Shown here: positions 1 to 64,000 of the stretch, in pieces | Layout of the letters: every line of letters starts with the position of its first letter | How positions within the stretch are numbered: the first letter of the stretch is position 1 | NCBI GenBank assembly: GCA_035496875.1 | Contig: DATJEH010000219.1 | Span: forward strand, 3,791 to 67,790 | Reading direction: 5' to 3' | Length of the DNA stretch: 64,000 bases | From: Terriglobales bacterium | GTDB lineage: Bacteria > Acidobacteriota > Terriglobia > Terriglobales > Acidobacteriaceae | The notes under the pieces: generated by a model | Database searches by the model: none | Told to the model about the DNA's origin: nothing | Seen by the model: only the letters and a program-made list of their open reading frames with translations | Translations under genes and position numbers: made by a program

Positions 1-72
1 CAGCCAGGCACCGAGCAGCAGCCAAAGAAGTACCAGGTTGGGGAGGGTGCACAGTCTGCGAATGGCCCGCAT
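1..72 (-). CDS. 5' end of a CDS running off the left edge; hydrophobic N-terminus, product unknown
   Basis: ATG at 70-72 (minus) opens a frame that stays open to position 1: MRAIRRLCTLPNLVLLWLLLGAWL. Only 24 codons are visible. Confidence 0.2.
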   Translation of the reverse strand, partial: MRAIRRLCTLPNLVLLWLLLGAWL

Positions 73-220
73 CCCGCTGCGAAACCGGCGCAGGACGAGG
101 AACCTGACACCTTCCACGGTGAAGAACACGGGTAAATTCTACACGAGCACTTTAGATGCTTGTGCTCGAGGGGATAGCAGACACGCTTCCTGGTCGGCGG
201 AGATTCAAAGACGAACAGAT

Positions 221-1063
221 CTAACTTGCTCTAGCCCGCACCGCCCGGCGAGTAGCTTCCAAAGTGTTGATGAGCGATTCCTTGGGGAGTTTCTGGATGA
301 TGGGTTCGATCGCCCATCCTAGCCCGAATGGCACGCCGCGCGTCAGCGATATGGCCCGGCACTCGACGACTACGCCGCGGTCACGTGCCAGGAATCGCCA
401 ATATGAATAAATACGCCAGAGGAACCCGTGACCCGTATCGGGCGGCAAGATCCGCTCATCCGGGCTTCCGGCATTTTCTACTTCTGCGATCCGGGTCGTG
501 TAGGAGCGGCAGATCCAGCGTGCTGGCTCCAAGGCACGATATCTCACGTCATGATCCGTATCCAGGACGACGGTGAAGACCTTTTTCTTCAGGAGCCGCA
601 AGTAAATCTGGAAGTGGTTAGCGCGACGGTTAATAAGCTTGGAGTCCACCACATCCGGCTTATAGATGTTCTTGTGGCTGTCGTAGTTCTGGATCACTGC
701 CAATATATCCTCCAGGGTGGAATGGGGAATAAAGGCGGCAGCAATCCAGTCGTGAATCAGGCCATCAGGCACCTTGGCCGGTGCTCGGCCGGACCAGAAT
801 TGCGCTACGATCTTTCCGCCACGGACCTGCTGGGCTCGCGCCGAATCGAGGTCAGACCAGAGGAATGGCCGCCTGCCCGCCAGCGTCTCTTCCATTGCCG
901 TTTCAGCTTGACGAATGTAGGCATCGAAAGCCTCAAGAGTTGGAGGCTGCAACTGCACGGTTTTTGCGCTTTCCGCCAAAGCCAAGAACCTATTGCGAAT
1001 CCTGGTACGGCCGCATACCCCTGTCAAGCGGGCGTGGTATACTGTAACAACGCTAATGACCAC
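221..1063 (-). CDS. conserved hypothetical protein
   Basis: 280-aa ORF with balanced composition. Overlapping plus-strand ORFs are Arg/Gly/Pro-rich shadows. No nameable motif; start uncertain. Confidence 0.5.
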   Translation of the reverse strand: MVISVVTVYHARLTGVCGRTRIRNRFLALAESAKTVQLQPPTLEAFDAYIRQAETAMEETLAGRRPFLWSDLDSARAQQVRGGKIVAQFWSGRAPAKVPDGLIHDWIAAAFIPHSTLEDILAVIQNYDSHKNIYKPDVVDSKLINRRANHFQIYLRLLKKKVFTVVLDTDHDVRYRALEPARWICRSYTTRIAEVENAGSPDERILPPDTGHGFLWRIYSYWRFLARDRGVVVECRAISLTRGVPFGLGWAIEPIIQKLPKESLINTLEATRRAVRARAS

Positions 1064-1232
1064 GGTTCGCTTGTGGCGTGGCAGTCCACTGAGTTTTGGT
1101 CTGACCCCTCCTAGGCTTTCCTGCCTTCCGTTTATTTCGCGTTAATCAACCATTGAGCGGCTTCCTTTGTACCGTCGCGAATCGCATCTTGAGTGCGTCT
1201 CGCGAGATGCCCTCCAGAAAGATACGATTCGA

Positions 1233-2432
1233 ATGACAAGCTTTTCCGAACTGCCTTTGTCTGCCACATTGCGGCAAAGGCTCTCCGCATCTCAGTTTCA
1301 CACTCCTACGCCAATTCAGGCGGCAGCGATCCCGCACGCTCTTGCGGGAAAAGACGTAATGGCCACAGCTCAGACCGGCACCGGCAAGACTCTGGCTTTT
1401 GTGGTGCCGATGATTGAGCACCTGCTGCAATCACCCTCCTCGAAGGGAGTCGCAGCCCTGGTGCTCGTCCCCACCCGTGAACTGGCCATGCAGGTGCACG
1501 AACAATTTGAACAGTTGCGTGGAAAAACGCTGCCGCCAGCCGCGCTGGTCGTCGGCGGGCTTGCTGAAGGCCGTCAGTTAAGCGCGATTCGCTCCGGCGC
1601 GCGCGTGGTGGTAGCCACTCCCGGGCGTCTCGAGGATTTCATCGAACGGAGGCTGGTGGACCTGCGGCACGTAGCCATCCTGGTTCTGGATGAAGCCGAT
1701 CGCATGCTGGACATGGGTTTCTTGCCATCTATCCGGCACATTGTGGGCGTTCTGCCAAAGCAGCGTCAGACACTGTGCTTTTCCGCTACCCTGCTGGCGT
1801 CGGTGGCAGGGTTGGTACGCGAGTACACCAGTGATCCGGTGCGAATCGCCTTGGGATCGACCTTAAAACCTGTTGACAGCGTGGAACTGCACGCCTTCGA
1901 AGTGACGGCCAATGACAAGTTCGACGCGCTGTGCCATCTGCTGCGCTCGGAAAAGGGTCGTACCCTGGTGTTCGCCCGCACCAAGCGTGGGACCGAACGT
2001 TTGGCCAAACACCTGGCGCGTGAAGGCTTTCTGATCGCCATGCTTCACGGCGATCGTTCGCAGTCGCAGCGCACGAGCGCGCTGAACGGCTTTGACGAAG
2101 GCCGATTCAAGGTGCTGGTAGCGACCGATGTCGCTTCCCGCGGACTTGACATTGAAAGTGTGGCGCACGTCATCAATTACGATCTGCCGACTTTGCCGGA
2201 AGATTTCATTCACCGAGTTGGAAGAACCGGACGGGCCGGCGCCCGCGGTCAGGCTTCGACCCTGGCCACTCCGGCGGAGGCACTGGAACTGCGGAACATC
2301 GAACGTGTGCTGGGGCTCCGCATACAACGTTGCGACATCAAAGCCGAGATTTCAGCCCAGAGATTGTCGCGGCCGGGAAACACGCTGGCCAGCCGGACAT
2401 TGCAGCCCTTGCCCGGTGAAGTATTTGCCTGA
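1233..2432 (+). CDS. DEAD-box ATP-dependent RNA helicase (RhlE/CsdA-like)
   Basis: Q-motif TPIQ, Walker A AQTGTGKT, DEAD box LDEADRM, SAT, HRVGRTGRAG. Start moved to the internal ATG at 1233 (MTSFSELPL). Confidence 0.9.
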   Translation: MTSFSELPLSATLRQRLSASQFHTPTPIQAAAIPHALAGKDVMATAQTGTGKTLAFVVPMIEHLLQSPSSKGVAALVLVPTRELAMQVHEQFEQLRGKTLPPAALVVGGLAEGRQLSAIRSGARVVVATPGRLEDFIERRLVDLRHVAILVLDEADRMLDMGFLPSIRHIVGVLPKQRQTLCFSATLLASVAGLVREYTSDPVRIALGSTLKPVDSVELHAFEVTANDKFDALCHLLRSEKGRTLVFARTKRGTERLAKHLAREGFLIAMLHGDRSQSQRTSALNGFDEGRFKVLVATDVASRGLDIESVAHVINYDLPTLPEDFIHRVGRTGRAGARGQASTLATPAEALELRNIERVLGLRIQRCDIKAEISAQRLSRPGNTLASRTLQPLPGEVFA

Positions 2433-2490
2433 TCAGAAGATAGCGGCCAAGGGAAGGGCGCAAACAGTCTCCCCTTCGCGGCCATACTGG

Positions 2491-2519
2491 TTGCTAATGC
2501 TCCACCGTCCGTGTAGCAT
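2491..2519 (+). promoter_or_regulatory. candidate sigma-70 promoter for cspA, giving a leader of about 120 nt
   Basis: TTGCTA (2491-2496), 17-nt spacer, TAGCAT (2514-2519). Sequence pattern only. Confidence 0.3.
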
Positions 2520-2642
2520 AAGGTTGTGCATTTAGACCGAATCGGTCGTGAGCAGCTCTTGCCTAATCAGCCAGTAACCTGCAGCTAGTACTTCCGAATC
2601 TCTCTCCAGCACAAACCGATCGAAAGGAATACCAGCAACATC

Positions 2643-2843
2643 ATGGAACAAGGAACAGTAAAGTGGTTTAACGACGCCAAAGGCTACGGCTTTATCAGCC
2701 GTCAGACGGGCGAGGATGTTTTCGTGCATTTTTCGGCGATCCAAGCAGGTGGGTTTAAGAGCCTGCAAGAGGGTCAGGCCGTGGAATTCGAAGTCACCAA
2801 AGGACCTAAGGGGTGGCAAGCGGAAAACGTTCGCCCACTCTAG
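2643..2843 (+). CDS. cspA: cold-shock protein (CspA family)
   Basis: 66 aa. [15 protein letters not shown] (RNP1-like) and VFVHFSAI (RNP2-like) motifs. Confidence 0.95.
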
Positions 2844-2858
2844 TTGCAGTTGACGAGA

Positions 2859-2892
2859 GGCCGCGCTGGAAACAGCCGGCCTTTTTCGTTTC
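2859..2892 (+). terminator. rho-independent terminator of cspA
   Basis: GGCCGCGCTG-GAAA-CAGCCGGCC stem with one bulge, followed by TTTTTCGTTTC. Confidence 0.7.
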
Positions 2893-3258
2893 TCTGCGGC
2901 ATAGTGCTCGGCAATCCGGAAGGCGCGTTTCGATTAACAAATGCCATGGTGCGCAACTCTGTGCATCGAATCGGTGCCGGTTCGTGCTGCCGGAACCTCA
3001 CTGCCACTTGCCATAACTCCATAGTGCCGGAATTATGCCGCACATGCTGGAGAAGCGCGTATACTGAAGCTACCGCTTGACCACGAAGACACATCGCAGC
3101 CTTTCTCCCTGCGCCTTCGCGATTAAGAGGCTTGGCCTCGCGTAGGCGCTCATGCGCACAACGAGTCTGACGCTTCATGACAAAGGGGAGCTGTGTGTGG
3201 CACAACTGCGGTATGCCGCGCGCGCCCTTAGCTCGGTGGGCAAAAAGGAGCGACGGCG

Positions 3259-3318
3259 ATGTTCACTAAGATTAGGAAAGTTCTGACGGCTTCTGGAGCG
3301 GGAAGCGAGTCTTTATGA
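3259..3318 (+). CDS. 19-codon upstream ORF coupled to the next gene
   Basis: AAGGAG lies 7 nt before the ATG. Peptide MFTKIRKVLTASGAGSESL. Its stop overlaps the next start as ATGA (3315-3318). Confidence 0.3.
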   Translation: MFTKIRKVLTASGAGSESL

Positions 3319-3977
3319 ATCAAGCCTTGGCTCCTGCCGCCCGAAAGAAGCACATCCTTCTAGTGGTCAGCGATGACGTGCAGCGCGACTTGCGGGCCCG
3401 GGTGCTGCGGAAGCTGGGAACGGACGTGGAATGCGCTGCCGATATCAGCGAAGCGCGCTCGCTCTGGCGGGCGGATTCCTACAATCTTGTCCTCTTCGAT
3501 GTAATCGGAGATGGGCGCGGTCTGGAAGAATTCTGCACCGAGGTTAGAGCCGCCAAGCCCCCGCAGACAGTCGCTTTCCTGGTGGGCAAACCTGAGTATA
3601 TCGCTGCCTCCCCACGCATGGAGGGGGTGGTCGAGAGTGGCGACGGCAGCGGGCATGCCGCTTGGGGAGATGTGGTGGCCTCTCTGTTTGCCGGCGCGTG
3701 CCAAGGACTTCCCCGGCGGTGGGGCTTTCAAGAGGCTGCATGGCGAATCGCAGCCGCACGCTCCATGAAAGACCCGTGCCGCAATCAGTCTCGCGATTAC
3801 ACAAAAGTTTCGGCCCGCATTCACGAAAAATCGCCGGTTCCGAACTGGGCTGAGGCGGTAGCTCAGCATTCCATTGTTACCTCGGCTGCTACACCGGCCA
3901 GCACGCCGGCAGCAGCCATATTGGGCGATGAGAGTATGCTGGCAGCACCTGATGTACATCTGGAGAAGATAGGATGA
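3315..3977 (+). CDS. receiver (REC)-domain protein with an uncharacterised C-terminal half
   Basis: LLVVSDD ... NLVLFDV ... VAFLVGKP follows the CheY-like acidic pocket / Asp / Lys pattern. Confidence 0.6.
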   Translation: MNQALAPAARKKHILLVVSDDVQRDLRARVLRKLGTDVECAADISEARSLWRADSYNLVLFDVIGDGRGLEEFCTEVRAAKPPQTVAFLVGKPEYIAASPRMEGVVESGDGSGHAAWGDVVASLFAGACQGLPRRWGFQEAAWRIAAARSMKDPCRNQSRDYTKVSARIHEKSPVPNWAEAVAQHSIVTSAATPASTPAAAILGDESMLAAPDVHLEKIG

Positions 3978-4318
3978 AGAACCTGTTTGTTGGCAACTTA
4001 CCCCAAAGTGCGACGGAAGATGAACTGCGAACGTTGTTCGCTGCGCATGGTAACGTGGAGAAAGTCAGCCTGGTAACCGACCGGGACACCGGCCGGTCGC
4101 GGGGCTTTGCCTTTGTAGAGATGAGCGATGCGGGCGAGGCCGCCAAGGCCATAGCCGCGCTGGACGGCAGCCAACTGGGCGGACGCGCCTTGAAGGTAAA
4201 TGAGGCCCGTCCCAAGTTGGAGCGTGGCTTTGGAGGCCAGGGCGGAGGCCGCTCTAAAGGTTCCGGACGCGATGATTATCGCGGCCATGCTCGGCAACCC
4301 CGAGAGCCCCGCTGGTAA
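3974..4318 (+). CDS. RRM-type RNA-binding protein with a Gly/Arg-rich tail
   Basis: RNP2 LFVGNL, RNP1 RGFAFVEM, C-terminal GFGGQGGGRSKGSGRDDYRG. ATGA overlap with the upstream gene. Confidence 0.9.
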   Translation: MKNLFVGNLPQSATEDELRTLFAAHGNVEKVSLVTDRDTGRSRGFAFVEMSDAGEAAKAIAALDGSQLGGRALKVNEARPKLERGFGGQGGGRSKGSGRDDYRGHARQPREPRW

Positions 4319-4400
4319 CTCACCGCTAAACCTGTAACACCGGGACGCTAGCCCCTTTCGGCCGGCGCCCGGCACCGATATGTTTTCCTGGGAGGAGTGT

Positions 4401-4628
4401 ATGCCGGGTCGAGGCCGTTCGACTTTCAACAAACGTCAGAAAGAGATCTCGCGGCAGGAGAAGCGGCGCGAGAAAGCTGCCCGCAAACAACAGCGTAAGC
4501 TGGAAAAACAATCGGGGTTGCCGGAAAACTCATCCGATCCCACCATGGCAGAATCATCCCTCACCGACTCGCTGCAACCTTCGGATGAACCGGCGGTTGA
4601 TTCTAATTTTGCACCTGAAACTGATTAA
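4401..4628 (+). CDS. small charged hypothetical protein (basic N-terminus, acidic C-terminus)
   Basis: GGGAGGAG SD before the ATG at 4401. Begins MPGRGRSTFNKRQKEISRQEKRREKAARKQQRK. Confidence 0.5.
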   Translation: MPGRGRSTFNKRQKEISRQEKRREKAARKQQRKLEKQSGLPENSSDPTMAESSLTDSLQPSDEPAVDSNFAPETD

Positions 4629-4839
4629 AGGACCAACGCGGTTGAAGGTCCCAAGGACTATCCCTTCCTGAAATTTCAGAACACGTTCTCTGCCAAGTCT
4701 CCCCAAACAGTCGAGTAACGGATTGCGTCGGACTCTACCTGATCAATCCGATGGCAACCAATGCAGGTGAGAATTGCAAAGCTCGGGGGGCGCAAGGTGA
4801 TCCTGCGATGTGACAGGGCGACAGAAAGGAGTCCGGGGG

Positions 4840-5406
4840 TCAGAAGCGCAAGGCGATTCCGGCGGTCACAAACAGGTTATTCTGCCGGCCCAGAACCAGG
4901 GTCTGCAACCCGACTCCGCCGGAATTGAAGTCGCGGATCTCGGCGCGGAGGCCCACGATGGGCAAAATCTTAAGGTCCAGGCCGCCGCCGATGTCGAGCG
5001 CGAAGGTGCTATCGGCGCTCGTGGTTCCGTTAAAAAGCTGGCGATTAAAACGCGCATAACCCAATCCGGCGGCAACGTAAGGCGATATGAAAAATGAGGG
5101 AGCCAGACGTACCCGCACGCCTGGAGTAATGAACAATGACGTATAACTGCGCGCTACCGTGAGCCCGCTGAGGGTAGGAATATCGGAACTGAAGGAGCCG
5201 GCCACCGGCAATTCGGCGTAGATTCCGAGCAGGGGTACGGAAGCAATGCGGTGGGCGAAAGTGCCTTCCAGCGCCGGGGCGGCGCCCAGGCTGAGCGGAC
5301 TGCTGACATTGAAATAACCCCCGCCGGTAAGGGCAATGTCGTTCTTCTGCGCCTGCGCGCCTGCGGCTATCAACACACACAACACACCCAGTATTGTCTT
5401 GCGCAC
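4840..5406 (-). CDS. outer-membrane beta-barrel protein (OmpW/OmpA-like small barrel)
   Basis: AAGGAGGA SD then GTG start at 5404-5406. Signal peptide RKTILGVLCVLIAAGAQAQ, alternating beta-strand pattern, C-terminal ...GIALRF. Confidence 0.75.
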   Translation of the reverse strand: MRKTILGVLCVLIAAGAQAQKNDIALTGGGYFNVSSPLSLGAAPALEGTFAHRIASVPLLGIYAELPVAGSFSSDIPTLSGLTVARSYTSLFITPGVRVRLAPSFFISPYVAAGLGYARFNRQLFNGTTSADSTFALDIGGGLDLKILPIVGLRAEIRDFNSGGVGLQTLVLGRQNNLFVTAGIALRF

Positions 5407-5544
5407 CAATCCTCCTTGGAGCTCCTGGAAAGAGGCAAGAGTCTCCGGCAGCGCGGAGCCAGACGCTCCGTCCCGGTCCAATTTTTCCAGGTAAGCTGGG
5501 AAGGTTAGATGCAGGAATCAGCCCCGGTGTCCACGTCCAGGCAT

Positions 5545-6126
5545 TCACATTGGAGCAGCGTCCAACTGGTTGAGCTTGCTGATCAGCAGCTCGGGGTGAA
5601 TGGGCTTAGGGAGCAGTTCGAAGGAGTAACCCTGCTCTTCGGCGGTCTTGAGCAGGTCGGAAGTTGCGGCCTGGCCGGAGAAGAGCAGGATGCGTGCGTC
5701 GGGGCACATCTCCTGGATAGCTTTGGCAGCCTCGATGCCGTTCACCCGGGGCATGACGACGTCCGTAATAATGGCATCAGGGCAATCCTCCAGCACCTCG
5801 CGAATGGCCTGCCGGCCGTCATAGGCGACACGGGTTTCGAAGCCGTGAAGGGAGAGGATGCCGGCGATGCTGTGGGCGACGGTGCGCTCATCGTCTACTA
5901 CCAGGATGGTGGTCTTGCGGCCGCGTCGGCTGGAGGGCAGGTTCCTGCCCAGCGCTTTCAGTGCGGCCTCCACCCGGCGCAGTTCGCTGCGCAGAGCTTC
6001 TTCGATTTCCTCCGACCGTCTCTCGCCACGAGCCACTCGGCTCACATAGGAGCGGTCAACTCCGAGTTGCCGGGCAACCCGGCTGTAGACACCGCGAAAA
6101 AGGGCGTAAGGCTTGCGCTCATTCAT
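5545..6126 (-). CDS. response regulator with an N-terminal HTH-like segment and a C-terminal receiver
   Basis: VARQLGVDRSYVSRVARGER (HTH-like), then ILVVDDE ... AIITDVVMP ... LLFSGQ ... LPKP. Start ambiguous (6126, 6171 or 6246). Confidence 0.7.
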   Translation of the reverse strand: MNERKPYALFRGVYSRVARQLGVDRSYVSRVARGERRSEEIEEALRSELRRVEAALKALGRNLPSSRRGRKTTILVVDDERTVAHSIAGILSLHGFETRVAYDGRQAIREVLEDCPDAIITDVVMPRVNGIEAAKAIQEMCPDARILLFSGQAATSDLLKTAEEQGYSFELLPKPIHPELLISKLNQLDAAPM

Positions 6127-6554
6127 TCGTCGCGCCTGCACTTTCCGCTCGCGATTGTGCCGCGCGAGCATGGGTTTAAATGTGGACGAAGGGGCGCGGA
6201 CTAGGCTTGGGGGAAACGGAGATTCCACGCTAGAGCCGACTTCCACGAGAGTGGCAACCCAGCCCTACGTGGTTGATTTCCGCGGTCGTGAACCGTCCTT
6301 ACGTGGGAAGCGTGCGGGCGCAACCGAGTTGCCAGGAGTAGCAAATCGAGGACCATGGCGGTCAGTCGTGCAACACTGGCTGCCCGCCGGGTACGCTCGT
6401 GCTGGAGGCGATTGTGGTAATCTTTCAGGGCCCCGGTTGTCACCGACGGTGACTCTGGTCTGATCTGTTCTGTTCCCCTGACAGCAACGGTTTCTCCAGG
6501 ATGGCGCTCCAGGTGAGGTATGCCTCGCGCCCAACAGCATGCGGAGGCTTGTGA

Positions 6555-6932
6555 ATGACAGGGGGAGCAAAAACCATATTGATTGCCGACGATGAGCCTA
6601 CGGTCGCGAACACCGTGAGGATGATCCTGGAGCGCGCCGGCTACCAGACGATGGTGGCCCACGACGGTAACACCGCAGCTCGGTTGATCCAGGAAGTCGG
6701 GCCAGACGCCGTGCTGCTGGACGTGATACTCCCAGGAATCGACGGCGTGGAAGTGGCGATCCGGGCCTGCCGCAGCGCGCCCAACTGTAAGGTAGTACTG
6801 TTCTCAGGCCGGCCCGATGCCGCCGAACTGCTGGCCCAGGCCCAGGCTCGCGGCTACCACTTTGAAATTCTGGCCAAGCCTGCCCGGCCGCAGGAACTGC
6901 TGGAGAAAATGCGCGAAATGCTGGCGGCTTAG
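6555..6932 (+). CDS. single-domain CheY-like response regulator
   Basis: ILIADDEP ... AVLLDVILPGIDG ... VVLFSGR ... LAKP. GGAGG SD 7 nt upstream. Confidence 0.9.
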   Translation: MTGGAKTILIADDEPTVANTVRMILERAGYQTMVAHDGNTAARLIQEVGPDAVLLDVILPGIDGVEVAIRACRSAPNCKVVLFSGRPDAAELLAQAQARGYHFEILAKPARPQELLEKMREMLAA

Positions 6933-7187
6933 CAAAAACTTACAATTCATACTGCAGGCTTGACAGAGTGTTGCGGCAGATCAGCCGCGCAGCTTCGCCA
7001 GGGCGGCGATCCGGGCCAGCACGCTAGCTGATAAGTAGAGGAACCCCTCCACCAGGTAGCAGAGGATTCAACCCTGAAATTGTGGAGGACGCATATAGAT
7101 ATTCTAATCGTGCGCGCCCCACAATTCTCCGGGGACTAATCAGAGCCCGGCAGCACCCGGCTCCGCACGTTGCTGTCCGCCTGGCGG

Positions 7188-8252
7188 CTAGTGGCAGGCT
7201 CCCGGTTCCGCTGCCGCGGAGATCAATTGCGGCTTATCGGGGGCGGCGGCGGACTCTACGTTCACTTCGCGCAAAAACTCCGCCGCTGCTTCCGGGAGCA
7301 CGGTGTTGATGTACATGCCCGAGCCCAGTTCGAAACCGGCTACCCGCGTCAGCCGGGGAATGATGCTTACATACCAGTGGTAGTACTTCACTCCCGAGCA
7401 CTCCGCCGGAGCGGAACGAATGGTGAAGTTGAAGTCAGGGTCGTGCAGGCCATAGTAGAGCTTGGCCAGCACCAGGCGGAGCACGTGGGCCAAGTCGGAG
7501 GTTTCTTGGCCGCCAATATCGGCGAAATTGGCCATATGCCGCCGGGGATAGATATGGGTGCAAAAGGGAGTGTAGGAAGCAAACGGCTGAAGAGCGACGA
7601 AATGGTCGGTGACCACGACCAGGCGGCTCCCGTCCTGCAATTCCTCGTCAACGGCGGAGCAGAAAATACACTCGCCAAATTCGTCGTAGTGGCGCAAAGC
7701 CTCGTATAAGCGGCTGCGCACCTGGGAGGAGATCACCGGAGTGGCGATCAGTTGCGAGTGAGGGTGCTCCAGGCTGGTTCCCGCATCCATGCCATGATTC
7801 TTGAAGATGGTCACGTTGGCGATGCGCGAATCCAGGCTGAGGTCCGTGCAGCGCGCCCTGAGAGCGCGAAGCACACTGGCGACCTGCGCGTCCGACATCA
7901 GGGCGGTGGCCTGGGAGTGGTCAGGCGTCTCGATGACCACTTCGTGGACTCCAAACCCGTTGACCGTGCGATGGGAGCGCTCCACCACGCGGTGAGGCGT
8001 GAGCTCAGGCTGCAAGGCTGCGAACTTGTTGGGCACCACCCGCACCAGCCAGCGGCCATTGCCCGGCGCGGCCACGCGCAGCACTTCCGGCGGCGTGCAC
8101 TTCTCATTGCCGGGGCAGAAAGGGCACTTCGCATCGAAGCTGGGCAGACTGCGGGGGGCGCGCAGCACCACCATGTCCTTGGGGCGCTTGGCACGCTCGG
8201 TAGCGATGATCACCCATTCTTTGGTGAAGCGGTTCTGGCGAAGTTCGGGCAT
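7188..8252 (-). CDS. galactose-1-phosphate uridylyltransferase-like (HIT superfamily, GalT type)
   Basis: N-terminal RFTKEWVIIATERAKRP, zinc motif CPFCPGNE, active-site HPHSQL. Confidence 0.8.
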   Translation of the reverse strand: MPELRQNRFTKEWVIIATERAKRPKDMVVLRAPRSLPSFDAKCPFCPGNEKCTPPEVLRVAAPGNGRWLVRVVPNKFAALQPELTPHRVVERSHRTVNGFGVHEVVIETPDHSQATALMSDAQVASVLRALRARCTDLSLDSRIANVTIFKNHGMDAGTSLEHPHSQLIATPVISSQVRSRLYEALRHYDEFGECIFCSAVDEELQDGSRLVVVTDHFVALQPFASYTPFCTHIYPRRHMANFADIGGQETSDLAHVLRLVLAKLYYGLHDPDFNFTIRSAPAECSGVKYYHWYVSIIPRLTRVAGFELGSGMYINTVLPEAAAEFLREVNVESAAAPDKPQLISAAAEPGACH

Positions 8253-8328
8253 GTATCACCTCCCTGCCCTAAGTTGGATGGCGCTGGAGGGCGCATCCGC
8301 GTAGTGTAAAATTCCCAAGCAAACCGCC

Positions 8329-9384
8329 ATGCAACCCAATAAAGTTTCTGTCGGTGTGCTGGGCGCCACCGGAATCGTCGGCCAGCGTTTTTTGCAGATG
8401 CTGGAAAAGCATCCCTGGTTCGAAGTGAACTGGGTAGCTGCCTCGGAGCGTTCGGAAGGACGTGCGTATGCCGAAGCGGTGCGCTGGCGGATGAAAACGC
8501 CGATTCCAGCACGGGACGCCGCCTTGCCCGTGTCCCCAGCCCATCCCGAGGGCGCCCCAAAAATCATTTTTGCGGCGCTGGACGCCGCCATTGCCGCGGA
8601 ACTGGAACCGCGCTTCGCTGCCGCCGGACACATCGTAATTTCCAACTCCAGCGCCCTGCGCATGCAGAAGGACGTGCCCCTGGTGATACCGGAGGTCAAC
8701 GCCGGACACCTGAAAGTGCTGGAGTGCCAGTCGTGGCGGCGCCAGAGCGGCGGGTTCGTGGTTACCAATCCCAACTGCTCCGCCATCGGCTTGGTACTGG
8801 CCCTGGCCCCATTAGAGCAGCAATTCGGACTGGAGAAGGTGATGGCGGTCACTATGCAGGCGGTCAGCGGGGCGGGTTATCCCGGAGTGGCATCGCTGGA
8901 CATTTTGGGAAACGTCATCCCCTACATCGCCAAGGAAGAAGAAAAGATGGAGGAGGAGACTCGCAAGCTGCTGGGAGAGGTGCGGGACGGGCACATCGAG
9001 CTGGCGGAATTCTCCATGAGCGCGCAGTGCAACCGGGTGGCGGTGGAGGACGGGCACACGGAATCGGTGGCGGTGAAATTCAAGAAGAAGGCAAGCGCCC
9101 CGGAGCTTATCGAGGCCTGGACGAAATTCCGGGCGCTCCCCCAGGAACTGAGGCTGCCCAGCGCACCCGAGCGTCCAGTGGAGTACGTTGCGGCTTCCGA
9201 CCGCCCGCAGCCGCGCTTCGACGTGGACCGGGGGGCGGGCATGACGGCTTGCGTGGGCCGGTTACGCCCTTGCGGCGTGCTGGACTGGAAATTCACCGTC
9301 ATTTCGCATAACACCATCCGGGGCGCGGCCGGGGCGGCTCTGCTGAATGCCGAACTGCTAAAGGCGCAGGGCTACTTTGACTGA
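8329..9384 (+). CDS. asd: aspartate-semialdehyde dehydrogenase
   Basis: VGVLGATGIVGQRF NAD(P) fold, catalytic TNPNCS, SGAGYPGV. Confidence 0.9.
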   Translation: MQPNKVSVGVLGATGIVGQRFLQMLEKHPWFEVNWVAASERSEGRAYAEAVRWRMKTPIPARDAALPVSPAHPEGAPKIIFAALDAAIAAELEPRFAAAGHIVISNSSALRMQKDVPLVIPEVNAGHLKVLECQSWRRQSGGFVVTNPNCSAIGLVLALAPLEQQFGLEKVMAVTMQAVSGAGYPGVASLDILGNVIPYIAKEEEKMEEETRKLLGEVRDGHIELAEFSMSAQCNRVAVEDGHTESVAVKFKKKASAPELIEAWTKFRALPQELRLPSAPERPVEYVAASDRPQPRFDVDRGAGMTACVGRLRPCGVLDWKFTVISHNTIRGAAGAALLNAELLKAQGYFD

Positions 9385-9390
9385 ACGGAC

Positions 9391-9428
9391 TTCATTCGCC
9401 GCGAATCAACCTCTTCGCCACGGATGAA
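9391..9428 (+). terminator. compound hairpin downstream of asd (terminator-like, no clear T-run)
   Basis: TTCATTCG-CC-GCGAA-TCAACCTC-TTCGC-CA-CGGATGAA. Confidence 0.35.
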
Positions 9429-9584
9429 CGCCCATGCATGCGGGTTCTCTTGTTTCTTTTCTCTTGACCTTGGGTGCTCGAAGCCATGGCGAGATACCAA
9501 ACAAAGTAAAATTCCATCGCCGGCAGTATCCGCGTTAGTCCTCGTCAATCAGCGGCGCAGGAATTTTAAATTCAGGAATCGCCG

Positions 9585-10958
9585 ATGCTGGTGATGAAAT
9601 TCGGCGGCACTTCAGTGGAAAATGCCGCCGCCATAGAGCGTGTGGCCGAGATCGTGCGGGGACGGCGAGCGCAACTGCCTGTGGTGGTGGTCAGCGCCAT
9701 GGCTAAGGTCACCGACAGCCTGCTGGCCATGGCCCGGGCGGCTGGGGCCGGCGACCGCGAGCGCGCCCTCGAACTCTCGCGCGGCCTGCGTGAGCGCCAC
9801 TACACCACCGCGGGAGAGCTGCTGGGCACCGGCCTGTTTACCCAGTTTCACTCCGAGTTGGAAGCGGAATGCGACGCCCTGGACGAACTGCTGCGCGGAA
9901 TCGCCGCCGTGGGCGAACTCACCCCACGCACTTCCGACCACGTGGTTTCCTTCGGGGAACGGCTTTCCAGCAAGATGGTGACTTCCGCCTTTTCCGCCCG
10001 CGGCATTGATTCCCAACTTGTGGATGCGCGCCAGTGCATCGTCACCGACGGAACTCACACCCGGGCGGCGCCGCTGATGGAGCAAACCAACCATCGCCTG
10101 CGCACGCGGCTGAAGCCGGTAGTGGACCACGAGCGCGTCCCGGTCATGGGCGGGTTTATCGGGGCGACGGAGGAAGGAATCACCACCACTATCGGACGCG
10201 GCGGGTCGGATTTTTCCGCTGCCATCGTGGGCGCGGGCCTGGGGGCCGAGCGCATCGAGATCTGGACGGACGTGGACGGCATGATGACCACCGATCCCGG
10301 CATTTGCCCGGAGGCGCGGCGCATCAAGGCGATCTCTTTCGAAGAGGCGGCCGAACTGGCCTACTTCGGAGCCAAGGTGCTGCACCCGGCAACCTTGCTG
10401 CCGGCCATCCAGAAGAACATTCCGGTGTACATTCTGAATTCGCGCAATCCGGCCTGCGAGGGCACCCGCATTACGGCGCAGGCGCCGGTGTGCCGCAGCA
10501 CCTTCAAGGCGATTGCGGCCAAGAAGCGCATCACCATTGTGGACATCGTGGCTACGCGCATGCTGATGGCGCACGGCTTCATGCGCGCCATCTTTGAGGT
10601 TTTCGACCGGCACCGCTGCGCCGTGGATGTGGTTTCCACTTCCGAGGTGAGCGTATCGGTGACCGTGGATTCCAACGAGGCCATTCCCGCCATCGCCGCC
10701 GAACTGGGCAAGCTGGCGGACGTAAAATACGAGGGGCGCAAGGCGATTGTGTGCCTGGTGGGCGACAACATTCGGGGCACGCCCGGGGTGGCGGCCAAGG
10801 TGTTCACCACGCTGGGCGACATTAACGTGCGCATGATTTCGCAAGGCGCGTCGGAGATCAATTTGACGTTCGTGGTGGAGGAAGAGGACGTGCCCGAGGT
10901 CGTGCGGCGGCTTCATGGCACGTTTTTCGCCGAGCCCGATCCGGAGATTTTTGCATAA
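9585..10958 (+). CDS. lysC: aspartate kinase
   Basis: VMKFGGTSV, VVVVSAM, GRGGSD, C-terminal ACT-like repeats. Confidence 0.9.
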   Translation: MLVMKFGGTSVENAAAIERVAEIVRGRRAQLPVVVVSAMAKVTDSLLAMARAAGAGDRERALELSRGLRERHYTTAGELLGTGLFTQFHSELEAECDALDELLRGIAAVGELTPRTSDHVVSFGERLSSKMVTSAFSARGIDSQLVDARQCIVTDGTHTRAAPLMEQTNHRLRTRLKPVVDHERVPVMGGFIGATEEGITTTIGRGGSDFSAAIVGAGLGAERIEIWTDVDGMMTTDPGICPEARRIKAISFEEAAELAYFGAKVLHPATLLPAIQKNIPVYILNSRNPACEGTRITAQAPVCRSTFKAIAAKKRITIVDIVATRMLMAHGFMRAIFEVFDRHRCAVDVVSTSEVSVSVTVDSNEAIPAIAAELGKLADVKYEGRKAIVCLVGDNIRGTPGVAAKVFTTLGDINVRMISQGASEINLTFVVEEEDVPEVVRRLHGTFFAEPDPEIFA

Positions 10959-11060
10959 GTAGCTGGCTAGCTATCTAGCTGCCTGGCTGACCAGCTTAAG
11001 CCAACTTGCCGCGACCGGCCAGTCAGCTAGTAAGCTAGGCAGCCAGTCAGCACATTCTCT
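10959..11060. repeat. imperfect palindromic intergenic element built from 8-nt phased words
   Basis: AGCT/GGCT at 10961, 10969, 10977, 10985, 10993. AGCT/AGCC/AGCA at 11025, 11033, 11041, 11049. The arms are about 85% complementary (CTAGCTATCTAGCTGCCTGGC vs reverse complement CTAGCTTACTAGCTGACTGGC). Confidence 0.7.
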
Positions 11061-11072
11061 TGAGTTGCACAG

Positions 11073-11756
11073 ATGATCCTTATCATCCTGGGCCGGGGTA
11101 AGACGGGCACGCTGGTGGCGGAAGTGGCGCGCCAGCGCGGGCATGAAGCGCGAGTGCTGGGCGGCGCGGACAACCGTAATGCCGCCGGGCTCACGCCACA
11201 GACGCTGCGTGATGTCGCCGTGGTGATTGACTTCACCACCCCGCAGGCCGTGCTCGACAACATCGCCGCCTGCGTACACGCGCGCAAGAACATAGTGGTC
11301 GGCACTACGGGCTGGTACGACCAACTGCCCCGCATTCGGGAAGTGGTGGCCCAGAGCGGCATTGGCTTGCTCTACGCGTCCAATTTCTCGGTGGGGGTAA
11401 ATGTTTTCTTTGAAATTGCCCGAGCGGCAGCCGCCGCCCTGCATCATGGCTATGCTGGCGAAATCATGGAGCGCCATCACGCCCAGAAGAAGGACGCGCC
11501 TTCAGGAACGGCCCTGACGCTGCAGAAAATCTTGCGCCAGGACGGCGGGCAGGAACTGGAAATTGTCTCCCTGCGCGAGGGGGAAACCGTGGGCCTGCAC
11601 GAAATTGTGCTGGACTCGCGCCATGACACCATCCGCCTGGCCCACGATGGCAAATCCCGCCGCGGCTTTGCCGAGGGCGCGGTGCGCGCGGCAGAGTGGC
11701 TGGCCGGGCGCAGCGGCTTCTTCGATTTTCGCCAGGTCTGGCGGGAACTGCGGTGA
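11073..11756 (+). CDS. dapB: 4-hydroxy-tetrahydrodipicolinate reductase
   Basis: ERHHAQKKDAPSGTAL motif; size and context within the dap cluster. Confidence 0.85.
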   Translation: MILIILGRGKTGTLVAEVARQRGHEARVLGGADNRNAAGLTPQTLRDVAVVIDFTTPQAVLDNIAACVHARKNIVVGTTGWYDQLPRIREVVAQSGIGLLYASNFSVGVNVFFEIARAAAAALHHGYAGEIMERHHAQKKDAPSGTALTLQKILRQDGGQELEIVSLREGETVGLHEIVLDSRHDTIRLAHDGKSRRGFAEGAVRAAEWLAGRSGFFDFRQVWRELR

Positions 11757-11828
11757 AGCAGCACTTGGCATTTAGCACTTGGCGCTTGGCCAAGCAGCAA
11801 GTAGCCATTAGCACTCAGCCTCTGAGCG
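11757..11828. repeat. imperfect palindromic intergenic element built from 7-nt phased words
   Basis: GC dinucleotides at 11761, 68, 75, 82, 89, then 11797, 804, 811, 818. Centre TTGGCCAA (11786-11793). Units GCACTTG GCATTTA GCACTTG GCGCTTG. Confidence 0.65.
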
Positions 11829-11878
11829 GGTTGCGGATAAATGCGAACTGCTTCCCCCTTGGTTTATCCTATTAGCTT

Positions 11879-13330
11879 ATGAACCTCCGTGGCTGTGGCA
11901 CAGCACTGGTCACTCCCTTTCGCCACGATGGTGCGGTGGACGAAGCGGCGCTGCGCGAACTGGTGGCCTGGCAGGTGGAGTCGGGTGTTGACTTCCTTGT
12001 TCCCTGCGGCACCACCGGCGAAACCCCTACGCTGTCGCGCAAGGAATGGCTGCGCGTGGTGGAACTGACGGTGGAGGTGGCAGCCGGGCGCGTGCCCATC
12101 GTGGCCGGAGCGACTTCCAACTGCACGCGCGACGCCATTGAGAAGGCGCGCGTGCTTTCCGACCGGGCGGGTGTGGACGCCATTCTTACTGCCTCGCCTT
12201 ACTACAACAAGCCCACGCAGGAAGGCCAGTTCCAGCACTTCCGCGCCATTGCGCAGGCCGTGAAGAAGCCGCTCATTCTTTACAATGTACCCGGCCGCAC
12301 CGGGGCCAATATCGAACCTGCCACCCTGGGACGCCTGGCGCATATCCGCAACATCATCGCGGTAAAAGAAGCCAGCGGCAACCTGGGACAGATCGTGGAG
12401 GTGTTCAACGCCGTTCCCGCCGGTTTCCTGGTGTTCTCCGGCGACGACGCGGTGACTCTGCCCATCATTTCCCTGGGAGGCGCCGGCATTATTTCGGTGG
12501 TGTCCAACGAAATTCCCCGCGAGATGGCGGAGATGACCCGGGCGGCGCTGAATAACGACTGGGAAACAGCCCGCCGGTTGCATCGCAAATACCTGCCCCT
12601 GATGCAGGCTAACTTCCTGGAATCGAATCCCATTCCGGTGAAGGCGGCGCTGGCCATGATGGGCAGGATTCGCGAGGTTTACCGGCTGCCCCTGACGCGC
12701 ATGAAGGAAGAGACGCGCGCCAAGCTGGAGAAGGTGATGACCGGCGCAGGATTGGAGATCAAGGCGGCAGAACCCGCGCCGCCCCGGCGGCCGCGTCCAG
12801 CGATGGCGGCAGCAGCCGCAGTTTCCGAGCCGGGGGCCGCGGTGGCGGAACCTGCGCAGCCGTTTGAATCGGGAGTTGCGGCAGGAGACAATGGAAACGC
12901 GGTAGAGGAGCCAGCTTCAGTTACAGAGACCATCGTGGATGCAGCGACGGCGATACCACCCATGGCGGCCAGCCAGAGCACCGGCCAAAGCGGTGGCGCT
13001 GCGGCTGTCCAGGAGGAAACGGCAGCGGGCGCGGTGGCGGTAGCCGAGGAATCGCCGGCTGCGGTTTCAGCTCCGGCGCCCGTGCAAGCCGCGCCCGAGC
13101 CGGTGACATTCTTTCTATATGAGAGCTGGCAGGCGGGACCACACAAGCTCGCCCTCCACCGCTCTACCTGCGGCGCCTGCCGCGGCGGCACCGCTCACCC
13201 CGGCGGAGGAGATGAAGCTCGCTCGCGCTGGCACGGGCCCTACACCAGCGTGCAGGAGGCGCGAGAAACGTCGCGCGGCATGAGCAACATCCTGATACGA
13301 AGCGAATGTAAGTGCGTGAGTAAGAGCTAG
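11879..13330 (+). CDS. dapA: 4-hydroxy-tetrahydrodipicolinate synthase with an Ala/Pro/Glu-rich linker of about 115 aa and a 75-aa Cys-motif C-terminal domain
   Basis: GTALVTPF, VPCGTTGE, YNVPGRTG, KEASG (catalytic Lys region). The DapA fold ends near aa 293. The frame stays open to 13330. Confidence 0.85.
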   Translation: MNLRGCGTALVTPFRHDGAVDEAALRELVAWQVESGVDFLVPCGTTGETPTLSRKEWLRVVELTVEVAAGRVPIVAGATSNCTRDAIEKARVLSDRAGVDAILTASPYYNKPTQEGQFQHFRAIAQAVKKPLILYNVPGRTGANIEPATLGRLAHIRNIIAVKEASGNLGQIVEVFNAVPAGFLVFSGDDAVTLPIISLGGAGIISVVSNEIPREMAEMTRAALNNDWETARRLHRKYLPLMQANFLESNPIPVKAALAMMGRIREVYRLPLTRMKEETRAKLEKVMTGAGLEIKAAEPAPPRRPRPAMAAAAAVSEPGAAVAEPAQPFESGVAAGDNGNAVEEPASVTETIVDAATAIPPMAASQSTGQSGGAAAVQEETAAGAVAVAEESPAAVSAPAPVQAAPEPVTFFLYESWQAGPHKLALHRSTCGACRGGTAHPGGGDEARSRWHGPYTSVQEARETSRGMSNILIRSECKCVSKS

Positions 13331-13420
13331 CATTCAGCGCTCAGCCGTCAGCATTCAGCCCTTGGACATGTGGTGCGGTCGCGTGGCTGAATGCTGAGTG
13401 CTGATTGCTGAGTGGTGCGA
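13330..13420. repeat. heptamer-phased palindromic element; probable bidirectional terminator between convergent dapA and the GT4 gene
   Basis: Left arm GCATTCA GCGCTCA GCCGTCA GCATTCA, right arm GCTGAAT GCTGAGT GCTGATT GCTGAGT, all in one 7-nt phase. 13-bp perfect pairing of 13348-13360 with 13385-13397. Confidence 0.8.
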
Positions 13421-13427
13421 ATCTGGT

Positions 13428-14510
13428 CTAGGCCGCCTTCCGTTGCGCGCCCGCCATGGCGAGCACGCGCCCATAGAGCTGCTCATAACCATCCCCCATC
13501 TGCGCAGCAGAGAAGTTCCGCTCGGCGTGGCGGCGGCAGTCTGCCGGGCTGATTTCCTCCACCTGCACGACGGCCTGGGCCATCTCCTCGACTGAGTTCA
13601 CCAGAAAACCGGTTACACCATGGCGCACCACTTCCGGAAGGGCGCCACGGCGAAAGGCAATGACGGGAGTGCCAGAGGCGGCAGCCTCCATGGCCACCAG
13701 GGAGCTGGTTTCATTCGCCAGGCTGGGTACCAGGACAGCACGAGCATGGCTCAGCAGGCGGATTTTCTGTGCGGGAGTGGGAGCCTCAGCCAGACGCACA
13801 CGCGGCAACCCATGGTTAAGGTGAGGCGCAATTTCCCGCTCGAAATATTGCTGGTGGTAGCTGAAGGGATACACCTGGCCGGCAAGGACCAGCGGCAGGC
13901 CAGCCATGCGCGCCGCCTGAATAGCCAGGTGGGCGCCCTTTTCCTGACAAAAACGGCCTAGCCACAGGAGATGGTCCTTCCTGCCCGCCGCCGGAGTAAA
14001 GCGCTGCAACTCGATTCCGTTGCGCACCACCCCCAGCAGCCGCGGAATATCGGAAAAGGAACGCGTCTGCGACTCCGAAACGCAGTTGAAGGAGACGTTC
14101 GCAGGGATGCTCTCTAACATGTCCGGCGGATAAAACGAACGCGGTAGATGCAACGTAGCCAGCACAGGAAGGCTAAGCACGGCGGCTTGCGGCCAGAAGG
14201 TGCCGCTCATGTCATGGACCAGGTGAAAACGCCTTGGGGTGCGCTGGCGGCGGGCAAGAAACTGCAATATGCGCGAGTTGTGCTCGCGGTCTCGCCGGGC
14301 AAGACCGTCAGGTTGTTGGGCAGCGGGGCCGGTCGCCAGCAACTCACCCGCTGCCCGGGAGCCCTCGCAGGCGGCAACAACTGTGCAGTGTCCGCGTTGC
14401 ATCATTTGCCCTTCGGTGACGCGCAGCATTTGCTCCGCCCCGCCGGCGCTCGCCTCCGAAACCGCCAGCAGCGGGTAAGCCACGTAAAGAATGCGCAGCC
14501 TTGGGTTCAT
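13428..14510 (-). CDS. family-4 (GT-B fold) glycosyltransferase
   Basis: N-terminal ILYVAY...ASAGGAEQML. C-terminal EASSLVAMEAAASGTPVIA (E-x7-E region). Confidence 0.8.
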   Translation of the reverse strand: MNPRLRILYVAYPLLAVSEASAGGAEQMLRVTEGQMMQRGHCTVVAACEGSRAAGELLATGPAAQQPDGLARRDREHNSRILQFLARRQRTPRRFHLVHDMSGTFWPQAAVLSLPVLATLHLPRSFYPPDMLESIPANVSFNCVSESQTRSFSDIPRLLGVVRNGIELQRFTPAAGRKDHLLWLGRFCQEKGAHLAIQAARMAGLPLVLAGQVYPFSYHQQYFEREIAPHLNHGLPRVRLAEAPTPAQKIRLLSHARAVLVPSLANETSSLVAMEAAASGTPVIAFRRGALPEVVRHGVTGFLVNSVEEMAQAVVQVEEISPADCRRHAERNFSAAQMGDGYEQLYGRVLAMAGAQRKAA

Positions 14511-15292
14511 GAGGACGCGGCGGGCACAGGCTCCGCCGATTGCAGAAAATTGGTGAAGGCGGCGCTGACATCGGCGCCTTTAATCGGCCACCCCCAGGCC
14601 TCGTAGTTCAGCACGCCGGAGTGGGGCGGCTGGGAGTAATCGTAAGCCGCCTGCGGCCGGAACCATTCGGTAGCCGCGCTGAACTGTTTCAGTACCTCAC
14701 CCTGCGAGGCATAGGCGGCGAGCATCTTATGTTTGGTTTTCTGCTCGTGTAGCGCGGGCTCAAGTGCAGTTTCGGTGCCGTTCAGGGATCGGAACTGCTG
14801 GCATAGTGTGCTGCCATCGGTTCTGCGGAAGTAGAGCGGCATTTCCCATGCCGGCAGAGAAAAACTGCGGGCCAGAAGCGAGGCAAGGAAGCTGCAACTG
14901 TCATGGTCAGGATGGCCGCCTTCGTATGCCAAGGTGAGCAGGGCCTGCGGCCGGTAGTGCCGGACCAGCGCCGAAAGACTTCCTATTGCCGGGTTTAGGC
15001 GCTGGAACAGTTCCTGATCGGTGAAGTAGCCACCGCCGGTTTGCAGGAATTCGATGTGGCGTACCCCGGCGTGGCCGAGCGATGCCCGCGCTTCCTGACG
15101 GCGCAGTTCGGCGTAGGCTTCGCGGGAGCCATACTTTCCCCAGAAATACTGGTCTTGAGGAGAGCCGTCAGTTCCGAATACCAGCACCGGTTCTTTCATG
15201 CGCTGCAACAGCGCTCCGCAGCCCACAGCCTCATCGTCAGGATGGGCGACGAGGACCAGCGTCTTCCCCAGCACGGGCGCAAGGGCGTCCAT
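14507..15292 (-). CDS. PIG-L/LmbE-family N-acetylglucosaminyl deacetylase
   Basis: VLVAHPDDEAVGCG zinc-binding motif and HPDHD. Start set at MDALAPV (15292); the longer ORF extension looks non-coding. 4-nt overlap with the GT4 gene start. Confidence 0.75.
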   Translation of the reverse strand: MDALAPVLGKTLVLVAHPDDEAVGCGALLQRMKEPVLVFGTDGSPQDQYFWGKYGSREAYAELRRQEARASLGHAGVRHIEFLQTGGGYFTDQELFQRLNPAIGSLSALVRHYRPQALLTLAYEGGHPDHDSCSFLASLLARSFSLPAWEMPLYFRRTDGSTLCQQFRSLNGTETALEPALHEQKTKHKMLAAYASQGEVLKQFSAATEWFRPQAAYDYSQPPHSGVLNYEAWGWPIKGADVSAAFTNFLQSAEPVPAASS

Positions 15293-15499
15293 GGGAAGTG
15301 AGATGCTGGGTGATTGAAGAATGTTGATTAAAGAATGATGAATGTCGCTGTTGGAGAGTGGTCTTTTCCTTCGAAAGGCGGCGCTCCCGCGACACGCCTC
15401 GGTGCTAAGGCAGCACCTCAGCATGACCCGCGCCGACATTGAGCTGTTGGGAGGCAGCAACGCCGTTTCAGGGCCAAATGCTGAATGCCAGCTGCTGGT

Positions 15500-16330
15500 T
15501 CACCGCAGCCAATCTTCCAGTTCGATGGCGCGGTCGGTGCGCTCATCCCGGTATTTGACTATGACCGGGGTGTAAAGGGACAAGTTCCATTCCGCCGCCT
15601 TGCCCTTGCCGATGGCACGCGAACCCGGAACCACCACAGCATTTGCCGGAACCGTGAGCGGCGACTCGGCGCCGGCGCGGTACACCTCGCCGCGCACAGT
15701 GTCGTACAGCGGGGTGGAGCGGGTCAGGATGGTGCCCGCGCCCAGCACGGCACGGGCCCTCACCCAGGTGCCTTCGTAAACGCCGCAGTTGCCGCCCACC
15801 AGCACGTCATCTTCAATAACCACGGGAGCGGCATTCACCGGCTCTAGGACGCCGCCGATCTGGGCGGCCGCGCTCAGGTGCACTCGCTTGCCAATCTGGG
15901 CGCAGGAGCCGACCAGAGCGTGCGAATCCACCAGCGTGCCTTCATCCACATAGGCGCCCACATTGATGTACATGGGCGGCATGCAGATGACCGAGGGCGC
16001 CACGTAAGCTCCCTCGCGCACGGAGGAGCCGCCCGGAACCACGCGCACACGCCCCGCAGGTTGGAAGCGGCGCAGAGGAAAGGTGTCTTTGTCCACGAAT
16101 GACAGGGCGCTATCGCCCATCTCCACCAGTTCGCCCAGGCGAAAACCAAGCAGGATGCCCTGCTTCACCCAGGCATTGACCACCCAGCGGTCGCCCTGCT
16201 TTTGGGCAGCGCGGATGCGGCCCCCGGTTAGAGCTTCGCGAAATTCCAAAAAAGTCTGACGCGCTTCCCCAGTAAGTGCCCCCGTGGGCTGAGCGAAATG
16301 GCGTTCGATCGCGGCCCGCAGTTTGTCCAT
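15500..16330 (-). CDS. dapD: tetrahydrodipicolinate N-succinyltransferase
   Basis: Left-handed beta-helix hexapeptide repeats ([37 protein letters not shown]). Start at MDKLRAAIE (16330). Confidence 0.85.
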
Positions 16331-16424
16331 TACCGGGCAGTATAACGAATGACGATGGAAGGGCTTGAGTAATTGTGTAATCGGATACCGGGGCAAAGGC
16401 GCATCTGGCCGCCTGCTCAGGCGG

Positions 16425-18290
16425 TCAATGGGATGCACCCTCGATAATCGCATGGGGAGAGGTCTTGCGGCCCTCGCGCGCGGCCTCCAGGCGGGCGGCG
16501 GAGTTGATGAGCGCGATATGGGTAAACGCCTGGGGGAAATTGCCCAGCTGTTCGCTATTGTCAGGGTCAATTTCCTCCGAAAACAGCCCTACATCGTTCT
16601 GGAATGACAACACGTGTTCAAACAGCTCCTCGGCTTCGCGCAGGCGGCCGAGAAGAATGTAAGCGTCAATTAACCAGAAAGTGCACATGGCGAAGGTACC
16701 CTTCTCCTCGCCGGAGACGCCGTCATTCACCTGCCGGTAGCGGTACACCAGTCCTTTGCGCACAAGCCGCTGCTCAATTTTGCGAATGGTGGAAAGCATG
16801 CGCGGATCGCCGGCGCCGATCAGTCCGATGATGGGCAGGCGCAGAGCGGAAGCATCCAGAGCATCGGAGCCGTAAGACTGAACAAAGGCGCCGACCTTGG
16901 CGTTGAAGCCGTTCTCCATAACGCTGGCGTAGATGGCGTCACGCTCGCGTTTCCAGAGCGCGATGTCACCCTCGCTCCCAAGGACATCGGCCAGCTTGAG
17001 GGCACGGTCGAGAGCGGTCCAGCACAGGGCCTTGGAATCCACGAACTGGCGTTGCTTGCCGCGCATTTCCCAGAGGCCGCTGTCAGGTTCTCTCCATACC
17101 CCGGCCACGTGGTCGGCAATCTGCCGAACCAGGCGCCAGAGCTCATGGATAAACCGCTCACGCCGCTGGGCGAAGGCTTCATGGCTGGCGTAAAGATAAA
17201 TGCACTGCACCAGTTCGCCGTAAACATCGAGCTGCTTCTGCCGGGCGGCGGCGTTGCCGAGGCGCACTGGACGCGAGTTGCGGTAGCCCTGGAGGTGCTT
17301 GAGTTCGATCTCCTCCTGGTCGTGTTCTCCGTTAATGCCATAGAGTATCTGAAACGATTTTCCCGGATTGGGGCAGGTGCGGCGGAAGAAGTGAAGAAAA
17401 TCGTCGGCCTCGCCGTAATAGCCGAGAACCATGAGAGCGGTCAGGGAAAAGCTGGCGTCCCGCACCCAGGTAAAGCGGTAATCCCAGTTACGCTCGCCAC
17501 CAATTTGTTCCGGCAAAGAGGTGGTGGGCGCGGCCACGATCGCCCCCGAAGGCTCAAAGGTGAGCAACTTGGCAATAAGCGCGCCGCGCCGCACGGAATC
17601 CCGGTAAACGCCCTCATAATGGCAGCTCCCAACCCAGGTTTCCCAATATTCGCGGGTTTCGGCCAGAAGGGCCTCCGCTCGGGGCAAGTCCATGGGCTCA
17701 ACGATGTTTCCTGGGCTGGCATGGCGCAGGCAGAGGAAAGTGGCTTCGCCGGCGCGCAGCCGCAGTTGGGCACCCGCCTTATCGCCTCCTTCAACCTGAA
17801 GGGTGGCGCCTTGCACCTGCAACTCGTCACCGCTGCCCCGGAAGACAAGAGCGCCATTGCGCATTTCGGCCTGGGCATGGTCCCGGGCAAAATTGAAGGT
17901 GGGATGTAGTTCGACGGCCGCTTCCACGGTTCCCGAAGTACAGCGCAGCAGGCGAACAATCTGGTGGTCGCTGTCCACGTCCTGGCCGGCGTGGGTGGGC
18001 TCGCGCCGCCGCCGCAGAGGCATCAAGTCGGTAAGTTGCAGCACCCCGGAGGCGGTGGTAAACGTCGTCTCCAGAATATTGGTGCCGGGCAGATAGCGGC
18101 GGGAGCGGGCTTTCACGTCGCTGGCCGTGATGCTGCAATAGCCGCCTTTTTCGTCATCCAGAATGCGGAGAAATACGGCTCCGCTGTTGAAGTGCGGCAA
18201 GCAGGCCCAGTCCAGCGAACCTTCCGAGCTGATCAGGGCGGCAGAGTGGGTATCGCCTATGACCGCATAGTCTTTGATTGGCCGGTACAC
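16425..18290 (-). CDS. glycoside hydrolase family 15 (glucoamylase/trehalase-like)
   Basis: N-terminal [30 protein letters not shown] and WVRDASF. An (alpha/alpha)6-type C-terminal half is expected by size. Confidence 0.85.
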
Positions 18291-18435
18291 GGGTATTCAG
18301 AGTAACAAGGATCAGGGAGGGTTGTGCGGCTCCCGGCGCAGCGAAAACCAAGATCCACCACAGAGGCACGGAGAAGACAACTCTCCCAAGTTGTTTCCCC
18401 GCTCATAATTTTTGGCGCGGGCGCCCTCGCCCGCG

Positions 18436-20289
<1,854 letters not shown>

Positions 20290-20361
20290 GAGGTGTGCCC
20301 CGTTGGAATGGTGATGGACAAGCCCGGCAAGCAGCGCGGGCAACGTGCCGTGCCGGGAGCC

Positions 20362-22020
20362 TTACCCCGTGAACTGCAGCTCAACCACAGTACAGTCGTC
20401 GGCCAGAGGCGTGCCGGCGCAGAAGGCGTCAACGGCGGCGAATATCTGGTCAAACGAACTGTGAGCGGCGATTTCCTGCAGACGCGAATCCTCGAAGAAC
20501 TCGCCGTGCGCGTTCTCCGCTTCGGTAACTCCGTCAGTCACCAGCAGCAGGCGATCGCCGCGCCCCAACTTGCATACCCCGCCCTGGTACCCGGCATCGG
20601 CGAGCAGGCCGACGGGAACATTGGAAACCTCGGGCCGCATGACGCAGCCGTTGCTGATTAAAAGCGGCGGCACGTGACCGCAATTGACGTATTCCAAACT
20701 GCCGTTGCTGTTGAGCCGCACAATGACCACCGTAGCGTATTTTTCGCCGATATGCTTCTGACAGAAGAAGCGATTGACGGCGCTCGCAATCTCCGGCAGG
20801 GGCATACGCGCCACCAGGTGGGAGTAAACCATGCCCTGCAGAGTGGAGGCCAGCAGGGCAGCGGTAATTCCCTTCCCGCAGACGTCGGCGACCACCACCG
20901 ACAGGTCATCCCCGGTGCGTACGGCGTCGAAAAAATCACCGCCGATTTCTTTGCAGGAAATGTTGCGCGCGCGCAGCGCGGCAAAGGACACTTCCGGGAT
21001 GGTGACCGCCATCAAGCCCTGCTGGATAGTGGCGGCAATGGCCATCTGCTGCTGATTGCGACGGTTGGCTTCCTCGGCTTCTGCGAGGCGGGCATTCTCC
21101 ACCAGGGCGGCGGCTTCGTGCGCGATGGCGTGCAGCACATCGTGGCCCACGCCGGAAAGGTTGCGCGAGGTATAGCGCGCGTCCAGGTAAAGCGCCCCCA
21201 CCACCGGGGACTGAACCCCGGCGGTATCTGTAACCCGGGCGGCCTGCACCTGCGTACGACGCAGCGGTATGCAGATCACGGTGCGCAGATCATAGGCTAT
21301 TACGCTGTTGCGCACCGCCATGTCGCTGGACTGGCTGGTATCGGACAGCACAAATTCGGAGTTGGAATGGATGGCGTCGTCCAGAATGGAATGGGAAATG
21401 GTCTTGTCATCCAGCAGCGCTGCCCCGGAGGAATTTCGTCCCGCCGCCAGGCGCAGTTTGCCACCCTCTTCCACCAGGAAAACGTAGCCCCGTTCGGCGC
21501 CGGTCAGGCGCAGCGTGGATTCGATGAGCGTGACCAGGATTTCGTCCAGTACACCGGTGGTGTTAAGTTTGCGCGCCGCCTCCAGGAATAAAGTCAGCTT
21601 CTCCAGGTCGGTGGTCTGGGTGGAAATGTGCAGGTCGGAAATTTGGCTCAGGAACTCGCGCGCCGTGCTGGTGCCGGGCTGCACCGGCTGGAACACCACG
21701 TACACCGTATCGCGGGCCCCGAACTCGATGCGGTCGTTGGGCTTAAGCTTCACCCGCTGCACGCGTTCGCCGTTCACGTAGGTGCCATGCTTGCTGCCCT
21801 GATCTACCACCGAAAACTCGCCACTTTCGGAAAGGATAACGGCGTGATCGCGGGAGGCTCGCGGATCGGCGATCACCAGATCCTTGTCCACCTTGCGGCC
21901 CACAGTAAACGGTGAATGGTCCAGGATAAGAGTGCGGGAGTCGTTGCCCTGTACCAACACAAGGGTGGGGAACGCCCCAGTTCCGGGTTCGGCGGCGGGA
22001 GTGGCGCTATGTAAAGCCAT
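20362..22020 (-). CDS. FHA-GAF-PP2C (SpoIIE-type) serine phosphatase
   Basis: FHA: FTVGRK...SRDHAVI...GSKHGTYVNG. Central GAF-like region. PP2C: GGDFFD ... VADVCGKG ... TDGVTEA. Confidence 0.85.
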   Translation of the reverse strand: MALHSATPAAEPGTGAFPTLVLVQGNDSRTLILDHSPFTVGRKVDKDLVIADPRASRDHAVILSESGEFSVVDQGSKHGTYVNGERVQRVKLKPNDRIEFGARDTVYVVFQPVQPGTSTAREFLSQISDLHISTQTTDLEKLTLFLEAARKLNTTGVLDEILVTLIESTLRLTGAERGYVFLVEEGGKLRLAAGRNSSGAALLDDKTISHSILDDAIHSNSEFVLSDTSQSSDMAVRNSVIAYDLRTVICIPLRRTQVQAARVTDTAGVQSPVVGALYLDARYTSRNLSGVGHDVLHAIAHEAAALVENARLAEAEEANRRNQQQMAIAATIQQGLMAVTIPEVSFAALRARNISCKEIGGDFFDAVRTGDDLSVVVADVCGKGITAALLASTLQGMVYSHLVARMPLPEIASAVNRFFCQKHIGEKYATVVIVRLNSNGSLEYVNCGHVPPLLISNGCVMRPEVSNVPVGLLADAGYQGGVCKLGRGDRLLLVTDGVTEAENAHGEFFEDSRLQEIAAHSSFDQIFAAVDAFCAGTPLADDCTVVELQFTG

Positions 22021-22142
22021 GATTATTTGGGTCGGGGGGTAGCTTTCCCGCTGGCCGTTACCCCGGAGAGGCGGGCTTTCTACCGCAGTGGTGGCAAAAG
22101 CCTAATCCCTGAGGGCGGAGAATTGCAAGGACGAACGCGCAG

Positions 22143-23489
22143 TCAGGACGGGGGCAGGGTGGGCCAGCGGCGAGCGGCGTCAATCCCCAGCAAGGCCATG
22201 ATGCCAAAAGGGATGAAGAGCGAGGTATAGAGGGGCAAAGTCCAACCGCGCTGCACCACCGAAGCGGGCTGAAAGTACCAGGCCGCGCTCAAATAAAGGG
22301 CGGAAAGCCACGGCCAGATGACCAGGGCCGCCATCAGCAGGTAAAGCAGCCGAGGCAACCGGCCCCGGCGGATCAGGCGGCGCCAGTCACGAAGCAGCAG
22401 GATCAGGGCGGGCAAGAGCAATAATTGGTTGTAGGGTGCCCAGGTGGGGATGACGAGCACAGTGATGGCTAAAGCCAAAGCCAGCAACAGACTGAAGGCG
22501 GAGGAGCCGGCGGGCGCCCGGCGCAGTCTCCAGGCCAGAAGCACCAGCGCGACGAGCAAGGCCGCAATCACGATCATGCCACCCAAAGGAGTGAGCAGGG
22601 TCTGCAGGATGGAGACACCGCCCGTGTACTGACGGTAGGCCGTCAGGGCGGCGAGGAATTTCCCTATCCAGCCGGGCAGAACCCACTCCGCGGCGCCGAT
22701 AAGGCAGGCCAGGGCCAGGCTGAAGCTGGCCAACAAGCGCCAGCGGCGGGTCCAATCGCCAATCACCCAGATAAGCAGGCAAATCAGCAGGGGAACGACC
22801 AACTGGGGCTTGATAGTGGAGAGCGCCAGCAGGAGTCCCGCCAGAGCGAGCCAGCCGGCGGCAAGGGCCGCCGCGGCGCCCGCCAGCAGAGCGCTGACCA
22901 GGACGGTCAGTTGCTGCAGCTTGATTCCCTGGGCGGCGGGAAAACTGCCCATCACCAGCAAGACGAAAACAGCTTTGCCGCTGCCCGAAAGGCGCCAGCT
23001 TAGGGCTTTGGCCCACAACAAAACGGTGGCCACAATGAGCCCGGCCAACACCCAGGTGAAAGCGGTTCGCACCAGCGAAAAATCCAGCTGAAGGAAGGGA
23101 GCCAACAGAAAGGCGACGTAAACGGGATAGGCAAATCCCTGCTGGTCTTTGGGATCGTAGCGGCGGGCGGGGTCCAGTTCCCTGCCGTAATAGCCGACCT
23201 GAATGTCGCGTGTGACCTGGGGGCTGTAAGGATCGCGGCCATGGAGCAGGAGTTCGCGGGCGCCCAGCCAGCGCGGGTACAAATCGGAAAGGTTGCCCCG
23301 GGGACGCCCGAAGCGAACCGCGTCCTCCTGCTGGTAAGGGATGAGCACCCCCTGCACGTAGAACCACATGCTGGCAGCGGCCAGCAGCGCCAGGGCAACG
23401 GCAAGGGGGCGAGCGCGGCGAACTGTTCTACGCCGCGGCGCGGTGTGGACCGTGGGACTCTCCGCATGTGCCTGCCTCGAAGCGGGCAT
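22143..23489 (-). CDS. polytopic membrane protein, GT-C-like (DUF2029/GT87-like) glycosyltransferase candidate
   Basis: More than 10 hydrophobic segments. STIKPQL motif shared with the divergent neighbour. Family call is an inference. Confidence 0.55.
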   Translation of the reverse strand: MPASRQAHAESPTVHTAPRRRTVRRARPLAVALALLAAASMWFYVQGVLIPYQQEDAVRFGRPRGNLSDLYPRWLGARELLLHGRDPYSPQVTRDIQVGYYGRELDPARRYDPKDQQGFAYPVYVAFLLAPFLQLDFSLVRTAFTWVLAGLIVATVLLWAKALSWRLSGSGKAVFVLLVMGSFPAAQGIKLQQLTVLVSALLAGAAAALAAGWLALAGLLLALSTIKPQLVVPLLICLLIWVIGDWTRRWRLLASFSLALACLIGAAEWVLPGWIGKFLAALTAYRQYTGGVSILQTLLTPLGGMIVIAALLVALVLLAWRLRRAPAGSSAFSLLLALALAITVLVIPTWAPYNQLLLLPALILLLRDWRRLIRRGRLPRLLYLLMAALVIWPWLSALYLSAAWYFQPASVVQRGWTLPLYTSLFIPFGIMALLGIDAARRWPTLPPS

Positions 23490-23544
23490 GAGAAAGTTTA
23501 ATCCGCTCCGACTCCCGCCCGTGTTACAAATTTATTCAATTTCC

Positions 23545-24492
23545 ATGTGGCGCCGCGTAGCCGTTTCCCTAGCCATCGGCATCAGCAGCGGAACGCTGTG
23601 CTGGGCCCTTATGCGCAATCTGAGCCTGGGCGCTGGCGATTTCACTCCGGCGCTGCGCGAGGCCCACCAGATGCTGGCGGGAGGCAACCCCTTCATTTTT
23701 GCTGCCCGGCATTACCCGGCCTATCCGCTTCCCGCCGCCATCCTTGGATTGCCCTTCCTATGGCTGAAGACAGAAATTGCAGCCGGCGCTTTCTTTGGCG
23801 CGAGCTCAGCCCTGCTGGCCTTTGGCCTGACGCGCGAGGGATACACCCGTCTGCTGGTTTTCCTGGCCTATCCCTATTGGGCGGCGATGCTGACGGTGCA
23901 GTGGGCGCCGCTGCTGATGGCCAGCGCCCTCCTGCCGTGGCTGCTGCCGGTCACGACCGCCAAGCCCCAGCTTGGCGCTTCTATTTTCCTGGCTTACCCG
24001 ACCCGCCGCGGCATAGTGGGATGCATTCTGCTGCTGGCGCTCAGCCTGATCCTGATGCCCCATTGGCCCCGGCAATGGCTGGCTTCGCTCGGCTTTTATG
24101 AACACTATGTTCCCCTGTTCGCCCCCGCGGGCCTGACTATGCTGCTGGCGGCATGGCGCCGGGAAGACCCCGACTCTCATCTGCTGCTGCTGAGCAGCGC
24201 CGCGCCCCAGCGCTGGTTCTATGACACCTTCATTCTCTGGCTCATCCCCAAGACGCGGCAGGAAATTCTAGCCACGGTGTTTCTCAGCTGGGGTGCGGGA
24301 CTCACCAGGTGGTATCACATGCCGCGTTCCTGGGATGAGGTTGGCGCCTGGACGGTGCTGTGGATCTATGTGCCGATGCTCACCGTTCTCCTGCTGCGCG
24401 CCACGGAAGCCGCACGGCGCGAGAGCGAAAGACAACAAATCGTGGCCGGGCCAATTCCGGCAGCCGATAAAGCAGCTGCCGCGGAGCGTTGA
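23545..24492 (+). CDS. polytopic membrane protein, paralogue-like of the divergent neighbour
   Basis: Multiple TM segments and a TTAKPQL motif. Start set at ATG 23545 to avoid overlapping the divergent gene. Confidence 0.5.
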   Translation: MWRRVAVSLAIGISSGTLCWALMRNLSLGAGDFTPALREAHQMLAGGNPFIFAARHYPAYPLPAAILGLPFLWLKTEIAAGAFFGASSALLAFGLTREGYTRLLVFLAYPYWAAMLTVQWAPLLMASALLPWLLPVTTAKPQLGASIFLAYPTRRGIVGCILLLALSLILMPHWPRQWLASLGFYEHYVPLFAPAGLTMLLAAWRREDPDSHLLLLSSAAPQRWFYDTFILWLIPKTRQEILATVFLSWGAGLTRWYHMPRSWDEVGAWTVLWIYVPMLTVLLLRATEAARRESERQQIVAGPIPAADKAAAAER

Positions 24493-24665
24493 GCGGCGGC
24501 TATCTCGCCAAATTGCATGTTCCAGAAAACGTTTGTTGATGGTTGCTGCCCCTGTGCCGCCTTATGAGGAAGGATGAGGCGGGACTGCATTCGCCATGGA
24601 AGCGAGGGTCGCAAGTAGCGAATCAGTTTTTGGTGTAAGCTAATGCCCGTTCGGGCCAGCCGTGG

Positions 24666-26330
24666 ATGTTTGCCATGAAGAACCGCAGGCGCGATCCCGC
24701 CAAGAGCAGCGCTGGCCGGCAACCCCGCCACCAGGACCATAAGCTGACGAACGCCTCGAAGAAGTCCTCCTCTGCGCGCGGGCTCCTAGGAAAGCAGGAA
24801 CCTTCTGCCAGTCAGGCGGGAATGGAGCTGGCGGCCATTGTCGAATCTTCCGACGATGCCATCTTGAGTAAGGACCTGAACGGGATCATACGAAGTTGGA
24901 ACAAGGGGGCGGAGCACATCTACGGCTACTCCGCGGCGGAGATGATCGGCAGGCATGTCTCCAGCCTGCTGCCACGCGACTATCCTGACGATACCCGCGA
25001 AATCATGGAGCGGCTGCGCCGGGGTGAGCGCCTGGAGCACTACGAGACCCTGCGCCAGGCGAAAGATGGAACCGTCCTGAGTGTCTCTCTGACGATTTCG
25101 CCGATTCGCGAGGAGAACGGAACCATCGTCGGGGCGTCCACGATTGCCCGCGACATCACCGACCGCAAGCGCTCAGAGCAGGAACTACGGCACAGCCGGC
25201 AGGCCCTGCAGGAAAGCGAATTGCGCTTCCGCTCTCTGGTGCAAAACTCTTCCGACATTATCACCGTCCTGGGGGCCGAGGGCGAGATTCGTTACGAGAG
25301 CCCATCCATCGAGCGCATCCTGGGTTACAAGCCCGAGAACCTGGTGGGAAAAAATGCTTTTGAGTTTGTGCACCCCGACGACCGTCCCCGGGTGGAGGCA
25401 ATTTTTCGGGAGCATTTGCCGATCCCGGGTTCGATTGCGCCCCTCGAACTGCGCTTCCGGCATAACGACGGCAACTGGCGCACCCTGGAGGCGACCGCCA
25501 ATAACCTGCTGCACGAGCCAGGGGTCGCGGGTATTGTGGTCAACTCGCGTGATATAAGCGAGCGCAAGCGCACGGAAGACGTGCTGCATGCCACGGAAAA
25601 ACTGGCCACCACGGGACGGCTGGCAGCGGCCATCGCGCACGAAATCAACAATCCTCTGGAAGGCGTCACCAACCTGCTCTATCTGCTGGAGAACCATGCT
25701 TCGCTCGATGCCACAGCCCGGCGCTATGCACGCATGGCGCAGGAAGAAGTGGCGCGCGTGGCCCGCATAGCCCGCCAGACCCTCGCCTTCTATCGTGAGC
25801 CCACCGTCCCGGTAGAGGTGGACCTTGCCGAACTGGTGCAGGGCCTGCTGGAACTGTACACACACAAATCGCAATCCCGGAGAGTCACCCTGGAAAAACG
25901 GCTGGAGGATTCGGCTCCGATTACGGCTTCACCGGGCGAACTCCGGCAGGTGCTCTCCAACCTCCTGGGCAATGCTCTGGACGCTGTACCAGAAGAGGGA
26001 GCGATCAAGGTACATGTGTTCCAATCCCGCGACTGGCGTCACCCCTGGCAGGAGGGAGTCCGCATTACCGTTGCCGATAACGGCCACGGCATTCGCCAAG
26101 AACATCGGCGCAGCATTTTCGATCCCTTCTTCACCACCAAGGGTGAAAAAGGAACCGGGCTGGGGCTATGGGTCAGCCACGGCATCGTGCAGAAATATGG
26201 TGGAAGCATTCATGTACACAGCAGTGTGCGACCCGGCCACAGCGGCACCTGCTTCTCCCTCTTCTTTCCCTACTTGACGGTAGGCGAAAGCCCACGTAAG
26301 CCGGTGAGCCGGGCGCGGTCGAAGGTGTAG
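24666..26330 (+). CDS. cytoplasmic PAS-PAS sensor histidine kinase
   Basis: Two PAS modules (IVESSDDAILSKD..., LVQNSSDIITVLG...), H-box AIAHEINNPL, N-box LLGNALDA, G-boxes DNGHGI and GTGLGLWV. Confidence 0.85.
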   Translation: MFAMKNRRRDPAKSSAGRQPRHQDHKLTNASKKSSSARGLLGKQEPSASQAGMELAAIVESSDDAILSKDLNGIIRSWNKGAEHIYGYSAAEMIGRHVSSLLPRDYPDDTREIMERLRRGERLEHYETLRQAKDGTVLSVSLTISPIREENGTIVGASTIARDITDRKRSEQELRHSRQALQESELRFRSLVQNSSDIITVLGAEGEIRYESPSIERILGYKPENLVGKNAFEFVHPDDRPRVEAIFREHLPIPGSIAPLELRFRHNDGNWRTLEATANNLLHEPGVAGIVVNSRDISERKRTEDVLHATEKLATTGRLAAAIAHEINNPLEGVTNLLYLLENHASLDATARRYARMAQEEVARVARIARQTLAFYREPTVPVEVDLAELVQGLLELYTHKSQSRRVTLEKRLEDSAPITASPGELRQVLSNLLGNALDAVPEEGAIKVHVFQSRDWRHPWQEGVRITVADNGHGIRQEHRRSIFDPFFTTKGEKGTGLGLWVSHGIVQKYGGSIHVHSSVRPGHSGTCFSLFFPYLTVGESPRKPVSRARSKV

Positions 26331-26567
26331 GAAAATTGAAGGATGACGTTTTTTTGGACCGCTCCACGCAAATTTCGCCATCTCGGACTTAGCCAGTAAG
26401 GACTCCGGAAGAGCTGCAAGGCCAGGAAGCTAGTGACGGTTGAGCATTTAGCCGGGTTAATTGGCCACAATTACCGTCGGCCATAGACCGCAGGCACATT
26501 TACCCTCCGCCCTCCCAACAGTAACCTATCTCCTCCGGCGCGAACTCCCCTGGCCTGGGTTCCCCAA

Positions 26568-27605
26568 TTGGAGCAAAGCTTAAAAATGGCAGAGGCGTTC
26601 GACCAACTATTACTGCCGGAACGCAAGCTGAACTGGCGCACGCTGGGCACCAGCTTTGTGACCCAAAGCCTGCTGCTTTTGTTCCTGGTGGAAGCCGGCT
26701 TGCTGCATCCGGAACGTCTGGCAATCGCAACACAACACCTGACATACACGCCGCTGGTGGAGAAAACAGCACAGCCGCAGCGGCAGGCGCCGCGGCTCAG
26801 GCTGCGCTTGCTCCCGGCGCCTCCGGCGAGCGCACGCCTGCGCGTGCCACGTGACGTTGAGCTTCGCGCGCCCAAGGCAGCGATGCTGGTGGCGCCCAGG
26901 GTGGTGTTCGCCGCGCCCAAATTAGCGCCGGCGCTGGTGCGGCCTGGGGGAGCCATGCCCGTCATCGTCCACACCGGAAGCTTCGCGGGCAGTTCCGCCA
27001 AGCCGACCATCCTCCGCCCGGTGGAGCGAGTACAAACCGGCGGATTTGGCGATCCCAACGGCGTGCCCGCCCAAGGGAAAGGCCAGGGAAAGCTGGTGAT
27101 GGCGAAAATGGGCGCGTTCGACATGCCCATGGGAGCGGGCGGCGGCAACGGAGCGGGGGGCAGCCGCGGTGCGCGCGGAACCATAGCCAGCGCCGGCTTT
27201 GGCGACGGCGTTGCCACTTCCGGAAAGGGAGACGGCCGCAACAGCGGCCGGGGCGATGTGCACGCCGGCGGCTTCGGCGATGCTGCGGCCCTGCATTCGG
27301 GCCCTCCGCAACGGGCGCTAGTGAGCGCCCCGGCGACCACTCCGGTTGAGATTTTGTCCAAACCCAAGCCGGTATATACGGAAGAAGCCAGGCGTTTGGG
27401 ATTGCAGGGCGAGATCCTGGTGCAGGTGCTATTTGGAGGCAACGGCCAGGCGCATGCGCTGCGGGTGGTGCGGGGATTGGGCCACGGGCTGGATGAGGCG
27501 GCGGTCAACGCTTCCAACCAGATTCGTTTCAAGCCGGCACAACAGAACGGACAGCCCGTGGACTCCACGGCGGTAGTCCACGTGGTGTTCGCGCTGGCGT
27601 ACTGA
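26568..27605 (+). CDS. TonB-family energy transducer
   Basis: N-terminal TM anchor, Pro/Ala/Gly-rich spacer, C-terminal PKPVYTEEARRLGLQGEILVQVLF...KPAQQNGQPV. Confidence 0.8.
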   Translation: MEQSLKMAEAFDQLLLPERKLNWRTLGTSFVTQSLLLLFLVEAGLLHPERLAIATQHLTYTPLVEKTAQPQRQAPRLRLRLLPAPPASARLRVPRDVELRAPKAAMLVAPRVVFAAPKLAPALVRPGGAMPVIVHTGSFAGSSAKPTILRPVERVQTGGFGDPNGVPAQGKGQGKLVMAKMGAFDMPMGAGGGNGAGGSRGARGTIASAGFGDGVATSGKGDGRNSGRGDVHAGGFGDAAALHSGPPQRALVSAPATTPVEILSKPKPVYTEEARRLGLQGEILVQVLFGGNGQAHALRVVRGLGHGLDEAAVNASNQIRFKPAQQNGQPVDSTAVVHVVFALAY

Positions 27606-27611
27606 AAGAGG

Positions 27612-29324
27612 ATGAATACGATGCGACTCACAAAATGGATTTTGGCCGTGGTGCTGGCGTGCTGCTGCGGCGTGTTTTCCCAGGAGAACCCTCAGGCGGT
27701 GGCCGCGCCGGTAACCATGGACCAGGTGGTGGACCGGGTGGTGGCCAGCGAGCAGACCCTGGTGAAGAATCTCGACAGCTACAGCCCCGTGGTGGAGACG
27801 TATTTTCAGGCCATGAAGCCGGACCCGCAGCTAGGCATGGTGCCGGCCGGAGACAAGTATTTCCTGGGCCGGCTGGACCTGATGCACGGCAACGAGGCCA
27901 GCTACCTGGGCACGTCCTCGCGGTTGAAGCGGTTTCTGGGCACGCTGACAGAGACCTACTCCTTGCGGCTGAACCCGGCGGGATTTGCCTGGATGATCTA
28001 TGCCGACCGCGATGAGTTTGACCGGCAACATTACGACTTCCATTATGTGCGGCGCGAATTTCTCGGGGACCTGCGCTGCCTGGTCTTCGATGTGCAGCCA
28101 AAGAAGAAGACCGGGGACGGCCGCTTCGTGGGACGCATCTGGGTTGAAGACCAGGCCTATAATATCGTCCGCCTGAACGGAACGTATTCCAACAATGGAA
28201 ACGGCAAGTACTATTTCCATTTTGACAGCTGGCGGCTGAATCTGCAGCCCGGAGTGTGGCTGCCGGCCTATGTGTACAGCGAAGAAAGCGACATGCACTA
28301 TGGAGTAGGCCGGGCGACCAGCTTCAAGGCGCAGACCCGGCTCTGGGGTTATAACCTGAAGCACGCGTCGCACGAATCGGAGCTCACACAGCTGACCGTG
28401 GATTCGCCGGATGTGCAGGACCAGAGCGCGGCGGCGCAGGATGCCACTCCAGTGCAGAGCGAGCGGTTGTGGGAACAGCAGGCGGAAAATAACGTGGTGG
28501 AACGTCTGCAACAGGCTGGACTGCTGGCGCCGCGGGGCGAAGTGGACACGGTTCTGGAAACGGTGATCAACAATCTGGTGGTCACCAACAACATCAACCT
28601 GCCCTGGCCGGTGCGCTGCCGGGTAATGCTGACCGAGCCGCTGGAGACATTCCATGTGGGACATACCATCGTGATCAGCCGCGGGCTGCTGGATGCTCTG
28701 CCGGACGAAGCCAGCCTGGCCATGGTGCTGAGCCACGAACTGGGCCACATCGTGCTAGGACACCAGACGGACACCAAGTTCGCATTCCTTGACCGCATGC
28801 TGTTTTCCGACCAGTACACCTACCAGCAGCTGGGATTTGCCCACAATGCCGCCGACGAAGCGGCAGCCGACAAGAAAGCAATGGAGTTGCTGCAGAGCTC
28901 GCCTTATAAGAGCAAACTGGCTAGCGCCGGGCTGTTCCTGAAGGCGTTGCAGGCGCGCTCGGCGGTGCTGCCGGCGCTGCTTACGCCTCACTTGGGGAAC
29001 CCTTTGGCGGCGCGCGATCGAATATTGCGCATGCCGGAACTGATGACTTCGGCGCCGGCTTTGGAGATGGGCAAACTAGACCAAGTGCCCGCTCTGGCGT
29101 TGGGCGGACGGGTTAAAGTGGACCCCTGGAGCGACCAGGCCGAACTGGTGAAATCACCCTCCGTCCCCCTGGCCTCGGTGCGTGAAAAGATGATTTTCGA
29201 AGTCACGCCCGTATTTCCTCACCTGGCACGGCAGGCGGAGGTTGGCGAGGTCAAGAGCGCGCCGCAAACACCGGTCCAACCGGACGGCACAACACCCGCC
29301 GCGCCAGTTAATCCACAGCAATAG
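27612..29324 (+). CDS. secreted HExxH zinc metallopeptidase (M48-like) with a large N-terminal domain
   Basis: Signal peptide WILAVVLACCCGVFSQ. HELGHIVLGH motif. Confidence 0.65.
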   Translation: MNTMRLTKWILAVVLACCCGVFSQENPQAVAAPVTMDQVVDRVVASEQTLVKNLDSYSPVVETYFQAMKPDPQLGMVPAGDKYFLGRLDLMHGNEASYLGTSSRLKRFLGTLTETYSLRLNPAGFAWMIYADRDEFDRQHYDFHYVRREFLGDLRCLVFDVQPKKKTGDGRFVGRIWVEDQAYNIVRLNGTYSNNGNGKYYFHFDSWRLNLQPGVWLPAYVYSEESDMHYGVGRATSFKAQTRLWGYNLKHASHESELTQLTVDSPDVQDQSAAAQDATPVQSERLWEQQAENNVVERLQQAGLLAPRGEVDTVLETVINNLVVTNNINLPWPVRCRVMLTEPLETFHVGHTIVISRGLLDALPDEASLAMVLSHELGHIVLGHQTDTKFAFLDRMLFSDQYTYQQLGFAHNAADEAAADKKAMELLQSSPYKSKLASAGLFLKALQARSAVLPALLTPHLGNPLAARDRILRMPELMTSAPALEMGKLDQVPALALGGRVKVDPWSDQAELVKSPSVPLASVREKMIFEVTPVFPHLARQAEVGEVKSAPQTPVQPDGTTPAAPVNPQQ

Positions 29325-29351
29325 CTTTTCCGCACAAGTTGCAGTAAGCGG

Positions 29352-29386
29352 GGCCGGGAGCGGGCCTGGAGTGAGGCCTCCCGGCC
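29352..29386 (+). terminator. GC-rich hairpin after the metallopeptidase gene
   Basis: GGCCGGGAG..GGCCT-GGAGTG-AGGCC-TCCCGGCC; weak T tail. Confidence 0.35.
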
Positions 29387-29515
29387 TTAGCCATTTCAGG
29401 GGGGCAGCACTCGGCCCCGGCAGGCAAACGCGGTCTGCTGCTTGCTAAGCCGCCTTTACACTTTTTTACAGTCCGCCAGGCACCCTCAGACATCCATAGG
29501 TAAGTAAGTGATTAC

Positions 29516-30232
29516 ATGCGGACGGCGGCAAAAACACGGCGGCGGCAGATCCTGGCGGCCGCTCTGCGGCTGTTTTCAAGGCAAGGCTTCGACGCCACCA
29601 CAACCCGGGCAATTGCCCAACTGGCGGGAGTCAACGAAGCTATCATTTTCCGGCATTTTACGTCTAAGGAAGAGCTGTACTGGGCGGTTTTGTCGGAACA
29701 GATGCAGGACCGAGAGCCTGCAGACCGGCTAAAGCGAAAATTGCGCTCCCCACGCCATACGCGACAGACAATCGCCGAGGCGGCGGAGACCCTGCTGCGA
29801 AGGGACGATCAGGATGTGGCCTTGACCCGCTTGCTGCTATTCAGCGCGCTTCGGCCGGGCGAATTTTCAGAAAAATTCATTCGTAGTTACATAGGGGAGT
29901 GCTTGACCCTGGTGTCAGAATACATTCGCGAAGGAGTGGAGAAGGGCTGGCTGCGGAACATAGACCCCATGGTGGGGGCCCGCGCTTTTATGGGAATGCT
30001 GGTTTACTACACCCTGCTGGAAGAACCCCTCAGCGCCGCCGGGCATCAAAACTATGATCCCCGCGAGCTAGGTCTGCAACTCGCCGATATATGGCTGAAT
30101 GGAGTTTCTGCCCGCCGGAGTAGCGCAGCGCGTGTGCGATCCAACGCTTCCGGGAAACGCGAGCCACGGGTTGCGGGAAACGGACGCGGCGGCGCTTCTC
30201 AGCCGACGCGAAACCACGTGGCCACAGCCTAA
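29516..30232 (+). CDS. TetR-family transcriptional repressor
   Basis: ILAAALRLFSRQGFDATTTRAIAQLAGVNEAIIFRHFTSKEELY HTH signature. Confidence 0.9.
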   Translation: MRTAAKTRRRQILAAALRLFSRQGFDATTTRAIAQLAGVNEAIIFRHFTSKEELYWAVLSEQMQDREPADRLKRKLRSPRHTRQTIAEAAETLLRRDDQDVALTRLLLFSALRPGEFSEKFIRSYIGECLTLVSEYIREGVEKGWLRNIDPMVGARAFMGMLVYYTLLEEPLSAAGHQNYDPRELGLQLADIWLNGVSARRSSAARVRSNASGKREPRVAGNGRGGASQPTRNHVATA

Positions 30233-30237
30233 GAGAT

Positions 30238-31416
30238 ATGAAATTTGCAAACCATGTTGTCGGTGTGATGCTGCTGCTGGCTGCAACGTCTTTTTTTGTC
30301 GCTTGCAGCGGGGGAAAAGCGCAGCAGAAAACAGCACGTCCCTCGTTTCCTCCAGCTCCCGTAACGGTGTCTGTGGCGGAACAAGCGCCCATACCCATTG
30401 AATTGAATGCCATTGGAAACGCACAATCCTTCCGGACCGTGCAAGTAAAGTCCATGGTGGATGGCCAGATTAACCGTGTGCTGTTCAAACAGGGCGATGA
30501 GGTCCGCGCCGGTCAAATGCTGTTTCAACTGGACAAGCGGCCGTTTCAGGCGGCGCTTGACCAGGCCTTAGGCAAGCTGGAACAGGACCAGGCTACAGCC
30601 GCCAACGCCAAGGCGCAGGCGGCGCGCGACGATGCCCTTCTGAAAGCCGGCGTTCTGGCTCCTCAGGATGCGCAGGCACAAGAGGCGCAGGCGGCGGCTT
30701 ACGCGGCCGCGGTGCAGGCGGACAAAGCAGCGGTGGAGACGGGGCGAGTGAACCTGGGCTACACCGGTATCCGCGCCCCCATAGGCGGGCGCGCGGGCGC
30801 GATTCTGGTCAACCTGGGCAACCTGGTGAAAGCCAACGATAGCAACCCCTTAACCACCATCAATCAGATCCGGCCCATTTACGTGGCCTTCAGCATTCCC
30901 GAGGCGCAACTTCCCGCGGTGCGGGCGCGGGCGCAAGCCGGGCTGCAGGTGCAGGCCGTGGTGCCCAACGATTCCAAGCCGGAGGTTGGGGTTTTAAGTT
31001 TTATTGATAACAGCGTGGATCAGACTACCGGCACCATCAAGCTCATGGGCACGTTCCGCAACCAGGACCAAAAACTCTGGCCGGGCCAGTTCTTCAATGT
31101 GCGCCTGGTGCTGGGCACTGACTCCCGAGCCATCGTGGTGCCGGCTTCGGCCCTGCAGACTGGAGAGAATGGCGGTAAATACATTTACGTAGTGCAACCC
31201 GACGGCACAGCCGTAATGCAACCGGTGAAATCCACTCGCACTTACCGCCAGCTGGCGGTGATAGACAATGGCATCAAGCCGGGACAGCGGGTAATTGTAG
31301 ATGGCCAATATCGGGTTATCCCCAACAGCAAGGTTGAGGTTGTGCGCACGGTTCCGGTCACGACGGGACCGAAGCAAGTGGCGGAGAACGGGAGCGCCTC
31401 CGGAGAACCACAGTGA
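30238..31416 (+). CDS. RND efflux periplasmic adaptor (MFP)
   Basis: Lipobox-like SFFVAC/SG. VKSMVDGQINRVLFKQGDEVRAGQMLFQLD, coiled-coil region, IRAPIGGRAG. Confidence 0.9.
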   Translation: MKFANHVVGVMLLLAATSFFVACSGGKAQQKTARPSFPPAPVTVSVAEQAPIPIELNAIGNAQSFRTVQVKSMVDGQINRVLFKQGDEVRAGQMLFQLDKRPFQAALDQALGKLEQDQATAANAKAQAARDDALLKAGVLAPQDAQAQEAQAAAYAAAVQADKAAVETGRVNLGYTGIRAPIGGRAGAILVNLGNLVKANDSNPLTTINQIRPIYVAFSIPEAQLPAVRARAQAGLQVQAVVPNDSKPEVGVLSFIDNSVDQTTGTIKLMGTFRNQDQKLWPGQFFNVRLVLGTDSRAIVVPASALQTGENGGKYIYVVQPDGTAVMQPVKSTRTYRQLAVIDNGIKPGQRVIVDGQYRVIPNSKVEVVRTVPVTTGPKQVAENGSASGEPQ

Positions 31417-34400
31417 CTGGTCTGTTCATTCGCCGCCCCATCATGACCACGCTGGTGATGGTGGCGATCGTCATTTTCGGTGTTTTCGCCTACCTGGCTT
31501 TGCCGGTGAGCGACTTGCCGAACGTGGATTTTCCCACTATCCAGGTCAATGCCGGCCTGCCGGGAGCAAGCCCGGAGACGATGGCATCGTCGGTGGCTAC
31601 CCCGCTGGAACGGCAGTTCACCACCATTTCCGGCATCACCCAGATGACCTCCAGCAGCCAGCAGGGGTCAACCAGCATCACCATTCAGTTTGACCTGTCG
31701 CGCAACCTGGATGGAGCGGCGGTGGACGTGCAATCGGCGATCGCGGCGGCGGAAGGCCAACTGCCGCCCAACATGCCCACCCCGCCCACCTTCCGCAAGG
31801 TGAATCCGGCCGAGTCCCCCATCCTGTATCTGGCCCTGACCTCTCCCGCCATGCCCATTTACCAGGTGGACGACGCGGCTGAGACCACCATGGGCCAGCA
31901 GCTCTCCATGATTCAGGGAGTGGCGCAGGTGCAGGTGTTTGGCGCCTCCAAGTACGCGGTGCGCGTAAACGTGGATCCCAACAAGATGGCCGCGCAACAG
32001 ATCGGCATGAACGACGTCGCGCAAGCCATCCAAGCCGGCAACACCAACCTCCCCGTAGGCAGTATTTATGCGCCCAGCAAGACCTATACCCTGCAGTCGA
32101 ACGGGCAACTCCTCAACGCCGCCCAGTTTCAGCCCCTGATTGTGGCTTACCGCAATGGCGCCCCGGTGCGGTTGGACCAGATTGCCACCGTGGAAAACGG
32201 CGTGGAGAACCAGTTCGTCAAGGGCGCCCTGAATAACCAGCGGGCCGTCGTCATTGCCATTCAGAAACAGCCGGGCACCAACACGGTGGAGATTGTTGAC
32301 GCCATCAACCGGGTCCTGCCCCGGCTGGAGCAGCAGATTCCGCAATCCATCCAGATCACCACCCTTTACGACCGGTCGGTTTCCATCCGCCAGAGCGTGA
32401 ACGACGTGAAGTTCACGCTGCTTCTGGCGATTGTTCTGGTGGTGCTGGTCATCTTCCTGTTTCTGCGCAACGCATCCGCCACCATCATTCCCAGCCTGGC
32501 CCTGCCCATCGCCATTGTCGGCACTTTCTCGGTGATGTACGCGCTGGGATACACGGTGGACAACCTCTCCCTCATGGCGCTCACGCTATCCGTGGGTTTC
32601 GTGGTGGATGATGCCATCGTGATGCTGGAAAACATCGTGCGCCACATGGAGATGGGCAAAACGCCTTTGCAGGCCTCCCTGGATGGCGCCGGCGAAATCG
32701 GCTTCACCATTCTCTCCATGACTCTGTCACTGGCCGCCGTGTTCATTCCCATTCTGTTCATGGGAGGCATCATCGGGCGGCTGTTGCACGAGTTCGCGGT
32801 GGTGATCACGGCGGCCATCCTGGTGTCTGGGTTGGTGTCGCTGACTTTGACGCCCATGCTCAGCAGCCGCTTTTTGCGGCCGCCTTCGGAGGAACGGCAC
32901 GGCAGGATCTACAACGCGACCGAGCGCATGTTCGATGGCGCGCTGCGGTTCTATGACTGGTCGCTGACCCGGGTGCTACGCCACAAGCTGGCGACCCTTC
33001 TGGTCAGTTTTCTAATTGTGGGATTGACTTTCACCCTCTACGAAAGCACGCAGACAGGCTTTATTCCTAACGAGGATGCGGGGTTGCTCTTCGGTTTTAT
33101 TCAGGCCCAGGAAGGCATCGGCTTCGACCAGATGGGCCAGAAGATGCACCAGATCGCCAGCATCACTCAAGCCGATCCTAACGTCGCATTGACGATGACC
33201 TTCTATGGAAGCCCGGTCAACCAAGGCCGGGTCTTCATGCACCTGAAGGACGTGAAGGACCGGGTAAACCAGATGAGCGCCGAGCAGGTGATCCAGGAAC
33301 TGCGGGCCAAATTTGCCGCCGTCCAGGGAGCATATGTATTCCTGCAAATCCCGCCCACCATCAACGTAGGCGGCAGCCTTAGCAATGCGCAATATCAGTA
33401 TGCTCTGCAGTCACCTGACATCAAGGAGTTGTACGCCGACGCGCCCAGGCTGCAAGCAGAGCTCCGCAAGATTCCCCTGCTGCAGGATGTGAGCAGCGAC
33501 TTGCAGATCCACAACCCGCAACTGGATGTGAAGGTGGACCGCGACAAGGCCTATGCCCTGGGACTGACGGCGCAGGAGGTTTCAGACGCTCTCTATTCGG
33601 CCTTCGGACAGCGCGAAGTCAGCACGATTTACGCGCCCAGCAATGAGTATTACGTCATTTTGAACCTGGCGCCGCCCTACCAGAACGATCCCCAGTCGCT
33701 TTCCTTGCTCTATGTGAGAAATGATCAAGGCAAGCTTATACCCTTGGGCACCGTGGCCCAGGTTGTCCCCGACCTGGGGCCGCTGACCGTCAATCACCTG
33801 GGTCAGTTGCCGGCGGTAACGCTCAGCTTCAACCTCAAACCGGGAATCTCGCTAGGCCAGGCCACCAGGGCCGTGGAAGACGTGGCCAACCGCATGCTCC
33901 CGGCGACCGTCCAGCGCAGTTTCCAGGGGACGGCGCAGGCCTTTCAGCAGTCGTTCCGCGGCCTGGGCCTGCTGCTGGTAGCCGCCATTCTGGTCATCTA
34001 CATTGTTCTGGGCATCCTGTATGAAAGCTTTATCCATCCCCTTACCATCCTGTCGGGCTTGCCCTCGGCCGCAGTGGGAGCGCTGGCCACTCTCATCGTC
34101 TTCCACCAGGAGCTGAACTTATACTCCTTTGTCGGCATCATCATGCTGATAGGCATCGTGAAGAAGAATGCCATCATGATGATTGATTTCGCCCTGGTCA
34201 ACGAGCGGGAGAAGGGGGAGAGCCCCGAGGAATCCATCTATCAAGGCGCCCTGGTGCGCTTCCGCCCCATCATGATGACCACCATGGCCGCGCTCATGGG
34301 CATGGTTCCGGTAGCCGTCGGCTGGGGAACGGGTTCCCTGCAAGGACTGGGATTGGCGGTGGTAGGCGGTCTGATCTTCTCCCAGATCATTACTCTCTAT

Positions 34401-34526
34401 ATAACGCCGGTGTACTACGTCTATCTGGACGAAGTGCAGAACTGGTTGAATCGCAAATGGGCGCGCCTGACCAGTCGCCGCAAACGCGGCGAACCCGTGC
34501 CGCACGAACCGGTTCCTGCCGATTGA
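31413..34526 (+). CDS. RND efflux permease (AcrB/HAE1-like)
   Basis: 1037 aa. FIRRPIMTTLVM start, 12-TM / two-large-loop layout. 4-nt overlap with the MFP gene. Confidence 0.95.
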   Translation: MTGLFIRRPIMTTLVMVAIVIFGVFAYLALPVSDLPNVDFPTIQVNAGLPGASPETMASSVATPLERQFTTISGITQMTSSSQQGSTSITIQFDLSRNLDGAAVDVQSAIAAAEGQLPPNMPTPPTFRKVNPAESPILYLALTSPAMPIYQVDDAAETTMGQQLSMIQGVAQVQVFGASKYAVRVNVDPNKMAAQQIGMNDVAQAIQAGNTNLPVGSIYAPSKTYTLQSNGQLLNAAQFQPLIVAYRNGAPVRLDQIATVENGVENQFVKGALNNQRAVVIAIQKQPGTNTVEIVDAINRVLPRLEQQIPQSIQITTLYDRSVSIRQSVNDVKFTLLLAIVLVVLVIFLFLRNASATIIPSLALPIAIVGTFSVMYALGYTVDNLSLMALTLSVGFVVDDAIVMLENIVRHMEMGKTPLQASLDGAGEIGFTILSMTLSLAAVFIPILFMGGIIGRLLHEFAVVITAAILVSGLVSLTLTPMLSSRFLRPPSEERHGRIYNATERMFDGALRFYDWSLTRVLRHKLATLLVSFLIVGLTFTLYESTQTGFIPNEDAGLLFGFIQAQEGIGFDQMGQKMHQIASITQADPNVALTMTFYGSPVNQGRVFMHLKDVKDRVNQMSAEQVIQELRAKFAAVQGAYVFLQIPPTINVGGSLSNAQYQYALQSPDIKELYADAPRLQAELRKIPLLQDVSSDLQIHNPQLDVKVDRDKAYALGLTAQEVSDALYSAFGQREVSTIYAPSNEYYVILNLAPPYQNDPQSLSLLYVRNDQGKLIPLGTVAQVVPDLGPLTVNHLGQLPAVTLSFNLKPGISLGQATRAVEDVANRMLPATVQRSFQGTAQAFQQSFRGLGLLLVAAILVIYIVLGILYESFIHPLTILSGLPSAAVGALATLIVFHQELNLYSFVGIIMLIGIVKKNAIMMIDFALVNEREKGESPEESIYQGALVRFRPIMMTTMAALMGMVPVAVGWGTGSLQGLGLAVVGGLIFSQIITLYITPVYYVYLDEVQNWLNRKWARLTSRRKRGEPVPHEPVPAD

Positions 34527-34594
34527 GCTAGACCGGCCTTTGGGTTCGTCAGCATGGGACCCTGGGAAACTATCTGCTGCGAACTGAGGGGAAG

Positions 34595-35137
34595 ATGCAA
34601 CACAACCTGCAGAATACGGTGGCGCTTCTCGCCCGCACGCCTGCCACTTTGGACGCTTTGCTGCGTGACCTGCCGGACAACTGGGTTCTTCGCAACGAAG
34701 GCGAAAACACCTGGAGCGCGTTTGATGTGGTCGGCCACTTAATTCACGGCGAACGCACGGATTGGATGCCCCGGGCGAGAATGATCCTGCAATTTGGTGA
34801 GGCTCGAACCTTTGAACCCTTTGACCGCTTCGCACAGAAGCGTGAGAGCCAGAATAAGTCGCTGGCGCAGTTGCTGGATGAATTCTCCCGCTTGCGATCA
34901 GAAAACCTGGGGGAACTCCGCGCCTTGAATCTGAGCCCGCAAGACCTCGAGCGTCGTGGACGGCATCCTGCTCTCGGAGTAGTTACACTGTCAGAGCTGC
35001 TGGCTACTTGGGCGGCTCATGATTTAACTCATCTGCACCAGACTTCAAGAATCATGGCCCACCAATATCAACAGGCTGTGGGTCCGTGGAGCAGATTTCT
35101 TGGAGTGATGCACTGCGACGGACATAGCTCTGCGTAA
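34595..35137 (+). CDS. DinB-family metal-dependent protein
   Basis: His triad context: VVGHLIHGERTDW ... AAHDLTHLHQ. Confidence 0.8.
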   Translation: MQHNLQNTVALLARTPATLDALLRDLPDNWVLRNEGENTWSAFDVVGHLIHGERTDWMPRARMILQFGEARTFEPFDRFAQKRESQNKSLAQLLDEFSRLRSENLGELRALNLSPQDLERRGRHPALGVVTLSELLATWAAHDLTHLHQTSRIMAHQYQQAVGPWSRFLGVMHCDGHSSA

Positions 35138-35299
35138 CTTAGGCCGTCCAATAGCTCTTATTATCGGCAGAAACAAAGCACTGTGACAAGGCGCCGAGCG
35201 CTCTAGCAATGGCTAAGTGCAAAGTCGAGGCGTATGATGTCTGCTAAGACGTAATTAACTAAGCCCATAGAGCATTTAGGATCCAGAGAGGAACCTGAC

Positions 35300-35548
35300 A
35301 TGGCGAATCTATCTGCGGTCATAAGTCAGCTTCGCCGGGAACGCGACCGGGTATCGAGTGAACTGGACCGTCTTGATCATGCGATTGCCGCTCTCGACCA
35401 CATCGGCGGAAGGAGCACCGGCCGCAGAAGCGCTTCCACACAGCGCGGGCGCAGACCGCGGCGCAGACTCTCGGCGGCGGCGCGCGCGAGGATAGCGGCG
35501 GCGCAGCGGGCGCGCTGGGCGAAGGTGAAATCGAAGCAGGCGAAATAG
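35300..35548 (+). CDS. small hypothetical protein (coiled-coil N-terminus, Arg-rich C-terminus)
   Basis: GAGAGGAA SD. 82 aa, begins MANLSAVISQLRRERDRVSSELDRLD. Confidence 0.5.
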   Translation: MANLSAVISQLRRERDRVSSELDRLDHAIAALDHIGGRSTGRRSASTQRGRRPRRRLSAAARARIAAAQRARWAKVKSKQAK

Positions 35549-35609
35549 GGCTTGCCTGACTACAGCTCATCCCATAAATCTCAGGTGTCACGCTGCTTGA
35601 CGCCGGCGC

Positions 35610-36200
35610 CTACGGATAATCGGCCCGGACTTGTTTCTTCATAGGGAATCGCTGATCCAGTTCCAGATTGAGTTCCAGCACATTGACTCTGGGCTCGCCA
35701 AGGATTCCAAACTGCCGTCCTACCGTATACCTGGCCACTAAGGCTCGCAATTGCTCGACCGTCGCGCCCCGCTCCTTGGCAACACTGCCCAATTGAAATT
35801 CGGCGGACGCCGGAGTTATGTCGGGATCTAAGCCGGAGGCGGAAGCCGTCACTAAGTCAACAGGTACGGGCACGCTGGGATTTTCCGCGTGATCGGCAGC
35901 AACCTCGGCATTCACGCGATCAATGAGCTTTTGGTTGGTCGGGCCCAACTGGGAGCCGTTAGAGTTTGTCGGGTCATAGCTGACCGCGGACGGGCGCGGA
36001 TGAAAATAACCTGGCCCGGTAAAGGCTTGCGCAATAAGTTGGGAACCGGCCACCTTGCCGTTAGCCGCAATCAACTCGCCGTTCGCCTGCCTGGGAAACA
36101 ACACCTGTGCAAGTCCCGTGACCACCAACGGGTAGATGATGCCCAGTAAGACGGTTGTAGCTATGGTCATGAGAATCGCAATAATAAGATTTTTTTTCAT
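35610..36200 (-). CDS. kdpC: K+-transporting ATPase subunit C
   Basis: N-terminal TM then YPLVVTGLAQVLFPRQANGEL ... ASGLDPDITP. Confidence 0.9.
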   Translation of the reverse strand: MKKNLIIAILMTIATTVLLGIIYPLVVTGLAQVLFPRQANGELIAANGKVAGSQLIAQAFTGPGYFHPRPSAVSYDPTNSNGSQLGPTNQKLIDRVNAEVAADHAENPSVPVPVDLVTASASGLDPDITPASAEFQLGSVAKERGATVEQLRALVARYTVGRQFGILGEPRVNVLELNLELDQRFPMKKQVRADYP

Positions 36201-36209
36201 AAAGACTCT

Positions 36210-38306
36210 TTAAGCGAGCCCTAAGGCGGTTATCAGCATGTCAATCAGCTTGATTCCGATAAAGGGAGCGACGATTCCGCCTGCTCCGTAAATCAACAGG
36301 TTATTACGAAGAAGCGCGGCGGCGGCCATGGGACGGTACTTCACACCGCGTAAGGCCAGTGGGATCAGGGCAACAATGATCAGAGCGTTGAAGATCACGG
36401 CCGAGAGAATCGCGGACTCAGGCGTGCGCAGGTGCATGATGTTCAACGCGTTCAGGACAGGAAAGGTTCCGGCAAACATGGCGGGAATAATCGCGAAGTA
36501 CTTTGCCAGGTCATTGGCAATGGAAAACGTCGTCAAGGCGCCGCGCGTCATCAGCAGTTGTTTGCCGATTTCCACGATTTCAATGAGCTTGGTGGGATTG
36601 GAATCGAGGTCCACCATATTGCCGGCTTCCTTGGCCGCCTGGGTGCCGGTATTCATGGCCACGCCTACATCGGCCTGAGCCAATGCTGGGGCGTCGTTAG
36701 TGCCGTCGCCCGTCATGGCCACCAGCTTGCCCTCGGTTTGCTCCCTCCTGATGAGGTCCATCTTTTCTTTTGGCGTTGCCTGGGCGAGGAAATCGTCCAC
36801 TCCGGCTTCGCGTGCGATGGCCGCGGCGGTAAGTGGATTGTCGCCGGTGATCATGACCGTCCGGATGCCGATGGCCCGCAATTGATTAAAACGCTCCTTG
36901 ATGCCTCCCTTGACGATGTCCTTCAGTTCGATGACGCCGAGGGCGCCACGGCTTTTTTCGGCTACGACCAACGGCGTGCCTCCGGAACGGGCAATCTGTT
37001 CCACCGTGGCTTTCACCTCGGCAGGCATATTATTGCCGCTTTGCGAGATATAAGTGGCAATGGCATCGGCCGCCCCTTTGCGGATCTCAAACCCATTGAG
37101 GTCTACTCCCGACATGCGGGTCTGAGCGGTAAATGCCACAAAGCGCGCTTCGTGGGATCCAAATTCCCGCCCGCGCAAGCCGTATTTCTCTTTGGCTAAG
37201 ACAACGATGGAGCGACCTTCCGGAGTCTCATCTGCTAGTGACGAAAGCTGGGCTGCATCCGCGAGCTCTTTCTCAGTAATATCGGGCGCGGGGATAAAGC
37301 GTGCTGCCTGGCGATTGCCCAGCGTGATGGTGCCCGTTTTGTCCAGCAGCAACGTGGTGACGTCACCCGCGGCTTCCACCGCCCGGCCTGACATGGCCAG
37401 CACATTGTGTTGTACGAGCCGATCCATGCCGGCAATGCCGATGGCCGAAAGCAGGCCGCCAATCGTGGTAGGAATTAGGCAGACCAGAAGGGAGACCAAA
37501 ACAAATACGGTCTGCGGTGAACCCGAATAGATGGCGAACGGCTGCAGGGTAACAACCGCGAGAAGAAAGATAATAGTCAACCCGGCTAAGAGAATGTTGA
37601 GGGCAATCTCATTCGGCGTTTTCTGCCGCTCGGCGCCCTCCACCAGGGCGATCATCCGATCCAGGAAGGTTTCACCAGGATTCGAGGTAATCCTGACCTT
37701 AATACGGTCGGATAGTACGCGAGTGCCGCCGGTCACCGCAGAACGGTCGCCACCGGCCTCGCGGATTACGGGAGCAGATTCGCCAGTGATGGCCGATTCA
37801 TCCACTGAGGCGACGCCTTCGATAATCTCTCCGTCGGAAGGAATGAATTCGCCGGCGGACACGTATACCAGGTCATTTGCTTTCAATTTCGAACTTGGAA
37901 CCTGTTCCACCCTGCTATCTTCACCAACGATCCGGTTGGCAGTAGTTTCCGAGCGGGCGCGTCGAAGCGTATCAGCCTGCGCTTTTCCCCGGCCTTCCGC
38001 CATGGCTTCCGCGAAGTTTGCAAATAGAACCGTAAACCAGAGCCACAGCGTTATCTGCAGATTGAAATTAAGCGCGGCACCGCCTTTGAAAAGTAAAATT
38101 GTGGTAGTCACACTGCCGATTTCCACCACGAACATGACGGGATTGCCCATCATTTTGCGTGGGTTCAGCTTAAGAAACGCGTCCCAGATGGCACGGCGAA
38201 CGATCTTCCACTCCCAAATTGCCTTCTTTCTGGGTTTCATTGGCGAGTGCCCGAGACGAACCCTTAGCACTTCAGGAGTAGCTGGTGTTTGCGTAGTCAT
38301 TGCCAT
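36210..38306 (-). CDS. kdpB: K+-transporting P-type ATPase subunit B
   Basis: DKTGTIT phosphorylation site, [21 protein letters not shown]. Confidence 0.95.
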
Positions 38307-38317
38307 TGCAGGGTCCT

Positions 38318-40093
38318 TTAGAAAGTCTTTCCTGTAGCCATGAGCAAGTGCTCAAGAACTGGGCCAAGGCTTAATGCCGGGAAAAATGTCAGCGCGCCCA
38401 CAATCAAAATCACGCCGATCAGGAGCACGGTGAACAGCGGGGTGGTCACCGGGAAGGTACCCAGCGATGGCGGAACATATTTCTTGCGGGCCAAGTTCCC
38501 GGCCACGGCGAGCATGGGAATGATCATCAGGAAGCGCCCCACAAGCATTTCCAGGCCGATAGCCGTGTCGTACCAGGGGGTGTTGACGGTGAGCCCGGCG
38601 AAGGCCGAGCCGTTATTGCCGGCGCCGGACACGAAGGCATACAGAATCTCCGTCAAGCCATGCGGCCCCGGGTTGAGAATGCTCGAGGTGCCGAACTGGC
38701 TTACCACCGAGATGGCTGCCAAGCCCAGGATCACCAGCGGAAATATCAGCACGAACAGCATCGCCATTTTGACGTCGTAGGACTCGATCTTTTTGCCTAG
38801 GTACTCGGGCGTTCGGCCCACCATGAGTCCGGCGATAAAAACCGCCAGAATGACGTCAATCAACATTCCGTACATTCCTGCACCAACGCCTCCAAATACC
38901 ACCTCGCTCATCATGATGTTGGCCAGGGGAATCATGCCGCCGAGCGGAGTAAACGAATCATGCCAGCCGTTGATGGCGCCGCAACTGGCGTCGGTGGTCA
39001 CGGTAGCAAACAAAGCGGAGTCTGCGATACCGAAGCGGACTTCCTTGCCTTCCATATTGCCGCCTGGCTGCAGAGCGGTAGCGCGCTGGTTCGTTCCCGC
39101 AAGCATGGGATTGCCACGAGCTTCCGCCCAATAAGCAACCGAGACCCCAGCCAGAAACAGAATCGCCATGGCCGACCACACCGCCCAACCGTGAGCCTGC
39201 GAGCCGGTCATCCGCCCCAACGTATAGGTGAGTCCGCTGCCGATCGTGAAAATGGCGACAAGTTCGATGAGATTGGTAAGAGGGGTAGGGTTCTCAAATG
39301 GATGGGCGCTATTAGCATTAAAAAAGCCGCCGCCATTGGTGCCGAACTCCTTAATGATTTCCTGCGAGGCGACAGGCCCTTGAACGATGGTTTGTTCCCT
39401 AATTATGTCCGTCACCGGCTTTCCATTGGGGCCGACTTTCTGTACCTTCTGGGGCTCAACCAGTGCTGCCTTGTCATACGGGCGAAAATTCTGAATTACT
39501 CCTTGCGATACCAACACCAAAGCTCCCACCACGCAGAAGGGCAACAACACCCACACGCAGGCGCGCACCAGGTCAACCCAGAAGTTGCCGATAGTTTCCA
39601 TCTGCCGGCGGGCGATGCCCCGGATGAACGCAATGGCCAGAGCAATGCCCACTGCGGCCGACATAAAGTTGTGATACGCCAGGCCGGCCATCTGGGTGAA
39701 ATAACTCATCGTGTTCTCACCCGAATAGGCCTGCCAGTTTGTGTTCGTGGTGAACGAGGCAGCCGTGTTGAAAGCCACGTGAGCCGGGCTGACCGCGCCA
39801 AACTTCTGAGGGTTCAAGGGCAGATAGCCTTGCAGCCGCTGCATCGCATAGAGCACGACCATGGACACGAAACTGAATAGCAGCATGGAGACGGCATATT
39901 CAGTCCAGCGCATCTCATGGTTTTCGTCCACTGTGGTCACGCGATAAAGCAGCCGCTCGATGGGCCGCAATACCGGATCCATGAACGTTTTTTCCCGGCT
40001 GAACACGCGGGCCATGTAGATGCCCATGGGCTTCGTTACCAGAAACACCAGCGCGAGAAATAGAAATATCTGGAACCAGCCATTTGCCGTCAT
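38318..40093 (-). CDS. kdpA: K+-transporting ATPase subunit A
   Basis: 591 aa polytopic protein. NTNWQAY and TNGGGF selectivity-filter-like motifs. Confidence 0.95.
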
Positions 40094-40094
40094 G

Positions 40095-40184
40095 TCAAAA
40101 CTTCTCCGGGCGCAGCAGCGCGTACACCAGATACACCGTGGTCAGAGCGCTGACGGCCAACATGATCATCGCTTCCAAGTTCAT
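40095..40184 (-). CDS. kdpF: K+-transporting ATPase subunit F (29 aa)
   Basis: Not in the ORF track. MNLEAMIMLAVSALTTVYLVYALLRPEKF matches the KdpF signature YL.YALLRPE.F. Stop (40095-40097) lies 1 nt before the kdpA start. GAGG SD. Confidence 0.8.
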   Translation of the reverse strand: MNLEAMIMLAVSALTTVYLVYALLRPEKF

Positions 40185-40194
40185 AGCTTGAGCC

Positions 40195-40281
40195 TCACTT
40201 CATGCGATCGCAGAAGCACACATAACCAATCGATAGAACGAAAAATGCGACCGTGACTGCTATCCAAAGAACGTCTTGCAT
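40195..40281 (-). CDS. second 28-aa hydrophobic micro-peptide upstream of kdpF
   Basis: Not in the ORF track. GGGAG SD 7 nt before the ATG. MQDVLWIAVTVAFFVLSIGYVCFCDRMK is a single TM. Confidence 0.5.
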   Translation of the reverse strand: MQDVLWIAVTVAFFVLSIGYVCFCDRMK

Positions 40282-40311
40282 GGTTCATCTCCCTAATCGA
40301 GGCACGCGGCC

Positions 40312-41583
40312 CTAAGGTTGGGCTTGCGAATCAAAGGTGAAAATGACGGCAAGCCCGAGAAGACTTTGCGTCGGCGTGAGACCTACTGCGCCGGACGGGA
40401 GCAAGGCGCCGCGAAAAAATCCGCCCTGCGGCCCGCGAGAATCATCAATTCTGTGCTCGAACCTCACGATTCCGGTGAATTGGCGGCAGGGCCTCCGATA
40501 TTCCAGGGTGATAGTGTTGGCCTTTACGGTCTGAATAAAACCCGTAAGGCGCCCGTTCCGATCCCAATAAACCTCGGGTCTCTCGGTCGCACTCCAGTGT
40601 TTGCCCAACACCCAGTGCAGGGGCAACTGTGCCGCCATCCACAATGCGCGCGGACCGCCAAGGGCAGCCACATCCTCCGTGCCAACGTGGTACTCGAAAG
40701 CGGTCGTGAAGCGATCGGATTTCCACTCGGCAATGCTGTCCGATAAGTATCTCCAGAACTCCGGGCTGGTGTTGGACTGGTGCGGCCCAATCAGCACGGT
40801 CTGCTTCAGAGAGGTACGGGGGGTAGCCTTGTAGCTGACTTGCGCGCCCCAACTGGGCACGGAATTCGCATCCGCTAAGTGCCAGTAACCGTTAACCACA
40901 TAGGCGGTGACGGTCAATCGGTTGGTAAACGGGTAGCTCGCGTTGATTCCGAGCATGAGATACGGAGTAAAATCGGCGCCCCAGGGACGCGTGTAGCTGA
41001 AGTTGTCCTTGGCATACAAGGAATCGTAGCCGATCAGGCTGGAAAAGATTCCGCCTTGGATGGTCAGCCCGTTGCCGGCGGGCGCCCTATAGGAAAAGTT
41101 CGTTGGACCCAGATGCCGTAGCCCCGCGGAGCCGGGCAGGTCAGGCGCGGTGGCGGAGAAGCCGAAAACTCGCGTGTCCTGTCCGGCTTGCACGGTTAAC
41201 TGCATACCCCAAGGCGAAGACTCAGACGCATTTTTTTGCAAATAGGCGGCTGCCAGGTTGATCAGGGGTTGATCCAGCTTGTACGTGGTGCCACGGCTGC
41301 GGAACAAGTCATTTGCAGGATGATTGAAGTCCAGCAAGTAAGCTGCGTCCACAAAGCCACCGTACTGCCAGATGGTCGGCGGAGGTGTGGGCGTAGTCTG
41401 GGCTTGCGGTTCCTGACCAGTGAGAGCGTCAAAACCTGACGTGCTGATCGCGGCCGTCTGATCGGCACCGGCCGGGTCGTGTCTCTGCCCGCCGGTCTGT
41501 GCCAGAACGCGGGGCAGACTGAGAAAAGTCACCGACAGCACAACAACCAAACTCAATCTCAACGTGGGTCTCGATTTGGCCAT
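40312..41583 (-). CDS. outer-membrane beta-barrel porin, first gene of the kdp transcription unit
   Basis: Signal peptide LSLVVVLSVTFLSLPRVLAQ, Tyr/Gly-rich alternating strands. Only 30 nt separate it from the micro-peptide gene. Confidence 0.7.
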   Translation of the reverse strand: MAKSRPTLRLSLVVVLSVTFLSLPRVLAQTGGQRHDPAGADQTAAISTSGFDALTGQEPQAQTTPTPPPTIWQYGGFVDAAYLLDFNHPANDLFRSRGTTYKLDQPLINLAAAYLQKNASESSPWGMQLTVQAGQDTRVFGFSATAPDLPGSAGLRHLGPTNFSYRAPAGNGLTIQGGIFSSLIGYDSLYAKDNFSYTRPWGADFTPYLMLGINASYPFTNRLTVTAYVVNGYWHLADANSVPSWGAQVSYKATPRTSLKQTVLIGPHQSNTSPEFWRYLSDSIAEWKSDRFTTAFEYHVGTEDVAALGGPRALWMAAQLPLHWVLGKHWSATERPEVYWDRNGRLTGFIQTVKANTITLEYRRPCRQFTGIVRFEHRIDDSRGPQGGFFRGALLPSGAVGLTPTQSLLGLAVIFTFDSQAQP

Positions 41584-41679
41584 TTTCGTCAGGGCTTATA
41601 TCGGTGGTGGCTAAACCATTCGGGCAATCACCCAGCCTTCGAACATTGGACACAAAAATTCCTAAATTTCGCATAAAAG

Positions 41680-41735
41680 GTTCGTAAAAAGTTCGTAAAT
41701 GCCAGTGGTAGTTCGTTTACGGATTCTTTACGAAC
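41680..41735 (-). promoter_or_regulatory. candidate KdpE operator: four copies of GTTCGTAAA/TTTACGAAC
   Basis: Read in the operon direction: GTTCGTAAAGAATCCGTAAACGAAC palindrome, then TTTACGAAC-TT-TTTACGAAC direct repeat with 11-bp phasing. Lies 100-150 bp upstream of the porin start. Confidence 0.5.
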
Positions 41736-41962
41736 TCTCTATGCGGGTTTTATGAGAGCTGTAATCCCATCAGAGTAGATGGACGACGTACGTCCTAAGG
41801 ATGGTGGGTTTCGCATGAACGAGATCTTGGCAGTTGTTGCATTCCTGGTTTTGGTGGGACTGCTTGTCTCTTGAATAGTGAGGGAATCAGCGGCTCGGTG
41901 AGTCTATCTTCATGCGTAGATTCATGGGAACTCGAGGTCAACTTCGTTCCCGGCCCTCTTAT

Positions 41963-42667
41963 TTACTCCCCCGGCTCGAAGCGGTAACCGACCCATGGCT
42001 CCGTCATGATATATCCGGCAGCATGTTCCTCTATGTCGAGTTTCTTTCGCAGGTGGCCGACAAACACCCGCAGATATTCCGGTTGCTCCACGCTGTTTGC
42101 TCCCCAAACTGCCAACAGCAAGGCACGGTGTGTGATGACCTTTCCCGGGTTCCGCGCGAGATACACCATTAATTCAAATTCCTTGGGCGTGAGGTGAACA
42201 TCGTGACCTTTTACCAGGATGGTACGTTTCTCCAGGTCAATTCGAAAATCCCCAATCTCAATCGATTGCGATTCCGGCTGCTTTGCCGCGGCGGTCCTGC
42301 GAAGGCTGGCGCGCACTCGTGCCAGGAGCTCATTAATGTTAAATGGCTTAGTTACGTAGTCATCTGCCCCCGCATCCAGCGCCTCCACCTTGGTTCGCTC
42401 CTCTCCTTTGACGGAAAGAACGATAATGGGGACCTGCGACTGCTCCCGCACATGCCGGCACAGAGACAGGCCATCCATGTTGGGCATGCGCAAATCGGTA
42501 ATGATGAGATCGGGAAGCCAGTTCTTCATGGTCTGCAGAGCTTCATCCCCATCGCCGGCGGTTCGAGTGTCGTACCCCTGACTCGACAGGGTGGTCTTTA
42601 ACACGCGGGTAATCTGTGGTTCGTCGTCCACTACCAAAATACTCGCTTTGCTCACCGCCATCGGCAT
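41963..42667 (-). CDS. kdpE: OmpR-family response regulator KdpE
   Basis: ILVVDDEP ... LIITDLRMPNMDG ... winged-helix LTPKEFELMVYLARNPGKV...GYRF. Confidence 0.9.
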   Translation of the reverse strand: MPMAVSKASILVVDDEPQITRVLKTTLSSQGYDTRTAGDGDEALQTMKNWLPDLIITDLRMPNMDGLSLCRHVREQSQVPIIVLSVKGEERTKVEALDAGADDYVTKPFNINELLARVRASLRRTAAAKQPESQSIEIGDFRIDLEKRTILVKGHDVHLTPKEFELMVYLARNPGKVITHRALLLAVWGANSVEQPEYLRVFVGHLRKKLDIEEHAAGYIMTEPWVGYRFEPGE

Positions 42668-42674
42668 GGCAACC

Positions 42675-43820
42675 TCACTTCACTTCCTGCGTCACGATAT
42701 GGACATCCACCGGCGGAGCGTCCCTGAGAAATTTGTGGATAGCAGATAGGTACAAATACCGGCGCCAGCCGATCTGTGCGGACCGCCCAAACACTACTTG
42801 GGTTATATGTTTCTCGCGAACGATCTTGGCCACCTCTTGCGCCACTTTCTTGCCCCTGGTGCGAATGATTTGCGCGCCTACATCTTGTGCGAACTTGATG
42901 TTTTGTTGCAGAGAATGCTGATCCTGCGGACTCTCGTCCACGCCGATATCTACGTAGATGACGAACAGTTCGGCATCAATGCGTTGTGCCATGCGGGCGG
43001 CACGAGCGATCAGATACTGCGCCGCGGGGCTGGAACTGATGCACACCGCGATACGTTCACGGACCGCAACGCTTTTGGTCCCTCCCTCCTTTTCCAGCAA
43101 CGATTCCAGGCTGCGGTCCACGGCGCGAGTCACCTGCTGGAGAGCCAGTTCGCGCAACGCCAGCAGATTACCCGGACGGAAAAAGTGTCCCAGTGCACGT
43201 TCCGCCCGGTCGAGCGGATAAATGTCGCCCCGACGCATGCGGGTCTGCAAGGCTTCCGGCGTCAGATCCACGAGCACAATCTCGCTTACTCTCTGCATGA
43301 CCCAATCCGGCACCGTCTCGCGCACCTGAACTCCCGTGATCTGATGGATCATTGGCATTAAGCTCTCGATGTGCTGCACGTTCATGGTGGAAAGCACGTC
43401 AACGTTGGCGTCCAGCAGTTCCATCACGTCTTGGTACCGCTTGGCATGTTTGCTGCCTTCGATGTTGGTGTGCGCCAGCTCATCTACCAGGGCCACCTGC
43501 GGCTTGCGCCGCAGGATGGCCTCAATATCCATCTCATCAAAACTGGCGCCCTTGTACTCGATTTTGCGGCGCGGAATGGTCTCCAATTTTGAACCCAGCT
43601 CAGCCACTGCCTTGCGGCTGTGAGTCTCCACTAAGCCGATCACCACGTCTTCGCCCCGGCTCTTGCGGCGGATGCCCTCGCTCAACATGTTGAATGTCTT
43701 GCCTACACCTGGGGCATAGCCCAGAAACAGCTTGAAAATCCCCTGTTCCCTGTGGGGCGTCACCTCCTCCAGCCATTGTTCCGGCGTCTTGGGCATTTCG
43801 AGTAGCTCCTCCTGGATCAC
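42675..43820 (-). CDS. kdpD: KdpD N-terminal sensor module only (P-loop KdpD domain + Usp domain), no kinase
   Basis: LGYAPGVGKTFNML Walker A, VDELAHTN, Usp-like C-terminus. Ends 7 nt before kdpE. Confidence 0.85.
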   Translation of the reverse strand: MIQEELLEMPKTPEQWLEEVTPHREQGIFKLFLGYAPGVGKTFNMLSEGIRRKSRGEDVVIGLVETHSRKAVAELGSKLETIPRRKIEYKGASFDEMDIEAILRRKPQVALVDELAHTNIEGSKHAKRYQDVMELLDANVDVLSTMNVQHIESLMPMIHQITGVQVRETVPDWVMQRVSEIVLVDLTPEALQTRMRRGDIYPLDRAERALGHFFRPGNLLALRELALQQVTRAVDRSLESLLEKEGGTKSVAVRERIAVCISSSPAAQYLIARAARMAQRIDAELFVIYVDIGVDESPQDQHSLQQNIKFAQDVGAQIIRTRGKKVAQEVAKIVREKHITQVVFGRSAQIGWRRYLYLSAIHKFLRDAPPVDVHIVTQEVK

Positions 43821-43846
43821 AACCTCGAATTGCTACAATCTGCGTT

Positions 43847-45289
43847 GTGAAGCGAGCTGCTGAAAACCAGATACTACGCTTTCTCGTCGCCGCCGCCACG
43901 GTTTGCCTGATTACCGCTGTGTATTTCCGCTGGCTGCACGTCAATCCTACAACGGTTGGGTTCACGTTTTTGCTGGCTGTCCTGGTGATTTCCGCCGGCT
44001 GGGAACTTCGCTATGCCATCTTCATGGCCATTCTCGCCACTTTGGCCTACAACTACTTCTTTCTCCCTCCCCTGCTTCACCTCACAATCGCCGATCCCCA
44101 GAACTGGGTCGCCCTTCTGACATTCCTGCTTACCGCCATCATTGCCAGCCAGCTTTCTGAGCGCGCCCGCCGCAAAGCCGTGGAATCTAACCAGCGCCGG
44201 CGCGAAGTCGAACGCCTGTATGCCTTCAGTCAGCAGTTGCTGGTTTCTGAGAACGTGTTTGAGTTGCTGAACCTCGTTCCCAGGTACATTGTGGATTCCT
44301 TTGACGTCACCGGCGCTGCTATGTTTCTGGAGGGCAAACAGGAATTTTATTATCTCGATGCAGCCAGCAGATCTCTATTTCCTGCCGATCAGCTCAAAGC
44401 CATCAGTGGTCGTGGAGAGCCCGTTTTTGAACGCGAGCGCGGCCTCTGCTTTATGCCGCTTCGCATGGGCGTTCGCTCGGTGGGAAGCATCGGCCTGGCT
44501 GGCTGTGAGTTATCGCGGGAATCGCTGGAGGCCATTGGCAGCCTGACTGCGATAGCCATTGAACGCGCGAACACGGTCGAGAAATTGACGAAGGCCGAAG
44601 CGGCGCGAGAGAGTGACCGCCTCCGTTCTGTATTGCTGGACTCCATGACGCACGAATTCCGTACTCCCCTTACCTCTATCAAGGCATCGGCCGAGACACT
44701 CCTCTCGGACGCCGAGTTGGAGAAACCGGAGCGCAAGGATTTGCTCACAGTCATTAATGAGGAGAGCGACAGACTTAATCGGCTCATCGGCGAAGCAGCG
44801 GAAGTAGCGCAGTTGGATGCACATCAACTCGAACTTCACTTGCAACTGCATAACATTCGTGAGGCCGCGGAAACCGCCATCGCCAAGTTACAACACGAGC
44901 TTCAGCCCTATACCGTGCAGTCGAGCATTCCGGAGGACCTGCCTCTGGTCCGAATGGATGTTGCTCGCATCACCGAAGTACTCGTACACCTTCTCGATAA
45001 CGCCAGCAAATACTCCGCGCCAGGCACGATTATTCAGATCACCGCCGAACATCGCGATGGGGAAATTGTTACCAGCATCGCCGACCATGGACCCGGAATT
45101 GACGAGATAGAGCAACCGATGATCTTTGAGAAATTCTATCGCGGCCGGGATCAGCGCATGCTTATCCAGGGCACGGGTATGGGGCTCGCCATTGCCAAGG
45201 CCATCGTTGAACTGCACGGCGGCGCGATTGGGGTCACCAGCCAACTCGGCCGTGGGTCACTGTTTTACTTTTCTCTTCCAGTCGCCTAA
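43847..45289 (+). CDS. kdpD: KdpD C-terminal module: 4-TM (DUF4118-like) + GAF-like + histidine kinase
   Basis: GTG start. Four TM segments, H-box LDSMTHEFRTPL, LLDNASKY, DHGPGI, GTGMGLAI. Confidence 0.85.
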   Translation: MKRAAENQILRFLVAAATVCLITAVYFRWLHVNPTTVGFTFLLAVLVISAGWELRYAIFMAILATLAYNYFFLPPLLHLTIADPQNWVALLTFLLTAIIASQLSERARRKAVESNQRRREVERLYAFSQQLLVSENVFELLNLVPRYIVDSFDVTGAAMFLEGKQEFYYLDAASRSLFPADQLKAISGRGEPVFERERGLCFMPLRMGVRSVGSIGLAGCELSRESLEAIGSLTAIAIERANTVEKLTKAEAARESDRLRSVLLDSMTHEFRTPLTSIKASAETLLSDAELEKPERKDLLTVINEESDRLNRLIGEAAEVAQLDAHQLELHLQLHNIREAAETAIAKLQHELQPYTVQSSIPEDLPLVRMDVARITEVLVHLLDNASKYSAPGTIIQITAEHRDGEIVTSIADHGPGIDEIEQPMIFEKFYRGRDQRMLIQGTGMGLAIAKAIVELHGGAIGVTSQLGRGSLFYFSLPVA

Positions 45290-45474
45290 GTACTGCGCAC
45301 CCTCAACTTTCTAGCCGTATAACTCAAGTTATAACTTCACCGAGTAGAACCGGGAGGCAGTACTGTACCTGGACCAACGGGTGATTTATCGCGGTAGGTG
45401 ATGGTAGAGACCCTAAGCGGATTTTAATTATTGAATAGATAAGTTCTGGAAATGGAAGGTCTGGAAATGGAATC

Positions 45475-46446
45475 CTAGCCCTCGTCATCCGGTGGACCGG
45501 CGGCACCCGCCAGATCCTGCGGCTTGATCTTTTCGGTATTAAAGCGGGCCGCCCGCTCGCGCATGGTCTTCAGTACTTCCTCCAACTCAGGAAGTTCGCC
45601 TTTAATCCAGCGCAGCGGGTTGATGCGCGCCACCACAAAAGAACGCAGATAGGGACTGACCAGCCCCCGTTCCTTCAGCCTTTTGACCACGGCGGCTACT
45701 TTGTCCTCAAGGTCGAGCACCAGGGTTGCGTGCTTCTCGTGAACCTTGATGGCGGCGCGCAGTGGGTCATCCGTTAGCGCCTCAAGCCGCCGCAGAATAG
45801 AGTGATAAGCACCGCCGCCGAAACGCGGGCGACGCTCGTAACACACGCCCAGAGTTACCAGCGCGGCTTCGTCCAGATAAAAGGCAAACTGCGATTCCGG
45901 GCGGGAGGCGTCTTCTTCCAGCAGGCCGCGGTAGATGCGGATCACTTCCAGCGAACGTTCTTTCAGGTTGTGCGCCTTTTCGGTGTTCAGCGCCAGGATC
46001 TGCCAGGCTACCTCCGCCTCGGCCACGATTAGAGCCGCGATGGCCCTGGCGCCCAGGCGGCGCATCGCCTCCAGGCGATGACGTCCGTTGGGGGTCCAGA
46101 ACCCGGCCCCGCCTGGCGCGACCACCGCGATCACCGGATCGAGAAAATAGCCGGTCCGGTTGATGACGTCGGCCAGGCGCTTGTGATGGGCGTCGGAGAG
46201 GTCGCGCTGAAAGGGCGTAGGCTCGATGGCGCCGATGGGCAGAATGGCAAGCAACACCGGATGCCCGCCCAGCGGCTCCTTATAGATCCCCGCCACCGAG
46301 CCTCCGGCTTTCTCCACCGCTTGGGCGGCGCTGCCGGCTGCTCCTTCCAGTTTGTCCAGGCGGCACTCGCCGGCCGTCAAACCTTTGGTGCCGGGCTTGG
46401 CCTTGCGCGGACGCCGCCGCGCCGGTGCACGCTTGACCATGCCCAC
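45475..46446 (-). CDS. ParB/Srx-fold N-terminal-domain protein (stand-alone, no ParA)
   Basis: IEPTPFQRDLS ... NGRHRLEAMRRLG (ParB GxxR-type motif). Confidence 0.65.
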   Translation of the reverse strand: MGMVKRAPARRRPRKAKPGTKGLTAGECRLDKLEGAAGSAAQAVEKAGGSVAGIYKEPLGGHPVLLAILPIGAIEPTPFQRDLSDAHHKRLADVINRTGYFLDPVIAVVAPGGAGFWTPNGRHRLEAMRRLGARAIAALIVAEAEVAWQILALNTEKAHNLKERSLEVIRIYRGLLEEDASRPESQFAFYLDEAALVTLGVCYERRPRFGGGAYHSILRRLEALTDDPLRAAIKVHEKHATLVLDLEDKVAAVVKRLKERGLVSPYLRSFVVARINPLRWIKGELPELEEVLKTMRERAARFNTEKIKPQDLAGAAGPPDDEG

Positions 46447-46535
46447 GATTCTACTTGAGTGCGCAAGGCACCAGCAGATTCGCCGCCTTGGCCGCCGGCT
46501 GATATTCTCTTGTATCCCCGGCAGTGGGACCCATT

Positions 46536-48662
46536 ATGAGCGAACTTGTACAACTGACCCGGCAAGGTAGTGTCGCCATCATCACCATAAACAACCCGCC
46601 GGTAAATGCGTTAAGCCCGGGGGTCATTGAGGGCCTGGCGGAGGCATTGCGGGAGGCGCAAGCTGATGCCGGGGTCAACGCGGTGGTCGTGGTCGGCGGC
46701 GGACGCACCTTCGTGGCGGGAGCCGATATCAAAGAATTTCAGCGGATCACCTCGGGCGAGGCGCCGCGCACCGACGGCCTGCTTAGGCTGCTTCCGGCTA
46801 TCGAAAGCTGCCCCAAGCCGGTAGTGATGGCCATTCATGGCAATGCCTTTGGTGGCGGGCTGGAACTGGCGCTGGCGGGTGATTACCGTGTGGCAGCTGC
46901 GGATGCCCAGATAGGCCAGCCCGAGGTCAAGCTGGGCTTGATTCCCGGGGCGGGCGGCACCCAGCGCCTGCCGCGGCTGGCGGGAGTGGCAAAAGCGTTG
47001 GAGATGTGCGCCACCGGCAATCCCGTCCCGGCGCCGGAAGCGTTGCGGGCCGGCATTATTGACCGGCTGATTGAGGGCGATCTGCTCGCCCAGGCTGTTG
47101 CCTTTGCCCGCGAGGTCGCCGGCAAACCGGTGGCGAAGGCCCGCGATCGCGCCGGCAAGCTAGGCACGCCGGAATCTAACGCGCCTGTTTTTGCCGCGGC
47201 GCGCGAGGCCGCGAATAAGAAGCTGCGCGGCTGGAAGGCGCCGCTGGTGGCCATCGAACTGGTGGAAGCGGCCACCCACCTGCCCTTTGATGAGGGCCTG
47301 AAGCTGGAGCAAGCGCGTTTTCGCGAGTGCCTGTTTTCGGAACAATCGAAGGCGCTCATCCATGTTTTTTTTGGCGAACGCGAGGTGGCCAAGGTTCCGG
47401 ACGTGCCCAAAGATACGCCGGCCATGCCGGTAAACTCGGTGGCGGTAGTGGGCGCGGGCACCATGGGCGGCGGGATTGCGATGGTGTTCGCCAATGCCGG
47501 CATTCCGGTGTTGCTCCGGGAAGTGGACCAGGTAGCGCTGGATCGCGGCCTGGCCAGCATTCGCAAGAACTACGCCACTTCCGTCGAGCGCGGGCGATTC
47601 ACACAGCAATTCGCGGACGAACGCCTGCGCCTGATTACGCCCACCCTGAGCTTTGACGGTTTCGCCGCGGTGGACATGGTGGTGGAAGCCGTCTTCGAAG
47701 GCATGGGACTGAAGAAGGAAGTATTCACTCGGCTCGCCCGGATGTGCCGGCCGGACGCGATCCTGGCCAGCAATACTTCCACTCTCAGCATTGACGAAAT
47801 TGCCTCCGCCACCTCGCGGCCGGATACCGTGATCGGCACGCATTTCTTCAGCCCGGCCAACGTCATGCGGCTGCTGGAAATCGTGCGCGGCCAGGCCACC
47901 AGCCTGCAGACCATCGCCAGCTGCATGCAGTTGGCAAAAAAGCTGGGCAAGGTCGGCGTGCTGGTGGGCAACTGCCGCGGCTTCGTCGCCAACCGCATGT
48001 TTCATCCTTACCGCCGCGAGGCCCAGTTCCTGGTAGAGGAAGGCGCCACCGCAGAGGCCGTGGACCAGGCGCTCTACGATTTCGGCATGGCTATGGGACC
48101 GCTGGCCACCGGCGATCTCGCCGGCCTGGATGTGGGCTGGCGTATCCGCAAGGAACATCGCCATCTGGAGAAACCCGGCCTGCGCCGGCCTCTGGCCGAG
48201 GACCGTCTATGCGAGATGGGACGCTACGGGCAGAAGACCGGCGCCGGCTGGTACCGCTACGACGAAAAACGGCGCGCCCTGCCCGATCCCGAAATGAACC
48301 AGATGGTGCACAAATGGGCGGCCGAGGCCGGCATTGTCCAGCGCCAAATCCTCAACCAGGAAATCGTGGATCGCTGCGTTTACGCGCTGGTGAATGAAGG
48401 CGCGCGCATTCTGGAGGAAGGGATCGCGTTACGTGCGGTGGATATTGACATCATTTATCTCAACGGTTTCGGATTTCCCGCTTATCGAGGTGGTCCCATG
48501 TGGTACGCCGATACTGTCGGCCTGCAGAAGGTCTATGACCGCATCTGCGAGTTCCGCGATCGTCACGGCGAACTCTGGGAGCCCGCGCCATTGTTGAAGC
48601 AGTTGGCGGAAACCAGCGGAAGCTTCGCCTCGTTCAGCAGGCCGCAATCCGCTGCGGCGTAA
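46536..48662 (+). CDS. bifunctional enoyl-CoA hydratase / 3-hydroxyacyl-CoA dehydrogenase (FadB/FadJ-like)
   Basis: Crotonase FVAGADIKEF ... GGGLELALA. Rossmann VAVVGAGTMGGGIA. HFFSPANVMRLLE. Confidence 0.9.
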   Translation: MSELVQLTRQGSVAIITINNPPVNALSPGVIEGLAEALREAQADAGVNAVVVVGGGRTFVAGADIKEFQRITSGEAPRTDGLLRLLPAIESCPKPVVMAIHGNAFGGGLELALAGDYRVAAADAQIGQPEVKLGLIPGAGGTQRLPRLAGVAKALEMCATGNPVPAPEALRAGIIDRLIEGDLLAQAVAFAREVAGKPVAKARDRAGKLGTPESNAPVFAAAREAANKKLRGWKAPLVAIELVEAATHLPFDEGLKLEQARFRECLFSEQSKALIHVFFGEREVAKVPDVPKDTPAMPVNSVAVVGAGTMGGGIAMVFANAGIPVLLREVDQVALDRGLASIRKNYATSVERGRFTQQFADERLRLITPTLSFDGFAAVDMVVEAVFEGMGLKKEVFTRLARMCRPDAILASNTSTLSIDEIASATSRPDTVIGTHFFSPANVMRLLEIVRGQATSLQTIASCMQLAKKLGKVGVLVGNCRGFVANRMFHPYRREAQFLVEEGATAEAVDQALYDFGMAMGPLATGDLAGLDVGWRIRKEHRHLEKPGLRRPLAEDRLCEMGRYGQKTGAGWYRYDEKRRALPDPEMNQMVHKWAAEAGIVQRQILNQEIVDRCVYALVNEGARILEEGIALRAVDIDIIYLNGFGFPAYRGGPMWYADTVGLQKVYDRICEFRDRHGELWEPAPLLKQLAETSGSFASFSRPQSAAA

Positions 48663-48702
48663 TTGCGTAAAGCAGCTTGGCCCAGGTCCTTCCATACATT
48701 TG

Positions 48703-48731
48703 TTGACACCCCGGTTGACGTTTGTTAGAGT
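48703..48731 (+). promoter_or_regulatory. candidate sigma-70 promoter of the GAF-MFP / MFP / M50-MFP operon
   Basis: TTGACA (48703-48708), 17 nt, TAGAGT (48726-48731). Confidence 0.4.
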
Positions 48732-48820
48732 CGCGCGGCACTGGCCAGGACGCGCGGCCCATGCTCTCCGCAAGCTGCTGGGAGCTAAAGCTTTGTCCTG
48801 CCTGAACGGAGCGCCGCAAG

Positions 48821-51226
48821 ATGGCGACTCAACGCCACGGTTTTGAAATTCCTCTGGCCGACTTTGCCGCCACGCTGCTGCTGCAGCGCGAAGTGGGGCA
48901 GCGTGCGCAGCTCATCGCCGAGCAGGCAGCCCAACTTGAACCGGGCTGCGACGTAGCCGTTTATGTCATTGAGGACCAAGAAGATCCGTCTTGGACACGC
49001 AAGGGGCTGAGCGGCGACCTGGGAGCGGGCAGCGAGCAAATTGAATTCCACTCGGGAACCCTGGGCATGGTGGCCGAACTCGCGGCACCCTACCTGCTGC
49101 TGCATGGCTCCCAGCTGGCGCGCGAAGACTACGCCCACCTTGATGTCCGCCGCACCCTGGCCTCTCTAGCTTACGTTCCCCTGCTCGCCGATGGCAGCCT
49201 GGTAGGCGCCCTCGAACTGGTCGGCTACGACCGTCCGCTCTCTCATTCCCTGCTGGAGCGTGTCAGCTCTCTGGCCCAGCTTGCCGCTCCCGCCCTTGCC
49301 TCGGCCGCCGCTTACGAAAGTGAACGCAACAGCAGCCTGCAGTCCATCACCCGGGTCACGCAGATGTACGACCTGGAAAAGGTCTTCAACTCCAACCTGG
49401 AGATGAACGAACTGCTGGCTACCATCGCCGCCAAAGTGCAGGAAGTCATGAGTGTGCAGGCGGCTAACGTCTGGATGGTCGAGGGCGAGACCGTCACCCT
49501 GGTGCAGCAGGAGGGCGCGGATCCAACCGTGCAATCGGGTGCCCGGCAAGGCCCAGCCGATGGCGTAGCGGGGAAGATTTCCGATGACGGCGAACCTGTG
49601 CTGATTGATGACCCGGAGGACGCACGCCTGCGCGCCCGCAACGCCGATGTCGAAGACGGGACCGTCTTCTCTCTGCTGGCTCTGCCGCTCATGGATCGTG
49701 AGTCTCTGGTCGGCGTCATCGAGGTGGTCAATCGCCTGGACGGCCAGTCCTTCGATGAAGACGACCAGTTTGTGCTCTCCAATATCTGCGAGACCGCCAG
49801 CAACGCCCTGCACAATGCCAGCCTGCTCCAGGCGGAGCGCAAACTGGAAATCCTGCACGCGCTGGTCAAAGTCAGCGCCGAAATCACCTCCACGCTGAAC
49901 CTGGAGCGGGTTCTGCAGACCGTGGTCAACGGTCCGTCGTCGGTGGTTCCTTACGAACGCGCGGCCATCGCGCTGGAGGAACGCGGCAGGACAAAATTGC
50001 GAGCCGTTTCGGGAAAGCCGCAGGTCAATGCCGCTGACCCGGGAATGGCGAATTTGAGCGAGCTTCTGCAGTGGGCCGCGTTCTTCGAATCCGATGTTTC
50101 CGCCGCGCGCCACGGCGACGAGGTAACCACCAGCCGCGCCGAGGCGCAGGAAAAATTCCGCCATTACTTCGCGGCCAGCGGTATGCGCGGCTTCTATGCC
50201 TTGCCTTTGCGGGACGATGAGGGCGCGGTCGGCATCCTCTCCTTCGAGAGCTCCGATCCCGATTTTCTCAGCGATCCGCATCTGGAAATGATCCGCGTGC
50301 TGGGCGCCCAGGCGACGGTGGCCATCCGCAACGCTTCCCTCTACCGCGAAGTGCCTTTCATCAACGTGCTGGAGCCGCTGCTCCAGAAAAAGCAGAAATT
50401 TCTCGCCCTGGAGAAGCGGCGCCGCGCCTTGTTCCTGGCGGCCGCGGCGGTGGCGGTTGTTTTTCTTGCCGTATTTCCCTTCCCCATGCGGGTGGAGGGA
50501 GGCGCTACCGTTTCTCCTTCCCGCCTGGCCAGGATCGAGCCCGAGGTCGCGGGCGTGGTCCGCCAGGTCTACGTCCGCGAGGGGCAACACGTCGCGCGCG
50601 GCCAGGTGCTCGCCGACCTGGAAGACTGGGACTACCGCGCCGCGCTGGCCGGAGCCGAAGCCAAATACCAGACCGCGCTCTCGGAAATGAACCACGCTCT
50701 GGCCCACAACGACGGAGCCGCCGCCGGCGTGCAGCGCGTGCAGGCCAATTACTGGCAGTCAGAGGTTCAGCGCGACCAGCAGCGTCTGGAAAAAACGCAT
50801 CTGCGCTCGCCCGTGGACGGCTGGGTAACCACGCCCCACGTGCAGGACATTACCGGACGAAAGTTTGAGCCGGGGGATAACTTCGCGGAAGTGGCCGACA
50901 ATTCCACGGTGACGGTGAACGTAGCGGTGGATGAGCCTGACTTGCCGATGCTGCGCACCGGCGCCCGCGGCTGGGTGAAGCTGGACGGATTCCCGGCTCG
51001 CACATTCAAGGGAACCGTAGACATCGTCAGCCCGCAGAGCGAGATGGCGGGAGATCAACGCACCTTCTACGCCCGGGTTGAGGTTTCTAATCCCGGGAAC
51101 GTGATTCGAGCCGGCATGAGCGGGCGCGCCAAGGTGGCAGTCGGCTGGCACCCGGTGGGCTACGTTCTGTTTCGCCGGCCCGCCATATGGCTCTACAGCA
51201 AGCTCTGGTCCTGGTTCTCGTGGTGA
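48821..51226 (+). CDS. cytoplasmic multi-GAF sensor fused through one TM to an HlyD-type membrane-fusion module
   Basis: About 520 aa of repeated GAF-like units. TM RRALFLAAAAVAVVFLAVFPFPM. MFP motifs EPEVAGVVRQVYVREGQHVARGQVLADLED and LRSPVDGWVT. Confidence 0.8.
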   Translation: MATQRHGFEIPLADFAATLLLQREVGQRAQLIAEQAAQLEPGCDVAVYVIEDQEDPSWTRKGLSGDLGAGSEQIEFHSGTLGMVAELAAPYLLLHGSQLAREDYAHLDVRRTLASLAYVPLLADGSLVGALELVGYDRPLSHSLLERVSSLAQLAAPALASAAAYESERNSSLQSITRVTQMYDLEKVFNSNLEMNELLATIAAKVQEVMSVQAANVWMVEGETVTLVQQEGADPTVQSGARQGPADGVAGKISDDGEPVLIDDPEDARLRARNADVEDGTVFSLLALPLMDRESLVGVIEVVNRLDGQSFDEDDQFVLSNICETASNALHNASLLQAERKLEILHALVKVSAEITSTLNLERVLQTVVNGPSSVVPYERAAIALEERGRTKLRAVSGKPQVNAADPGMANLSELLQWAAFFESDVSAARHGDEVTTSRAEAQEKFRHYFAASGMRGFYALPLRDDEGAVGILSFESSDPDFLSDPHLEMIRVLGAQATVAIRNASLYREVPFINVLEPLLQKKQKFLALEKRRRALFLAAAAVAVVFLAVFPFPMRVEGGATVSPSRLARIEPEVAGVVRQVYVREGQHVARGQVLADLEDWDYRAALAGAEAKYQTALSEMNHALAHNDGAAAGVQRVQANYWQSEVQRDQQRLEKTHLRSPVDGWVTTPHVQDITGRKFEPGDNFAEVADNSTVTVNVAVDEPDLPMLRTGARGWVKLDGFPARTFKGTVDIVSPQSEMAGDQRTFYARVEVSNPGNVIRAGMSGRAKVAVGWHPVGYVLFRRPAIWLYSKLWSWFSW

Positions 51227-51238
51227 GGAGGAGTAAAG

Positions 51239-52144
51239 ATGCGATTGGCTAGCTGGTTTCTGATGGCAGCGCTGGCAGCAGGCCTGGTCGCCTGCAGCGA
51301 CTCCGGGCCACAGGCGGTGACGCCAGTTCTAGCGGCGTCAGAGCCCACAGGGCCTCCTGTAGCGAGCCCTCCAGCCACTCCACCAAAGGCTGGCGCCGTG
51401 GTGGCCTCCGGTCCCTTACTGGTAGAGGACCAAGTAGATGTCTCCACCCAGCGCGCCGGGGTGGTAGCGCAACTGCTCGTTGATGTGGGCCAGACGGTGC
51501 GCAGGGGAGAGCAGTTGGCCACCCTGGACGACCGCCAACTCACCGCCGAACGCGATGCCGCCCAGGCCCAGGTCCAGGTCGCGCAAGCCAATCTCAAAGA
51601 CTGGCAGGCAGAAACCAGGATGGCGGAAGCCGACTTCCGCCGCGCCGAGGGCATGTTTAAGGCCCAGCTCAACACCCAGGAACAACTTGATCATGCCCGC
51701 TACAAGTGGCAAGGGTCGGTCTATGAAATCGAAAAGGGCCAACAAGAACTGCTCCAGCGGCAGGCTGCTTTACGGGCCGTGAGCCTGGAACTGGAAAAAA
51801 CCCACATTCGCGCTCCCTTCGACGGCGTGATCGCCCGCCGCTACGTACGCCTGGGACAGGAAGTCGCAAGCGGCGACCGCCTCTTCTGGGTCACCGCGGT
51901 AAGGCCTTTGCGAGTCAAATTCACTTTGCCGGAAAAGCTCATCGGACAGGTCAAGCGCGGGCAGATGCTGAGCGTGAGCTGCCTTGATGAACCGGGCGCA
52001 ACGCACCAGGCCCGGGTTCTCCAGGTAAGTCCGGTGGTGGACCCTTCCAGCGGAACCTTCGAGGTGCTCGCCCAGTTGGTGAATCCCGGCCCTAATCTCC
52101 GTCCGGGAATGACGGCTAACATCCGGCTTGGGAACGTGCGATGA
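51239..52144 (+). CDS. HlyD/MFP-family periplasmic adaptor lipoprotein
   Basis: GAGGAGGAG SD. Lipobox LAAGLVAC|SD. STQRAGVVAQLLVDVGQTVRRGEQLATLDD, coiled coil, IRAPFDGVIARRYV. Confidence 0.8.
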   Translation: MRLASWFLMAALAAGLVACSDSGPQAVTPVLAASEPTGPPVASPPATPPKAGAVVASGPLLVEDQVDVSTQRAGVVAQLLVDVGQTVRRGEQLATLDDRQLTAERDAAQAQVQVAQANLKDWQAETRMAEADFRRAEGMFKAQLNTQEQLDHARYKWQGSVYEIEKGQQELLQRQAALRAVSLELEKTHIRAPFDGVIARRYVRLGQEVASGDRLFWVTAVRPLRVKFTLPEKLIGQVKRGQMLSVSCLDEPGATHQARVLQVSPVVDPSSGTFEVLAQLVNPGPNLRPGMTANIRLGNVR

Positions 52145-54288
52145 ACATTCTCGAGGCCCTGGAAGTTGCTCTTCCAGAGCTCCCGGGCCGCACAGGTAAG
52201 CCGCGCTATCCCCAGCTTGACTCGCGGGTGATCGCCCGCGAACACGTCGAGCAGGGCGCTCCGACGGTACTGGCCAAGATGCCGGGGGCGGAAAACTTTA
52301 TCCGTCTTCCGCCGTCGCAATGGAAGCTGGTCCAGTTGTTCGACGGACAGCGCTCCTACCAGGACATTAGCAAGCAGTCCACCGCGGTTGCCGGGGCGTT
52401 CTACTCCGAAGACGAAGTACGCCATCTGGCCGATTTCTTTCAGGACAATACCAATTTCTTCTACAAGACCCCGCTGGAAGAAAACGTCACGCTGCACGAC
52501 AAGCTGCGCAGCCAGCGCCAGCACCGCCGTAGCCGCTTTAGCGACCTGGGGGAAGTGCCCCTGCTGGAATGGAAGAATGCGGACGATTATCTCAGCCGCA
52601 TTCAGCCCAGACTTAAATTCATTTACACGCGCTGGTTTACGCTGCTGACGCTGGGCATGTTCGCCCTCATGCTCTATCTCTGGATGGACCGTTTTCAGGA
52701 GATCTGGCGCGACAGCTTCGAGTACTACAACTTTACCGATAAAGGGCTTTCTGACCTCGTCGAGTTCTGGTTCTTTTTCGGGGTGATGGCGTTCATTCAC
52801 GAAACCGCCCATGGCCTGACCTGCAAAAACTACGGCGGCAGAGTGGAGAAGATGGGCTTCATCCTGATGTACTTTGCGCCCACTTTCTACTGCGATGTCA
52901 CCCAGATCTGGATCTACGGCGACCGCTGGGAGCGGGTGGCCACGGTTATCGCCGGTATCTGGGCCGACCTGATGATTTGTGTGGTGGCCACGATCGTCTG
53001 GTGGGCCACTCCCGTGGGCATGCCCAGCCACGACCTCGCCTACAAGGTGATGATGGTCACCGGCATCGGAGTCAGCCTGCTCAACCTGAATCCGCTCATC
53101 AAGCTGGATGGCTACTATCTGTTTTCCGAACTTACGGGAGAAGTGGACCTCAAGGAAACCACCACGGCTTACGTGTCGTCGTGGGTGCGAAGAAACATTT
53201 TTTGCCTTCCTGTGGAAATTGAATGGGTTCCGCGCCGGCGGCGGGTCTTCTACCTGATTTACGCCCTGCTCTCTGGGGTTTACAGCTACGGCCTGCTGGT
53301 GGTGGTTGTCCTTTTCGTTTATCACGTGCTCCGGTCGTACTCGCCGGAATGGGCCTTCGTACCCGCCCTGATCATTGCCTATTTCATGTTTCGCAAGCGC
53401 ATTTGGAGCTCGCTCACTCTTATGAAGGCAGCTTATCTGGACAAAAAAGAACGGCTTCGGAAATGGCTTTCCCCTCCCCGCCTGGTGGCCATCACCGTAG
53501 TGGCAGCGCTGGTCTTGCTCGCTCCGGTGTGGCCGGAGTTCGTGCGCGCCCAGTTCCTTGTGGAACCGCTCCGGCGGGCCATCATCCGCGCCCAGGTTCC
53601 CGGACAGGTGGAGCGGGTGTTTATCCAGGAAGGAGAACGGGTGCAGGCCGGCCAGCCGGTGGCGCAACTGAGCAACCTGGCGCTGCAATCACAGGCGGCC
53701 CGGGTCCATTCCGACCTGGAAATCGCAACCGCTGGCGCTGTCCAGGCCCAACTCCGCTATTCAGGGATGGCTTCGGCCGGGCATTTGCGTGACCAACTGA
53801 CCCAACAGGACCATCTGCTTAGCCAGCAGCTAGCCGCACTGCGGGTGCTGTCCCCCATCTCCGGAGTGGTTACCACCCCGCGCCCCGGCGACCTGCACGG
53901 CTCCTATTTGCGGGCAGGCAGCGAGGTGGCTGAGATCGCCGAGATGTCCACTATGCAGGCGCGTATCTTTGTGCCCGAGTTCGCCATGCGCGACGTCCGG
54001 CTAGGGGCTCCGGTCCATCTTCTGCCCAGCTCAAGAACCGGCTCCATCGCCGGAAAGCTCGACGCCGTTGCTCCCGCCAGCACTCAGACGGACCCCAGTT
54101 TCGTTGAAACAAGCAATCTGAAGGGCATCAATCTGCCCGACTACTATCTGGCCACGGTTCGTTTTCCTAATCCGGGAACGGCGCGAGAAGGCGAGACAGG
54201 TACGGCCAAGATCTTCGTCCGGCGCCGCAGTTTGGCAGGCTTCACCTGGGAATATGTGCGCGACATGGTCACCCACCGTTTGTGGTGA
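52141..54288 (+). CDS. PqqD/RRE-like domain + M50 (site-2-protease type) intramembrane metalloprotease + HlyD-type membrane-fusion module
   Basis: ATGA overlap with the upstream gene. ENFIRLPPSQWKLVQLFDGQRSYQDI; HETAHG (HExxH); NLNPLIKLDGYY (NxxPxxxLDG). C-terminal IRAQVPGQVERVFIQEGERVQAGQPVAQLSN and VLSPISGVVTTP. Confidence 0.8.
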   Translation: MNILEALEVALPELPGRTGKPRYPQLDSRVIAREHVEQGAPTVLAKMPGAENFIRLPPSQWKLVQLFDGQRSYQDISKQSTAVAGAFYSEDEVRHLADFFQDNTNFFYKTPLEENVTLHDKLRSQRQHRRSRFSDLGEVPLLEWKNADDYLSRIQPRLKFIYTRWFTLLTLGMFALMLYLWMDRFQEIWRDSFEYYNFTDKGLSDLVEFWFFFGVMAFIHETAHGLTCKNYGGRVEKMGFILMYFAPTFYCDVTQIWIYGDRWERVATVIAGIWADLMICVVATIVWWATPVGMPSHDLAYKVMMVTGIGVSLLNLNPLIKLDGYYLFSELTGEVDLKETTTAYVSSWVRRNIFCLPVEIEWVPRRRRVFYLIYALLSGVYSYGLLVVVVLFVYHVLRSYSPEWAFVPALIIAYFMFRKRIWSSLTLMKAAYLDKKERLRKWLSPPRLVAITVVAALVLLAPVWPEFVRAQFLVEPLRRAIIRAQVPGQVERVFIQEGERVQAGQPVAQLSNLALQSQAARVHSDLEIATAGAVQAQLRYSGMASAGHLRDQLTQQDHLLSQQLAALRVLSPISGVVTTPRPGDLHGSYLRAGSEVAEIAEMSTMQARIFVPEFAMRDVRLGAPVHLLPSSRTGSIAGKLDAVAPASTQTDPSFVETSNLKGINLPDYYLATVRFPNPGTAREGETGTAKIFVRRRSLAGFTWEYVRDMVTHRLW

Positions 54289-54291
54289 GCC

Positions 54292-54328
54292 CAAACACAA
54301 AAAAAGGCCGCGCCCAGCAGGCGCGGCC
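54292..54328 (-). terminator. rho-independent terminator of the small Lys/Ala-rich gene
   Basis: Minus strand GGCCGCGCC-TGCTG-GGCGCGGCC followed by TTTTTTTGTGTTTGG. Confidence 0.8.
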
Positions 54329-54353
54329 CTAGACGAAGAGGCGTGAGGCCAGC

Positions 54354-54578
54354 TTAGAACCTTACTTTTGCCGTCATCTTGGCGCCGACCTTCGCCGCCA
54401 GCTTGGCTCCGATCTTGGGAGCTGCCTTTGCCATGACCTTCGGGGCCGCCTTGGGCGCGACTTTCGGGGCAACCTTCGGCGTGACGCTGGCGGTCGCAAA
54501 ATCTCTTTCCGGGCTGGCCACAATGGCCTTGGTCACGGCTGCGCGCTGGCTGATCAAAGACTTTTTCTGCACCGACAT
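54354..54578 (-). CDS. 74-aa Lys/Ala-rich cationic protein (histone-H1-like repeats or amphipathic peptide precursor)
   Basis: AAGGAGAA SD 5 nt before the ATG, with its own terminator. PKVAPKVAPKAAPKVMAKAAPKIGAKLAAKVGAKMTAKVRF. Confidence 0.75.
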   Translation of the reverse strand: MSVQKKSLISQRAAVTKAIVASPERDFATASVTPKVAPKVAPKAAPKVMAKAAPKIGAKLAAKVGAKMTAKVRF

Positions 54579-54647
54579 TTAGTTCTCCTTGGCTTGTAGT
54601 TTTTGATCCGCCACCGCCTTCAGGCCAGCGCGGACGTTCTTCCTTTA

Positions 54648-54663
54648 TGCACCGCGAATGCCA
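54648..54663 (-). promoter_or_regulatory. candidate sigma-54 (-24/-12) promoter for the Lys/Ala-rich gene
   Basis: Minus strand TGGCATTCGCGGTGCA. GG and GC have the canonical 12-nt register. About 70 nt upstream of the ATG, directly downstream of the sigma-54 activator gene. Confidence 0.5.
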
Positions 54664-54832
54664 AACTCCAGCCGTCTCCGGCTCAAGCATCTTAGGGTTG
54701 TACTTTCAGTGACTTGCAAAGGATTGCCGTGCAGGCCTCGATCACAGAAGCGAACCCCTCCCCAAGGCAACAATTAAATTTTCAAATCGGGCGAGATGAA
54801 TTTTTAAAGTAGCCGGGGAGAGAAATGAATTT

Positions 54833-56239
<1,407 letters not shown>

Positions 56240-56356
56240 GCTTTCTCCGTGCTGGCGGTGGAGCCCGCCGTAGGGGCGACATTATGTCAAAAATTAACCT
56301 CTATGGCATTAAATTTTAGCCACCGGGGCGAATCACCCCTTTTCCCAAGTCGCTTA

Positions 56357-56385
56357 TTGCAACCCGGGCACACTTCCCGTATCTT
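56357..56385 (+). promoter_or_regulatory. candidate sigma-70 promoter of the STAS/kinase pair
   Basis: TTGCAA, 17 nt, TATCTT. Confidence 0.35.
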
Positions 56386-56442
56386 GGGCGACGCCTTTCT
56401 TCAGCGGCGGACGGCATGTCCCCGCTTCGGCACGAGGAAGCC

Positions 56443-56781
56443 ATGGACATCAATATGCAGCGGCGGTCACAGGTTGAGATCATCCAGTTGCGCGGCCCCC
56501 TGCGCCTGGGCCCGGCGGTCAACGAATTCCGCCAGGCGCTGGACCAGTCCCTCAGTAATGGCGACACCCGCATCGTTCTCGACCTGGCCGAAGTCCCCAT
56601 GATTGATTCCAGCGGCATTGGCGTGCTCATGAAGTCGCTGGCCTCCGCCCGCCAGCGCGGGGGCAACATCAAGCTGGTGAATCCCTCCAAATTTGCCGTC
56701 CAGACCCTGCGCATGGTGGGCCTGCTCAACCTGTTTGAGGTCTTTGCCGACGCGGACGCGGCTGTGGCTTCCTTCGCCTAA
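56443..56781 (+). CDS. STAS-domain anti-sigma-factor antagonist
   Basis: GAGGAAG SD before ATG 56443. MIDSSGIGVLMKSL contains the conserved phosphorylatable Ser context. Confidence 0.85.
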   Translation: MDINMQRRSQVEIIQLRGPLRLGPAVNEFRQALDQSLSNGDTRIVLDLAEVPMIDSSGIGVLMKSLASARQRGGNIKLVNPSKFAVQTLRMVGLLNLFEVFADADAAVASFA

Positions 56782-56789
56782 GCCCACCG

Positions 56790-57227
56790 ATGTCGCCCAC
56801 ACCCACTCCCGGCGCGAACCACTCCGGCCTGCGGCGCCAGCTTAGTCTGGCCATCCCTGCAGACGCAGAGCAAATCGCCCAGGCTACGGACGCTGTTCTG
56901 GCCTGCTTGGCGAACCTGAAGGTCGAAGGAGAGAAAAGCATGGCCATCGGCCTGGCGGTACAGGAAGCATTAGCCAACGCGGTGACCCACGGCTGCCAGA
57001 ATGACGCCTCAAAGATGGTGCAATGTGAGCTTAGCTGTGATGAGGACGGCCATATACTGATTGTGGTTACCGATCCCGGCCCCGGCTTCGATTTCTCCGC
57101 TGCCCCTAAGCCTGTGGTCCAGGACGTTTACAACGACCACGGCCGGGGCGTCTTTCTCATCCGCCAACTCATGGACGAGGTCAGCTTCGAGCGCGGCGGC
57201 AGCATCATCCAGATGTGGAAATTTTGA
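56790..57227 (+). CDS. RsbW/SpoIIAB-like anti-sigma factor Ser kinase (HATPase_c)
   Basis: QEALANAVTHG N-box, VTDPGPGFD G1-box, GRGVFLIRQLMDEV. Confidence 0.8.
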   Translation: MSPTPTPGANHSGLRRQLSLAIPADAEQIAQATDAVLACLANLKVEGEKSMAIGLAVQEALANAVTHGCQNDASKMVQCELSCDEDGHILIVVTDPGPGFDFSAAPKPVVQDVYNDHGRGVFLIRQLMDEVSFERGGSIIQMWKF

Positions 57228-57235
57228 GAACCGGG

Positions 57236-57300
57236 GTCAGAAGTCAGTAGTCCGGAGTCAGTAACACACCCGCCACGCAGCAAGGGTGTTGCTGACTACC
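57236..57300. repeat. heptamer-phased hairpin element downstream of the kinase gene
   Basis: GTCAG/GTCCG at 57236, 57243, 57250, 57257. AGTCAGTAACACACCC pairs with GGGTGTTGCTGACT (57256-57297). Confidence 0.65.
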
Positions 57301-57349
57301 GATTTACCTGTTGTTGAAGTATCGCTTGGTGGTGCGAAGGAAGGTGTCA

Positions 57350-57605
57350 GCCAAAAATTAAAAGGGCTGCGACATTGGTTACGTTCTAGCCACCGACTCT
57401 TGCGAGGGAGCCGGCAGCGTGGATACGTGCACCATCGCAGCCCCTGACGCGATCACCGCTTTCGCGGTTCCAGACCCCGACTTCTCCTCGCAGAGCCGTC
57501 GGTTTTTTCGGGTCCAGTTACCCAGCGGGTTGCCCCGCCTGGTTAATCACCCAGCTTACTTCGGACTGGCCAATTTGATTTAACCAACCCTTTCAGCCGT
57601 CGACG
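57350..57605 (-). ncRNA. candidate structured non-coding RNA of about 255 nt, family not recognised
   Basis: ORF-free gap. Minus-strand promoter TTGACT-17-TACCTT (57640-57612). Three GNRA-capped hairpins (57522-57542 GCAA, 57455-57468 GAAA, 57393-57414 GCAA). Closing 9-bp stem 57364-57372/57435-57443 followed by UUUUAAUUUUU. Confidence 0.4.
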
Positions 57606-57798
57606 CAAGTGAAGGTAAGGGCAACCACAAAAAAAGTCAACGCCGTTTGTTGGTGCAATACGTCCTCAGATTGCATTTATCGTTAGACGCGCAATCTGCT
57701 GAGCCGTTTCCATTTGCCGCGGCGCAGGAGCGCTCTCCCTAGTTTTCCACAACGTTTTGCACAATTCTTGTGGCTTATGGGATCGCCCTACAACCCGC

Positions 57799-58641
57799 CT
57801 AGCGATTTGAAACTAGTGTGTTCGTCTGTCGGTTGAGCAGGTTAGCCGCCTGCGCCAGAGTCAGGTGGGAGGAGACGCGGCGGTAATCGGACCGGATATC
57901 CTTCTCGCGCACGGCGATGGTCTTGAAAAAGAGCGCCTTGCCATTCATTCGGACGTTCATGTAGGTCACGTCCCACACTCCAGGAGCAATCTGCTCCTGC
58001 TTGACGTCAAAGGTGCCGCCCTTATCAAGATGACCCAGAAGACCGCCGGCAAACTTCACCTCCTGGTTCAAATGTCCTTGAATTCCGGCCAGGCGCTGCT
58101 GGCGGACGTCCAGCCAGAGTGACCCAACCATGTCATGGAATACGGTGGCCTTGCGGGACTGAGGGTGAAATTTGGGGTTGGGCTTGAAATTCAGCTTTAC
58201 TATTCCATCCTTGCGTTCGGCGTAGGAGTACAAGAACGCGTCGGGCAGCATTTGCAGGAGTTGCTGCGCCTGCTGCACGTCATTGCGGGTGGCTTCCTGG
58301 TTCTTGCGCTGCTCGGCGGGATCGGTGAGGAGCTTGTGCAGCCGCTCATCCTCTTTTCTCCGCTGATCCGGTGTCAGTGGGCGACCGTTGACGGCCAAGA
58401 GCCGTCGCAGCCAACCATGCGGCGTTTCCGCGACCTCCTCGGTTTTCATTTCGCCGCCGGATTGCGACTGCTGCAGGCGGAACATCCAGTAGCTGTTATC
58501 TTGCTTTTCCGCCTGGACCTCGTGGGCAATCACCCGGCGAACCAGTTGGCTGGCTGACTCTTGTGGGCGGCCTTGGGCGGCCGCACCCAGGACAAGCAGA
58601 GTTGCCGAAACCCAGCTTGCCCATATGGCTGCACGTCCCAT
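57799..58641 (-). CDS. secreted hypothetical protein
   Basis: Signal peptide WVSATLLVLGAAAQG. Balanced composition. No catalytic motif recognised. Confidence 0.6.
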   Translation of the reverse strand: MGRAAIWASWVSATLLVLGAAAQGRPQESASQLVRRVIAHEVQAEKQDNSYWMFRLQQSQSGGEMKTEEVAETPHGWLRRLLAVNGRPLTPDQRRKEDERLHKLLTDPAEQRKNQEATRNDVQQAQQLLQMLPDAFLYSYAERKDGIVKLNFKPNPKFHPQSRKATVFHDMVGSLWLDVRQQRLAGIQGHLNQEVKFAGGLLGHLDKGGTFDVKQEQIAPGVWDVTYMNVRMNGKALFFKTIAVREKDIRSDYRRVSSHLTLAQAANLLNRQTNTLVSNR

Positions 58642-58689
58642 TGTGCATTTAGAGGACAGTACTCAGGCAATTGTTGCCGTGGCCGGGAA

Positions 58690-59559
58690 CTATCGCAGGG
58701 CGGCGTAACTAGAAGCGCCAGCTCGGCGGGAACTCATACGCAGAATGCCGACCGCCGCCGCGTCGCGAACCGCCGGCTTACTATCGTCGAGAGCGAATTC
58801 CAGCCAGTGCTGCGTGCCGGGCCGCCCCATCCTGCCCAGGGCCATGGCTGCGGCCGCGCGCACCGACCAATCCCGGTCCATCAGCGCTGCCTTGAGTGCC
58901 AGCATGGTGGCCTTATCGGGGCGGCGCGAGAGCAGGTCGGCGCACGCGACCCGTGCCGGGTCGGTTCCGGCTGAGAACTGTTGCTTGGCCAGGCCTACGC
59001 CCATGGACAGCGGTCCGGGCAAAAATTCACCGGCGCCCTTTTCCGCCCCCATGGCAACCAGCGCTTTCTTGTCCTCGAGCTGGCGTTTGGCCTGGCGCTT
59101 ATGGCTGGCCACGAAGCCGTCCTTGGTTCCCTTGTCGCCTTGCAGAACTTCGAGCAAAACTCGCCGTCCGGCATTGTCGCCCAGCTGCCAAAGAGACTTG
59201 GCCGCCGCGAAGCTGACCTGCGGCGCTTCATCGTCCAGAGCCCTGCGCAACGCCGGAATCGCTGCTCGCGATTTCATTTCGCCCAGGGTAGCGGCGGCTT
59301 GCGCCCGCACATCCGGATCTTTGTCCTTCAAAACGGCTGCGACCAGGCGAACACCTTTGGGGTTGGGGCCCAGGTCGGCCAGAGCCTTCAGGGCAATGAT
59401 GCGTTCGGTGAATTTCTTTGCGTTCACCCCATCGGTCAGAGTTCGCCAGGCCCGCTCCGCCGGGGTTTCCACTTTGTGCAGCTTGTCCACCCCAGCAGCG
59501 GGAAGGACGCTCCCTAAAACCAGCAAAACCAGCCATCCACACACGATCGCGGCGCGCAT
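58690..59559 (-). CDS. secreted HEAT-repeat protein
   Basis: Signal peptide, then repeated D.D..VR..AA.ALG units (DKDPDVRAQAAATLGEM, DRDWSVRAAAAMALGRM, DSKPAVRDAAAVGI). Confidence 0.75.
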   Translation of the reverse strand: MRAAIVCGWLVLLVLGSVLPAAGVDKLHKVETPAERAWRTLTDGVNAKKFTERIIALKALADLGPNPKGVRLVAAVLKDKDPDVRAQAAATLGEMKSRAAIPALRRALDDEAPQVSFAAAKSLWQLGDNAGRRVLLEVLQGDKGTKDGFVASHKRQAKRQLEDKKALVAMGAEKGAGEFLPGPLSMGVGLAKQQFSAGTDPARVACADLLSRRPDKATMLALKAALMDRDWSVRAAAAMALGRMGRPGTQHWLEFALDDSKPAVRDAAAVGILRMSSRRAGASSYAALR

Positions 59560-59650
59560 GGCCGGTTAGAGTACTGCCGGACGGGCGAGAGTTGCAAGCC
59601 AGGTGCTCCGCCGGTGCTGGACTTCAAGAAAACTGCGACAGCCAGGGCTG

Positions 59651-60172
59651 ATGCCGAATCCTTTACCTATGCCAACCCGCGTTGAGCGCCGCACCGTGGA
59701 CCTCTCCGGCTACCCTGACCTGGTGGTGATCTACCTGGGGATGCGGGTGAATCGCCTGGCCGGGATGAAAACCCTGCTCGGGTTTGGGCCTAGAATTTCT
59801 TCCTCCGCCACGGCCCAGCCCGAGGGCCTGCTCCGCCATGAGAACGTTATCTATTCCCTCTTTCCCATGCACGTCGGCATGCGCCAATACTGGCGCGACC
59901 CCGACTCCTTGCTGAAGTGGACCCGCTCCGACCCCCACCGCCAGTGGTGGCAGAGCTTCCTGAAGAACTCCGGGGGCACCGGCTTCTGGCATGAAACCTA
60001 TTTCCGCCGTGGCGGCATGGAAGCCATCTATGACGATGTGCCCAAGCCTATCGGGTTTATGACCTTTGCCCCGGTTGTGCCTGCTCGCGGCCCCATGTTT
60101 GGCGCGGCCGCCCGGGGGGGCAAGGAATTTGCCGCCCAGCCCGTTCTGTCGGAAAAGGATTTGTATGGCTAG
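59651..60172 (+). CDS. DUF4188-like protein
   Basis: LVVIYLGMRVN...LLRHE...MRQYWRD...L..W......H..WW pattern recalled for this family. Recognition from memory only. Confidence 0.6.
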   Translation: MPNPLPMPTRVERRTVDLSGYPDLVVIYLGMRVNRLAGMKTLLGFGPRISSSATAQPEGLLRHENVIYSLFPMHVGMRQYWRDPDSLLKWTRSDPHRQWWQSFLKNSGGTGFWHETYFRRGGMEAIYDDVPKPIGFMTFAPVVPARGPMFGAAARGGKEFAAQPVLSEKDLYG

Positions 60173-60192
60173 CGGCCGACTACCGCTTTTTG

Positions 60193-61482
60193 CTACCGGC
60201 ATTTGGCAATGATCAGGGTGCGGTCGTCATACTGCTCGCGCGGACTGAACTGGTTCACTTCGTTGACGATGGAAGCGATCAAGAGTCGCGATGGCAGCTC
60301 GCGATGTCGCTGCAGCGATTCGATCAGACGTTCTTCCCCGAATTCCTCGCCCCGGCTGTTGAAGGACTCGGTTACGCCGTCCGTGTACAAGGCAAGCGTA
60401 TCTCCTGAAGATATTGGAACTTCCCGCGTGCAGCACTCCCATTCCGGGAACAGCCCCAGGACCGTGCAGGTAGAGTGGAGGCGCTCCACATCGCCATCCT
60501 GCCGCAAAAGAAGAGCGCAGAGGTGCCCGCAGTTGGCGTAATGCAGCCGCCGCTGAGGTTGGTCGTATTCGGCAAAGATCAACGTGGCATAGGCGTTGTC
60601 AGTCGAATTCTCGTAGAACAGCCGATTCACCATCTGCAGGAAACGCCTAGGTTGGTCGGATGCAATGGCGCACTGGCTGCGCAGGTTCGCTTGCAGGTTG
60701 GCCATGAGAAGAGCAGCGGCGATTCCCTTCCCGGAAATATCCCCAAGCACCAGCCCGAGCCGCTCCCGCCCCAAATCCAGGAAGTCATAGTAGTCGCCGC
60801 CCACCTGCCGTGCCTGGATGCAGATGCCCGAATAATCGAGGGTCGCAAGGGGTGGCAAGATCTGAGGAAACAACCTGGTCTGCACCAGCTTGGCGATTTC
60901 CAATTCCTGAGCCGCCCGGCGCTCCGCTTCTAATTTTGCCGCCGCCGCCCGGCGCTGCTCCTCAACCGCACGGCTCTCCTCGTCGTAGCTCACCAAAGCA
61001 AAGGAGTTTCCGTCGGGGTCCCTGAAATGGGTCATGGCCCCGCCCCACAGCGGCTCCTGCGGTTCCGAAGCAGCTGAGCGCTGGCTCAAATCCAGGGCTG
61101 CTTGGCGTGCATATTTAAGGCGTTTCAGACGCGGCGCGTATTGAAAGCGGACTCCACGCTTGAGCCATTCGCCGTACTTGCCCACAAAGTCGTCGGTGAC
61201 GAAAACCACGTGCAACGAGTGCCCAATCAGGCTGTGCTCTTTAGACTCGGGTTTGGGTGCGACCAGAGACAAGACCGTGCTGCCATCGGGAGGCGCGACC
61301 GCCACCCAGCGCTCGCCCGATTCAAAGCGGACGTCCCCTACCAGACTGAACCCCAACTGGTCCACAAAGAAGCGCAGGCTCACATCCTGATCGTGAACGA
61401 AAACATTGACGGCATGAATGCGAAGATGCGCCGGCTGCGGCTGCGGCGCCCGCTCCTCCGCGCGTGAGGCAGAGCTGCCCAT
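60193..61482 (-). CDS. VOC/glyoxalase-like domain fused to a PP2C (SpoIIE-type) phosphatase
   Basis: IHAVNVFVHDQDVSLRFFVDQLGF...VVFVTDD (VOC-like). GGDYYDF ... LGDISGKG ... YTDGVTES (PP2C). Start set at MGSSAS (61482); 61590 is possible. Confidence 0.8.
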   Translation of the reverse strand: MGSSASRAEERAPQPQPAHLRIHAVNVFVHDQDVSLRFFVDQLGFSLVGDVRFESGERWVAVAPPDGSTVLSLVAPKPESKEHSLIGHSLHVVFVTDDFVGKYGEWLKRGVRFQYAPRLKRLKYARQAALDLSQRSAASEPQEPLWGGAMTHFRDPDGNSFALVSYDEESRAVEEQRRAAAAKLEAERRAAQELEIAKLVQTRLFPQILPPLATLDYSGICIQARQVGGDYYDFLDLGRERLGLVLGDISGKGIAAALLMANLQANLRSQCAIASDQPRRFLQMVNRLFYENSTDNAYATLIFAEYDQPQRRLHYANCGHLCALLLRQDGDVERLHSTCTVLGLFPEWECCTREVPISSGDTLALYTDGVTESFNSRGEEFGEERLIESLQRHRELPSRLLIASIVNEVNQFSPREQYDDRTLIIAKCR

Positions 61483-61590
61483 CCGGGTGATTATAGCCTC
61501 GAACGCCGGCTCGGATGAGGCGCCACCAGCGACCTCCGGAGCTGACTGTTGCTTTGCATCAAGGGAGCAAGCGTGTATGCTTTCGGCCAC

Positions 61591-62880
61591 ATGAAACGGC
61601 GCTGCTTCTGCACACTGTTATTGTTTGCCGCGGCCGGGCTGGCCGCCGGGCAGAACCGCTCTGCCAATTCCGGAGCCTGGTCAGGCACGATCGTGTACAG
61701 CAGCTGCGACGCGGATGAAGCCTTCGCCGAGTCCTCCGAGTGCACCACCAGGGCGCCCGGCGCCAAATTGTCTTTGTATGACGATACCAACCGTGTGATG
61801 TATGGCCTGGAGCCGCAGGCGCCGGCTGCGGGTCACCTGGGGGATAGCGTAACCATTCGCGGAACGCTAGATGGCGATACGATTCGCGTAGCCTCCTTGA
61901 AGCCGATGTCCATCGGATTGGCGGTGGGACAAAAGGCTCCCGCTTTTTCCCTTCCCGACCAGTTTGGGCACACCCAGACGCTCGCTACGCTGAAGGGACG
62001 AAGGGGCACGGTTCTTCTATTTTTCCGTTCCGCCGACTGGTGACCTTTCTGCAAGGGGCAGCTGGTCCAGCTGCAAAGCGCACTCCCACGATTCGAAAAA
62101 AAGGGTATTAAGCTGGCGGCCATCAGCTATGACAGCCAGCAAATTCTCAAATACTTTGCCGGCCGCCACAAGCTGGACTACCCCATGCTGGCCGATCCGG
62201 ACTCCAAAACCATCCGCTCTTATGGCGTTCTCAACCAGGAAGCTACGGGCATGCAGAAGGGCTTTGCCCGCCCAGGATATTTTTTCATTGATAGCAGCGG
62301 CGTGATCCAGGAGAAGTTCTTCGATCCCAAATACCGCGACCGGCTCACAGGAAATGACCTGATTGCCAGGCTCTTCCCGGAATTGGGGCAGGAAGTAACT
62401 GGAAACCTCGAAGCGCCGCATCTTCAGTTGGCGCTCGAACAGTCCGATCGGACCGGGGTGCCCGGAACTCAGATCACGCTGGTTGCGGAAGTGCGCTTGC
62501 CGCCGGACGTACATGTATATGCGCCCGGCGCTCAAGGATACAAACCAATCCAGTTGTTGATTGACTCGCAGCAGGCGATCGAACTCAAGCCGGCGACTTA
62601 TCCGCGGTCAAAAATTCTCTATCTGCCTGCCATCAAGGAGCGGGTGCCGGTGTATGAAGGCATTTTCCGCATCTCGCAGGACATAGAGGTGAACTCCGGC
62701 TCGGCATTCTTTGGTTCTCTGGGCAAGGAAGGAAAGACTATAGTGATCGCGGGAAAGCTGGCCTACCAGGCTTGCGACACCAGAACCTGCTACTTCCCTA
62801 CCTCGGTGCCGGTTAAATGGGACCTGCATGTGTTCCCCCTGGACCGGACCCGCGCGCCTGTGGACATCCGCCACAAATAG
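61591..62880 (+). CDS. secreted redoxin (AhpC/TSA-type thioredoxin fold) + DsbD-alpha-like domain with in-frame TGA (probable selenocysteine) at 62041-62043
   Basis: Track ORFs 61549-62043 and 62185-62880 share one frame with no other stop between them. Readthrough gives VLLFFRSADW-U-PFCKGQLVQLQ...ISYDS...LDYPMLADPD. C-terminal LAYQACDTRTCYFP. Signal peptide MKRRCFCTLLLFAAAGLAAG. Confidence 0.7.
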
Positions 62881-63014
62881 CGCAAACCGGAGCCAAACCA
62901 TCGCTGCCGCGCAGCCGCAAGGCTGGTCTTGCAGCCCGAGCGGTTGTAAACTTCCCGGGCCTGCTACCCGATTGGCTCCTGATTCGTCCCTTTCCTAGAT
63001 GTGAGGAGGCAGCC

Positions 63015-64000
63015 GTGCTCCATATTGGCCAGGACGTTCGCTATGCCTTGCGTACCATGCGCAAGTCTCCAGGGTTTGTGGCGGTTGCGGTCATTACCCT
63101 GGCGCTGGGCATCGGCGCCAACACCGCCATTTTTACCGTGGTCAACGCGGTGTTTTTCAATCCCATCCCGGTGCACGACGCGGAGCATCTGCTCTCCCTG
63201 TTCACCACCGACCAGCGCAACCGCGGTGGCTTCAACAATTTCTTGCCGGTTTCTCATCCCAATGGAGAGGACATCCAGCGCCGGGCGCAGTCCTTTTCCG
63301 GGGTAGCCCTGGAAATCTTCGGCACCGTCAGCATGACCATCAATGGCCACCCTGACACGTTTAACGCCAACCTGGTTTCGGGGAACTACTTCGACGTGCT
63401 GGGAGTCCAAGCCGCCCTGGGGCGCACCTTCCGTCCCGATGAAGACCGTGAAGCCGGCGCCGGTCCCGTCATTGTGCTCAATCACGGCTTCTGGGAACGC
63501 AAATTCGCGGCCAATCCCAATGTGATCGGACAGAACGTGCTGCTCAACGGACAGGGATTCACTATTATCGGCGTCGCTCCCCGCGGCTTTCAGGGCACTG
63601 CCGTGCTGGGCGGCCCCGACATGTGGGTGCCTATGTCCATGCACGACCAGGTTCTCTCCGGCCTCAACAAGGAGTGGTTCAACGACCGCCGTTTCCTGAA
63701 CTCCTTTGCCGTAGCGCGGCTCAAGCCGGGCGTCACGGAAGCGCAGGCCCGTGCTGAATTGCAGGCCCTGGGCTCGGACCTGGAGCGCGAGTTTCCCGTG
63801 CCCAACACGGGACGCAACTTCACGGTGCTCCCCCTGCTGCAATCGGCCATAAACCCAAACCTGCGCGGCCTGTTTACCCGCGCCGGCATGCTGATGATGA
63901 CCGTGGTCGGGCTGGTGCTGCTGATCGCCTGCGCCAACATCGCCAACCTGCTCCTGGCGCGTGCTGCCGGACGCAAACGCGAGATCTCCATTCGATTGGC
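63015..64000 (+). CDS. MacB/FtsX-type ABC permease of the acidobacterial ADOP class, 5' part (runs off the right edge)
   Basis: GAGGAGG SD, GTG start. DVRYALRTMRKSPGFVAVAVITLALGIGANTAIF signature N-terminus, MacB periplasmic domain, ACANIANLLLARAAGRKREISIR. The antisense track ORF 62964-63842 is a shadow. Confidence 0.85.
   Translation, partial: MLHIGQDVRYALRTMRKSPGFVAVAVITLALGIGANTAIFTVVNAVFFNPIPVHDAEHLLSLFTTDQRNRGGFNNFLPVSHPNGEDIQRRAQSFSGVALEIFGTVSMTINGHPDTFNANLVSGNYFDVLGVQAALGRTFRPDEDREAGAGPVIVLNHGFWERKFAANPNVIGQNVLLNGQGFTIIGVAPRGFQGTAVLGGPDMWVPMSMHDQVLSGLNKEWFNDRRFLNSFAVARLKPGVTEAQARAELQALGSDLEREFPVPNTGRNFTVLPLLQSAINPNLRGLFTRAGMLMMTVVGLVLLIACANIANLLLARAAGRKREISIRL

Follow-up and report, generated by a model that had tools for sequence, protein, structure and literature searches.

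The 64-kb stretch of DNA that was analysed (the window) contains three translationally coupled genes on the plus strand, at 48821-51226, 51239-52144 and 52141-54288, each of which encodes a MacA/MexA-like adaptor module at the C-terminus of its product. The features of this locus are as follows.

48703..48731, plus strand: sigma-70-like promoter TTGACA-17-TAGAGT, upstream of gene 1
48821..51226, plus strand: gene 1, 801 aa, with GAF, TM and adaptor regions (ATG at 48821, stop codon ending at 51226)
51239..52144, plus strand: gene 2, 301 aa lipoprotein adaptor (lipobox; TIGR01730; Pfam HlyD_D23/HlyD_3)
52141..54288, plus strand: gene 3, 715 aa, with RRE-like, M50 and adaptor parts (Pfam, NCBIfam, AF2 model)
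52210..52476, plus strand: PqqD/RRE-like N-terminal domain of gene 3, aa 24-112 (AF2 topology and family profile)
52573..53469, plus strand: M50 (site-2 protease) membrane core of gene 3 (Pfam Peptidase_M50; invariant motifs)
53548..54288, plus strand: adaptor module of gene 3, aa 470-715 (Foldseek; Pfam HlyD_3/HlyD_D23)
54304..54330, minus strand: intrinsic terminator with a 12-bp stem (9 GC pairs) and a T run, after the small ORF and facing the end of gene 3
54354..54578, minus strand: small ORF, 74 aa, in which MSVQKKSLISQRAAVTKAIVAS precedes a basic repeat core rich in AK/PK; candidate precursor peptide or substrate
54648..54663, minus strand: sigma-54 promoter TGGCATtcgcgGTGCA, 69 nt upstream of the small ORF; single match in the 64-kb window
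54833..56239, minus strand: sigma-54-dependent response regulator (receiver, AAA+, HTH_8; Pfam Sigma54_activat, 2e-67)
56416..56781, plus strand: STAS anti-sigma antagonist (Pfam)
56790..57227, plus strand: RsbW-like kinase (Pfam)

The gap between gene 1 and gene 2 is 12 nt long and contains GAGGAGGAG ahead of the gene 2 start, and the start of gene 3 overlaps the end of gene 2 through ATGA. Pfam HlyD_D23, HlyD_3 and Biotin_lipoyl_2 are matched in all three proteins, and TIGR01730 scores above its cut-off for gene 1 and gene 2. The gap, the overlap and these matches agree with the first-pass annotation, which had described three coupled genes, each with an adaptor. That annotation had let its stretch begin at 48703; this position is not the start codon of gene 1 but the first base of the sigma-70-like promoter, which is assigned by consensus match only (10 of 12 positions), and the ATG lies at 48821.

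The cytoplasmic part of gene 1 contains three GAF stretches at approximately aa 20-505 (Pfam GAF_2, 1e-31; GAF_2/GAF). It is followed by the only hydrophobic span of the protein, a TM at aa 536-554 (nt 50426-50482, by hydropathy), and by the periplasmic adaptor module at aa 557-801 (Pfam HlyD_D23, 3e-29). The order of GAF-like repeats, single TM and adaptor is thus as originally read. Gene 2 has the lipobox LVAC, with the cysteine at residue 19 as read from the translation, and matches TIGR01730 (RND_mfp) with 174 bits against a cut-off of 94.9. The tip of its hairpin reads R-x3-M-x6-T, which we take to resemble the RLS motif at the tip of adaptors that bind TolC.

The AF2 model of gene 3 has a mean pLDDT of 82.5. 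Its N-terminal domain is folded into three strands followed by three helices (E31-37, E40-46, E54-56, H58-64, H73-84 and H90-103), and the motif FIRLPPSQWKLVQLFDGQRSYQDI occupies residues 53-76. The family profile of this domain matches PqqD (3g2b, E 3.8e-4) and the lasso leader-binding protein TbiB1 (5v1u, E 4e-3). Pfam PqqD is matched by 16 of 29 relatives, and relatives are labelled 'PqqD family peptide modification chaperone' by NCBI, whereas the window copy of the domain alone gives no significant Pfam PqqD match. The assignment of the N-terminus as an RRE therefore holds at the family level only. The membrane core matches Peptidase_M50 (PF02163) with 32 bits against a cut-off of 27.2. 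It contains HETAHG at residues 220-225 (nt 52798-52815) and NLNPLIKLDGYY at residues 315-326 (nt 53083-53118). HExxH and NxxPxxxxDG, the latter being the source of the third zinc ligand, are both invariant in the family: H220, E221, H224, N315, N317, P318, D323, G324 and Y325 do not vary in 69 homologues with identities down to 21%. By these sequence criteria gene 3 is a predicted protease of the M50/site-2 type. The last TM (aa 445-466) directly precedes the adaptor, which comprises a lipoyl domain, an alpha-hairpin (H513-539 and H543-565) and a beta-barrel, and which Foldseek matches to MacA, MexA and AcrA in the PDB with E values of 1e-13 to 1e-12. Thus, the M50 and adaptor parts of the three-part fusion first proposed for gene 3 are upheld by Pfam, while its PqqD-like part stands for the family.

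The fold of all three C-terminal modules is that of MacA, MexA and AcrA. Unlike these proteins, genes 1-3 have no detected membrane-proximal domain and no cognate pump, and in two of the three the adaptor is joined to a large cytoplasmic or membrane portion.

In approximately 80 Terriglobia genomes the trio keeps its synteny and lies beside the sigma-54 response regulator, which the comparison of gene orders puts behind gene 3 on the minus strand. Across 80 genome loci, tblastn detects the GAF region of gene 1 at 77, gene 2 at 78 and the regulator at 75. The arrangement of the trio is not due to chance, because gene 1, gene 2 and the regulator recur across these loci. The STAS gene is found in 72 of the 80 loci, either at the position seen here or divergent from gene 1; in the window STAS and the RsbW-like kinase (56416..57227) form a partner-switching pair of an often-linked kind. 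The full locus is present in the cultured strains Granulicella sp. S190 and Tunturibacter empetritectus M8US30, and genetics is therefore feasible.

No ABC, RND, MFS, OMF/OEP or SecA-like gene is found within 10 kb of the trio. The neighbours within this distance are kdp genes, a porin, FadB, the sigma-54 regulator (transcribed towards the trio, on the upstream side of the small ORF), STAS, the RsbW-like kinase, a HEAT protein and a SpoIIE phosphatase. These domain calls agree with the earlier statement that no ABC, RND, MFS or TolC gene lies within about 10 kb. A scan for Walker A and LSGGQ detects no ABC ATPase anywhere in the 64-kb window, and no gene for a TolC/OEP partner is found in it. 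At 29516-34526, 14 kb upstream, tblastn detects one RND pump accompanied by a TetR gene and an adaptor of its own, but this pump is not conserved in relatives; RND homologues occur in only four other searched loci, with no consistent placement. In the approximately 80 Terriglobia loci, neither E. coli SecA nor any of three OEP queries finds a homologue. By tblastn, E. coli SecA has no match in the window or in loci L005-L084, and among the loci then searched it matches L152 and L171 only. Two checks proposed at the outset, co-occurrence of the trio in relatives and a pump consistently adjacent to it, give synteny across Terriglobia and beyond and no conserved ABC or RND pump in the locus sets examined.

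The small ORF at 54354-54578 is previously unnoticed and is absent from the first-pass annotation, which had suggested a survey for associated short ORFs. It is present at the same position and on the same strand in 75 of 79 loci, and this position is fixed over a range of 39-91% gene 3 identity while the other flanking genes change. Its coding status is apparent from the third codon positions, which vary at 0.41 as compared with 0.22 and 0.19 at the other two, and from the repeat periods of the DNA, every one of which is a multiple of 3. The protein begins with a conserved 22-residue leader (MxIQKKSLI..KKAIVA; consensus sIQKKSLIsnL..tKKAivA), followed by a core that is hypervariable even between close relatives, with a median of 21% K+R and a median of 0% D+E. 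The window peptide ends with ...KVRF. The family contains 795 database proteins, none of which is assigned to a family. The small ORF matches no Pfam or NCBIfam family above threshold; below threshold, the repeat cores weakly match models of the histone H1-like protein Hc2 (Pfam HC2, 7e-7; NCBIfam, 4e-4). In 51 of 75 loci the sequence TGGYAY-N5-NTGC precedes the ATG by 41-81 nt, as compared with 0.5% of control windows, an enrichment of approximately 140-fold. The gene is thus under predicted sigma-54 control, and the small repeat peptide is probably the substrate of the trio.

Distant homologues of gene 3 adjoin arrays of small ORFs with LEERIAP leaders (loci L086, L088 and L155), and others adjoin giant proteins with LEERIAP or LEPR-XLL N-termini (L087, L089, L113, L173 and L174), which lack a hydrophobic signal peptide as judged by eye. 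The Thalassospira protein of L173 has the LEPR-XLL motif (29 bits, cut-off 17). Neither the window peptide nor its relatives match the LEPR-XLL model NF012209, and hhalign detects no similarity between the Terriglobia and LEERIAP leaders. TolC is adjacent to homologous trios in L087, L102, L122, L173, L174 and L178. In the Thalassospira and Niveispirillum clusters, the substrate lies together with three adaptors and TolC, and no transporter is linked. Proteobacterial homologous loci carry a SecA-like ATPase and TolC; the ATPase is found in L177 and L178, and the GAF-HlyD, M50-HlyD and HlyD gene types accompany a SecA-like gene in plasmid loci of Pseudosulfitobacter and Methylosinus. At least some relatives thus possess a separate motor and not the protease alone.

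The closest characterised relative of gene 3 is MpaP of daptide biosynthesis, in which the conserved leader ELExMEAP is removed by a site-2 protease that carries an RRE at its N-terminus. As in MpaP, an N-terminal RRE precedes the M50 core in gene 3, and residues 24-416 align to 365 of 379 positions of the model NF041824 (daptide_HExxH) with an E value of 1e-45. Short neighbouring ORFs with a conserved leader and a variable core are likewise common to both, and the LEERIAP leaders beside distant gene 3 homologues look similar to ELExMEAP. However, gene 3 scores 156.4 bits against a family cut-off of 300, and is by this score a relative of the NF041824 family and not a member of it. Gene 3 also differs from MpaP in having an additional C-terminal TM and adaptor, and its system differs in its Gram-negative host and two further adaptors. 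The cores here are basic repeats without the C-terminal Thr of daptide precursors, the modification enzymes MpaB, C, D and M are absent, and no daptide tailoring gene (decarboxylase, aminotransferase, methyltransferase) is found among the window neighbours.

A module of GAF-HlyD, Peptidase_M50-HlyD, SecA_DEAD and HlyD proteins was described in silico by Kamneva, Poudel and Ward in 2015 (PMC4452313). That paper proposes the M50 protein as the inner-membrane part of a type I-like system, reports that OMF genes are commonly unlinked, and contains no experiments besides a reanalysis of published expression data. In its accessible text it names no RRE, leader motif or substrate, and the phyla of its title do not include Acidobacteria. 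The same three adaptor-bearing protein types are encoded in one operon here, whereas SecA_DEAD, DUF3467 and an adjacent TolC, which belong to the module as given in that text, are missing in the window and in the 80 Terriglobia loci. The novelty first claimed for this architecture is accordingly narrowed: no experimental study of the GAF/M50/HlyD module is found in the literature searched, but the module has been described in silico (PMC4452313), and the daptide RRE-protease is known.

Two other systems invite comparison. In bacteriocin and microcin exporters of type I, which have a C39-peptidase ABC transporter, an adaptor and TolC, such as CvaAB-TolC, the leader is cut at the inner membrane and the product leaves through the adaptor and TolC. 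The logic proposed here, recognition and removal of a leader followed by an adaptor/TolC conduit, is similar, but the locus has no ABC transporter, C39 domain or double-glycine leader, and the proposed protease is an RRE-guided M50 metalloprotease. SpoIVFB, also of the M50 type, cuts a short pro-sequence off the N-terminus of the soluble pro-sigma-K; unlike gene 3, SpoIVFB has no RRE or adaptors, and its product stays in the cytoplasm.

The first-pass interpretation of a signal-controlled device for peptide processing and export is partly supported: the domains of gene 3, the synteny, the lack of a conserved pump and the short ORF agree with it, whereas export, substitution of the protease for a pump and gating by the GAF domains are putative. 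On balance, the locus is probably, if by no means securely, an apparatus for leader-guided processing and envelope export of a peptide, with its own substrate. A phosphorylation signal would activate the sigma-54 response regulator, which would switch on the small gene at 54354-54578. The small protein, a conserved 22-residue leader with a variable polycationic repeat core, would be bound through its leader by the cytoplasmic RRE-like domain of gene 3, and the M50 intramembrane protease of gene 3 would remove the leader. The core would then exit through a periplasm-spanning assembly, of putative stoichiometry, to which each of the three genes would contribute its adaptor. This assembly would probably dock on a channel of the TolC type whose gene lies elsewhere in the genome, and the three cytoplasmic GAF domains of gene 1 may couple a small-molecule signal to its assembly or gating. 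Several points count against this reading. The window contains no energising component or outer-membrane factor. Export of a polycationic peptide against an inside-negative membrane potential costs energy. Where site-2 proteases have been characterised, as with SpoIVFB and its substrate pro-sigma-K, the product emerges on the cytoplasmic side. In addition, by sequence the Terriglobia leader appears unlike the LEERIAP leaders or the LEPR-XLL model, and the N-domain of the window copy does not by itself match Pfam PqqD.

A rival explanation is regulated intramembrane proteolysis without export, in which the M50 domain cuts the amphipathic leader off the small basic protein, as SpoIVFB does with pro-sigma-K, a histone-H1-like polycation is released to the cytoplasm or inner membrane, and the adaptors and GAF domains are envelope and metabolic sensors that license cleavage, not a conduit. 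The active sites of site-2 proteases face the cytoplasm, and their products usually go inward. The sub-threshold Hc2 matches of the cores, the lack of a pump, ATPase or OMF, and the regulators of developmental or stress type around the locus (sigma-54 regulator, STAS, RsbW and SpoIIE) fit this explanation. We nevertheless consider it unlikely. The three paralogous adaptors have alpha-hairpins of MexA length, which we take to be the length for docking to TolC and which are ill-suited to sensors; TolC, giant proteins of extracellular type and a SecA-like motor accompany homologous systems; and the extreme hypervariability of the core is more readily expected of a product that is secreted or antagonistic than of a nucleoid protein.

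It is still less likely that the adaptors serve a conventional distal transporter (an ABC or other exporter, or the housekeeping SecA) and a distal TolC, with gene 3 limited to recognition and cleavage of the leader, like C39, and the operon forming the accessory half of a type I-like system. The gene 2 tip, presumably akin to the RLS motif, and the SecA-like ATPase within some proteobacterial clusters, which reveals a separate motor in the family, are consistent with this possibility, as is the frequent unlinking of OMF genes (PMC4452313). However, no such transporter is linked in the approximately 80 Terriglobia loci or in the Thalassospira and Niveispirillum clusters, and the covalent fusion of an adaptor to the protease speaks for the protease itself as the inner-membrane partner. 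Finally, the small ORF forms a separate transcription unit on the opposite strand, and could be an independent sigma-54-controlled repeat protein unrelated to the trio, which would then act on an unlinked substrate or a lipid. This is very improbable, given the fixed position and orientation of the ORF among changing flanks and the recurrence, in unrelated phyla, of an RRE-M50-adaptor gene paired with a leader-bearing gene.

Three adaptors, a putatively leader-binding protease and the small repeat peptide may together represent an uncharacterised way of peptide processing and export. A wider proposal, which we offer only tentatively and regard as rather doubtful, is that an RRE-M50-adaptor protein, partner adaptors and TolC constitute a distinct, widespread secretion pathway of diderms, in which the leader is cleaved in the membrane and no ABC, RND or MFS pump is used. 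Its cargo would range from giant adhesin-like LEPR-XLL/LEERIAP proteins to the Terriglobia repeat peptides. The Terriglobia form would operate even without the SecA-like motor, and the cores might be cut into many short cationic peptides with antimicrobial, matrix or signalling roles.

If the processing and export model is correct, the three-adaptor module, a bioinformatic curiosity since 2015, would gain a concrete and testable substrate, and RRE-guided leader cleavage, as in Gram-positive RiPP biosynthesis, would be connected with export across the whole envelope of Gram-negative bacteria. The model may also explain how giant LEPR-XLL proteins exit the cell without the Sec signal peptides that inspection by eye fails to reveal. 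The hypervariable cationic repeat peptides of soil Acidobacteria, a family of about 800 members that lacks annotation, could serve as antimicrobials, as signals or as components of a matrix.

The trio occurs in the window in the arrangement described by the first-pass annotation, as judged by ORF and domain checks, and a small ORF that is a candidate for its substrate lies beside it on the opposite strand.

48821 to 51226, plus strand: gene 1, from its ATG start codon
54304-54330, minus strand: strong terminator of the small ORF
54354-54578, minus strand: small ORF of 74 aa, located between gene 3 and the regulator gene, in which the leader (MSVQKKSLISQRAAVTKAIVAS) precedes a basic core of AK/PK repeats
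54648-54663, minus strand: sigma-54 promoter of the small ORF, the only match in 64 kb

Position 48703, which had been taken as the start of gene 1, instead coincides with the TTGACA hexamer of a sigma-70-like promoter (TTGACA-17-TAGAGT). The start codon of gene 2 lies 12 nt past the gene 1 stop and is preceded by GAGGAGGAG, and the junction of genes 2 and 3 is an ATGA overlap. Pfam profiles match GAF (three stretches) and HlyD_D23 in gene 1, HlyD_D23 and HlyD_3 in gene 2, and Peptidase_M50 (above the gathering score) and HlyD_3/HlyD_D23 in gene 3. Genes 1 and 2 also exceed the NCBIfam cut-off for RND_mfp. A single hydrophobic span (residues 536-554) occurs in gene 1, and a lipobox in gene 2. 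The Pfam and NCBIfam searches thus bear out the M50, GAF and adaptor assignments made earlier.

An AlphaFold2 model of the gene 3 protein, built from 69 homologues (mean pLDDT 82.5), contains an N-terminal domain of three strands and three helices (residues 31-103), a helical membrane core with its last transmembrane segment at 445-460, and then a lipoyl/hairpin/barrel module, in which the hairpin helices are ~25 residues apiece, like those of MexA. Foldseek matches this model to MacA, MexA and AcrA in the PDB with E values of 1e-13 to 1e-12. The best 50 matches of the whole model are adaptors only, so the calls of the M50 and RRE folds rest on sequence profiles and the topology of the model. 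The HExxH and NxNPxxxxDGY motifs are invariant across the 69 homologues, at identities down to 21%. The profile of the N-terminal domain matches PqqD (3g2b, E 3.8e-4), the lasso-peptide leader binder TbiB1 (5v1u, E 4e-3) and PqqCD; Pfam PqqD is matched singly by 16 of 29 members of the gene 3 family, and several relatives are labelled 'PqqD family peptide modification chaperone' by NCBI. Because of this evidence from relatives, the PqqD/RRE-like N-terminus proposed for gene 3 is supported at the level of the family, but the window copy by itself has no match to Pfam PqqD.

Gene 3 aligns over residues 24-416 with nearly the whole NCBIfam model of the daptide biosynthesis intramembrane metalloprotease (E 1e-45; 156 bits, where the cut-off is 300 bits). 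Daptide precursors carry the leader motif ELExMEAP, and removal of their leader is ascribed to the adjoining peptidase MpaP. The locus is not regarded as a daptide cluster, because the score is below the cut-off, tailoring enzymes are absent and the precursor has no C-terminal Thr.

More than 1,500 close relatives of gene 3 exist, all of about 715 aa and mostly from Terriglobales, and a library clustered at 50% holds 1,469 representative clusters at E < 1e-30. The set analyzed by tblastn comprises 80 genome loci, 39-91% identical, among them Granulicella sp. S190 and Tunturibacter empetritectus; all but four are titled Acidobacteriota, with Terriglobia-type names. The trio is syntenic in these relatives, with the GAF region of gene 1 found at 77 and gene 2 at 78 of the 80 loci. 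The sigma-54 regulator is found at 75, and the STAS protein at 72, where its gene lies past the regulator or is divergent from gene 1. The remaining flanking genes vary from locus to locus, and none of them is a transporter conserved among the 80 loci.

In the window, the trio is preceded by kdp genes, a porin and FadB, and is followed by the sigma-54 response regulator, STAS, an RsbW-like kinase, a HEAT protein and a SpoIIE phosphatase.

29516-34526, plus strand: TetR regulator, 392-aa adaptor and 1037-aa RND pump, the only RND pump of the window
56416-57227, plus strand: STAS and RsbW-like kinase
60193-61590, minus strand: Glyoxalase-SpoIIE phosphatase

The STAS protein may act on the regulator or the apparatus through partner switching. 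An FHA-GAF-SpoIIE phosphatase at 20362-22020 (minus strand) is the second PP2C-type phosphatase of the window. KdpD is seemingly split into a gene for the KdpD sensor and Usp domains (42675-43820, minus strand) and a DUF4118-HisKA-HATPase kinase gene (43847-45289, plus strand), which adjoins a KdpE-like regulator and kdpABC.

The absence of a pump or outer-membrane gene near the trio, noted in the first-pass annotation, holds: the nearest RND pump is 14 kb upstream of gene 1, and neither an ABC signature nor an OEP or SecA-like gene is found in the whole 64-kb window. The RND operon has no OMF and is a separate, ordinary efflux operon. Neither this operon nor the RND set of one relative (L003) is conserved, and both include an adaptor of their own. 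The trio is not an ordinary tripartite pump fragment, because no transporter is linked to it in about 80 relatives.

A short ORF associated with the trio, which the earlier annotation had suggested looking for, is present on the minus strand between gene 3 and the regulator at 75 of the 79 loci with enough flank to judge, and encodes 57-158 aa. Its conserved part is the first ~22 residues (consensus sIQKKSLIsnL..tKKAivA, with K-K-S-L invariant). A short S/T/P/A linker and tandem repeats follow, and the repeats are entirely unlike between relatives (VRTG, LAKGT, ARVTPG, KTA, LGGKN, DLAKRV, AFKPG and PGLQTAKH; degenerate APKV/AAKV units in the window). The median core contains 21% K+R and 0% D+E. 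This ORF is a gene rather than a non-coding tandem repeat, because variation in the conserved leader is twofold higher at third codon positions than at the first two, each of the 18 strongly periodic core arrays has a period divisible by 3, an SD sequence precedes the ORF, a terminator follows it, and a sigma-54 promoter is present (TGGYAY-N5-NTGC, 41-81 nt upstream of the ATG at 51 of 75 loci vs 0.5% of control windows). The family accounts for 795 clusters of the protein collection, each of them either unnamed or labelled 'hypothetical', and no Pfam or NCBIfam model matches it. Two tandem Terriglobia-type leader peptide genes occur at L071 (19467-20403, plus strand), away from the usual position, and also at L121 (about 10300-10650, minus strand). 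The cores at L060 (VKMVKM...AKLAKLAKR) and L061 bear a close resemblance to synthetic KLAKLAK-type amphipathic peptides. This likeness and the hypervariability of the cores hint, speculatively, at an antagonistic or surface role.

In other phyla, distant RRE-M50-adaptor genes have leader-bearing neighbours. Small ORFs with ..(V/I)EELEERIAP(D/S) and an N/G/P-rich tail lie directly upstream of such genes, seven at L088 (2775-3650 and 9094-9778), five at L155 (6500-7800) and one at the verrucomicrobial L086 (about 9814), where it is not called as a gene; further copies occur at L150, L161 and L164. Giant proteins starting KKLEERIAP or KLEERVAP are encoded at L087 (Oligoflexia), L089 (Planctomycetes) and L113. 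A strict LEERIAP-type motif is seen 10 times in 80 distant-relative loci, in 9 cases on the same strand as the protease gene; about one match is expected by chance, by our estimate from amino-acid frequencies. In non-Terriglobia Acidobacteria, the usual position of the small ORF is occupied by genes with a longer leader.

L085, 12255-12857, minus strand: longer-leader gene
L091, 12372-12773, minus strand: longer-leader gene
L093, about 10709, minus strand: longer-leader gene

This leader (..V(I/T)KLT(N/E/D)EQ..ATGQ(E/D)(I/V)TE.KV..) ends in LEGRESP or ADRGNP, and the repeats after it (RKAPFGGGDAESA, LADRANPS) are acidic or neutral. Descent of the Terriglobia leader from a LEERIAP/LEPR-XLL leader is not supported (hhalign probability 0.1%; no NCBIfam match).

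On a Thalassospira plasmid (pCSC3H3, L173), the gene order is a giant protein, DUF3467, a 622-aa adaptor, RRE-M50-adaptor, a 287-aa adaptor and TolC. The giant protein (4,033 aa) is annotated as a LEPR-XLL domain protein, matches NF012209 with 29 bits (cut-off 17) and has the N-terminus ..VEPIEPRILLSAD. On a Niveispirillum plasmid, the gene for a giant protein (..LALEPRMMFDAA) precedes TolC and three adaptor genes. Pseudosulfitobacter and Methylosinus plasmids encode a giant protein, DUF3467, an adaptor, a 'PqqD family' M50-adaptor and a SecA-like ATPase, which is 38-43% identical to residues 16-651 of E. coli SecA; the Methylosinus cluster additionally contains one more adaptor and TolC. The Methylosinus SecA-like gene is annotated 'prepilin peptidase' despite 43% identity to E. 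coli SecA. The giant proteins at L174, L177 and L178, of up to about 12,700 aa, are annotated DUF4347, Ig-domain and LamG-like; like the one at L173, they adjoin DUF3467, three adaptor genes and TolC, with a SecA-like ATPase in two of the four cases. No ABC or RND pump is found in the distant-relative and plasmid loci examined, and neither the window nor the Terriglobia loci contain DUF3467 or the SecA-like gene.

The best-supported reading is that the trio is a device for leader-guided processing and export, and that its substrate is the sigma-54-controlled repeat peptide. The RRE of gene 3 would recognize the leader and its M50 domain would cleave it, as suggested by the homology to MpaP. 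Its chief competitor is a SpoIVFB-like process in which a polycation matures in the cytoplasm and the adaptors serve as sensors. Export is favoured because the three adaptors are bona fide, homologous clusters contain TolC and SecA-like genes, and the giant cargoes are of extracellular type; these cargoes lack Sec signal peptides as judged by eye. Next after the SpoIVFB-like rival comes dependence of the trio on an unlinked conventional transporter.

In the paper that describes the GAF/M50/HlyD module (PMC4452313), its authors propose a type I-like system with the M50 protein as the membrane component, and call the biological role of the module unknown. A literature search found no functional study of M50-HlyD proteins or of LEERIAP, IQKKSLI or LEPR-XLL leaders. 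The earlier reading is supported in part: its domains, synteny and absent pump stand, and a leader peptide is indeed associated with the trio, but its start of gene 1 does not hold. Export, and a protease acting in place of the pump, are proposals. What is new here, as read from sequence, is a predicted RRE-M50 leader peptidase joined to type I-like adaptors, with an undescribed family of candidate substrates. If pump-independent export is true, a new secretion route could be defined.

What the first reader, a model, noticed from the sequence alone, without database searches (positions are those of the whole stretch)
57350..57640. ORF-free promoter-to-terminator unit with three GNRA hairpins: candidate novel structured RNA
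The 570-bp gap between convergent genes contains no ORF. On the minus strand it has a sigma-70-like promoter: TTGACT, 17 nt, TACCTT. Downstream lies a set of hairpins that only make sense on that strand. They are CCAGGCGGG-GCAA-CCCGCUGG, ACCGC-GAAA-GCGGU and CUC-GCAA-GAG inside CCGG...UCGG. All sit inside or before a 9-bp closing stem GGGCUGCGA/UCGCAGCCC, which is followed by UUUUAAUUUUU. No downstream minus-strand gene exists, so it is not a 5' leader or riboswitch. By eye it lacks the conserved cores of RNase P, tmRNA, SRP RNA, 6S RNA and the cobalamin, TPP and SAM riboswitches.
Basis: seen in the sequence. Interest (0 to 1): 0.6.

Follow-up and report, generated by a model that had tools for sequence, protein, structure and literature searches.

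The report
New folded RNA tied to RNase H
The gap holds a real, self-contained gene for a 253-base, intricately folded RNA of a family that matches no catalogued RNA family; it is common in soil Acidobacteria and is gained and lost together with a special RNase H gene, which points to an undescribed RNA-enzyme partnership.

Summary
On the minus strand, 57605 to 57353 is a 253-nt RNA gene with a conserved promoter and an intrinsic terminator.

- **Rfam:** no hit in release 15.
- **Copies:** 267 distinct full-length copies were collected, all 246-259 nt, with 1-6 per genome.
- **Range:** they occur in about 43% of genera of one Terriglobales family and in no other family sampled in the phylum.
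- **Structure:** a 74-pair, 12-helix fold is 98% paired across 50 copies. 41 pairs show compensatory changes, against 9-15 in slid controls.

About two thirds of copies lie back to back, about 257 nt away, with a distinct RNase HI-type paralog. That paralog was found in 63 of 65 RNA-positive genomes and in 0 of 86 RNA-negative ones. On an RpoB tree the two traits change together in 8 of 8 well-supported independent contrasts.

The window's copy is an unlinked "orphan" paralog lying between an unknown 280-aa gene and an RsbW-like gene. Its genome holds a linked copy on another contig.

6S RNA, riboswitch, retron/reverse-transcriptase, mobile-element and small-ORF readings were tested and rejected. 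The biochemical function is unknown. The best reading is a trans-acting RNA partner (ligand, regulator or substrate) of the RNase H paralog.

This scan has noted the same family three times before on other genomes. The co-loss test is new here.

The parts
57653..57658 (-). Upstream promoter element TTGCAC, 12 nt before the -35 box
   Evidence: Conserved in nearly all of the 50 aligned copies, whatever gene lies upstream. Its role as an activator site or UP-like element is inferred.
57635..57640 (-). -35 box TTGACT (family consensus TTGACA)
   Evidence: Read. Conserved at fixed position in the copies.
57612..57617 (-). -10 box TACCTT (family pattern TAnnnT), 17 nt after the -35 box
   Evidence: Read. 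T1, A2 and T6 are conserved while the spacer sequence varies. The consensus scan does not call it.
57353..57605 (-). The RNA gene, 253 nt. Its 5' end is placed where conservation begins, 7 nt after the -10 box; its 3' end is the U-run.
   Evidence: Homologues align from 57605 to 57353. The covariance model scores this copy 289.7 bits over the full length. 267 unique copies are 246-259 nt long.
57600..57605 (-). Invariant unpaired 5' tail CGUCGA, part of the palindrome CGUCGACG
   Evidence: Invariant. It is also kept in promoter-less second units of tandem dimers, so the constraint acts on the RNA.
57552..57599 (-). Helices P1 and P2, joined by the internal loop GAAA / GAAGUA (loop-E or sarcin-ricin-like, by eye)
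   Evidence: P1: 5 pairs, 3 with compensatory changes. P2: 8 pairs, 5 with compensatory changes. Coordinates. The motif assignment rests on my own knowledge and was not tested.
57449..57550 (-). Central multi-branch domain closed by P3 (57550-57545 with 57454-57449). It holds P4, P5 and P6.
   Evidence: P3: 6 pairs, 3 with compensatory changes. Coordinates.
57520..57543 (-). P4 hairpin with a GNRA loop (GCAA here, at 57533-57530)
   Evidence: All 7 pairs show compensatory changes. The loop varies only among GCAA, GUAA, GUGA and GCGA.
57470..57517 (-). P5 arm, with the invariant A-rich internal loop CGAAAAAA (57510-57503) and the invariant GCGA loop (57491-57488)
   Evidence: P5a, P5b and P5c: 15 pairs, 5 with compensatory changes. 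Invariance.
57456..57467 (-). P6 hairpin with a GAAA loop
   Evidence: 100% paired. The second pair is CG in 25 copies and UA in 22.
57362..57445 (-). P7, a long irregular 3' arm of three helical segments that also serves as the terminator hairpin. Its apical loop is CCUCGCAA (57407-57400).
   Evidence: 29 pairs, 16 with compensatory changes. Coordinates.
57353..57363 (-). U-run UUUUAAUUUUU of the intrinsic terminator
   Evidence: Read. Conserved T-rich run in the copies; sequence similarity ends there.

Best explanation
Bases 57605 to 57353 on the minus strand are an independently transcribed gene for a compactly folded 253-nt non-coding RNA.

Its features are a sigma-70-type promoter with an extra upstream TTGCAC element, three hairpin arms (two with GNRA loops) on a central junction, a third GNRA hairpin, an A-rich internal loop, and a long 3' arm that doubles as the terminator.

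It is one of three paralogous copies in this genome. The family's founding arrangement is a two-gene module in which the RNA gene is transcribed away from a dedicated RNase HI-type paralog about 257 nt upstream. The window's copy is an unlinked 'orphan' that has kept the whole promoter-RNA-terminator unit.

The most likely mode of action is that the abundant folded RNA acts in trans as the specific RNA partner of that RNase H-like protein. It could be bound as a regulator or decoy, used as a scaffold, or cut as a substrate. Extra RNA genes would then raise or differently regulate the RNA dose.

Shown: the gene boundaries, the fold, the multi-copy state, the adjacency and the co-inheritance.

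Inferred: transcription, physical binding and the direction of control.
For: **Gene and fold**
- Fold energy z = -4.6 on the minus strand.
- 74 pairs are 98.1% paired across 50 copies. 41 pairs have compensatory changes, against 9-15 in slid controls, and 0 of 500 shuffles reach the observed value.
- The top mutual-information pairs among 267 unique copies are all nested Watson-Crick pairs of this fold.
- Many conserved G-U pairs would be A-C mismatches on the other strand.
- The promoter boxes are conserved at fixed spacing while the spacers vary.

**No known identity**
- No Rfam match for this copy or for four relatives.

**Coupling to RNase H**
- Of 323 RNA copies whose 5' end lies in the fetched loci, 280 have 1.2 kb or more of upstream sequence or a neighbour in view. 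162 of these have an RVT_3/RNase_H gene divergent at 192-330 nt, and 22 more at 0.6-1.8 kb.
- In a 151-genome sample of the family, 63 of 65 RNA-positive genomes carry this extra paralog (E < 1e-31, next to an RNA copy). None of the 86 RNA-negative genomes does; they have only a housekeeping paralog at about 45% identity.
- On an RpoB tree of 50 positive and 50 negative genomes, RNA presence needs 20 changes, of which at least 8 are forced by well-supported branches. In 8 independent contrasts the paralog changes the same way in 7.9 and the opposite way in 0 (p about 0.008).
- The paralog keeps the D, E and D catalytic residues and has two conserved cysteines that the housekeeping enzyme lacks.
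Against: - No transcript data could be found; the metagenome scan returned only DNA contigs of 1 kb or more.
- No binding or cleavage evidence exists.
- About one third of copies, including the one in this window, have no RNase H gene nearby.
- Adjacent genes vanish together in assembly gaps, which inflates co-absence. Against this, RNA-negative genomes are mostly 96-100% complete and several are single contigs.
- Two RNA-positive genomes showed no special paralog: G064 (78% complete) and G084.
- The RpoB tree rests on one gene and was built with FastTree.
- Adjacency could partly reflect shared descent.
- In the directly adjacent subtype, the fourth catalytic Asp of the paralog is Asn, so its activity is uncertain.
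Confidence: 0.6

Rival explanations
1. A self-sufficient structured RNA (ribozyme, ligand sensor, or RNA-only homodimer or oligomer, as reported for raiA, OLE or ROOL) whose function does not involve the RNase H paralog. On this reading the adjacency is inherited gene order.
For: - Almost the whole 253 nt is constrained. It has three GNRA loops, an A-rich internal loop and a loop-E-like internal loop, all typical of tertiary-folded RNAs.
- The unpaired 5' end is an invariant palindrome, CGUCGACG.
- In three lineages two units are fused head to tail into one transcript of about 500 nt, with no terminator between them. This fits a unit that works as a dimer.
- One third of copies are unlinked to the RNase H gene.
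Against: The paralog is absent from every RNA-negative genome, and the two are lost together in 8 of 8 supported contrasts. Mere inherited gene order is hard to square with this. No pseudoknot or intermolecular covariation could be detected.
Confidence: 0.2
2. A base-pairing small RNA that represses mRNAs through an exposed C/U-rich loop (CCUCGC, anti-Shine-Dalgarno-like) or through the 5' tail. The several paralogs would act like Qrr or Rsm sibling RNAs.
For: - It is a stand-alone gene with a promoter and a Rho-independent terminator, and it is multi-copy.
- The apical loop CCUCGC is invariant and unpaired.
Against: - Conservation covers all helices and loops rather than one seed region.
- Its length and GNRA-rich architecture are unusual for seed-type sRNAs.
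- The one candidate target I inspected, the leader of the paralog's mRNA, is not conserved (spacer alignment).
- This reading does not explain the co-loss with RNase H.
Confidence: 0.1
3. A toxin-antitoxin-like or defence module in which the abundant RNA neutralises a potentially harmful RNase H-like nuclease.
For: - The module is accessory: patchy presence with repeated loss.
- It sometimes duplicates as a unit.
- RNA genes outnumber the protein gene.
- Fused tandem RNA units exist.
Against: - No match to any PADLOC defence model.
- The genes are divergent, not co-directional as in type III systems.
- The flanks carry ordinary chromosomal genes with genus-level synteny, not islands or mobile genes.
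- Sequence is highly conserved across at least 60 genera.
Confidence: 0.07
4. Not an RNA gene: a DNA-level repeat (such as a miniature mobile element) or the 3' untranslated tail of the upstream 280-aa gene.
For: - It is multi-copy.
- In this window it lies 190 nt after a same-strand gene.
Against: - There are no terminal inverted repeats or target duplications.
- The fold is strand-specific, with many G-U pairs.
- Its own promoter is conserved in every context, including copies whose upstream gene is divergent.
- Only 1-6 copies occur per genome, in syntenic places.
Confidence: 0.03

Closest known systems
Orphan large structured bacterial RNAs found by comparative genomics (raiA motif, OLE, ROOL, GOLLD)
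   Same: It is a stand-alone or loosely linked gene with an intricate multi-helix fold, invariant loops and strong covariation. It is restricted to one lineage and its biochemical function is unknown. A tandem-dimer variant hints at self-association.
   Different: There is no sequence or structure match to their Rfam models. It is shorter than OLE, ROOL and GOLLD. It occurs in a different phylum, is multi-copy, and is coupled to an RNase H paralog, which is not reported for those RNAs as far as I know.
6S RNA (Rfam RF00013) and mycobacterial Ms1
   Same: It is likely an abundant, stable, trans-acting RNA of about 200-300 nt with its own promoter and terminator, and it may exist as paralogs.
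   Different: The fold is branched rather than a rod with a central bubble. RF00013 does not match it. A separate 6S gene is present in 31 of 36 relatives in the family.
ColE1 RNA II with RNase H, and other RNA substrates of RNase HI
   Same: A structured RNA whose biology is tied to an RNase HI-type enzyme.
   Different: RNA II is a replication pre-primer that forms a hybrid with its template and has no terminator at the cleavage site. Here the RNA ends at a strong intrinsic terminator, is chromosomal and multi-copy, and has its own dedicated enzyme paralog. No origin function is indicated.
Type III toxin-antitoxin systems (ToxIN)
   Same: A nuclease gene paired with a gene for a folded RNA. 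Tandem RNA units exist in some lineages.
   Different: ToxI is an array of 36-nt repeats directly upstream of, and co-directional with, the toxin gene. Here there is one 253-nt unit, divergently transcribed, an RNase H fold rather than a ToxN fold, and no PADLOC match.
Retron and other reverse-transcriptase-associated RNAs
   Same: A structured RNA near a gene that Pfam labels 'reverse transcriptase-like' (RVT_3). RNase H matures retron DNA.
   Different: RVT_3 is only the RNase H domain. No reverse transcriptase gene is adjacent, and RVT_1 genes are equally common in RNA-positive genomes (26 of 65) and RNA-negative ones (36 of 86).

Membership tests
Any Rfam 15 family (4227 models, including RNase P, tmRNA, SRP, 6S, riboswitches, raiA, OLE, ROOL, GOLLD, HEARO, Acido-1, Acido-Lenti-1) | A covariance-model match at or near the family's gathering score | tested here: not met
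   No match overlaps the RNA even at E <= 10 in 56500-58500. Nothing reaches gathering score in the whole window. Nothing overlaps the RNA in five related loci at E <= 1.
6S RNA | A rod-like fold with a central bubble, serving as the genome's 6S gene | tested here: not met
   The consensus fold is multi-branched. A separate RF00013 gene is present in 31 of 36 family relatives.
Riboswitch or 5' leader | A regulated gene downstream on the same strand | tested here: not met
   An intrinsic terminator is followed by a convergent gene here. No recurrent same-strand downstream gene appears among 299 copies.
Retron / reverse-transcriptase-templating RNA | An adjacent or co-occurring reverse transcriptase | tested here: not met
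   No RT lies next to any copy. RVT_1 is found in 26 of 65 RNA-positive and 36 of 86 RNA-negative genomes.
Type III toxin-antitoxin | An array of short RNA repeats directly upstream of, and co-directional with, the nuclease gene | tested here: not met
   The RNA is a single 253-nt unit in divergent orientation, about 257 nt from the protein gene. No PADLOC match.
Stand-alone bacterial small-RNA gene (sigma-70-type promoter plus intrinsic terminator) | Conserved -35 and -10 boxes at fixed spacing, and a GC-rich hairpin followed by a U-run | tested here: met
   TTGACA, 17 nt, TAnnnT is conserved while the spacer sequences vary. The P7 stem plus U-run is conserved. Transcription itself was not testable.
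Coding small ORF | A reading frame kept open and in register across homologues | tested here: not met
   No ORF position is shared by more than about half of the 267 copies. Substitutions are compensatory in stems.
Type 1 RNase H (the partner protein, not the RNA) | RNase H fold with the four acidic catalytic residues | tested here: inconclusive
   Pfam RVT_3 at 8e-24 and RNase_H at 1e-13. PDB 3u3g, 4e19 and 3hst match at about 1e-17. D, E and D are kept in all. The fourth Asp is Asn in the directly adjacent subtype and Asp in the subtype of this genome. Activity is not testable here.

The most novel reading that the evidence does not exclude
The RNA and the dedicated RNase H paralog form a previously unknown ribonucleoprotein system. 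A compactly folded, possibly dimeric RNA would direct, gate or be processed by an RNase H-fold nuclease. Soil Acidobacteria would keep or discard the system as a unit, and the orphan RNA genes would act as additional regulated inputs.
Probability: 0.3. Interest if true: 0.9.

Novelty: categorically new. Interest (0 to 1): 0.72.

Why it matters
Terriglobales are among the most abundant soil and peat bacteria, yet almost nothing is known of their RNA biology.

This is a large RNA class with strong covariation support and no relative in Rfam. It has a clear genetic partner, which turns 'function unknown' into a directly testable question: what does a structured RNA do with a dedicated RNase H? 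No RNA-RNase H partnership of this kind is described in the literature I could search.

If the RNA also self-associates, as the fused dimers hint, it would add to the few known natural RNA assemblies.

Tried and rejected
- **Known RNA family.** Rejected by three Rfam scans.
- **6S substitute.** Rejected because relatives carry a normal 6S gene.
- **Reverse-transcriptase template.** Rejected because RT genes show no association.
- **Defence system.** No PADLOC match for the paralog, the XRE gene, the 280-aa neighbour or the GAF protein, beyond weak helix-turn-helix hits.
- **Sigma-54 promoter.** The TTGCAC element lacks a GG at the required spacing (by eye). Sigma-54 activator genes lie near 37 of 299 copies, but these genes are numerous and the loci are related.
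- **Pseudoknot or loop-loop contact.** GCGAG in the P5 loop is complementary to CUCGC in the P7 loop, but both are invariant. This is therefore untestable, apart from one divergent copy (L050) with a matching double change.
- **Conserved small ORF.** None found.
- **Pairing of the RNA with the paralog's mRNA leader.** That leader is not conserved.
- **Expression evidence from metagenome collections.** The hits were only DNA contigs of 1 kb or more.
- **Literature.** Searches found no description of this RNA.
- **Homologues of the paralog outside the family.** The protein search returned only close soil relatives among the 120 hits listed.
- **First RpoB tree.** It had five mistranslated rows. 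These were corrected and the tree was rebuilt.

Full report
**1. What is in the window**

On the minus strand, the 571-bp gap (57228-57798) between two convergent ORFs carries the following:

- TTGACT at 57640-57635, a 17-nt spacer, then TACCTT at 57617-57612;
- a long 3' hairpin;
- the run UUUUAAUUUUU, ending at 57353.

Only 31-54-aa ORFs lie in the gap. The minus strand folds at -118.5 kcal/mol (z = -4.6; none of 200 shuffles does as well), against -96.1 kcal/mol for the plus strand. The simple consensus scan calls neither the promoter nor the terminator. This is because the -10 box keeps only TAnnnT and the terminator hairpin is long and branched.

Rfam 15 gives nothing on the element. That holds at E <= 10 around the site, at gathering score over the whole window, and for four relatives.

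**2. It is a gene family**

The window's genome has three copies: this one, one on contig C228, and a partial one at the edge of contig C12. BLAST found 1-6 copies in 21 of 36 relatives of the same family and none in 24 genomes of the sister family. Distant copies align from 57605 to 57353, which is exactly from the predicted start to the U-run.

Upstream of the start, only the promoter is shared:

- a TTGCAC element;
- 12 nt later the -35 box TTGACA;
- a 17-nt spacer of variable sequence;
- the -10 box TAnnnT;
- six variable bases, then the invariant CGUCGAC.

From 336 fetched loci I collected 267 distinct full-length copies. They are 246-259 nt long and nearly all are 252-257 nt.

A covariance model built from 50 copies gave the following:

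| Sample | Result |
|---|---|
| Same family, 151 genomes | 65 genomes positive; 61 of 142 genera |
| Same order | only this family positive (30 of 122 genomes; 0 of 28 in the sister family) |
| Whole phylum, 151 genomes | nothing credible outside this family |

Full-length scores are bimodal: a genome has either a match above 120 bits or, at most, a fragmentary or weak one.

Named records with the 5' motif are all soil or peat metagenome-assembled genomes. They are labelled Terriglobales, Acidobacteriaceae or Candidatus Sulfotelmatobacter. Many soil metagenome contigs also carry the motif.

**3. The fold**

RNAalifold on the 50 copies predicts 74 pairs in 12 helical segments:

- P1 and P2 are joined by a GAAA/GAAGUA internal loop.
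- A junction closed by P3 carries three arms:
  - P4, with a GNRA loop;
  - P5, with an invariant A-rich internal loop and an invariant GCGA loop;
  - P6, with a GAAA loop.
- P7 is a long three-segment arm that is also the terminator.

Counted on the alignment:

- 98.1% of cells pair, against 28-48% when partners are slid by 1-3 columns.
- 41 pairs have changes on both sides, against 9-15 in the slid controls.
- None of 500 shuffles reaches any observed measure.

With 267 copies, the top-ranked corrected mutual-information pairs are almost all nested Watson-Crick pairs of this fold, and no pseudoknot signal appears. Many conserved G-U pairs make the fold specific to this strand and to RNA. No reading frame is shared among the copies.

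**4. The partner gene**

Clustering the neighbours of the first 50 copies showed a 133-190-aa ORF divergent from the RNA in 23 of them. This ORF matches:

- Pfam RVT_3 (8e-24) and RNase_H (1e-13);
- NCBIfam RNase HI models, below their cut-offs;
- solved type 1 RNases H: LC11-RNase H1 (3u3g), Halobacterium RNase HI (4e19), the Rv2228c N-terminal domain (3hst) and Sulfolobus RNase HI (2ehg).

Over all loci, 323 RNA copies have their 5' end in view. Of these, 162 have this gene 192-330 nt upstream (median about 257), 22 have it at 0.6-1.8 kb, and 96 have none within at least 1.2 kb. In the window's own genus, an XRE-type helix-turn-helix gene sits between the two.

The spacer holds, besides the RNA promoter, a conserved TTGACG that fits a -35 box for the RNase H gene. 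It also holds two CTGTGNA direct repeats.

A protein search over the same 151-genome sample gives a bimodal picture:

- Nearly every genome has one housekeeping paralog at about 45% identity to the query (E between 1e-21 and 1e-30).
- 63 of the 65 RNA-positive genomes also have a second paralog (48-100% identity, E < 1e-31) lying beside an RNA copy.
- None of the 86 RNA-negative genomes has this second paralog.
- The two exceptions are G064 (78% complete) and G084.

The linked paralog keeps the first three catalytic residues. The fourth Asp is Asn in the directly adjacent subtype, and Asp in both the subtype of this genome and the housekeeping enzyme. The linked paralog also has two conserved cysteines that the housekeeping enzyme lacks.

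**5. Is the co-occurrence independent of descent?**

I fetched the C-terminal 757 residues of RpoB from 50 RNA-positive and 50 RNA-negative genomes and built a FastTree tree.

- In the first tree, nineteen negatives form one clade.
- In the other large clade, presence is patchy.
- Overall (corrected tree), 20 changes are needed, at least 8 of them forced by well-supported branches.
- In 8 independent contrasts on supported branches, the paralog changes the same way in 7.9 on average and never the opposite way (sign test p about 0.008).

Caveats:

- The tree rests on one gene and a fast method.
- Adjacent genes are lost together in assembly gaps. However, most negatives are 96-100% complete and several are single contigs.

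The tallies include two unpublished genomes (G014 and G036). Both are RNA-negative, both carry 6S, and both have only the housekeeping paralog. No sequence from them is used, and they were left out of the tree.

**6. Other tests**

- **6S RNA.** It is present separately in 31 of 36 relatives, so this RNA is not a 6S replacement.
- **Reverse transcriptase.** These genes are unrelated to RNA presence: 26 of 65 positives against 36 of 86 negatives.
- **Defence models.** No PADLOC model matches the paralog.
- **Other neighbours.** They vary. They include a GAF protein after the paralog in 25 modules, sigma-54 activators, DinB, universal stress proteins and SpoIIE-type phosphatases.
- **Tandem dimers.** In three lineages two units are fused head to tail. 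The first unit has the promoter but no U-run. The second starts at once with GGUCGAUGG or CGUCGACGG and ends at the terminator, which predicts a two-unit RNA of about 500 nt. The promoter-less second unit keeps the 5' motif, so that motif is constrained in the RNA and not only as promoter-proximal DNA.
- **Most distant variant.** It scores about 124 bits and keeps mainly the 5' domain.

**7. This window's copy**

It is the best-scoring match to the model (289.7 bits). It is conserved at 93-97% identity across its genus, in the same place in the species where the flanks are assembled. The local gene order is:

| Coordinates | Strand | Feature |
|---|---|---|
| 54833-56239 | - | sigma-54 activator |
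| 56416-56781 | + | STAS protein |
| 56790-57227 | + | RsbW-like kinase |
| 57353-57605 | - | the RNA |
| 57799-58641 | - | 280-aa protein with no family match |
| 58690-59559 | - | HEAT-repeat protein |

There is no RNase H gene beside this copy. The linked copy of this genome is on contig C228, and its order is RNase H, XRE gene, RNA.

**8. Reading**

The robust conclusion is that this is a real gene of a new structured RNA family.

The best functional reading is a trans-acting RNA partner of the dedicated RNase H paralog. I put about 0.6 on the partnership, and much less on any particular direction of control. The rivals are:

- an RNA that works on its own, perhaps as a dimer;
- a seed-pairing small RNA;
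- a toxin-antitoxin-like pair;
- a non-RNA element.

Neither the library's papers nor Rfam describe it. Earlier notes of this scan reported the same family beside RNase H in other genomes. I re-derived the adjacency independently. The phyletic and tree-based co-loss tests, the reverse-transcriptase test and the fused-dimer observation were run here; the short notes I could read do not mention them.

Noticed in passing
window 57236-57300: Just past the RNA's terminator and the RsbW-like stop lies a run of CTGAC-type heptamer-like repeats that can form a hairpin. Another first-reader note on this window flags it. Copies of the RNA in a different paralog context are followed by CAGTTCC/CAGTTCT heptamer runs (L034, L036, L039, L045).
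   Followed up: no
window 54833-57227: A partner-switching set lies here: a STAS protein at 56416-56781 and an RsbW-like HATPase_c_2 kinase at 56790-57227, next to a sigma-54-dependent response regulator at 54833-56239. Other RNA copies lie near SpoIIE-type phosphatases, universal stress proteins and Ser/Thr kinases.
   Followed up: partly
L338:251-752 (-), L339:243-742 (+), L337:319-817 (-): Fused two-unit versions of the RNA occur in three lineages. Unit 1 has lost its U-run, and unit 2 follows without a promoter.
   Followed up: partly
L015:851-1252 (-) and relatives; L002:311-796 (-): The RNA-linked RNase H paralog comes in two subtypes. One has Asn in place of the fourth catalytic Asp. 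The other keeps Asp and has a C-terminal tail. Both have two conserved cysteines that the housekeeping enzyme lacks.
   Followed up: partly
Spacer between the RNase H gene and the RNA in about 140 loci (for example L326, L059): Two conserved CTGTGNA direct repeats lie about 12 nt apart, and a conserved TTGACG lies on the RNase H side. These are candidate regulator sites shared by the divergent promoters.
   Followed up: no
G000, whole genome: No RF00013 (6S RNA) match was found in the window's own genome, although 9 of 12 other genomes of its genus have one. The assembly is 91.6% complete in 301 contigs, so this is probably an assembly gap.
   Followed up: no
window 57799-58641 (-): The 280-aa ORF directly upstream on the same strand has no Pfam, NCBIfam or PADLOC match. 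It is conserved within the genus.
   Followed up: partly
L433 (G091:C1) and L398 (G119:C1): Two RNA-negative single-contig genomes have contig lengths that, from memory, equal those of Candidatus Koribacter versatilis Ellin345 and Acidobacterium capsulatum. If so, these type strains lack the RNA.
   Followed up: no

Follow-up and report, generated by a model that had tools for sequence, protein, structure and literature searches.

Selenoproteins of the 'Prx-like thiol:disulfide oxidoreductase' class contain a PF00578 domain and a UxxC or UxxU active site, and WP_010940744.1 is their representative (PMC1794560, PMC13188914). The catalogued members come from Geobacter, Syntrophus and Desulfotalea, and their function is predicted (PMC1794560, PMC13188914). 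According to the published bacterial SECIS consensus, the element has a stem of at least 4 bp and a loop of 3-9 nt with a G among its first two nucleotides (PMC13188914). The consensus further includes a spacing of 16-37 nt from the UGA and an MFE of -7.5 kcal/mol or lower (PMC13188914). In Caulobacter, a cell-envelope peroxiredoxin is fed by a DsbD-family protein (PMC3322552).

The locus described here lies at 61591-62880 of a 64 kb stretch of DNA, which was analysed as a whole and is referred to as the window; all features given below are on its + strand. We file the product of this locus as a new member of the class mentioned above, because its match to PF00578 (E = 1.1e-31) and its W-U-P-F-C motif correspond to the family definition tabulated in PMC13188914. 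Like the catalogued Prx-like selenoproteins, it has an AhpC/TSA fold, Sec as the first residue of UxxC, Cys homologues, and a SECIS directly downstream within the coding sequence. Unlike them, it is a protein of 429 aa with three domains that is predicted to be exported, the OB-like and the DsbD-alpha-like domains being additional. The host also differs, belonging to the Terriglobia (soil Acidobacteriota) instead of the anaerobic Deltaproteobacteria, and the likeness to WP_010940744.1 is one of domain and motif only. The type of protein is already known, and we regard the find as solid but unsurprising; a literature search returned no paper on this family in Acidobacteriota.

Reading frame and annotation of the locus

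Translation of 61591-62880 gives 430 codons with a single internal stop, the TGA at 62041-62043, which lies in the context FFRSADW*PFCKGQLVQLQ. A first-pass annotation of the window had reported two open reading frames, 61549-62043 and 62185-62880, and our translation confirmed that they share one frame and that this TGA is the sole stop between them. The same annotation held that the second reading frame begins inside a protein fold. Indeed, ATG 62185 corresponds to residue 199, which falls within the AhpC-TSA match (residues 112-241), and the second reading frame is therefore not an independent gene. Read through the TGA, the complete coding sequence of the selenoprotein (61591-62880) comprises 429 aa and a stop codon. 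The start codon ATG 61591 fits the N-termini of full-length homologues; the N-terminal fragment in GenBank begins at TTG 61549. GenBank splits the gene into HTM89689.1 ('hypothetical protein') and HTM89690.1 ('protein-disulfide reductase DsbD domain-containing protein'). This two-gene annotation of 61591-62880 is almost certainly wrong, the region being one gene.

TGA ends 10 of the 28 Pfam-supported genes in the window and is thus a usual terminator there, which indicates that the genetic code is not reassigned. A scan of the window for further TGA-split frames with a redox motif gave none. When all ORFs within ~7 kb of the gene were clustered over 164 loci, no recurrent partner gene was found; the sole recurrent neighbouring ORF is an antisense shadow of the selenoprotein gene itself.

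The TGA codon is conserved in related loci

We compared the gene with 163 other loci from genomes and metagenomes of Terriglobia (Acidobacteriota), all of which were counted regardless of sequence redundancy. The codon at the position of 62041-62043 is TGA in 150 of the 163 loci, which is too often for a chance event, and TGC or TGT in 11. Two relatives have Glu (GAA, locus L002) and Ser (TCA, locus L003), respectively, so that residue 151 is not an absolute requirement in every relative. The best 80 genome loci, which are 69-97% identical and belong to Terriglobales and Acidoferrales MAGs, all carry TGA, and the metagenome loci have TGA in 68 of 79 cases and TGC or TGT in 11. An alignment of orthologues had been proposed in the first-pass annotation as a way to distinguish a Cys/Sec codon from a disrupted gene, and it revealed TGA/TGY alternation at exactly this codon, not scattered disruptions. 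At the protein level, Cys is aligned to the TGA codon in 100 of the best 120 database proteins and W in 18, the latter originating from JGI gene callers; a genomic TGG was never found at this codon among the homologues.

In 144 of the 146 complete loci, the frame stays open beyond the TGA for exactly 278 codons. Counted by codon position, pairwise differences amount to 0.13/0.12/0.49 upstream of the TGA and 0.17/0.12/0.50 downstream, and these matching values show that the same protein-level selection acts on both parts. A midpoint-rooted tree has Sec at its root, and the Cys clade branches from within the Sec forms. We conclude that UGA 62041-62043 is almost certainly read as selenocysteine, forming residue 151 of the active site in the N-terminal nucleophilic position of UxxC.

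A hairpin downstream of the TGA is under selection

The SECIS hairpin is located at 62058-62074 and consists of a 5' arm (62058-62064), a GUC loop (62065-62067) and a 3' arm (62068-62074). Its sequence, GCAGCUG-GUC-CAGCUGC, forms a stem of 7 bp, and its loop is separated from the UGA by 21 nt. CAGCTG is self-complementary and codes for Gln-Leu, and the hairpin is in part a by-product of coding. Its proposal in the first-pass annotation held in so far as the hairpin is present as described and is the centroid structure; taken alone, the window sequence does not fold better than shuffled sequence (z = 0.95). The significance of the hairpin comes from comparison with related loci only. That annotation had also suggested running a SECIS prediction next to the TGA, and the hairpin agrees with the published bacterial consensus in every point when the mean MFE of the Sec forms, -10.6 kcal/mol, is taken for it (PMC13188914).

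Among 135 unique Sec-form sequences, all 7 stem pairs are formed in 98 and 6 of them in 35 more, and the apex is GGU[C/U/G] in 134. Whereas the mean MFE is -10.6 kcal/mol for these 135 Sec forms, it is -3.8 kcal/mol for 10 Cys-form DNAs, in which AUC or AUU (Ile) replaces GUN (Val) and the Leu and Gly codons are free. The Cys forms have a degraded SECIS hairpin. At codons +4 to +11, synonymous entropy reaches 0.37 of the expected value, versus 0.81 elsewhere (p = 2e-4). Moreover, a compensatory change from G-C to A-U is present in 6 of the 135 Sec-form sequences, where a one-sided change was never seen, and one further stem pair changed from C-G to U-A in a compensatory manner. The covariation score of the hairpin is above those of all 500 shuffles. 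Together, these results demonstrate that the hairpin is under selection at synonymous sites.

The Rfam SECIS families gave no match, either in the whole window at gathering thresholds or in 61950-62200 at E <= 10; the scan returned only chance miRNA matches. The RNAalifold consensus prefers a different fold, in which UGACC is paired with GGUC, and which we rejected as a functional element. Its pairs are almost all invariant and amino-acid-constrained, its covariation is not above shuffles, and it contains the UGA itself and misfits SECIS geometry.

Like the SECIS of E. coli fdhF and the bSECISearch consensus, the 62058-62074 hairpin is located within the ORF immediately 3' of the UGA, has a small apical loop opened by G and then U, and is spaced within 16-37 nt (PMC13188914). 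Unlike these, it has a short perfect stem of 7 bp and a triloop, without a bulged U. The fdhF SECIS has a GGUC apex as well.

The selenocysteine insertion machinery is present in the lineage

Searches of the 64 kb window with ARAGORN found no tRNA-Sec, nor a tRNA of any other kind, and tblastn with the SelA, SelB and SelD sequences of the related Terriglobia MAG L081 found no selA, selB or selD in it. In L081 itself, the orthologue adjoins a full selC-selD-selA-selB cluster, encoding SelB, SelA, SelD and tRNA-SeC, and sel genes also flank the orthologues in L002, L097, L102, L121, L042 and L052, where L002, L097, L102 and L121 show part of the set. The selD genes of relatives have a UGA of their own and, behind it, a hairpin whose apex is likewise G-GUY-C. 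Thus, the Sec machinery exists in this lineage.

These data bear on two explanations that dispense with selenocysteine. One window alone cannot tell a nonsense mutation from recoding, and the separate GenBank fragments HTM89689.1 and HTM89690.1 are what would be expected if a pseudogene, or a sequencing error, had left the two ORFs as remnants. However, 150 independent loci, with identities as low as 69%, share the TGA at this codon without other disruptions; the parts before and after it are under identical purifying selection, and the adjacent hairpin has synonymous constraint and compensatory changes. The divergence of 3-31% among the loci excludes that they are copies of one contaminated assembly, and we give a pseudogene or sequencing error practically no credence. 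It is also very improbable that the UGA is decoded as another amino acid, be it through a reassigned code (Trp or Gly), near-cognate read-through (Trp, Cys or Arg) or a SECIS-like stimulator of read-through. A UGA followed by C is a weak termination context, and the JGI callers give W in 18 of the best 120 matches, both of which would be compatible with such decoding. Nevertheless, TGA terminates 10 of the 28 genes of the window, and at this redox-active position the homologues carry Cys, which is chemically analogous to Sec, and in no case a genomic TGG. Furthermore, the hairpin corresponds to the SelB-type consensus, a similar apex follows the UGA of selD in relatives, and sel genes and the gene for tRNA-SeC adjoin orthologues.

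Domain organization of the selenoprotein

A Sec-type signal peptide (MKRRCFCTLLLFAAAGLAAG) is predicted at 61591-61650, with a basic n-region followed by a hydrophobic core and with small residues preceding Q21, and the protein is therefore probably exported. For structural analyses, the AF2 model of the Cys homologue P0016 stood in for the window protein, also in the Foldseek searches; residues 1-27 are disordered in this model. Next follows a small beta-barrel domain (~aa 28-107; 61672-61911), which is supported by conservation and by the AF2 model (pLDDT 83.6). It has a Cys pair, of which C39 (61705-61707) is invariant and C51 (61741-61743) is at least 90% conserved. Foldseek gave only weak, non-significant OB-fold matches for this domain (CcmE, CusF; all with E of at least 0.07), and its match to Pfam DUF5818 is below the cut-off.

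The redoxin domain (~aa 112-250; 61924-62340) has an AhpC/TSA peroxiredoxin-like fold according to Pfam, PDB and Foldseek comparisons, and contains the W-U-P-F-C site. Its Pfam E-values are 1.1e-31 for AhpC-TSA and 5.3e-21 for Redoxin. M. tuberculosis AhpE (Rv2238c) is its nearest PDB sequence (E = 2e-16), and Foldseek comparisons with AhpE/BCP gave target-normalised TM-scores of 0.80-0.86 at a probability of 1.00, so that AhpE and BCP/PrxQ are its best match in both structure and sequence. The first-pass annotation had placed the TGA at the first, redox-active Cys of such redoxins. This is correct for the W-U-P-F-C motif, of which it forms the first redox-active position, but the codon aligns with the Thr of peroxiredoxins and not with their peroxidatic Cys. 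It is Cys154 (TGC, 62050-62052), the resolving Cys of UxxC and invariant in all forms, that aligns with the peroxidatic Cys of AhpE. Unlike AhpE, to which identity is ~30%, the domain has Sec or Cys for the Thr of T-x-x-C and Ser for the Pro of P-x-x-x-T; hence, in the AhpE alignment the peroxiredoxin signature P-x-x-x-T/S-x-x-C is absent, and only its Cys is retained. The NCBIfam peroxiredoxin equivalogs (BCP, PrxQ, AhpC and PrxU) all score under their cut-offs, the best being BCP with 59.2 bits versus 140.

ResA is among the PDB and NCBIfam matches of this domain, and the W-C-x-x-C-type site and the predicted extracytoplasmic location are features of TlpA/ResA/CcmG. Pro228 presumably occupies the cis-Pro position of TlpA/CcmG. 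Unlike these proteins, however, the domain scores far under the cut-offs of the ResA and DsbE families, its fold is nearer to AhpE/BCP, it has Sec for Cys, and it is accompanied by two additional domains.

The third domain is a beta-sandwich at 62455-62805 that is DsbD-alpha-like (Pfam DsbD_N, PF11412). Such a domain had been suspected in the first-pass annotation, and Pfam bears this out, with scores of 30.7 bits in the whole protein and of 33.9 bits in the isolated domain (cut-off 25) and with matches in 31 of the 31 relatives tested. It contains an invariant Cys pair, C395 (62773-62775) and C400 (62788-62790), within the motif YQACDxxxC. Searches of PDB sequences with the C-terminal domain, as a single sequence or a 31-sequence profile, returned no DsbD chain, and the DsbD-alpha assignment thus rests on Pfam. 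The protein stops 24 residues after this module and has no domain beyond it.

E. coli DsbD and the ScsB-TlpA-PprX proteins of Caulobacter likewise have a thioredoxin-fold CxxC module and an Ig-like DsbD-alpha-type module with a Cys pair, and their modules are parts of an envelope reducing relay with envelope redoxins or peroxiredoxins as clients (PMC3322552). In contrast to E. coli DsbD, the protein described here has no membrane beta or gamma domain, and its two modules are joined within a single soluble polypeptide. The spacing of its Cys pair is C-x4-C, and C395/C400 is a candidate counterpart of the redox-active Cys103/Cys109 of E. coli DsbD.

Proposed mechanism

In our judgement, it is very likely that the locus is one gene of a Terriglobales bacterium for an exported 429-residue Sec protein, in which the UGA is recoded via the hairpin and a UxxC redoxin is combined with a DsbD-alpha-like domain. 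SelB and tRNA-Sec would recode UGA 62041-62043, directed by the hairpin at 62058-62074 through its G-GUC-C apex 21 nt downstream. Once in the periplasm, the selenolate of U151 would attack an oxidised substrate (a disulfide, a sulfenic acid or a peroxide), and C154 would resolve the U151 adduct, giving a selenenylsulfide. Re-reduction of the UxxC site would occur by thiol-disulfide exchange, probably via Cys395/Cys400 of the fused DsbD-alpha-like domain, which would in turn be supplied with electrons by a membrane transporter of the DsbD/CcdA type. In this scheme, the substrate, the electron donor, the direction of electron flow and the redoxin/DsbD-alpha-like 'relay' are all putative.

The protein could instead be a selenoprotein that is a true periplasmic peroxiredoxin, with the DsbD-alpha-like domain serving as a reductant adaptor only, as in ScsB-TlpA-PprX. 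The sequences and structures nearest to the redoxin domain are indeed those of AhpE and BCP/PrxQ, and the Cys forms are called 'peroxiredoxin' by both JGI and GenBank. Also, the invariant Arg227 lies next to where peroxiredoxins have their catalytic Arg, and Caulobacter provides a precedent for a DsbD-family protein feeding an envelope peroxiredoxin (PMC3322552). The PxxxTxxC signature is absent, however, its Pro being replaced by Ser and its Thr by Sec, and the NCBIfam equivalogs are far below their cut-offs (e.g., 59 bits versus 140). The motif is W-C/U-x-x-C, and where AhpE has its catalytic Arg there is Pro228, in the presumed cis-Pro position of TlpA/CcmG. We therefore consider a true peroxiredoxin rather unlikely and favour a thiol-disulfide oxidoreductase.

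A further-reaching reading is that the protein forms a self-contained extracytoplasmic selenium redox relay whose Sec form is ancestral, and that it may be the principal reason why the widespread soil Terriglobia keep the Sec machinery. This idea derives from the prevalence of Sec over Cys in unbiased DNA scans (150 versus 11), from the midpoint-rooted tree and from the position of the gene beside selC-selD-selA-selB in some lineages; we put it forward as a doubtful, speculative proposal.

Implications

Recognition of the gene corrects a systematic annotation error, consisting of the split in GenBank and of a spurious Trp that JGI obtains from code-4 gene calling. As a consequence of the two, the protein databases show almost only the minority Cys forms. 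In the Terriglobia, which are a dominant lineage in soil, a selenoprotein predicted to be exported is strongly conserved; this bears on the selenium demand of soils and on the protection of an oxidising cell envelope. Furthermore, the family provides one active site in ~150 natural variants (Sec, Cys, Ser and Glu) together with a very small, well-defined SECIS, and is thus convenient for work on Sec/Cys exchange and on how SECIS structure and protein sequence are coupled. The Val/Ile switch at codon +8 is an example of such coupling.

One reading frame across an in-frame TGA codon

The redoxin gene occupies 430 codons in a single frame (61591-62880, + strand). Its translation contains one internal stop, TGA 62041-62043, in the context LLFFRSADW-TGA-PFCKGQLVQLQ, and the true terminator is TAG 62878-62880. 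Both mechanical ORFs (61549-62043 and 62185-62880) are read in this frame, and translation bears out the claim of the first-pass annotation that the TGA is the only stop between them. It was also right that the second ORF is not an independent gene, because its ATG (62185) falls at residue 199, midway through the redoxin fold. The gene has been missed by public annotation. GenBank holds two exact fragments of the window, HTM89689.1 ('hypothetical protein', 164 aa) and HTM89690.1 ('protein-disulfide reductase DsbD domain-containing protein'), both derived from a 106,819-bp Terriglobales contig. Full-length products of the 80-97% identical loci are absent from the protein collection searched, where the best match is 75% identical. 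An antisense ORF (62017-62535, - strand, 172 aa) that recurs in 78 related loci was dismissed as a shadow of the conserved sense frame and not taken as evidence for a gene.

Conservation of the TGA codon and of the sequence behind it

A protein search returned ~2,000 relatives, the best 120 of which are full-length (~430 aa) and have the same architecture. In these best 120, the TGA column contains Cys in 100, Trp in 18, and Glu and Ser in one each, which agrees with the proposal that the TGA stands at the redox-active Cys position. Database protein P0001 owes its Trp to gene calling with code 4 on a short JGI contig: its DNA has TGA (L001:742-744), and the translation of this locus under the bacterial code differs from the database protein. 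Because of this DNA, P0001 being the only DNA-level basis, the 18 Trp residues are read as code-4 gene calls, a systematic database artefact that disguises selenoproteins. Trp-bearing proteins at this column are P0001-P0014, P0018, P0028, P0056, P0080 and P0099.

At the DNA level, a scan of one genome per species gave as its best matches 80 loci (69-97% identity) in MAGs of Terriglobales, Acidoferrales and other Acidobacteriota, all with TGA at this codon. TGA loci were still the majority returned when metagenomes were queried with Cys forms (68 TGA, 11 TGC/TGT and 1 without a motif match). With L001 counted, TGA is carried by 150 of the 163 related loci. Of 146 complete TGA loci, 144 have exactly 278 open codons past the TGA, as long a stretch as that of the Cys forms. 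Pairs of loci differ on average by 0.13/0.12/0.49 at the three codon positions over the 40 codons upstream of the TGA and by 0.17/0.12/0.50 over the 278 downstream codons. Hence the region past the TGA is translated and is under selection as protein.

These data decide between the alternatives. A pseudogene is ruled out by the TGA kept in 150 of 163 loci and by the frame and protein-level selection beyond it; the orthologues have TGA, or TGC/TGT in 11 loci, at one codon and not disruptions at varied positions. A sequencing error is excluded by the same TGA across related loci followed by an open frame, and a reassigned code since TGA terminates 10 of the 28 Pfam-supported genes in the window, so that the organism uses the standard code. 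As its own terminator, the redoxin gene uses TAG in 99, TAA in 39 and TGA in 8 of 146 loci, whereas 10 of the window's 28 other genes end in TGA; possibly a second UGA is avoided in mRNAs that decode Sec.

In a neighbour-joining tree of 260 unique sequences, midpoint-rooted without outgroup or bootstrap and hence indicative only, Sec is the inferred root state. A Cys clade of 95 members is nested among Sec forms; its sister group comprises 36 'PYC'-subtype Sec forms. Two other small clades also consist of Cys forms. The Glu variant (L002:525-527, GAA) has the TGA form L081 as its sister, and the Ser variant (L003:1529-1531, TCA) the TGA form L054; both variants keep a perfect hairpin. The L002 and L081 redoxins share only ~85% of their residues (estimate by eye), although their adjoining SelB proteins are 99% identical; this may mean that selection on the redoxin is relaxed or altered in this lineage, or that the assemblies contain errors.

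A conserved, probable SECIS hairpin follows the TGA codon

The hairpin proposed downstream of the TGA is present (+ strand; 5' arm GCAGCUG 62058-62064, loop GUC 62065-62067, 3' arm CAGCUGC 62068-62074) and forms the centroid structure. Because the fold of the region in the window alone is no better than that of shuffled sequence (z = 0.95), the meaning of TGA and hairpin was settled by the relatives. CAGCTG, which encodes Gln-Leu, is identical to its reverse complement; a peptide QLxQL can therefore yield a stem without structural selection, and Cys forms served as the control for such a coding by-product.

All seven pairs are complete in 98 of 135 unique TGA-form sequences and six pairs in 35 more, and the apex is GGUC[C/G], GGUUC or GGUGC in 134 of the 135. 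The 21-nt element has a mean MFE of -10.6 kcal/mol in TGA forms versus -3.8 kcal/mol in 10 Cys-form DNAs. The Cys-form peptide is nearly the same (QLIQLQ), with Leu encoded freely by CTC, TTG and CTG and with all four Gly codons in use. Where all Sec forms have Val (GUN), Cys forms have Ile (AUC/AUU), so the Val/Ile choice goes hand in hand with the loop G. In Sec forms, codons +4 to +11 reach 0.37 of the synonymous codon entropy expected gene-wide; the figure for 96 other conserved codons is 0.81 (sd 0.17; Mann-Whitney p = 2e-4). At offsets 20/30, 129 unique sequences have G-C and 6 have A-U, and none is half-changed (Fisher p = 1e-10, treating sequences as independent and ignoring phylogeny); at offsets 21/29, C-G has changed once to U-A and once to U-G. 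In an alignment of 37 sequences, hand-chosen so as to include variants, 93% of hairpin cells are paired, three pairs show double changes, and the covariation score exceeds those of all 500 shuffles and all slid controls.

The published model of bacterial SECIS elements has a loop of 3-9 nt, a stem of at least 4 bp, a UGA-to-loop distance of 16-37 nt, an MFE of at most -7.5 kcal/mol and a G within the first two positions of the loop, with G or U as the usual next base (PMC13188914). The element agrees with the model throughout, its UGA-to-loop spacing being 21 nt, and no SECIS model in Rfam matches it. Consensus, synonymous constraint, covariation above shuffles and degraded energy in Cys forms thus uphold the SECIS-likeness noted at first pass. 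The RNAalifold consensus of the 37 sequences (62042-62067) instead pairs UGACC with GGUC and CUGC with GCAG. This fold was rejected as the signal: almost all its bases are invariant and codon-constrained, it has no covariation above shuffles, and it contains the UGA itself. It is a possible alternative conformer that might compete with the SECIS hairpin.

Sec machinery in the lineage

The 64-kb window contains no tRNA gene and no SelA, SelB or SelD, and the machinery is present in the lineage. In locus L081 (Terriglobia MAG SRVP_13), the TGA-form orthologue (10001-11293) is followed in order by SelB (11366-13273), SelA (13326-14963), SelD (14771-15742) and tRNA-SeC with anticodon TCA (15867-15963), all on the - strand. 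SelB and SelA lie downstream of the redoxin gene in L002 and L121, SelD and SelA upstream in L097 and L102, and a more distant SelB 3-5 kb upstream in L042 and L052. The SelD adjoining the orthologue is itself a predicted selenoprotein gene: in L081 (14771-15866, - strand) and in L097, where it also lies on the - strand, it has its own in-frame UGA (SSCAG-U-ASK) and a 9-bp hairpin whose GUU triloop, closed by G-C, lies 34 nt downstream. Since SelD and redoxin hairpins share a G-GUY-C apex, this is consistent with a single SelB reading both.

UGA is recoded site-specifically, the hairpin is selected and the whole 429-residue product is translated. We regard this as very probably a genuine selenoprotein gene; conserved TGA, post-TGA selection, the SECIS features and the sel genes of the lineage support the initial reading of a selenocysteine redoxin. 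The class is well established, as had been stated: 'Prx-like thiol:disulfide oxidoreductase' (PF00578, UxxC/UxxU) and 'Redoxin family protein' (PF08534, UxxC) are among the predicted bacterial selenoprotein families (PMC1794560, PMC13188914). The gene has the defining features catalogued and is accordingly assigned to the Prx-like UxxC kind. In the literature searched, the three-domain, presumably exported architecture with a DsbD-alpha-like module, the prevalence of the family in Terriglobia and the dominance of Sec forms appear unreported. The class will not surprise a specialist, but the family, being both abundant and mis-annotated, lends itself well to further work.

Domain architecture and possible role

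A Sec-type signal peptide is predicted by eye at residues 1-20, and the AF2 model of the Cys-form homologue P0016 (full length; pLDDT 84.6, pTM 0.78) is disordered over residues 1-27. Residues ~28-107 form a small beta-barrel (pLDDT 83.6) with an invariant Cys39 and Cys51 conserved in at least 90%; Foldseek gave weak OB-fold matches alone (CcmE, CusF; E >= 0.07), and Pfam DUF5818 was below cut-off. Residues 112-250 have a peroxiredoxin-like fold. The Pfam search, run with Cys at the TGA position, detected AhpC-TSA at residues 112-241 (E = 1.1e-31), Redoxin, and DsbD_N at residues 289-405 (30.7 bits, cut-off 25). DsbD_N was matched in 31 of 31 relatives tested, confirming the suspected DsbD-alpha-like domain, and the pair C395-x4-C400, within YQACDxxxC, is invariant.

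Among solved structures, M. tuberculosis AhpE and BCP/PrxQ proteins come closest to the redoxin fold (E = 2e-16; target-normalised TM-score 0.80-0.86). In the AhpE alignment, the peroxidatic Cys is matched by Cys154, the conserved Thr of P-x-x-x-T-x-x-C by Sec151 and its Pro by Ser. Pro228, in RPGYFFID, is invariant and stands at the cis-Pro position of TlpA/CcmG; together, W-U-P-F-C and Pro228 constitute a site of the thioredoxin/TlpA/ResA/CcmG type. All peroxiredoxin and ResA/DsbE models of NCBIfam scored far below their cut-offs. A true peroxidase role seems to us less likely than not, and the biochemical role is much less certain than the status as a selenoprotein gene.

The protein is probably exported. 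In WCxxC oxidoreductases, the first Cys is the attacking nucleophile; here, the U151 selenolate would attack and C154 would resolve the intermediate, giving a selenenylsulfide. The Cys pair of the fused DsbD-alpha-like domain would exchange electrons with the U151/C154 site, linking it to a membrane reductant of the DsbD/CcdA type. CcmG of E. coli is reduced by DsbD-alpha. In Caulobacter, TlpA and the envelope peroxiredoxin PprX receive their electrons from ScsB (PMC3322552). Candidate substrates could be disulfides, sulfenic acids or peroxides.

Genomic surroundings

No conserved neighbouring gene was found around the redoxin gene. Its neighbours in the window, a SpoIIE-type phosphatase upstream and an ABC-type permease downstream, are unrelated, and the window also contains kdp genes, RND efflux genes and regulators. 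Two other arrangements were observed. At 42675-43820 (- strand) and 43847-45289 (+ strand), a gene with KdpD sensor and Usp domains lacking the kinase part adjoins the kdp genes and a response regulator, with a DUF4118-HisKA-HATPase kinase divergent on the other strand; the pair looks like a split KdpD. Two unusual HlyD-type membrane-fusion proteins, GAF domains (three matched stretches) fused to HlyD (48821-51226, + strand, 801 aa) and Peptidase_M50 fused to HlyD (52141-54288, + strand, 715 aa), flank a plain HlyD gene (51239-52144).
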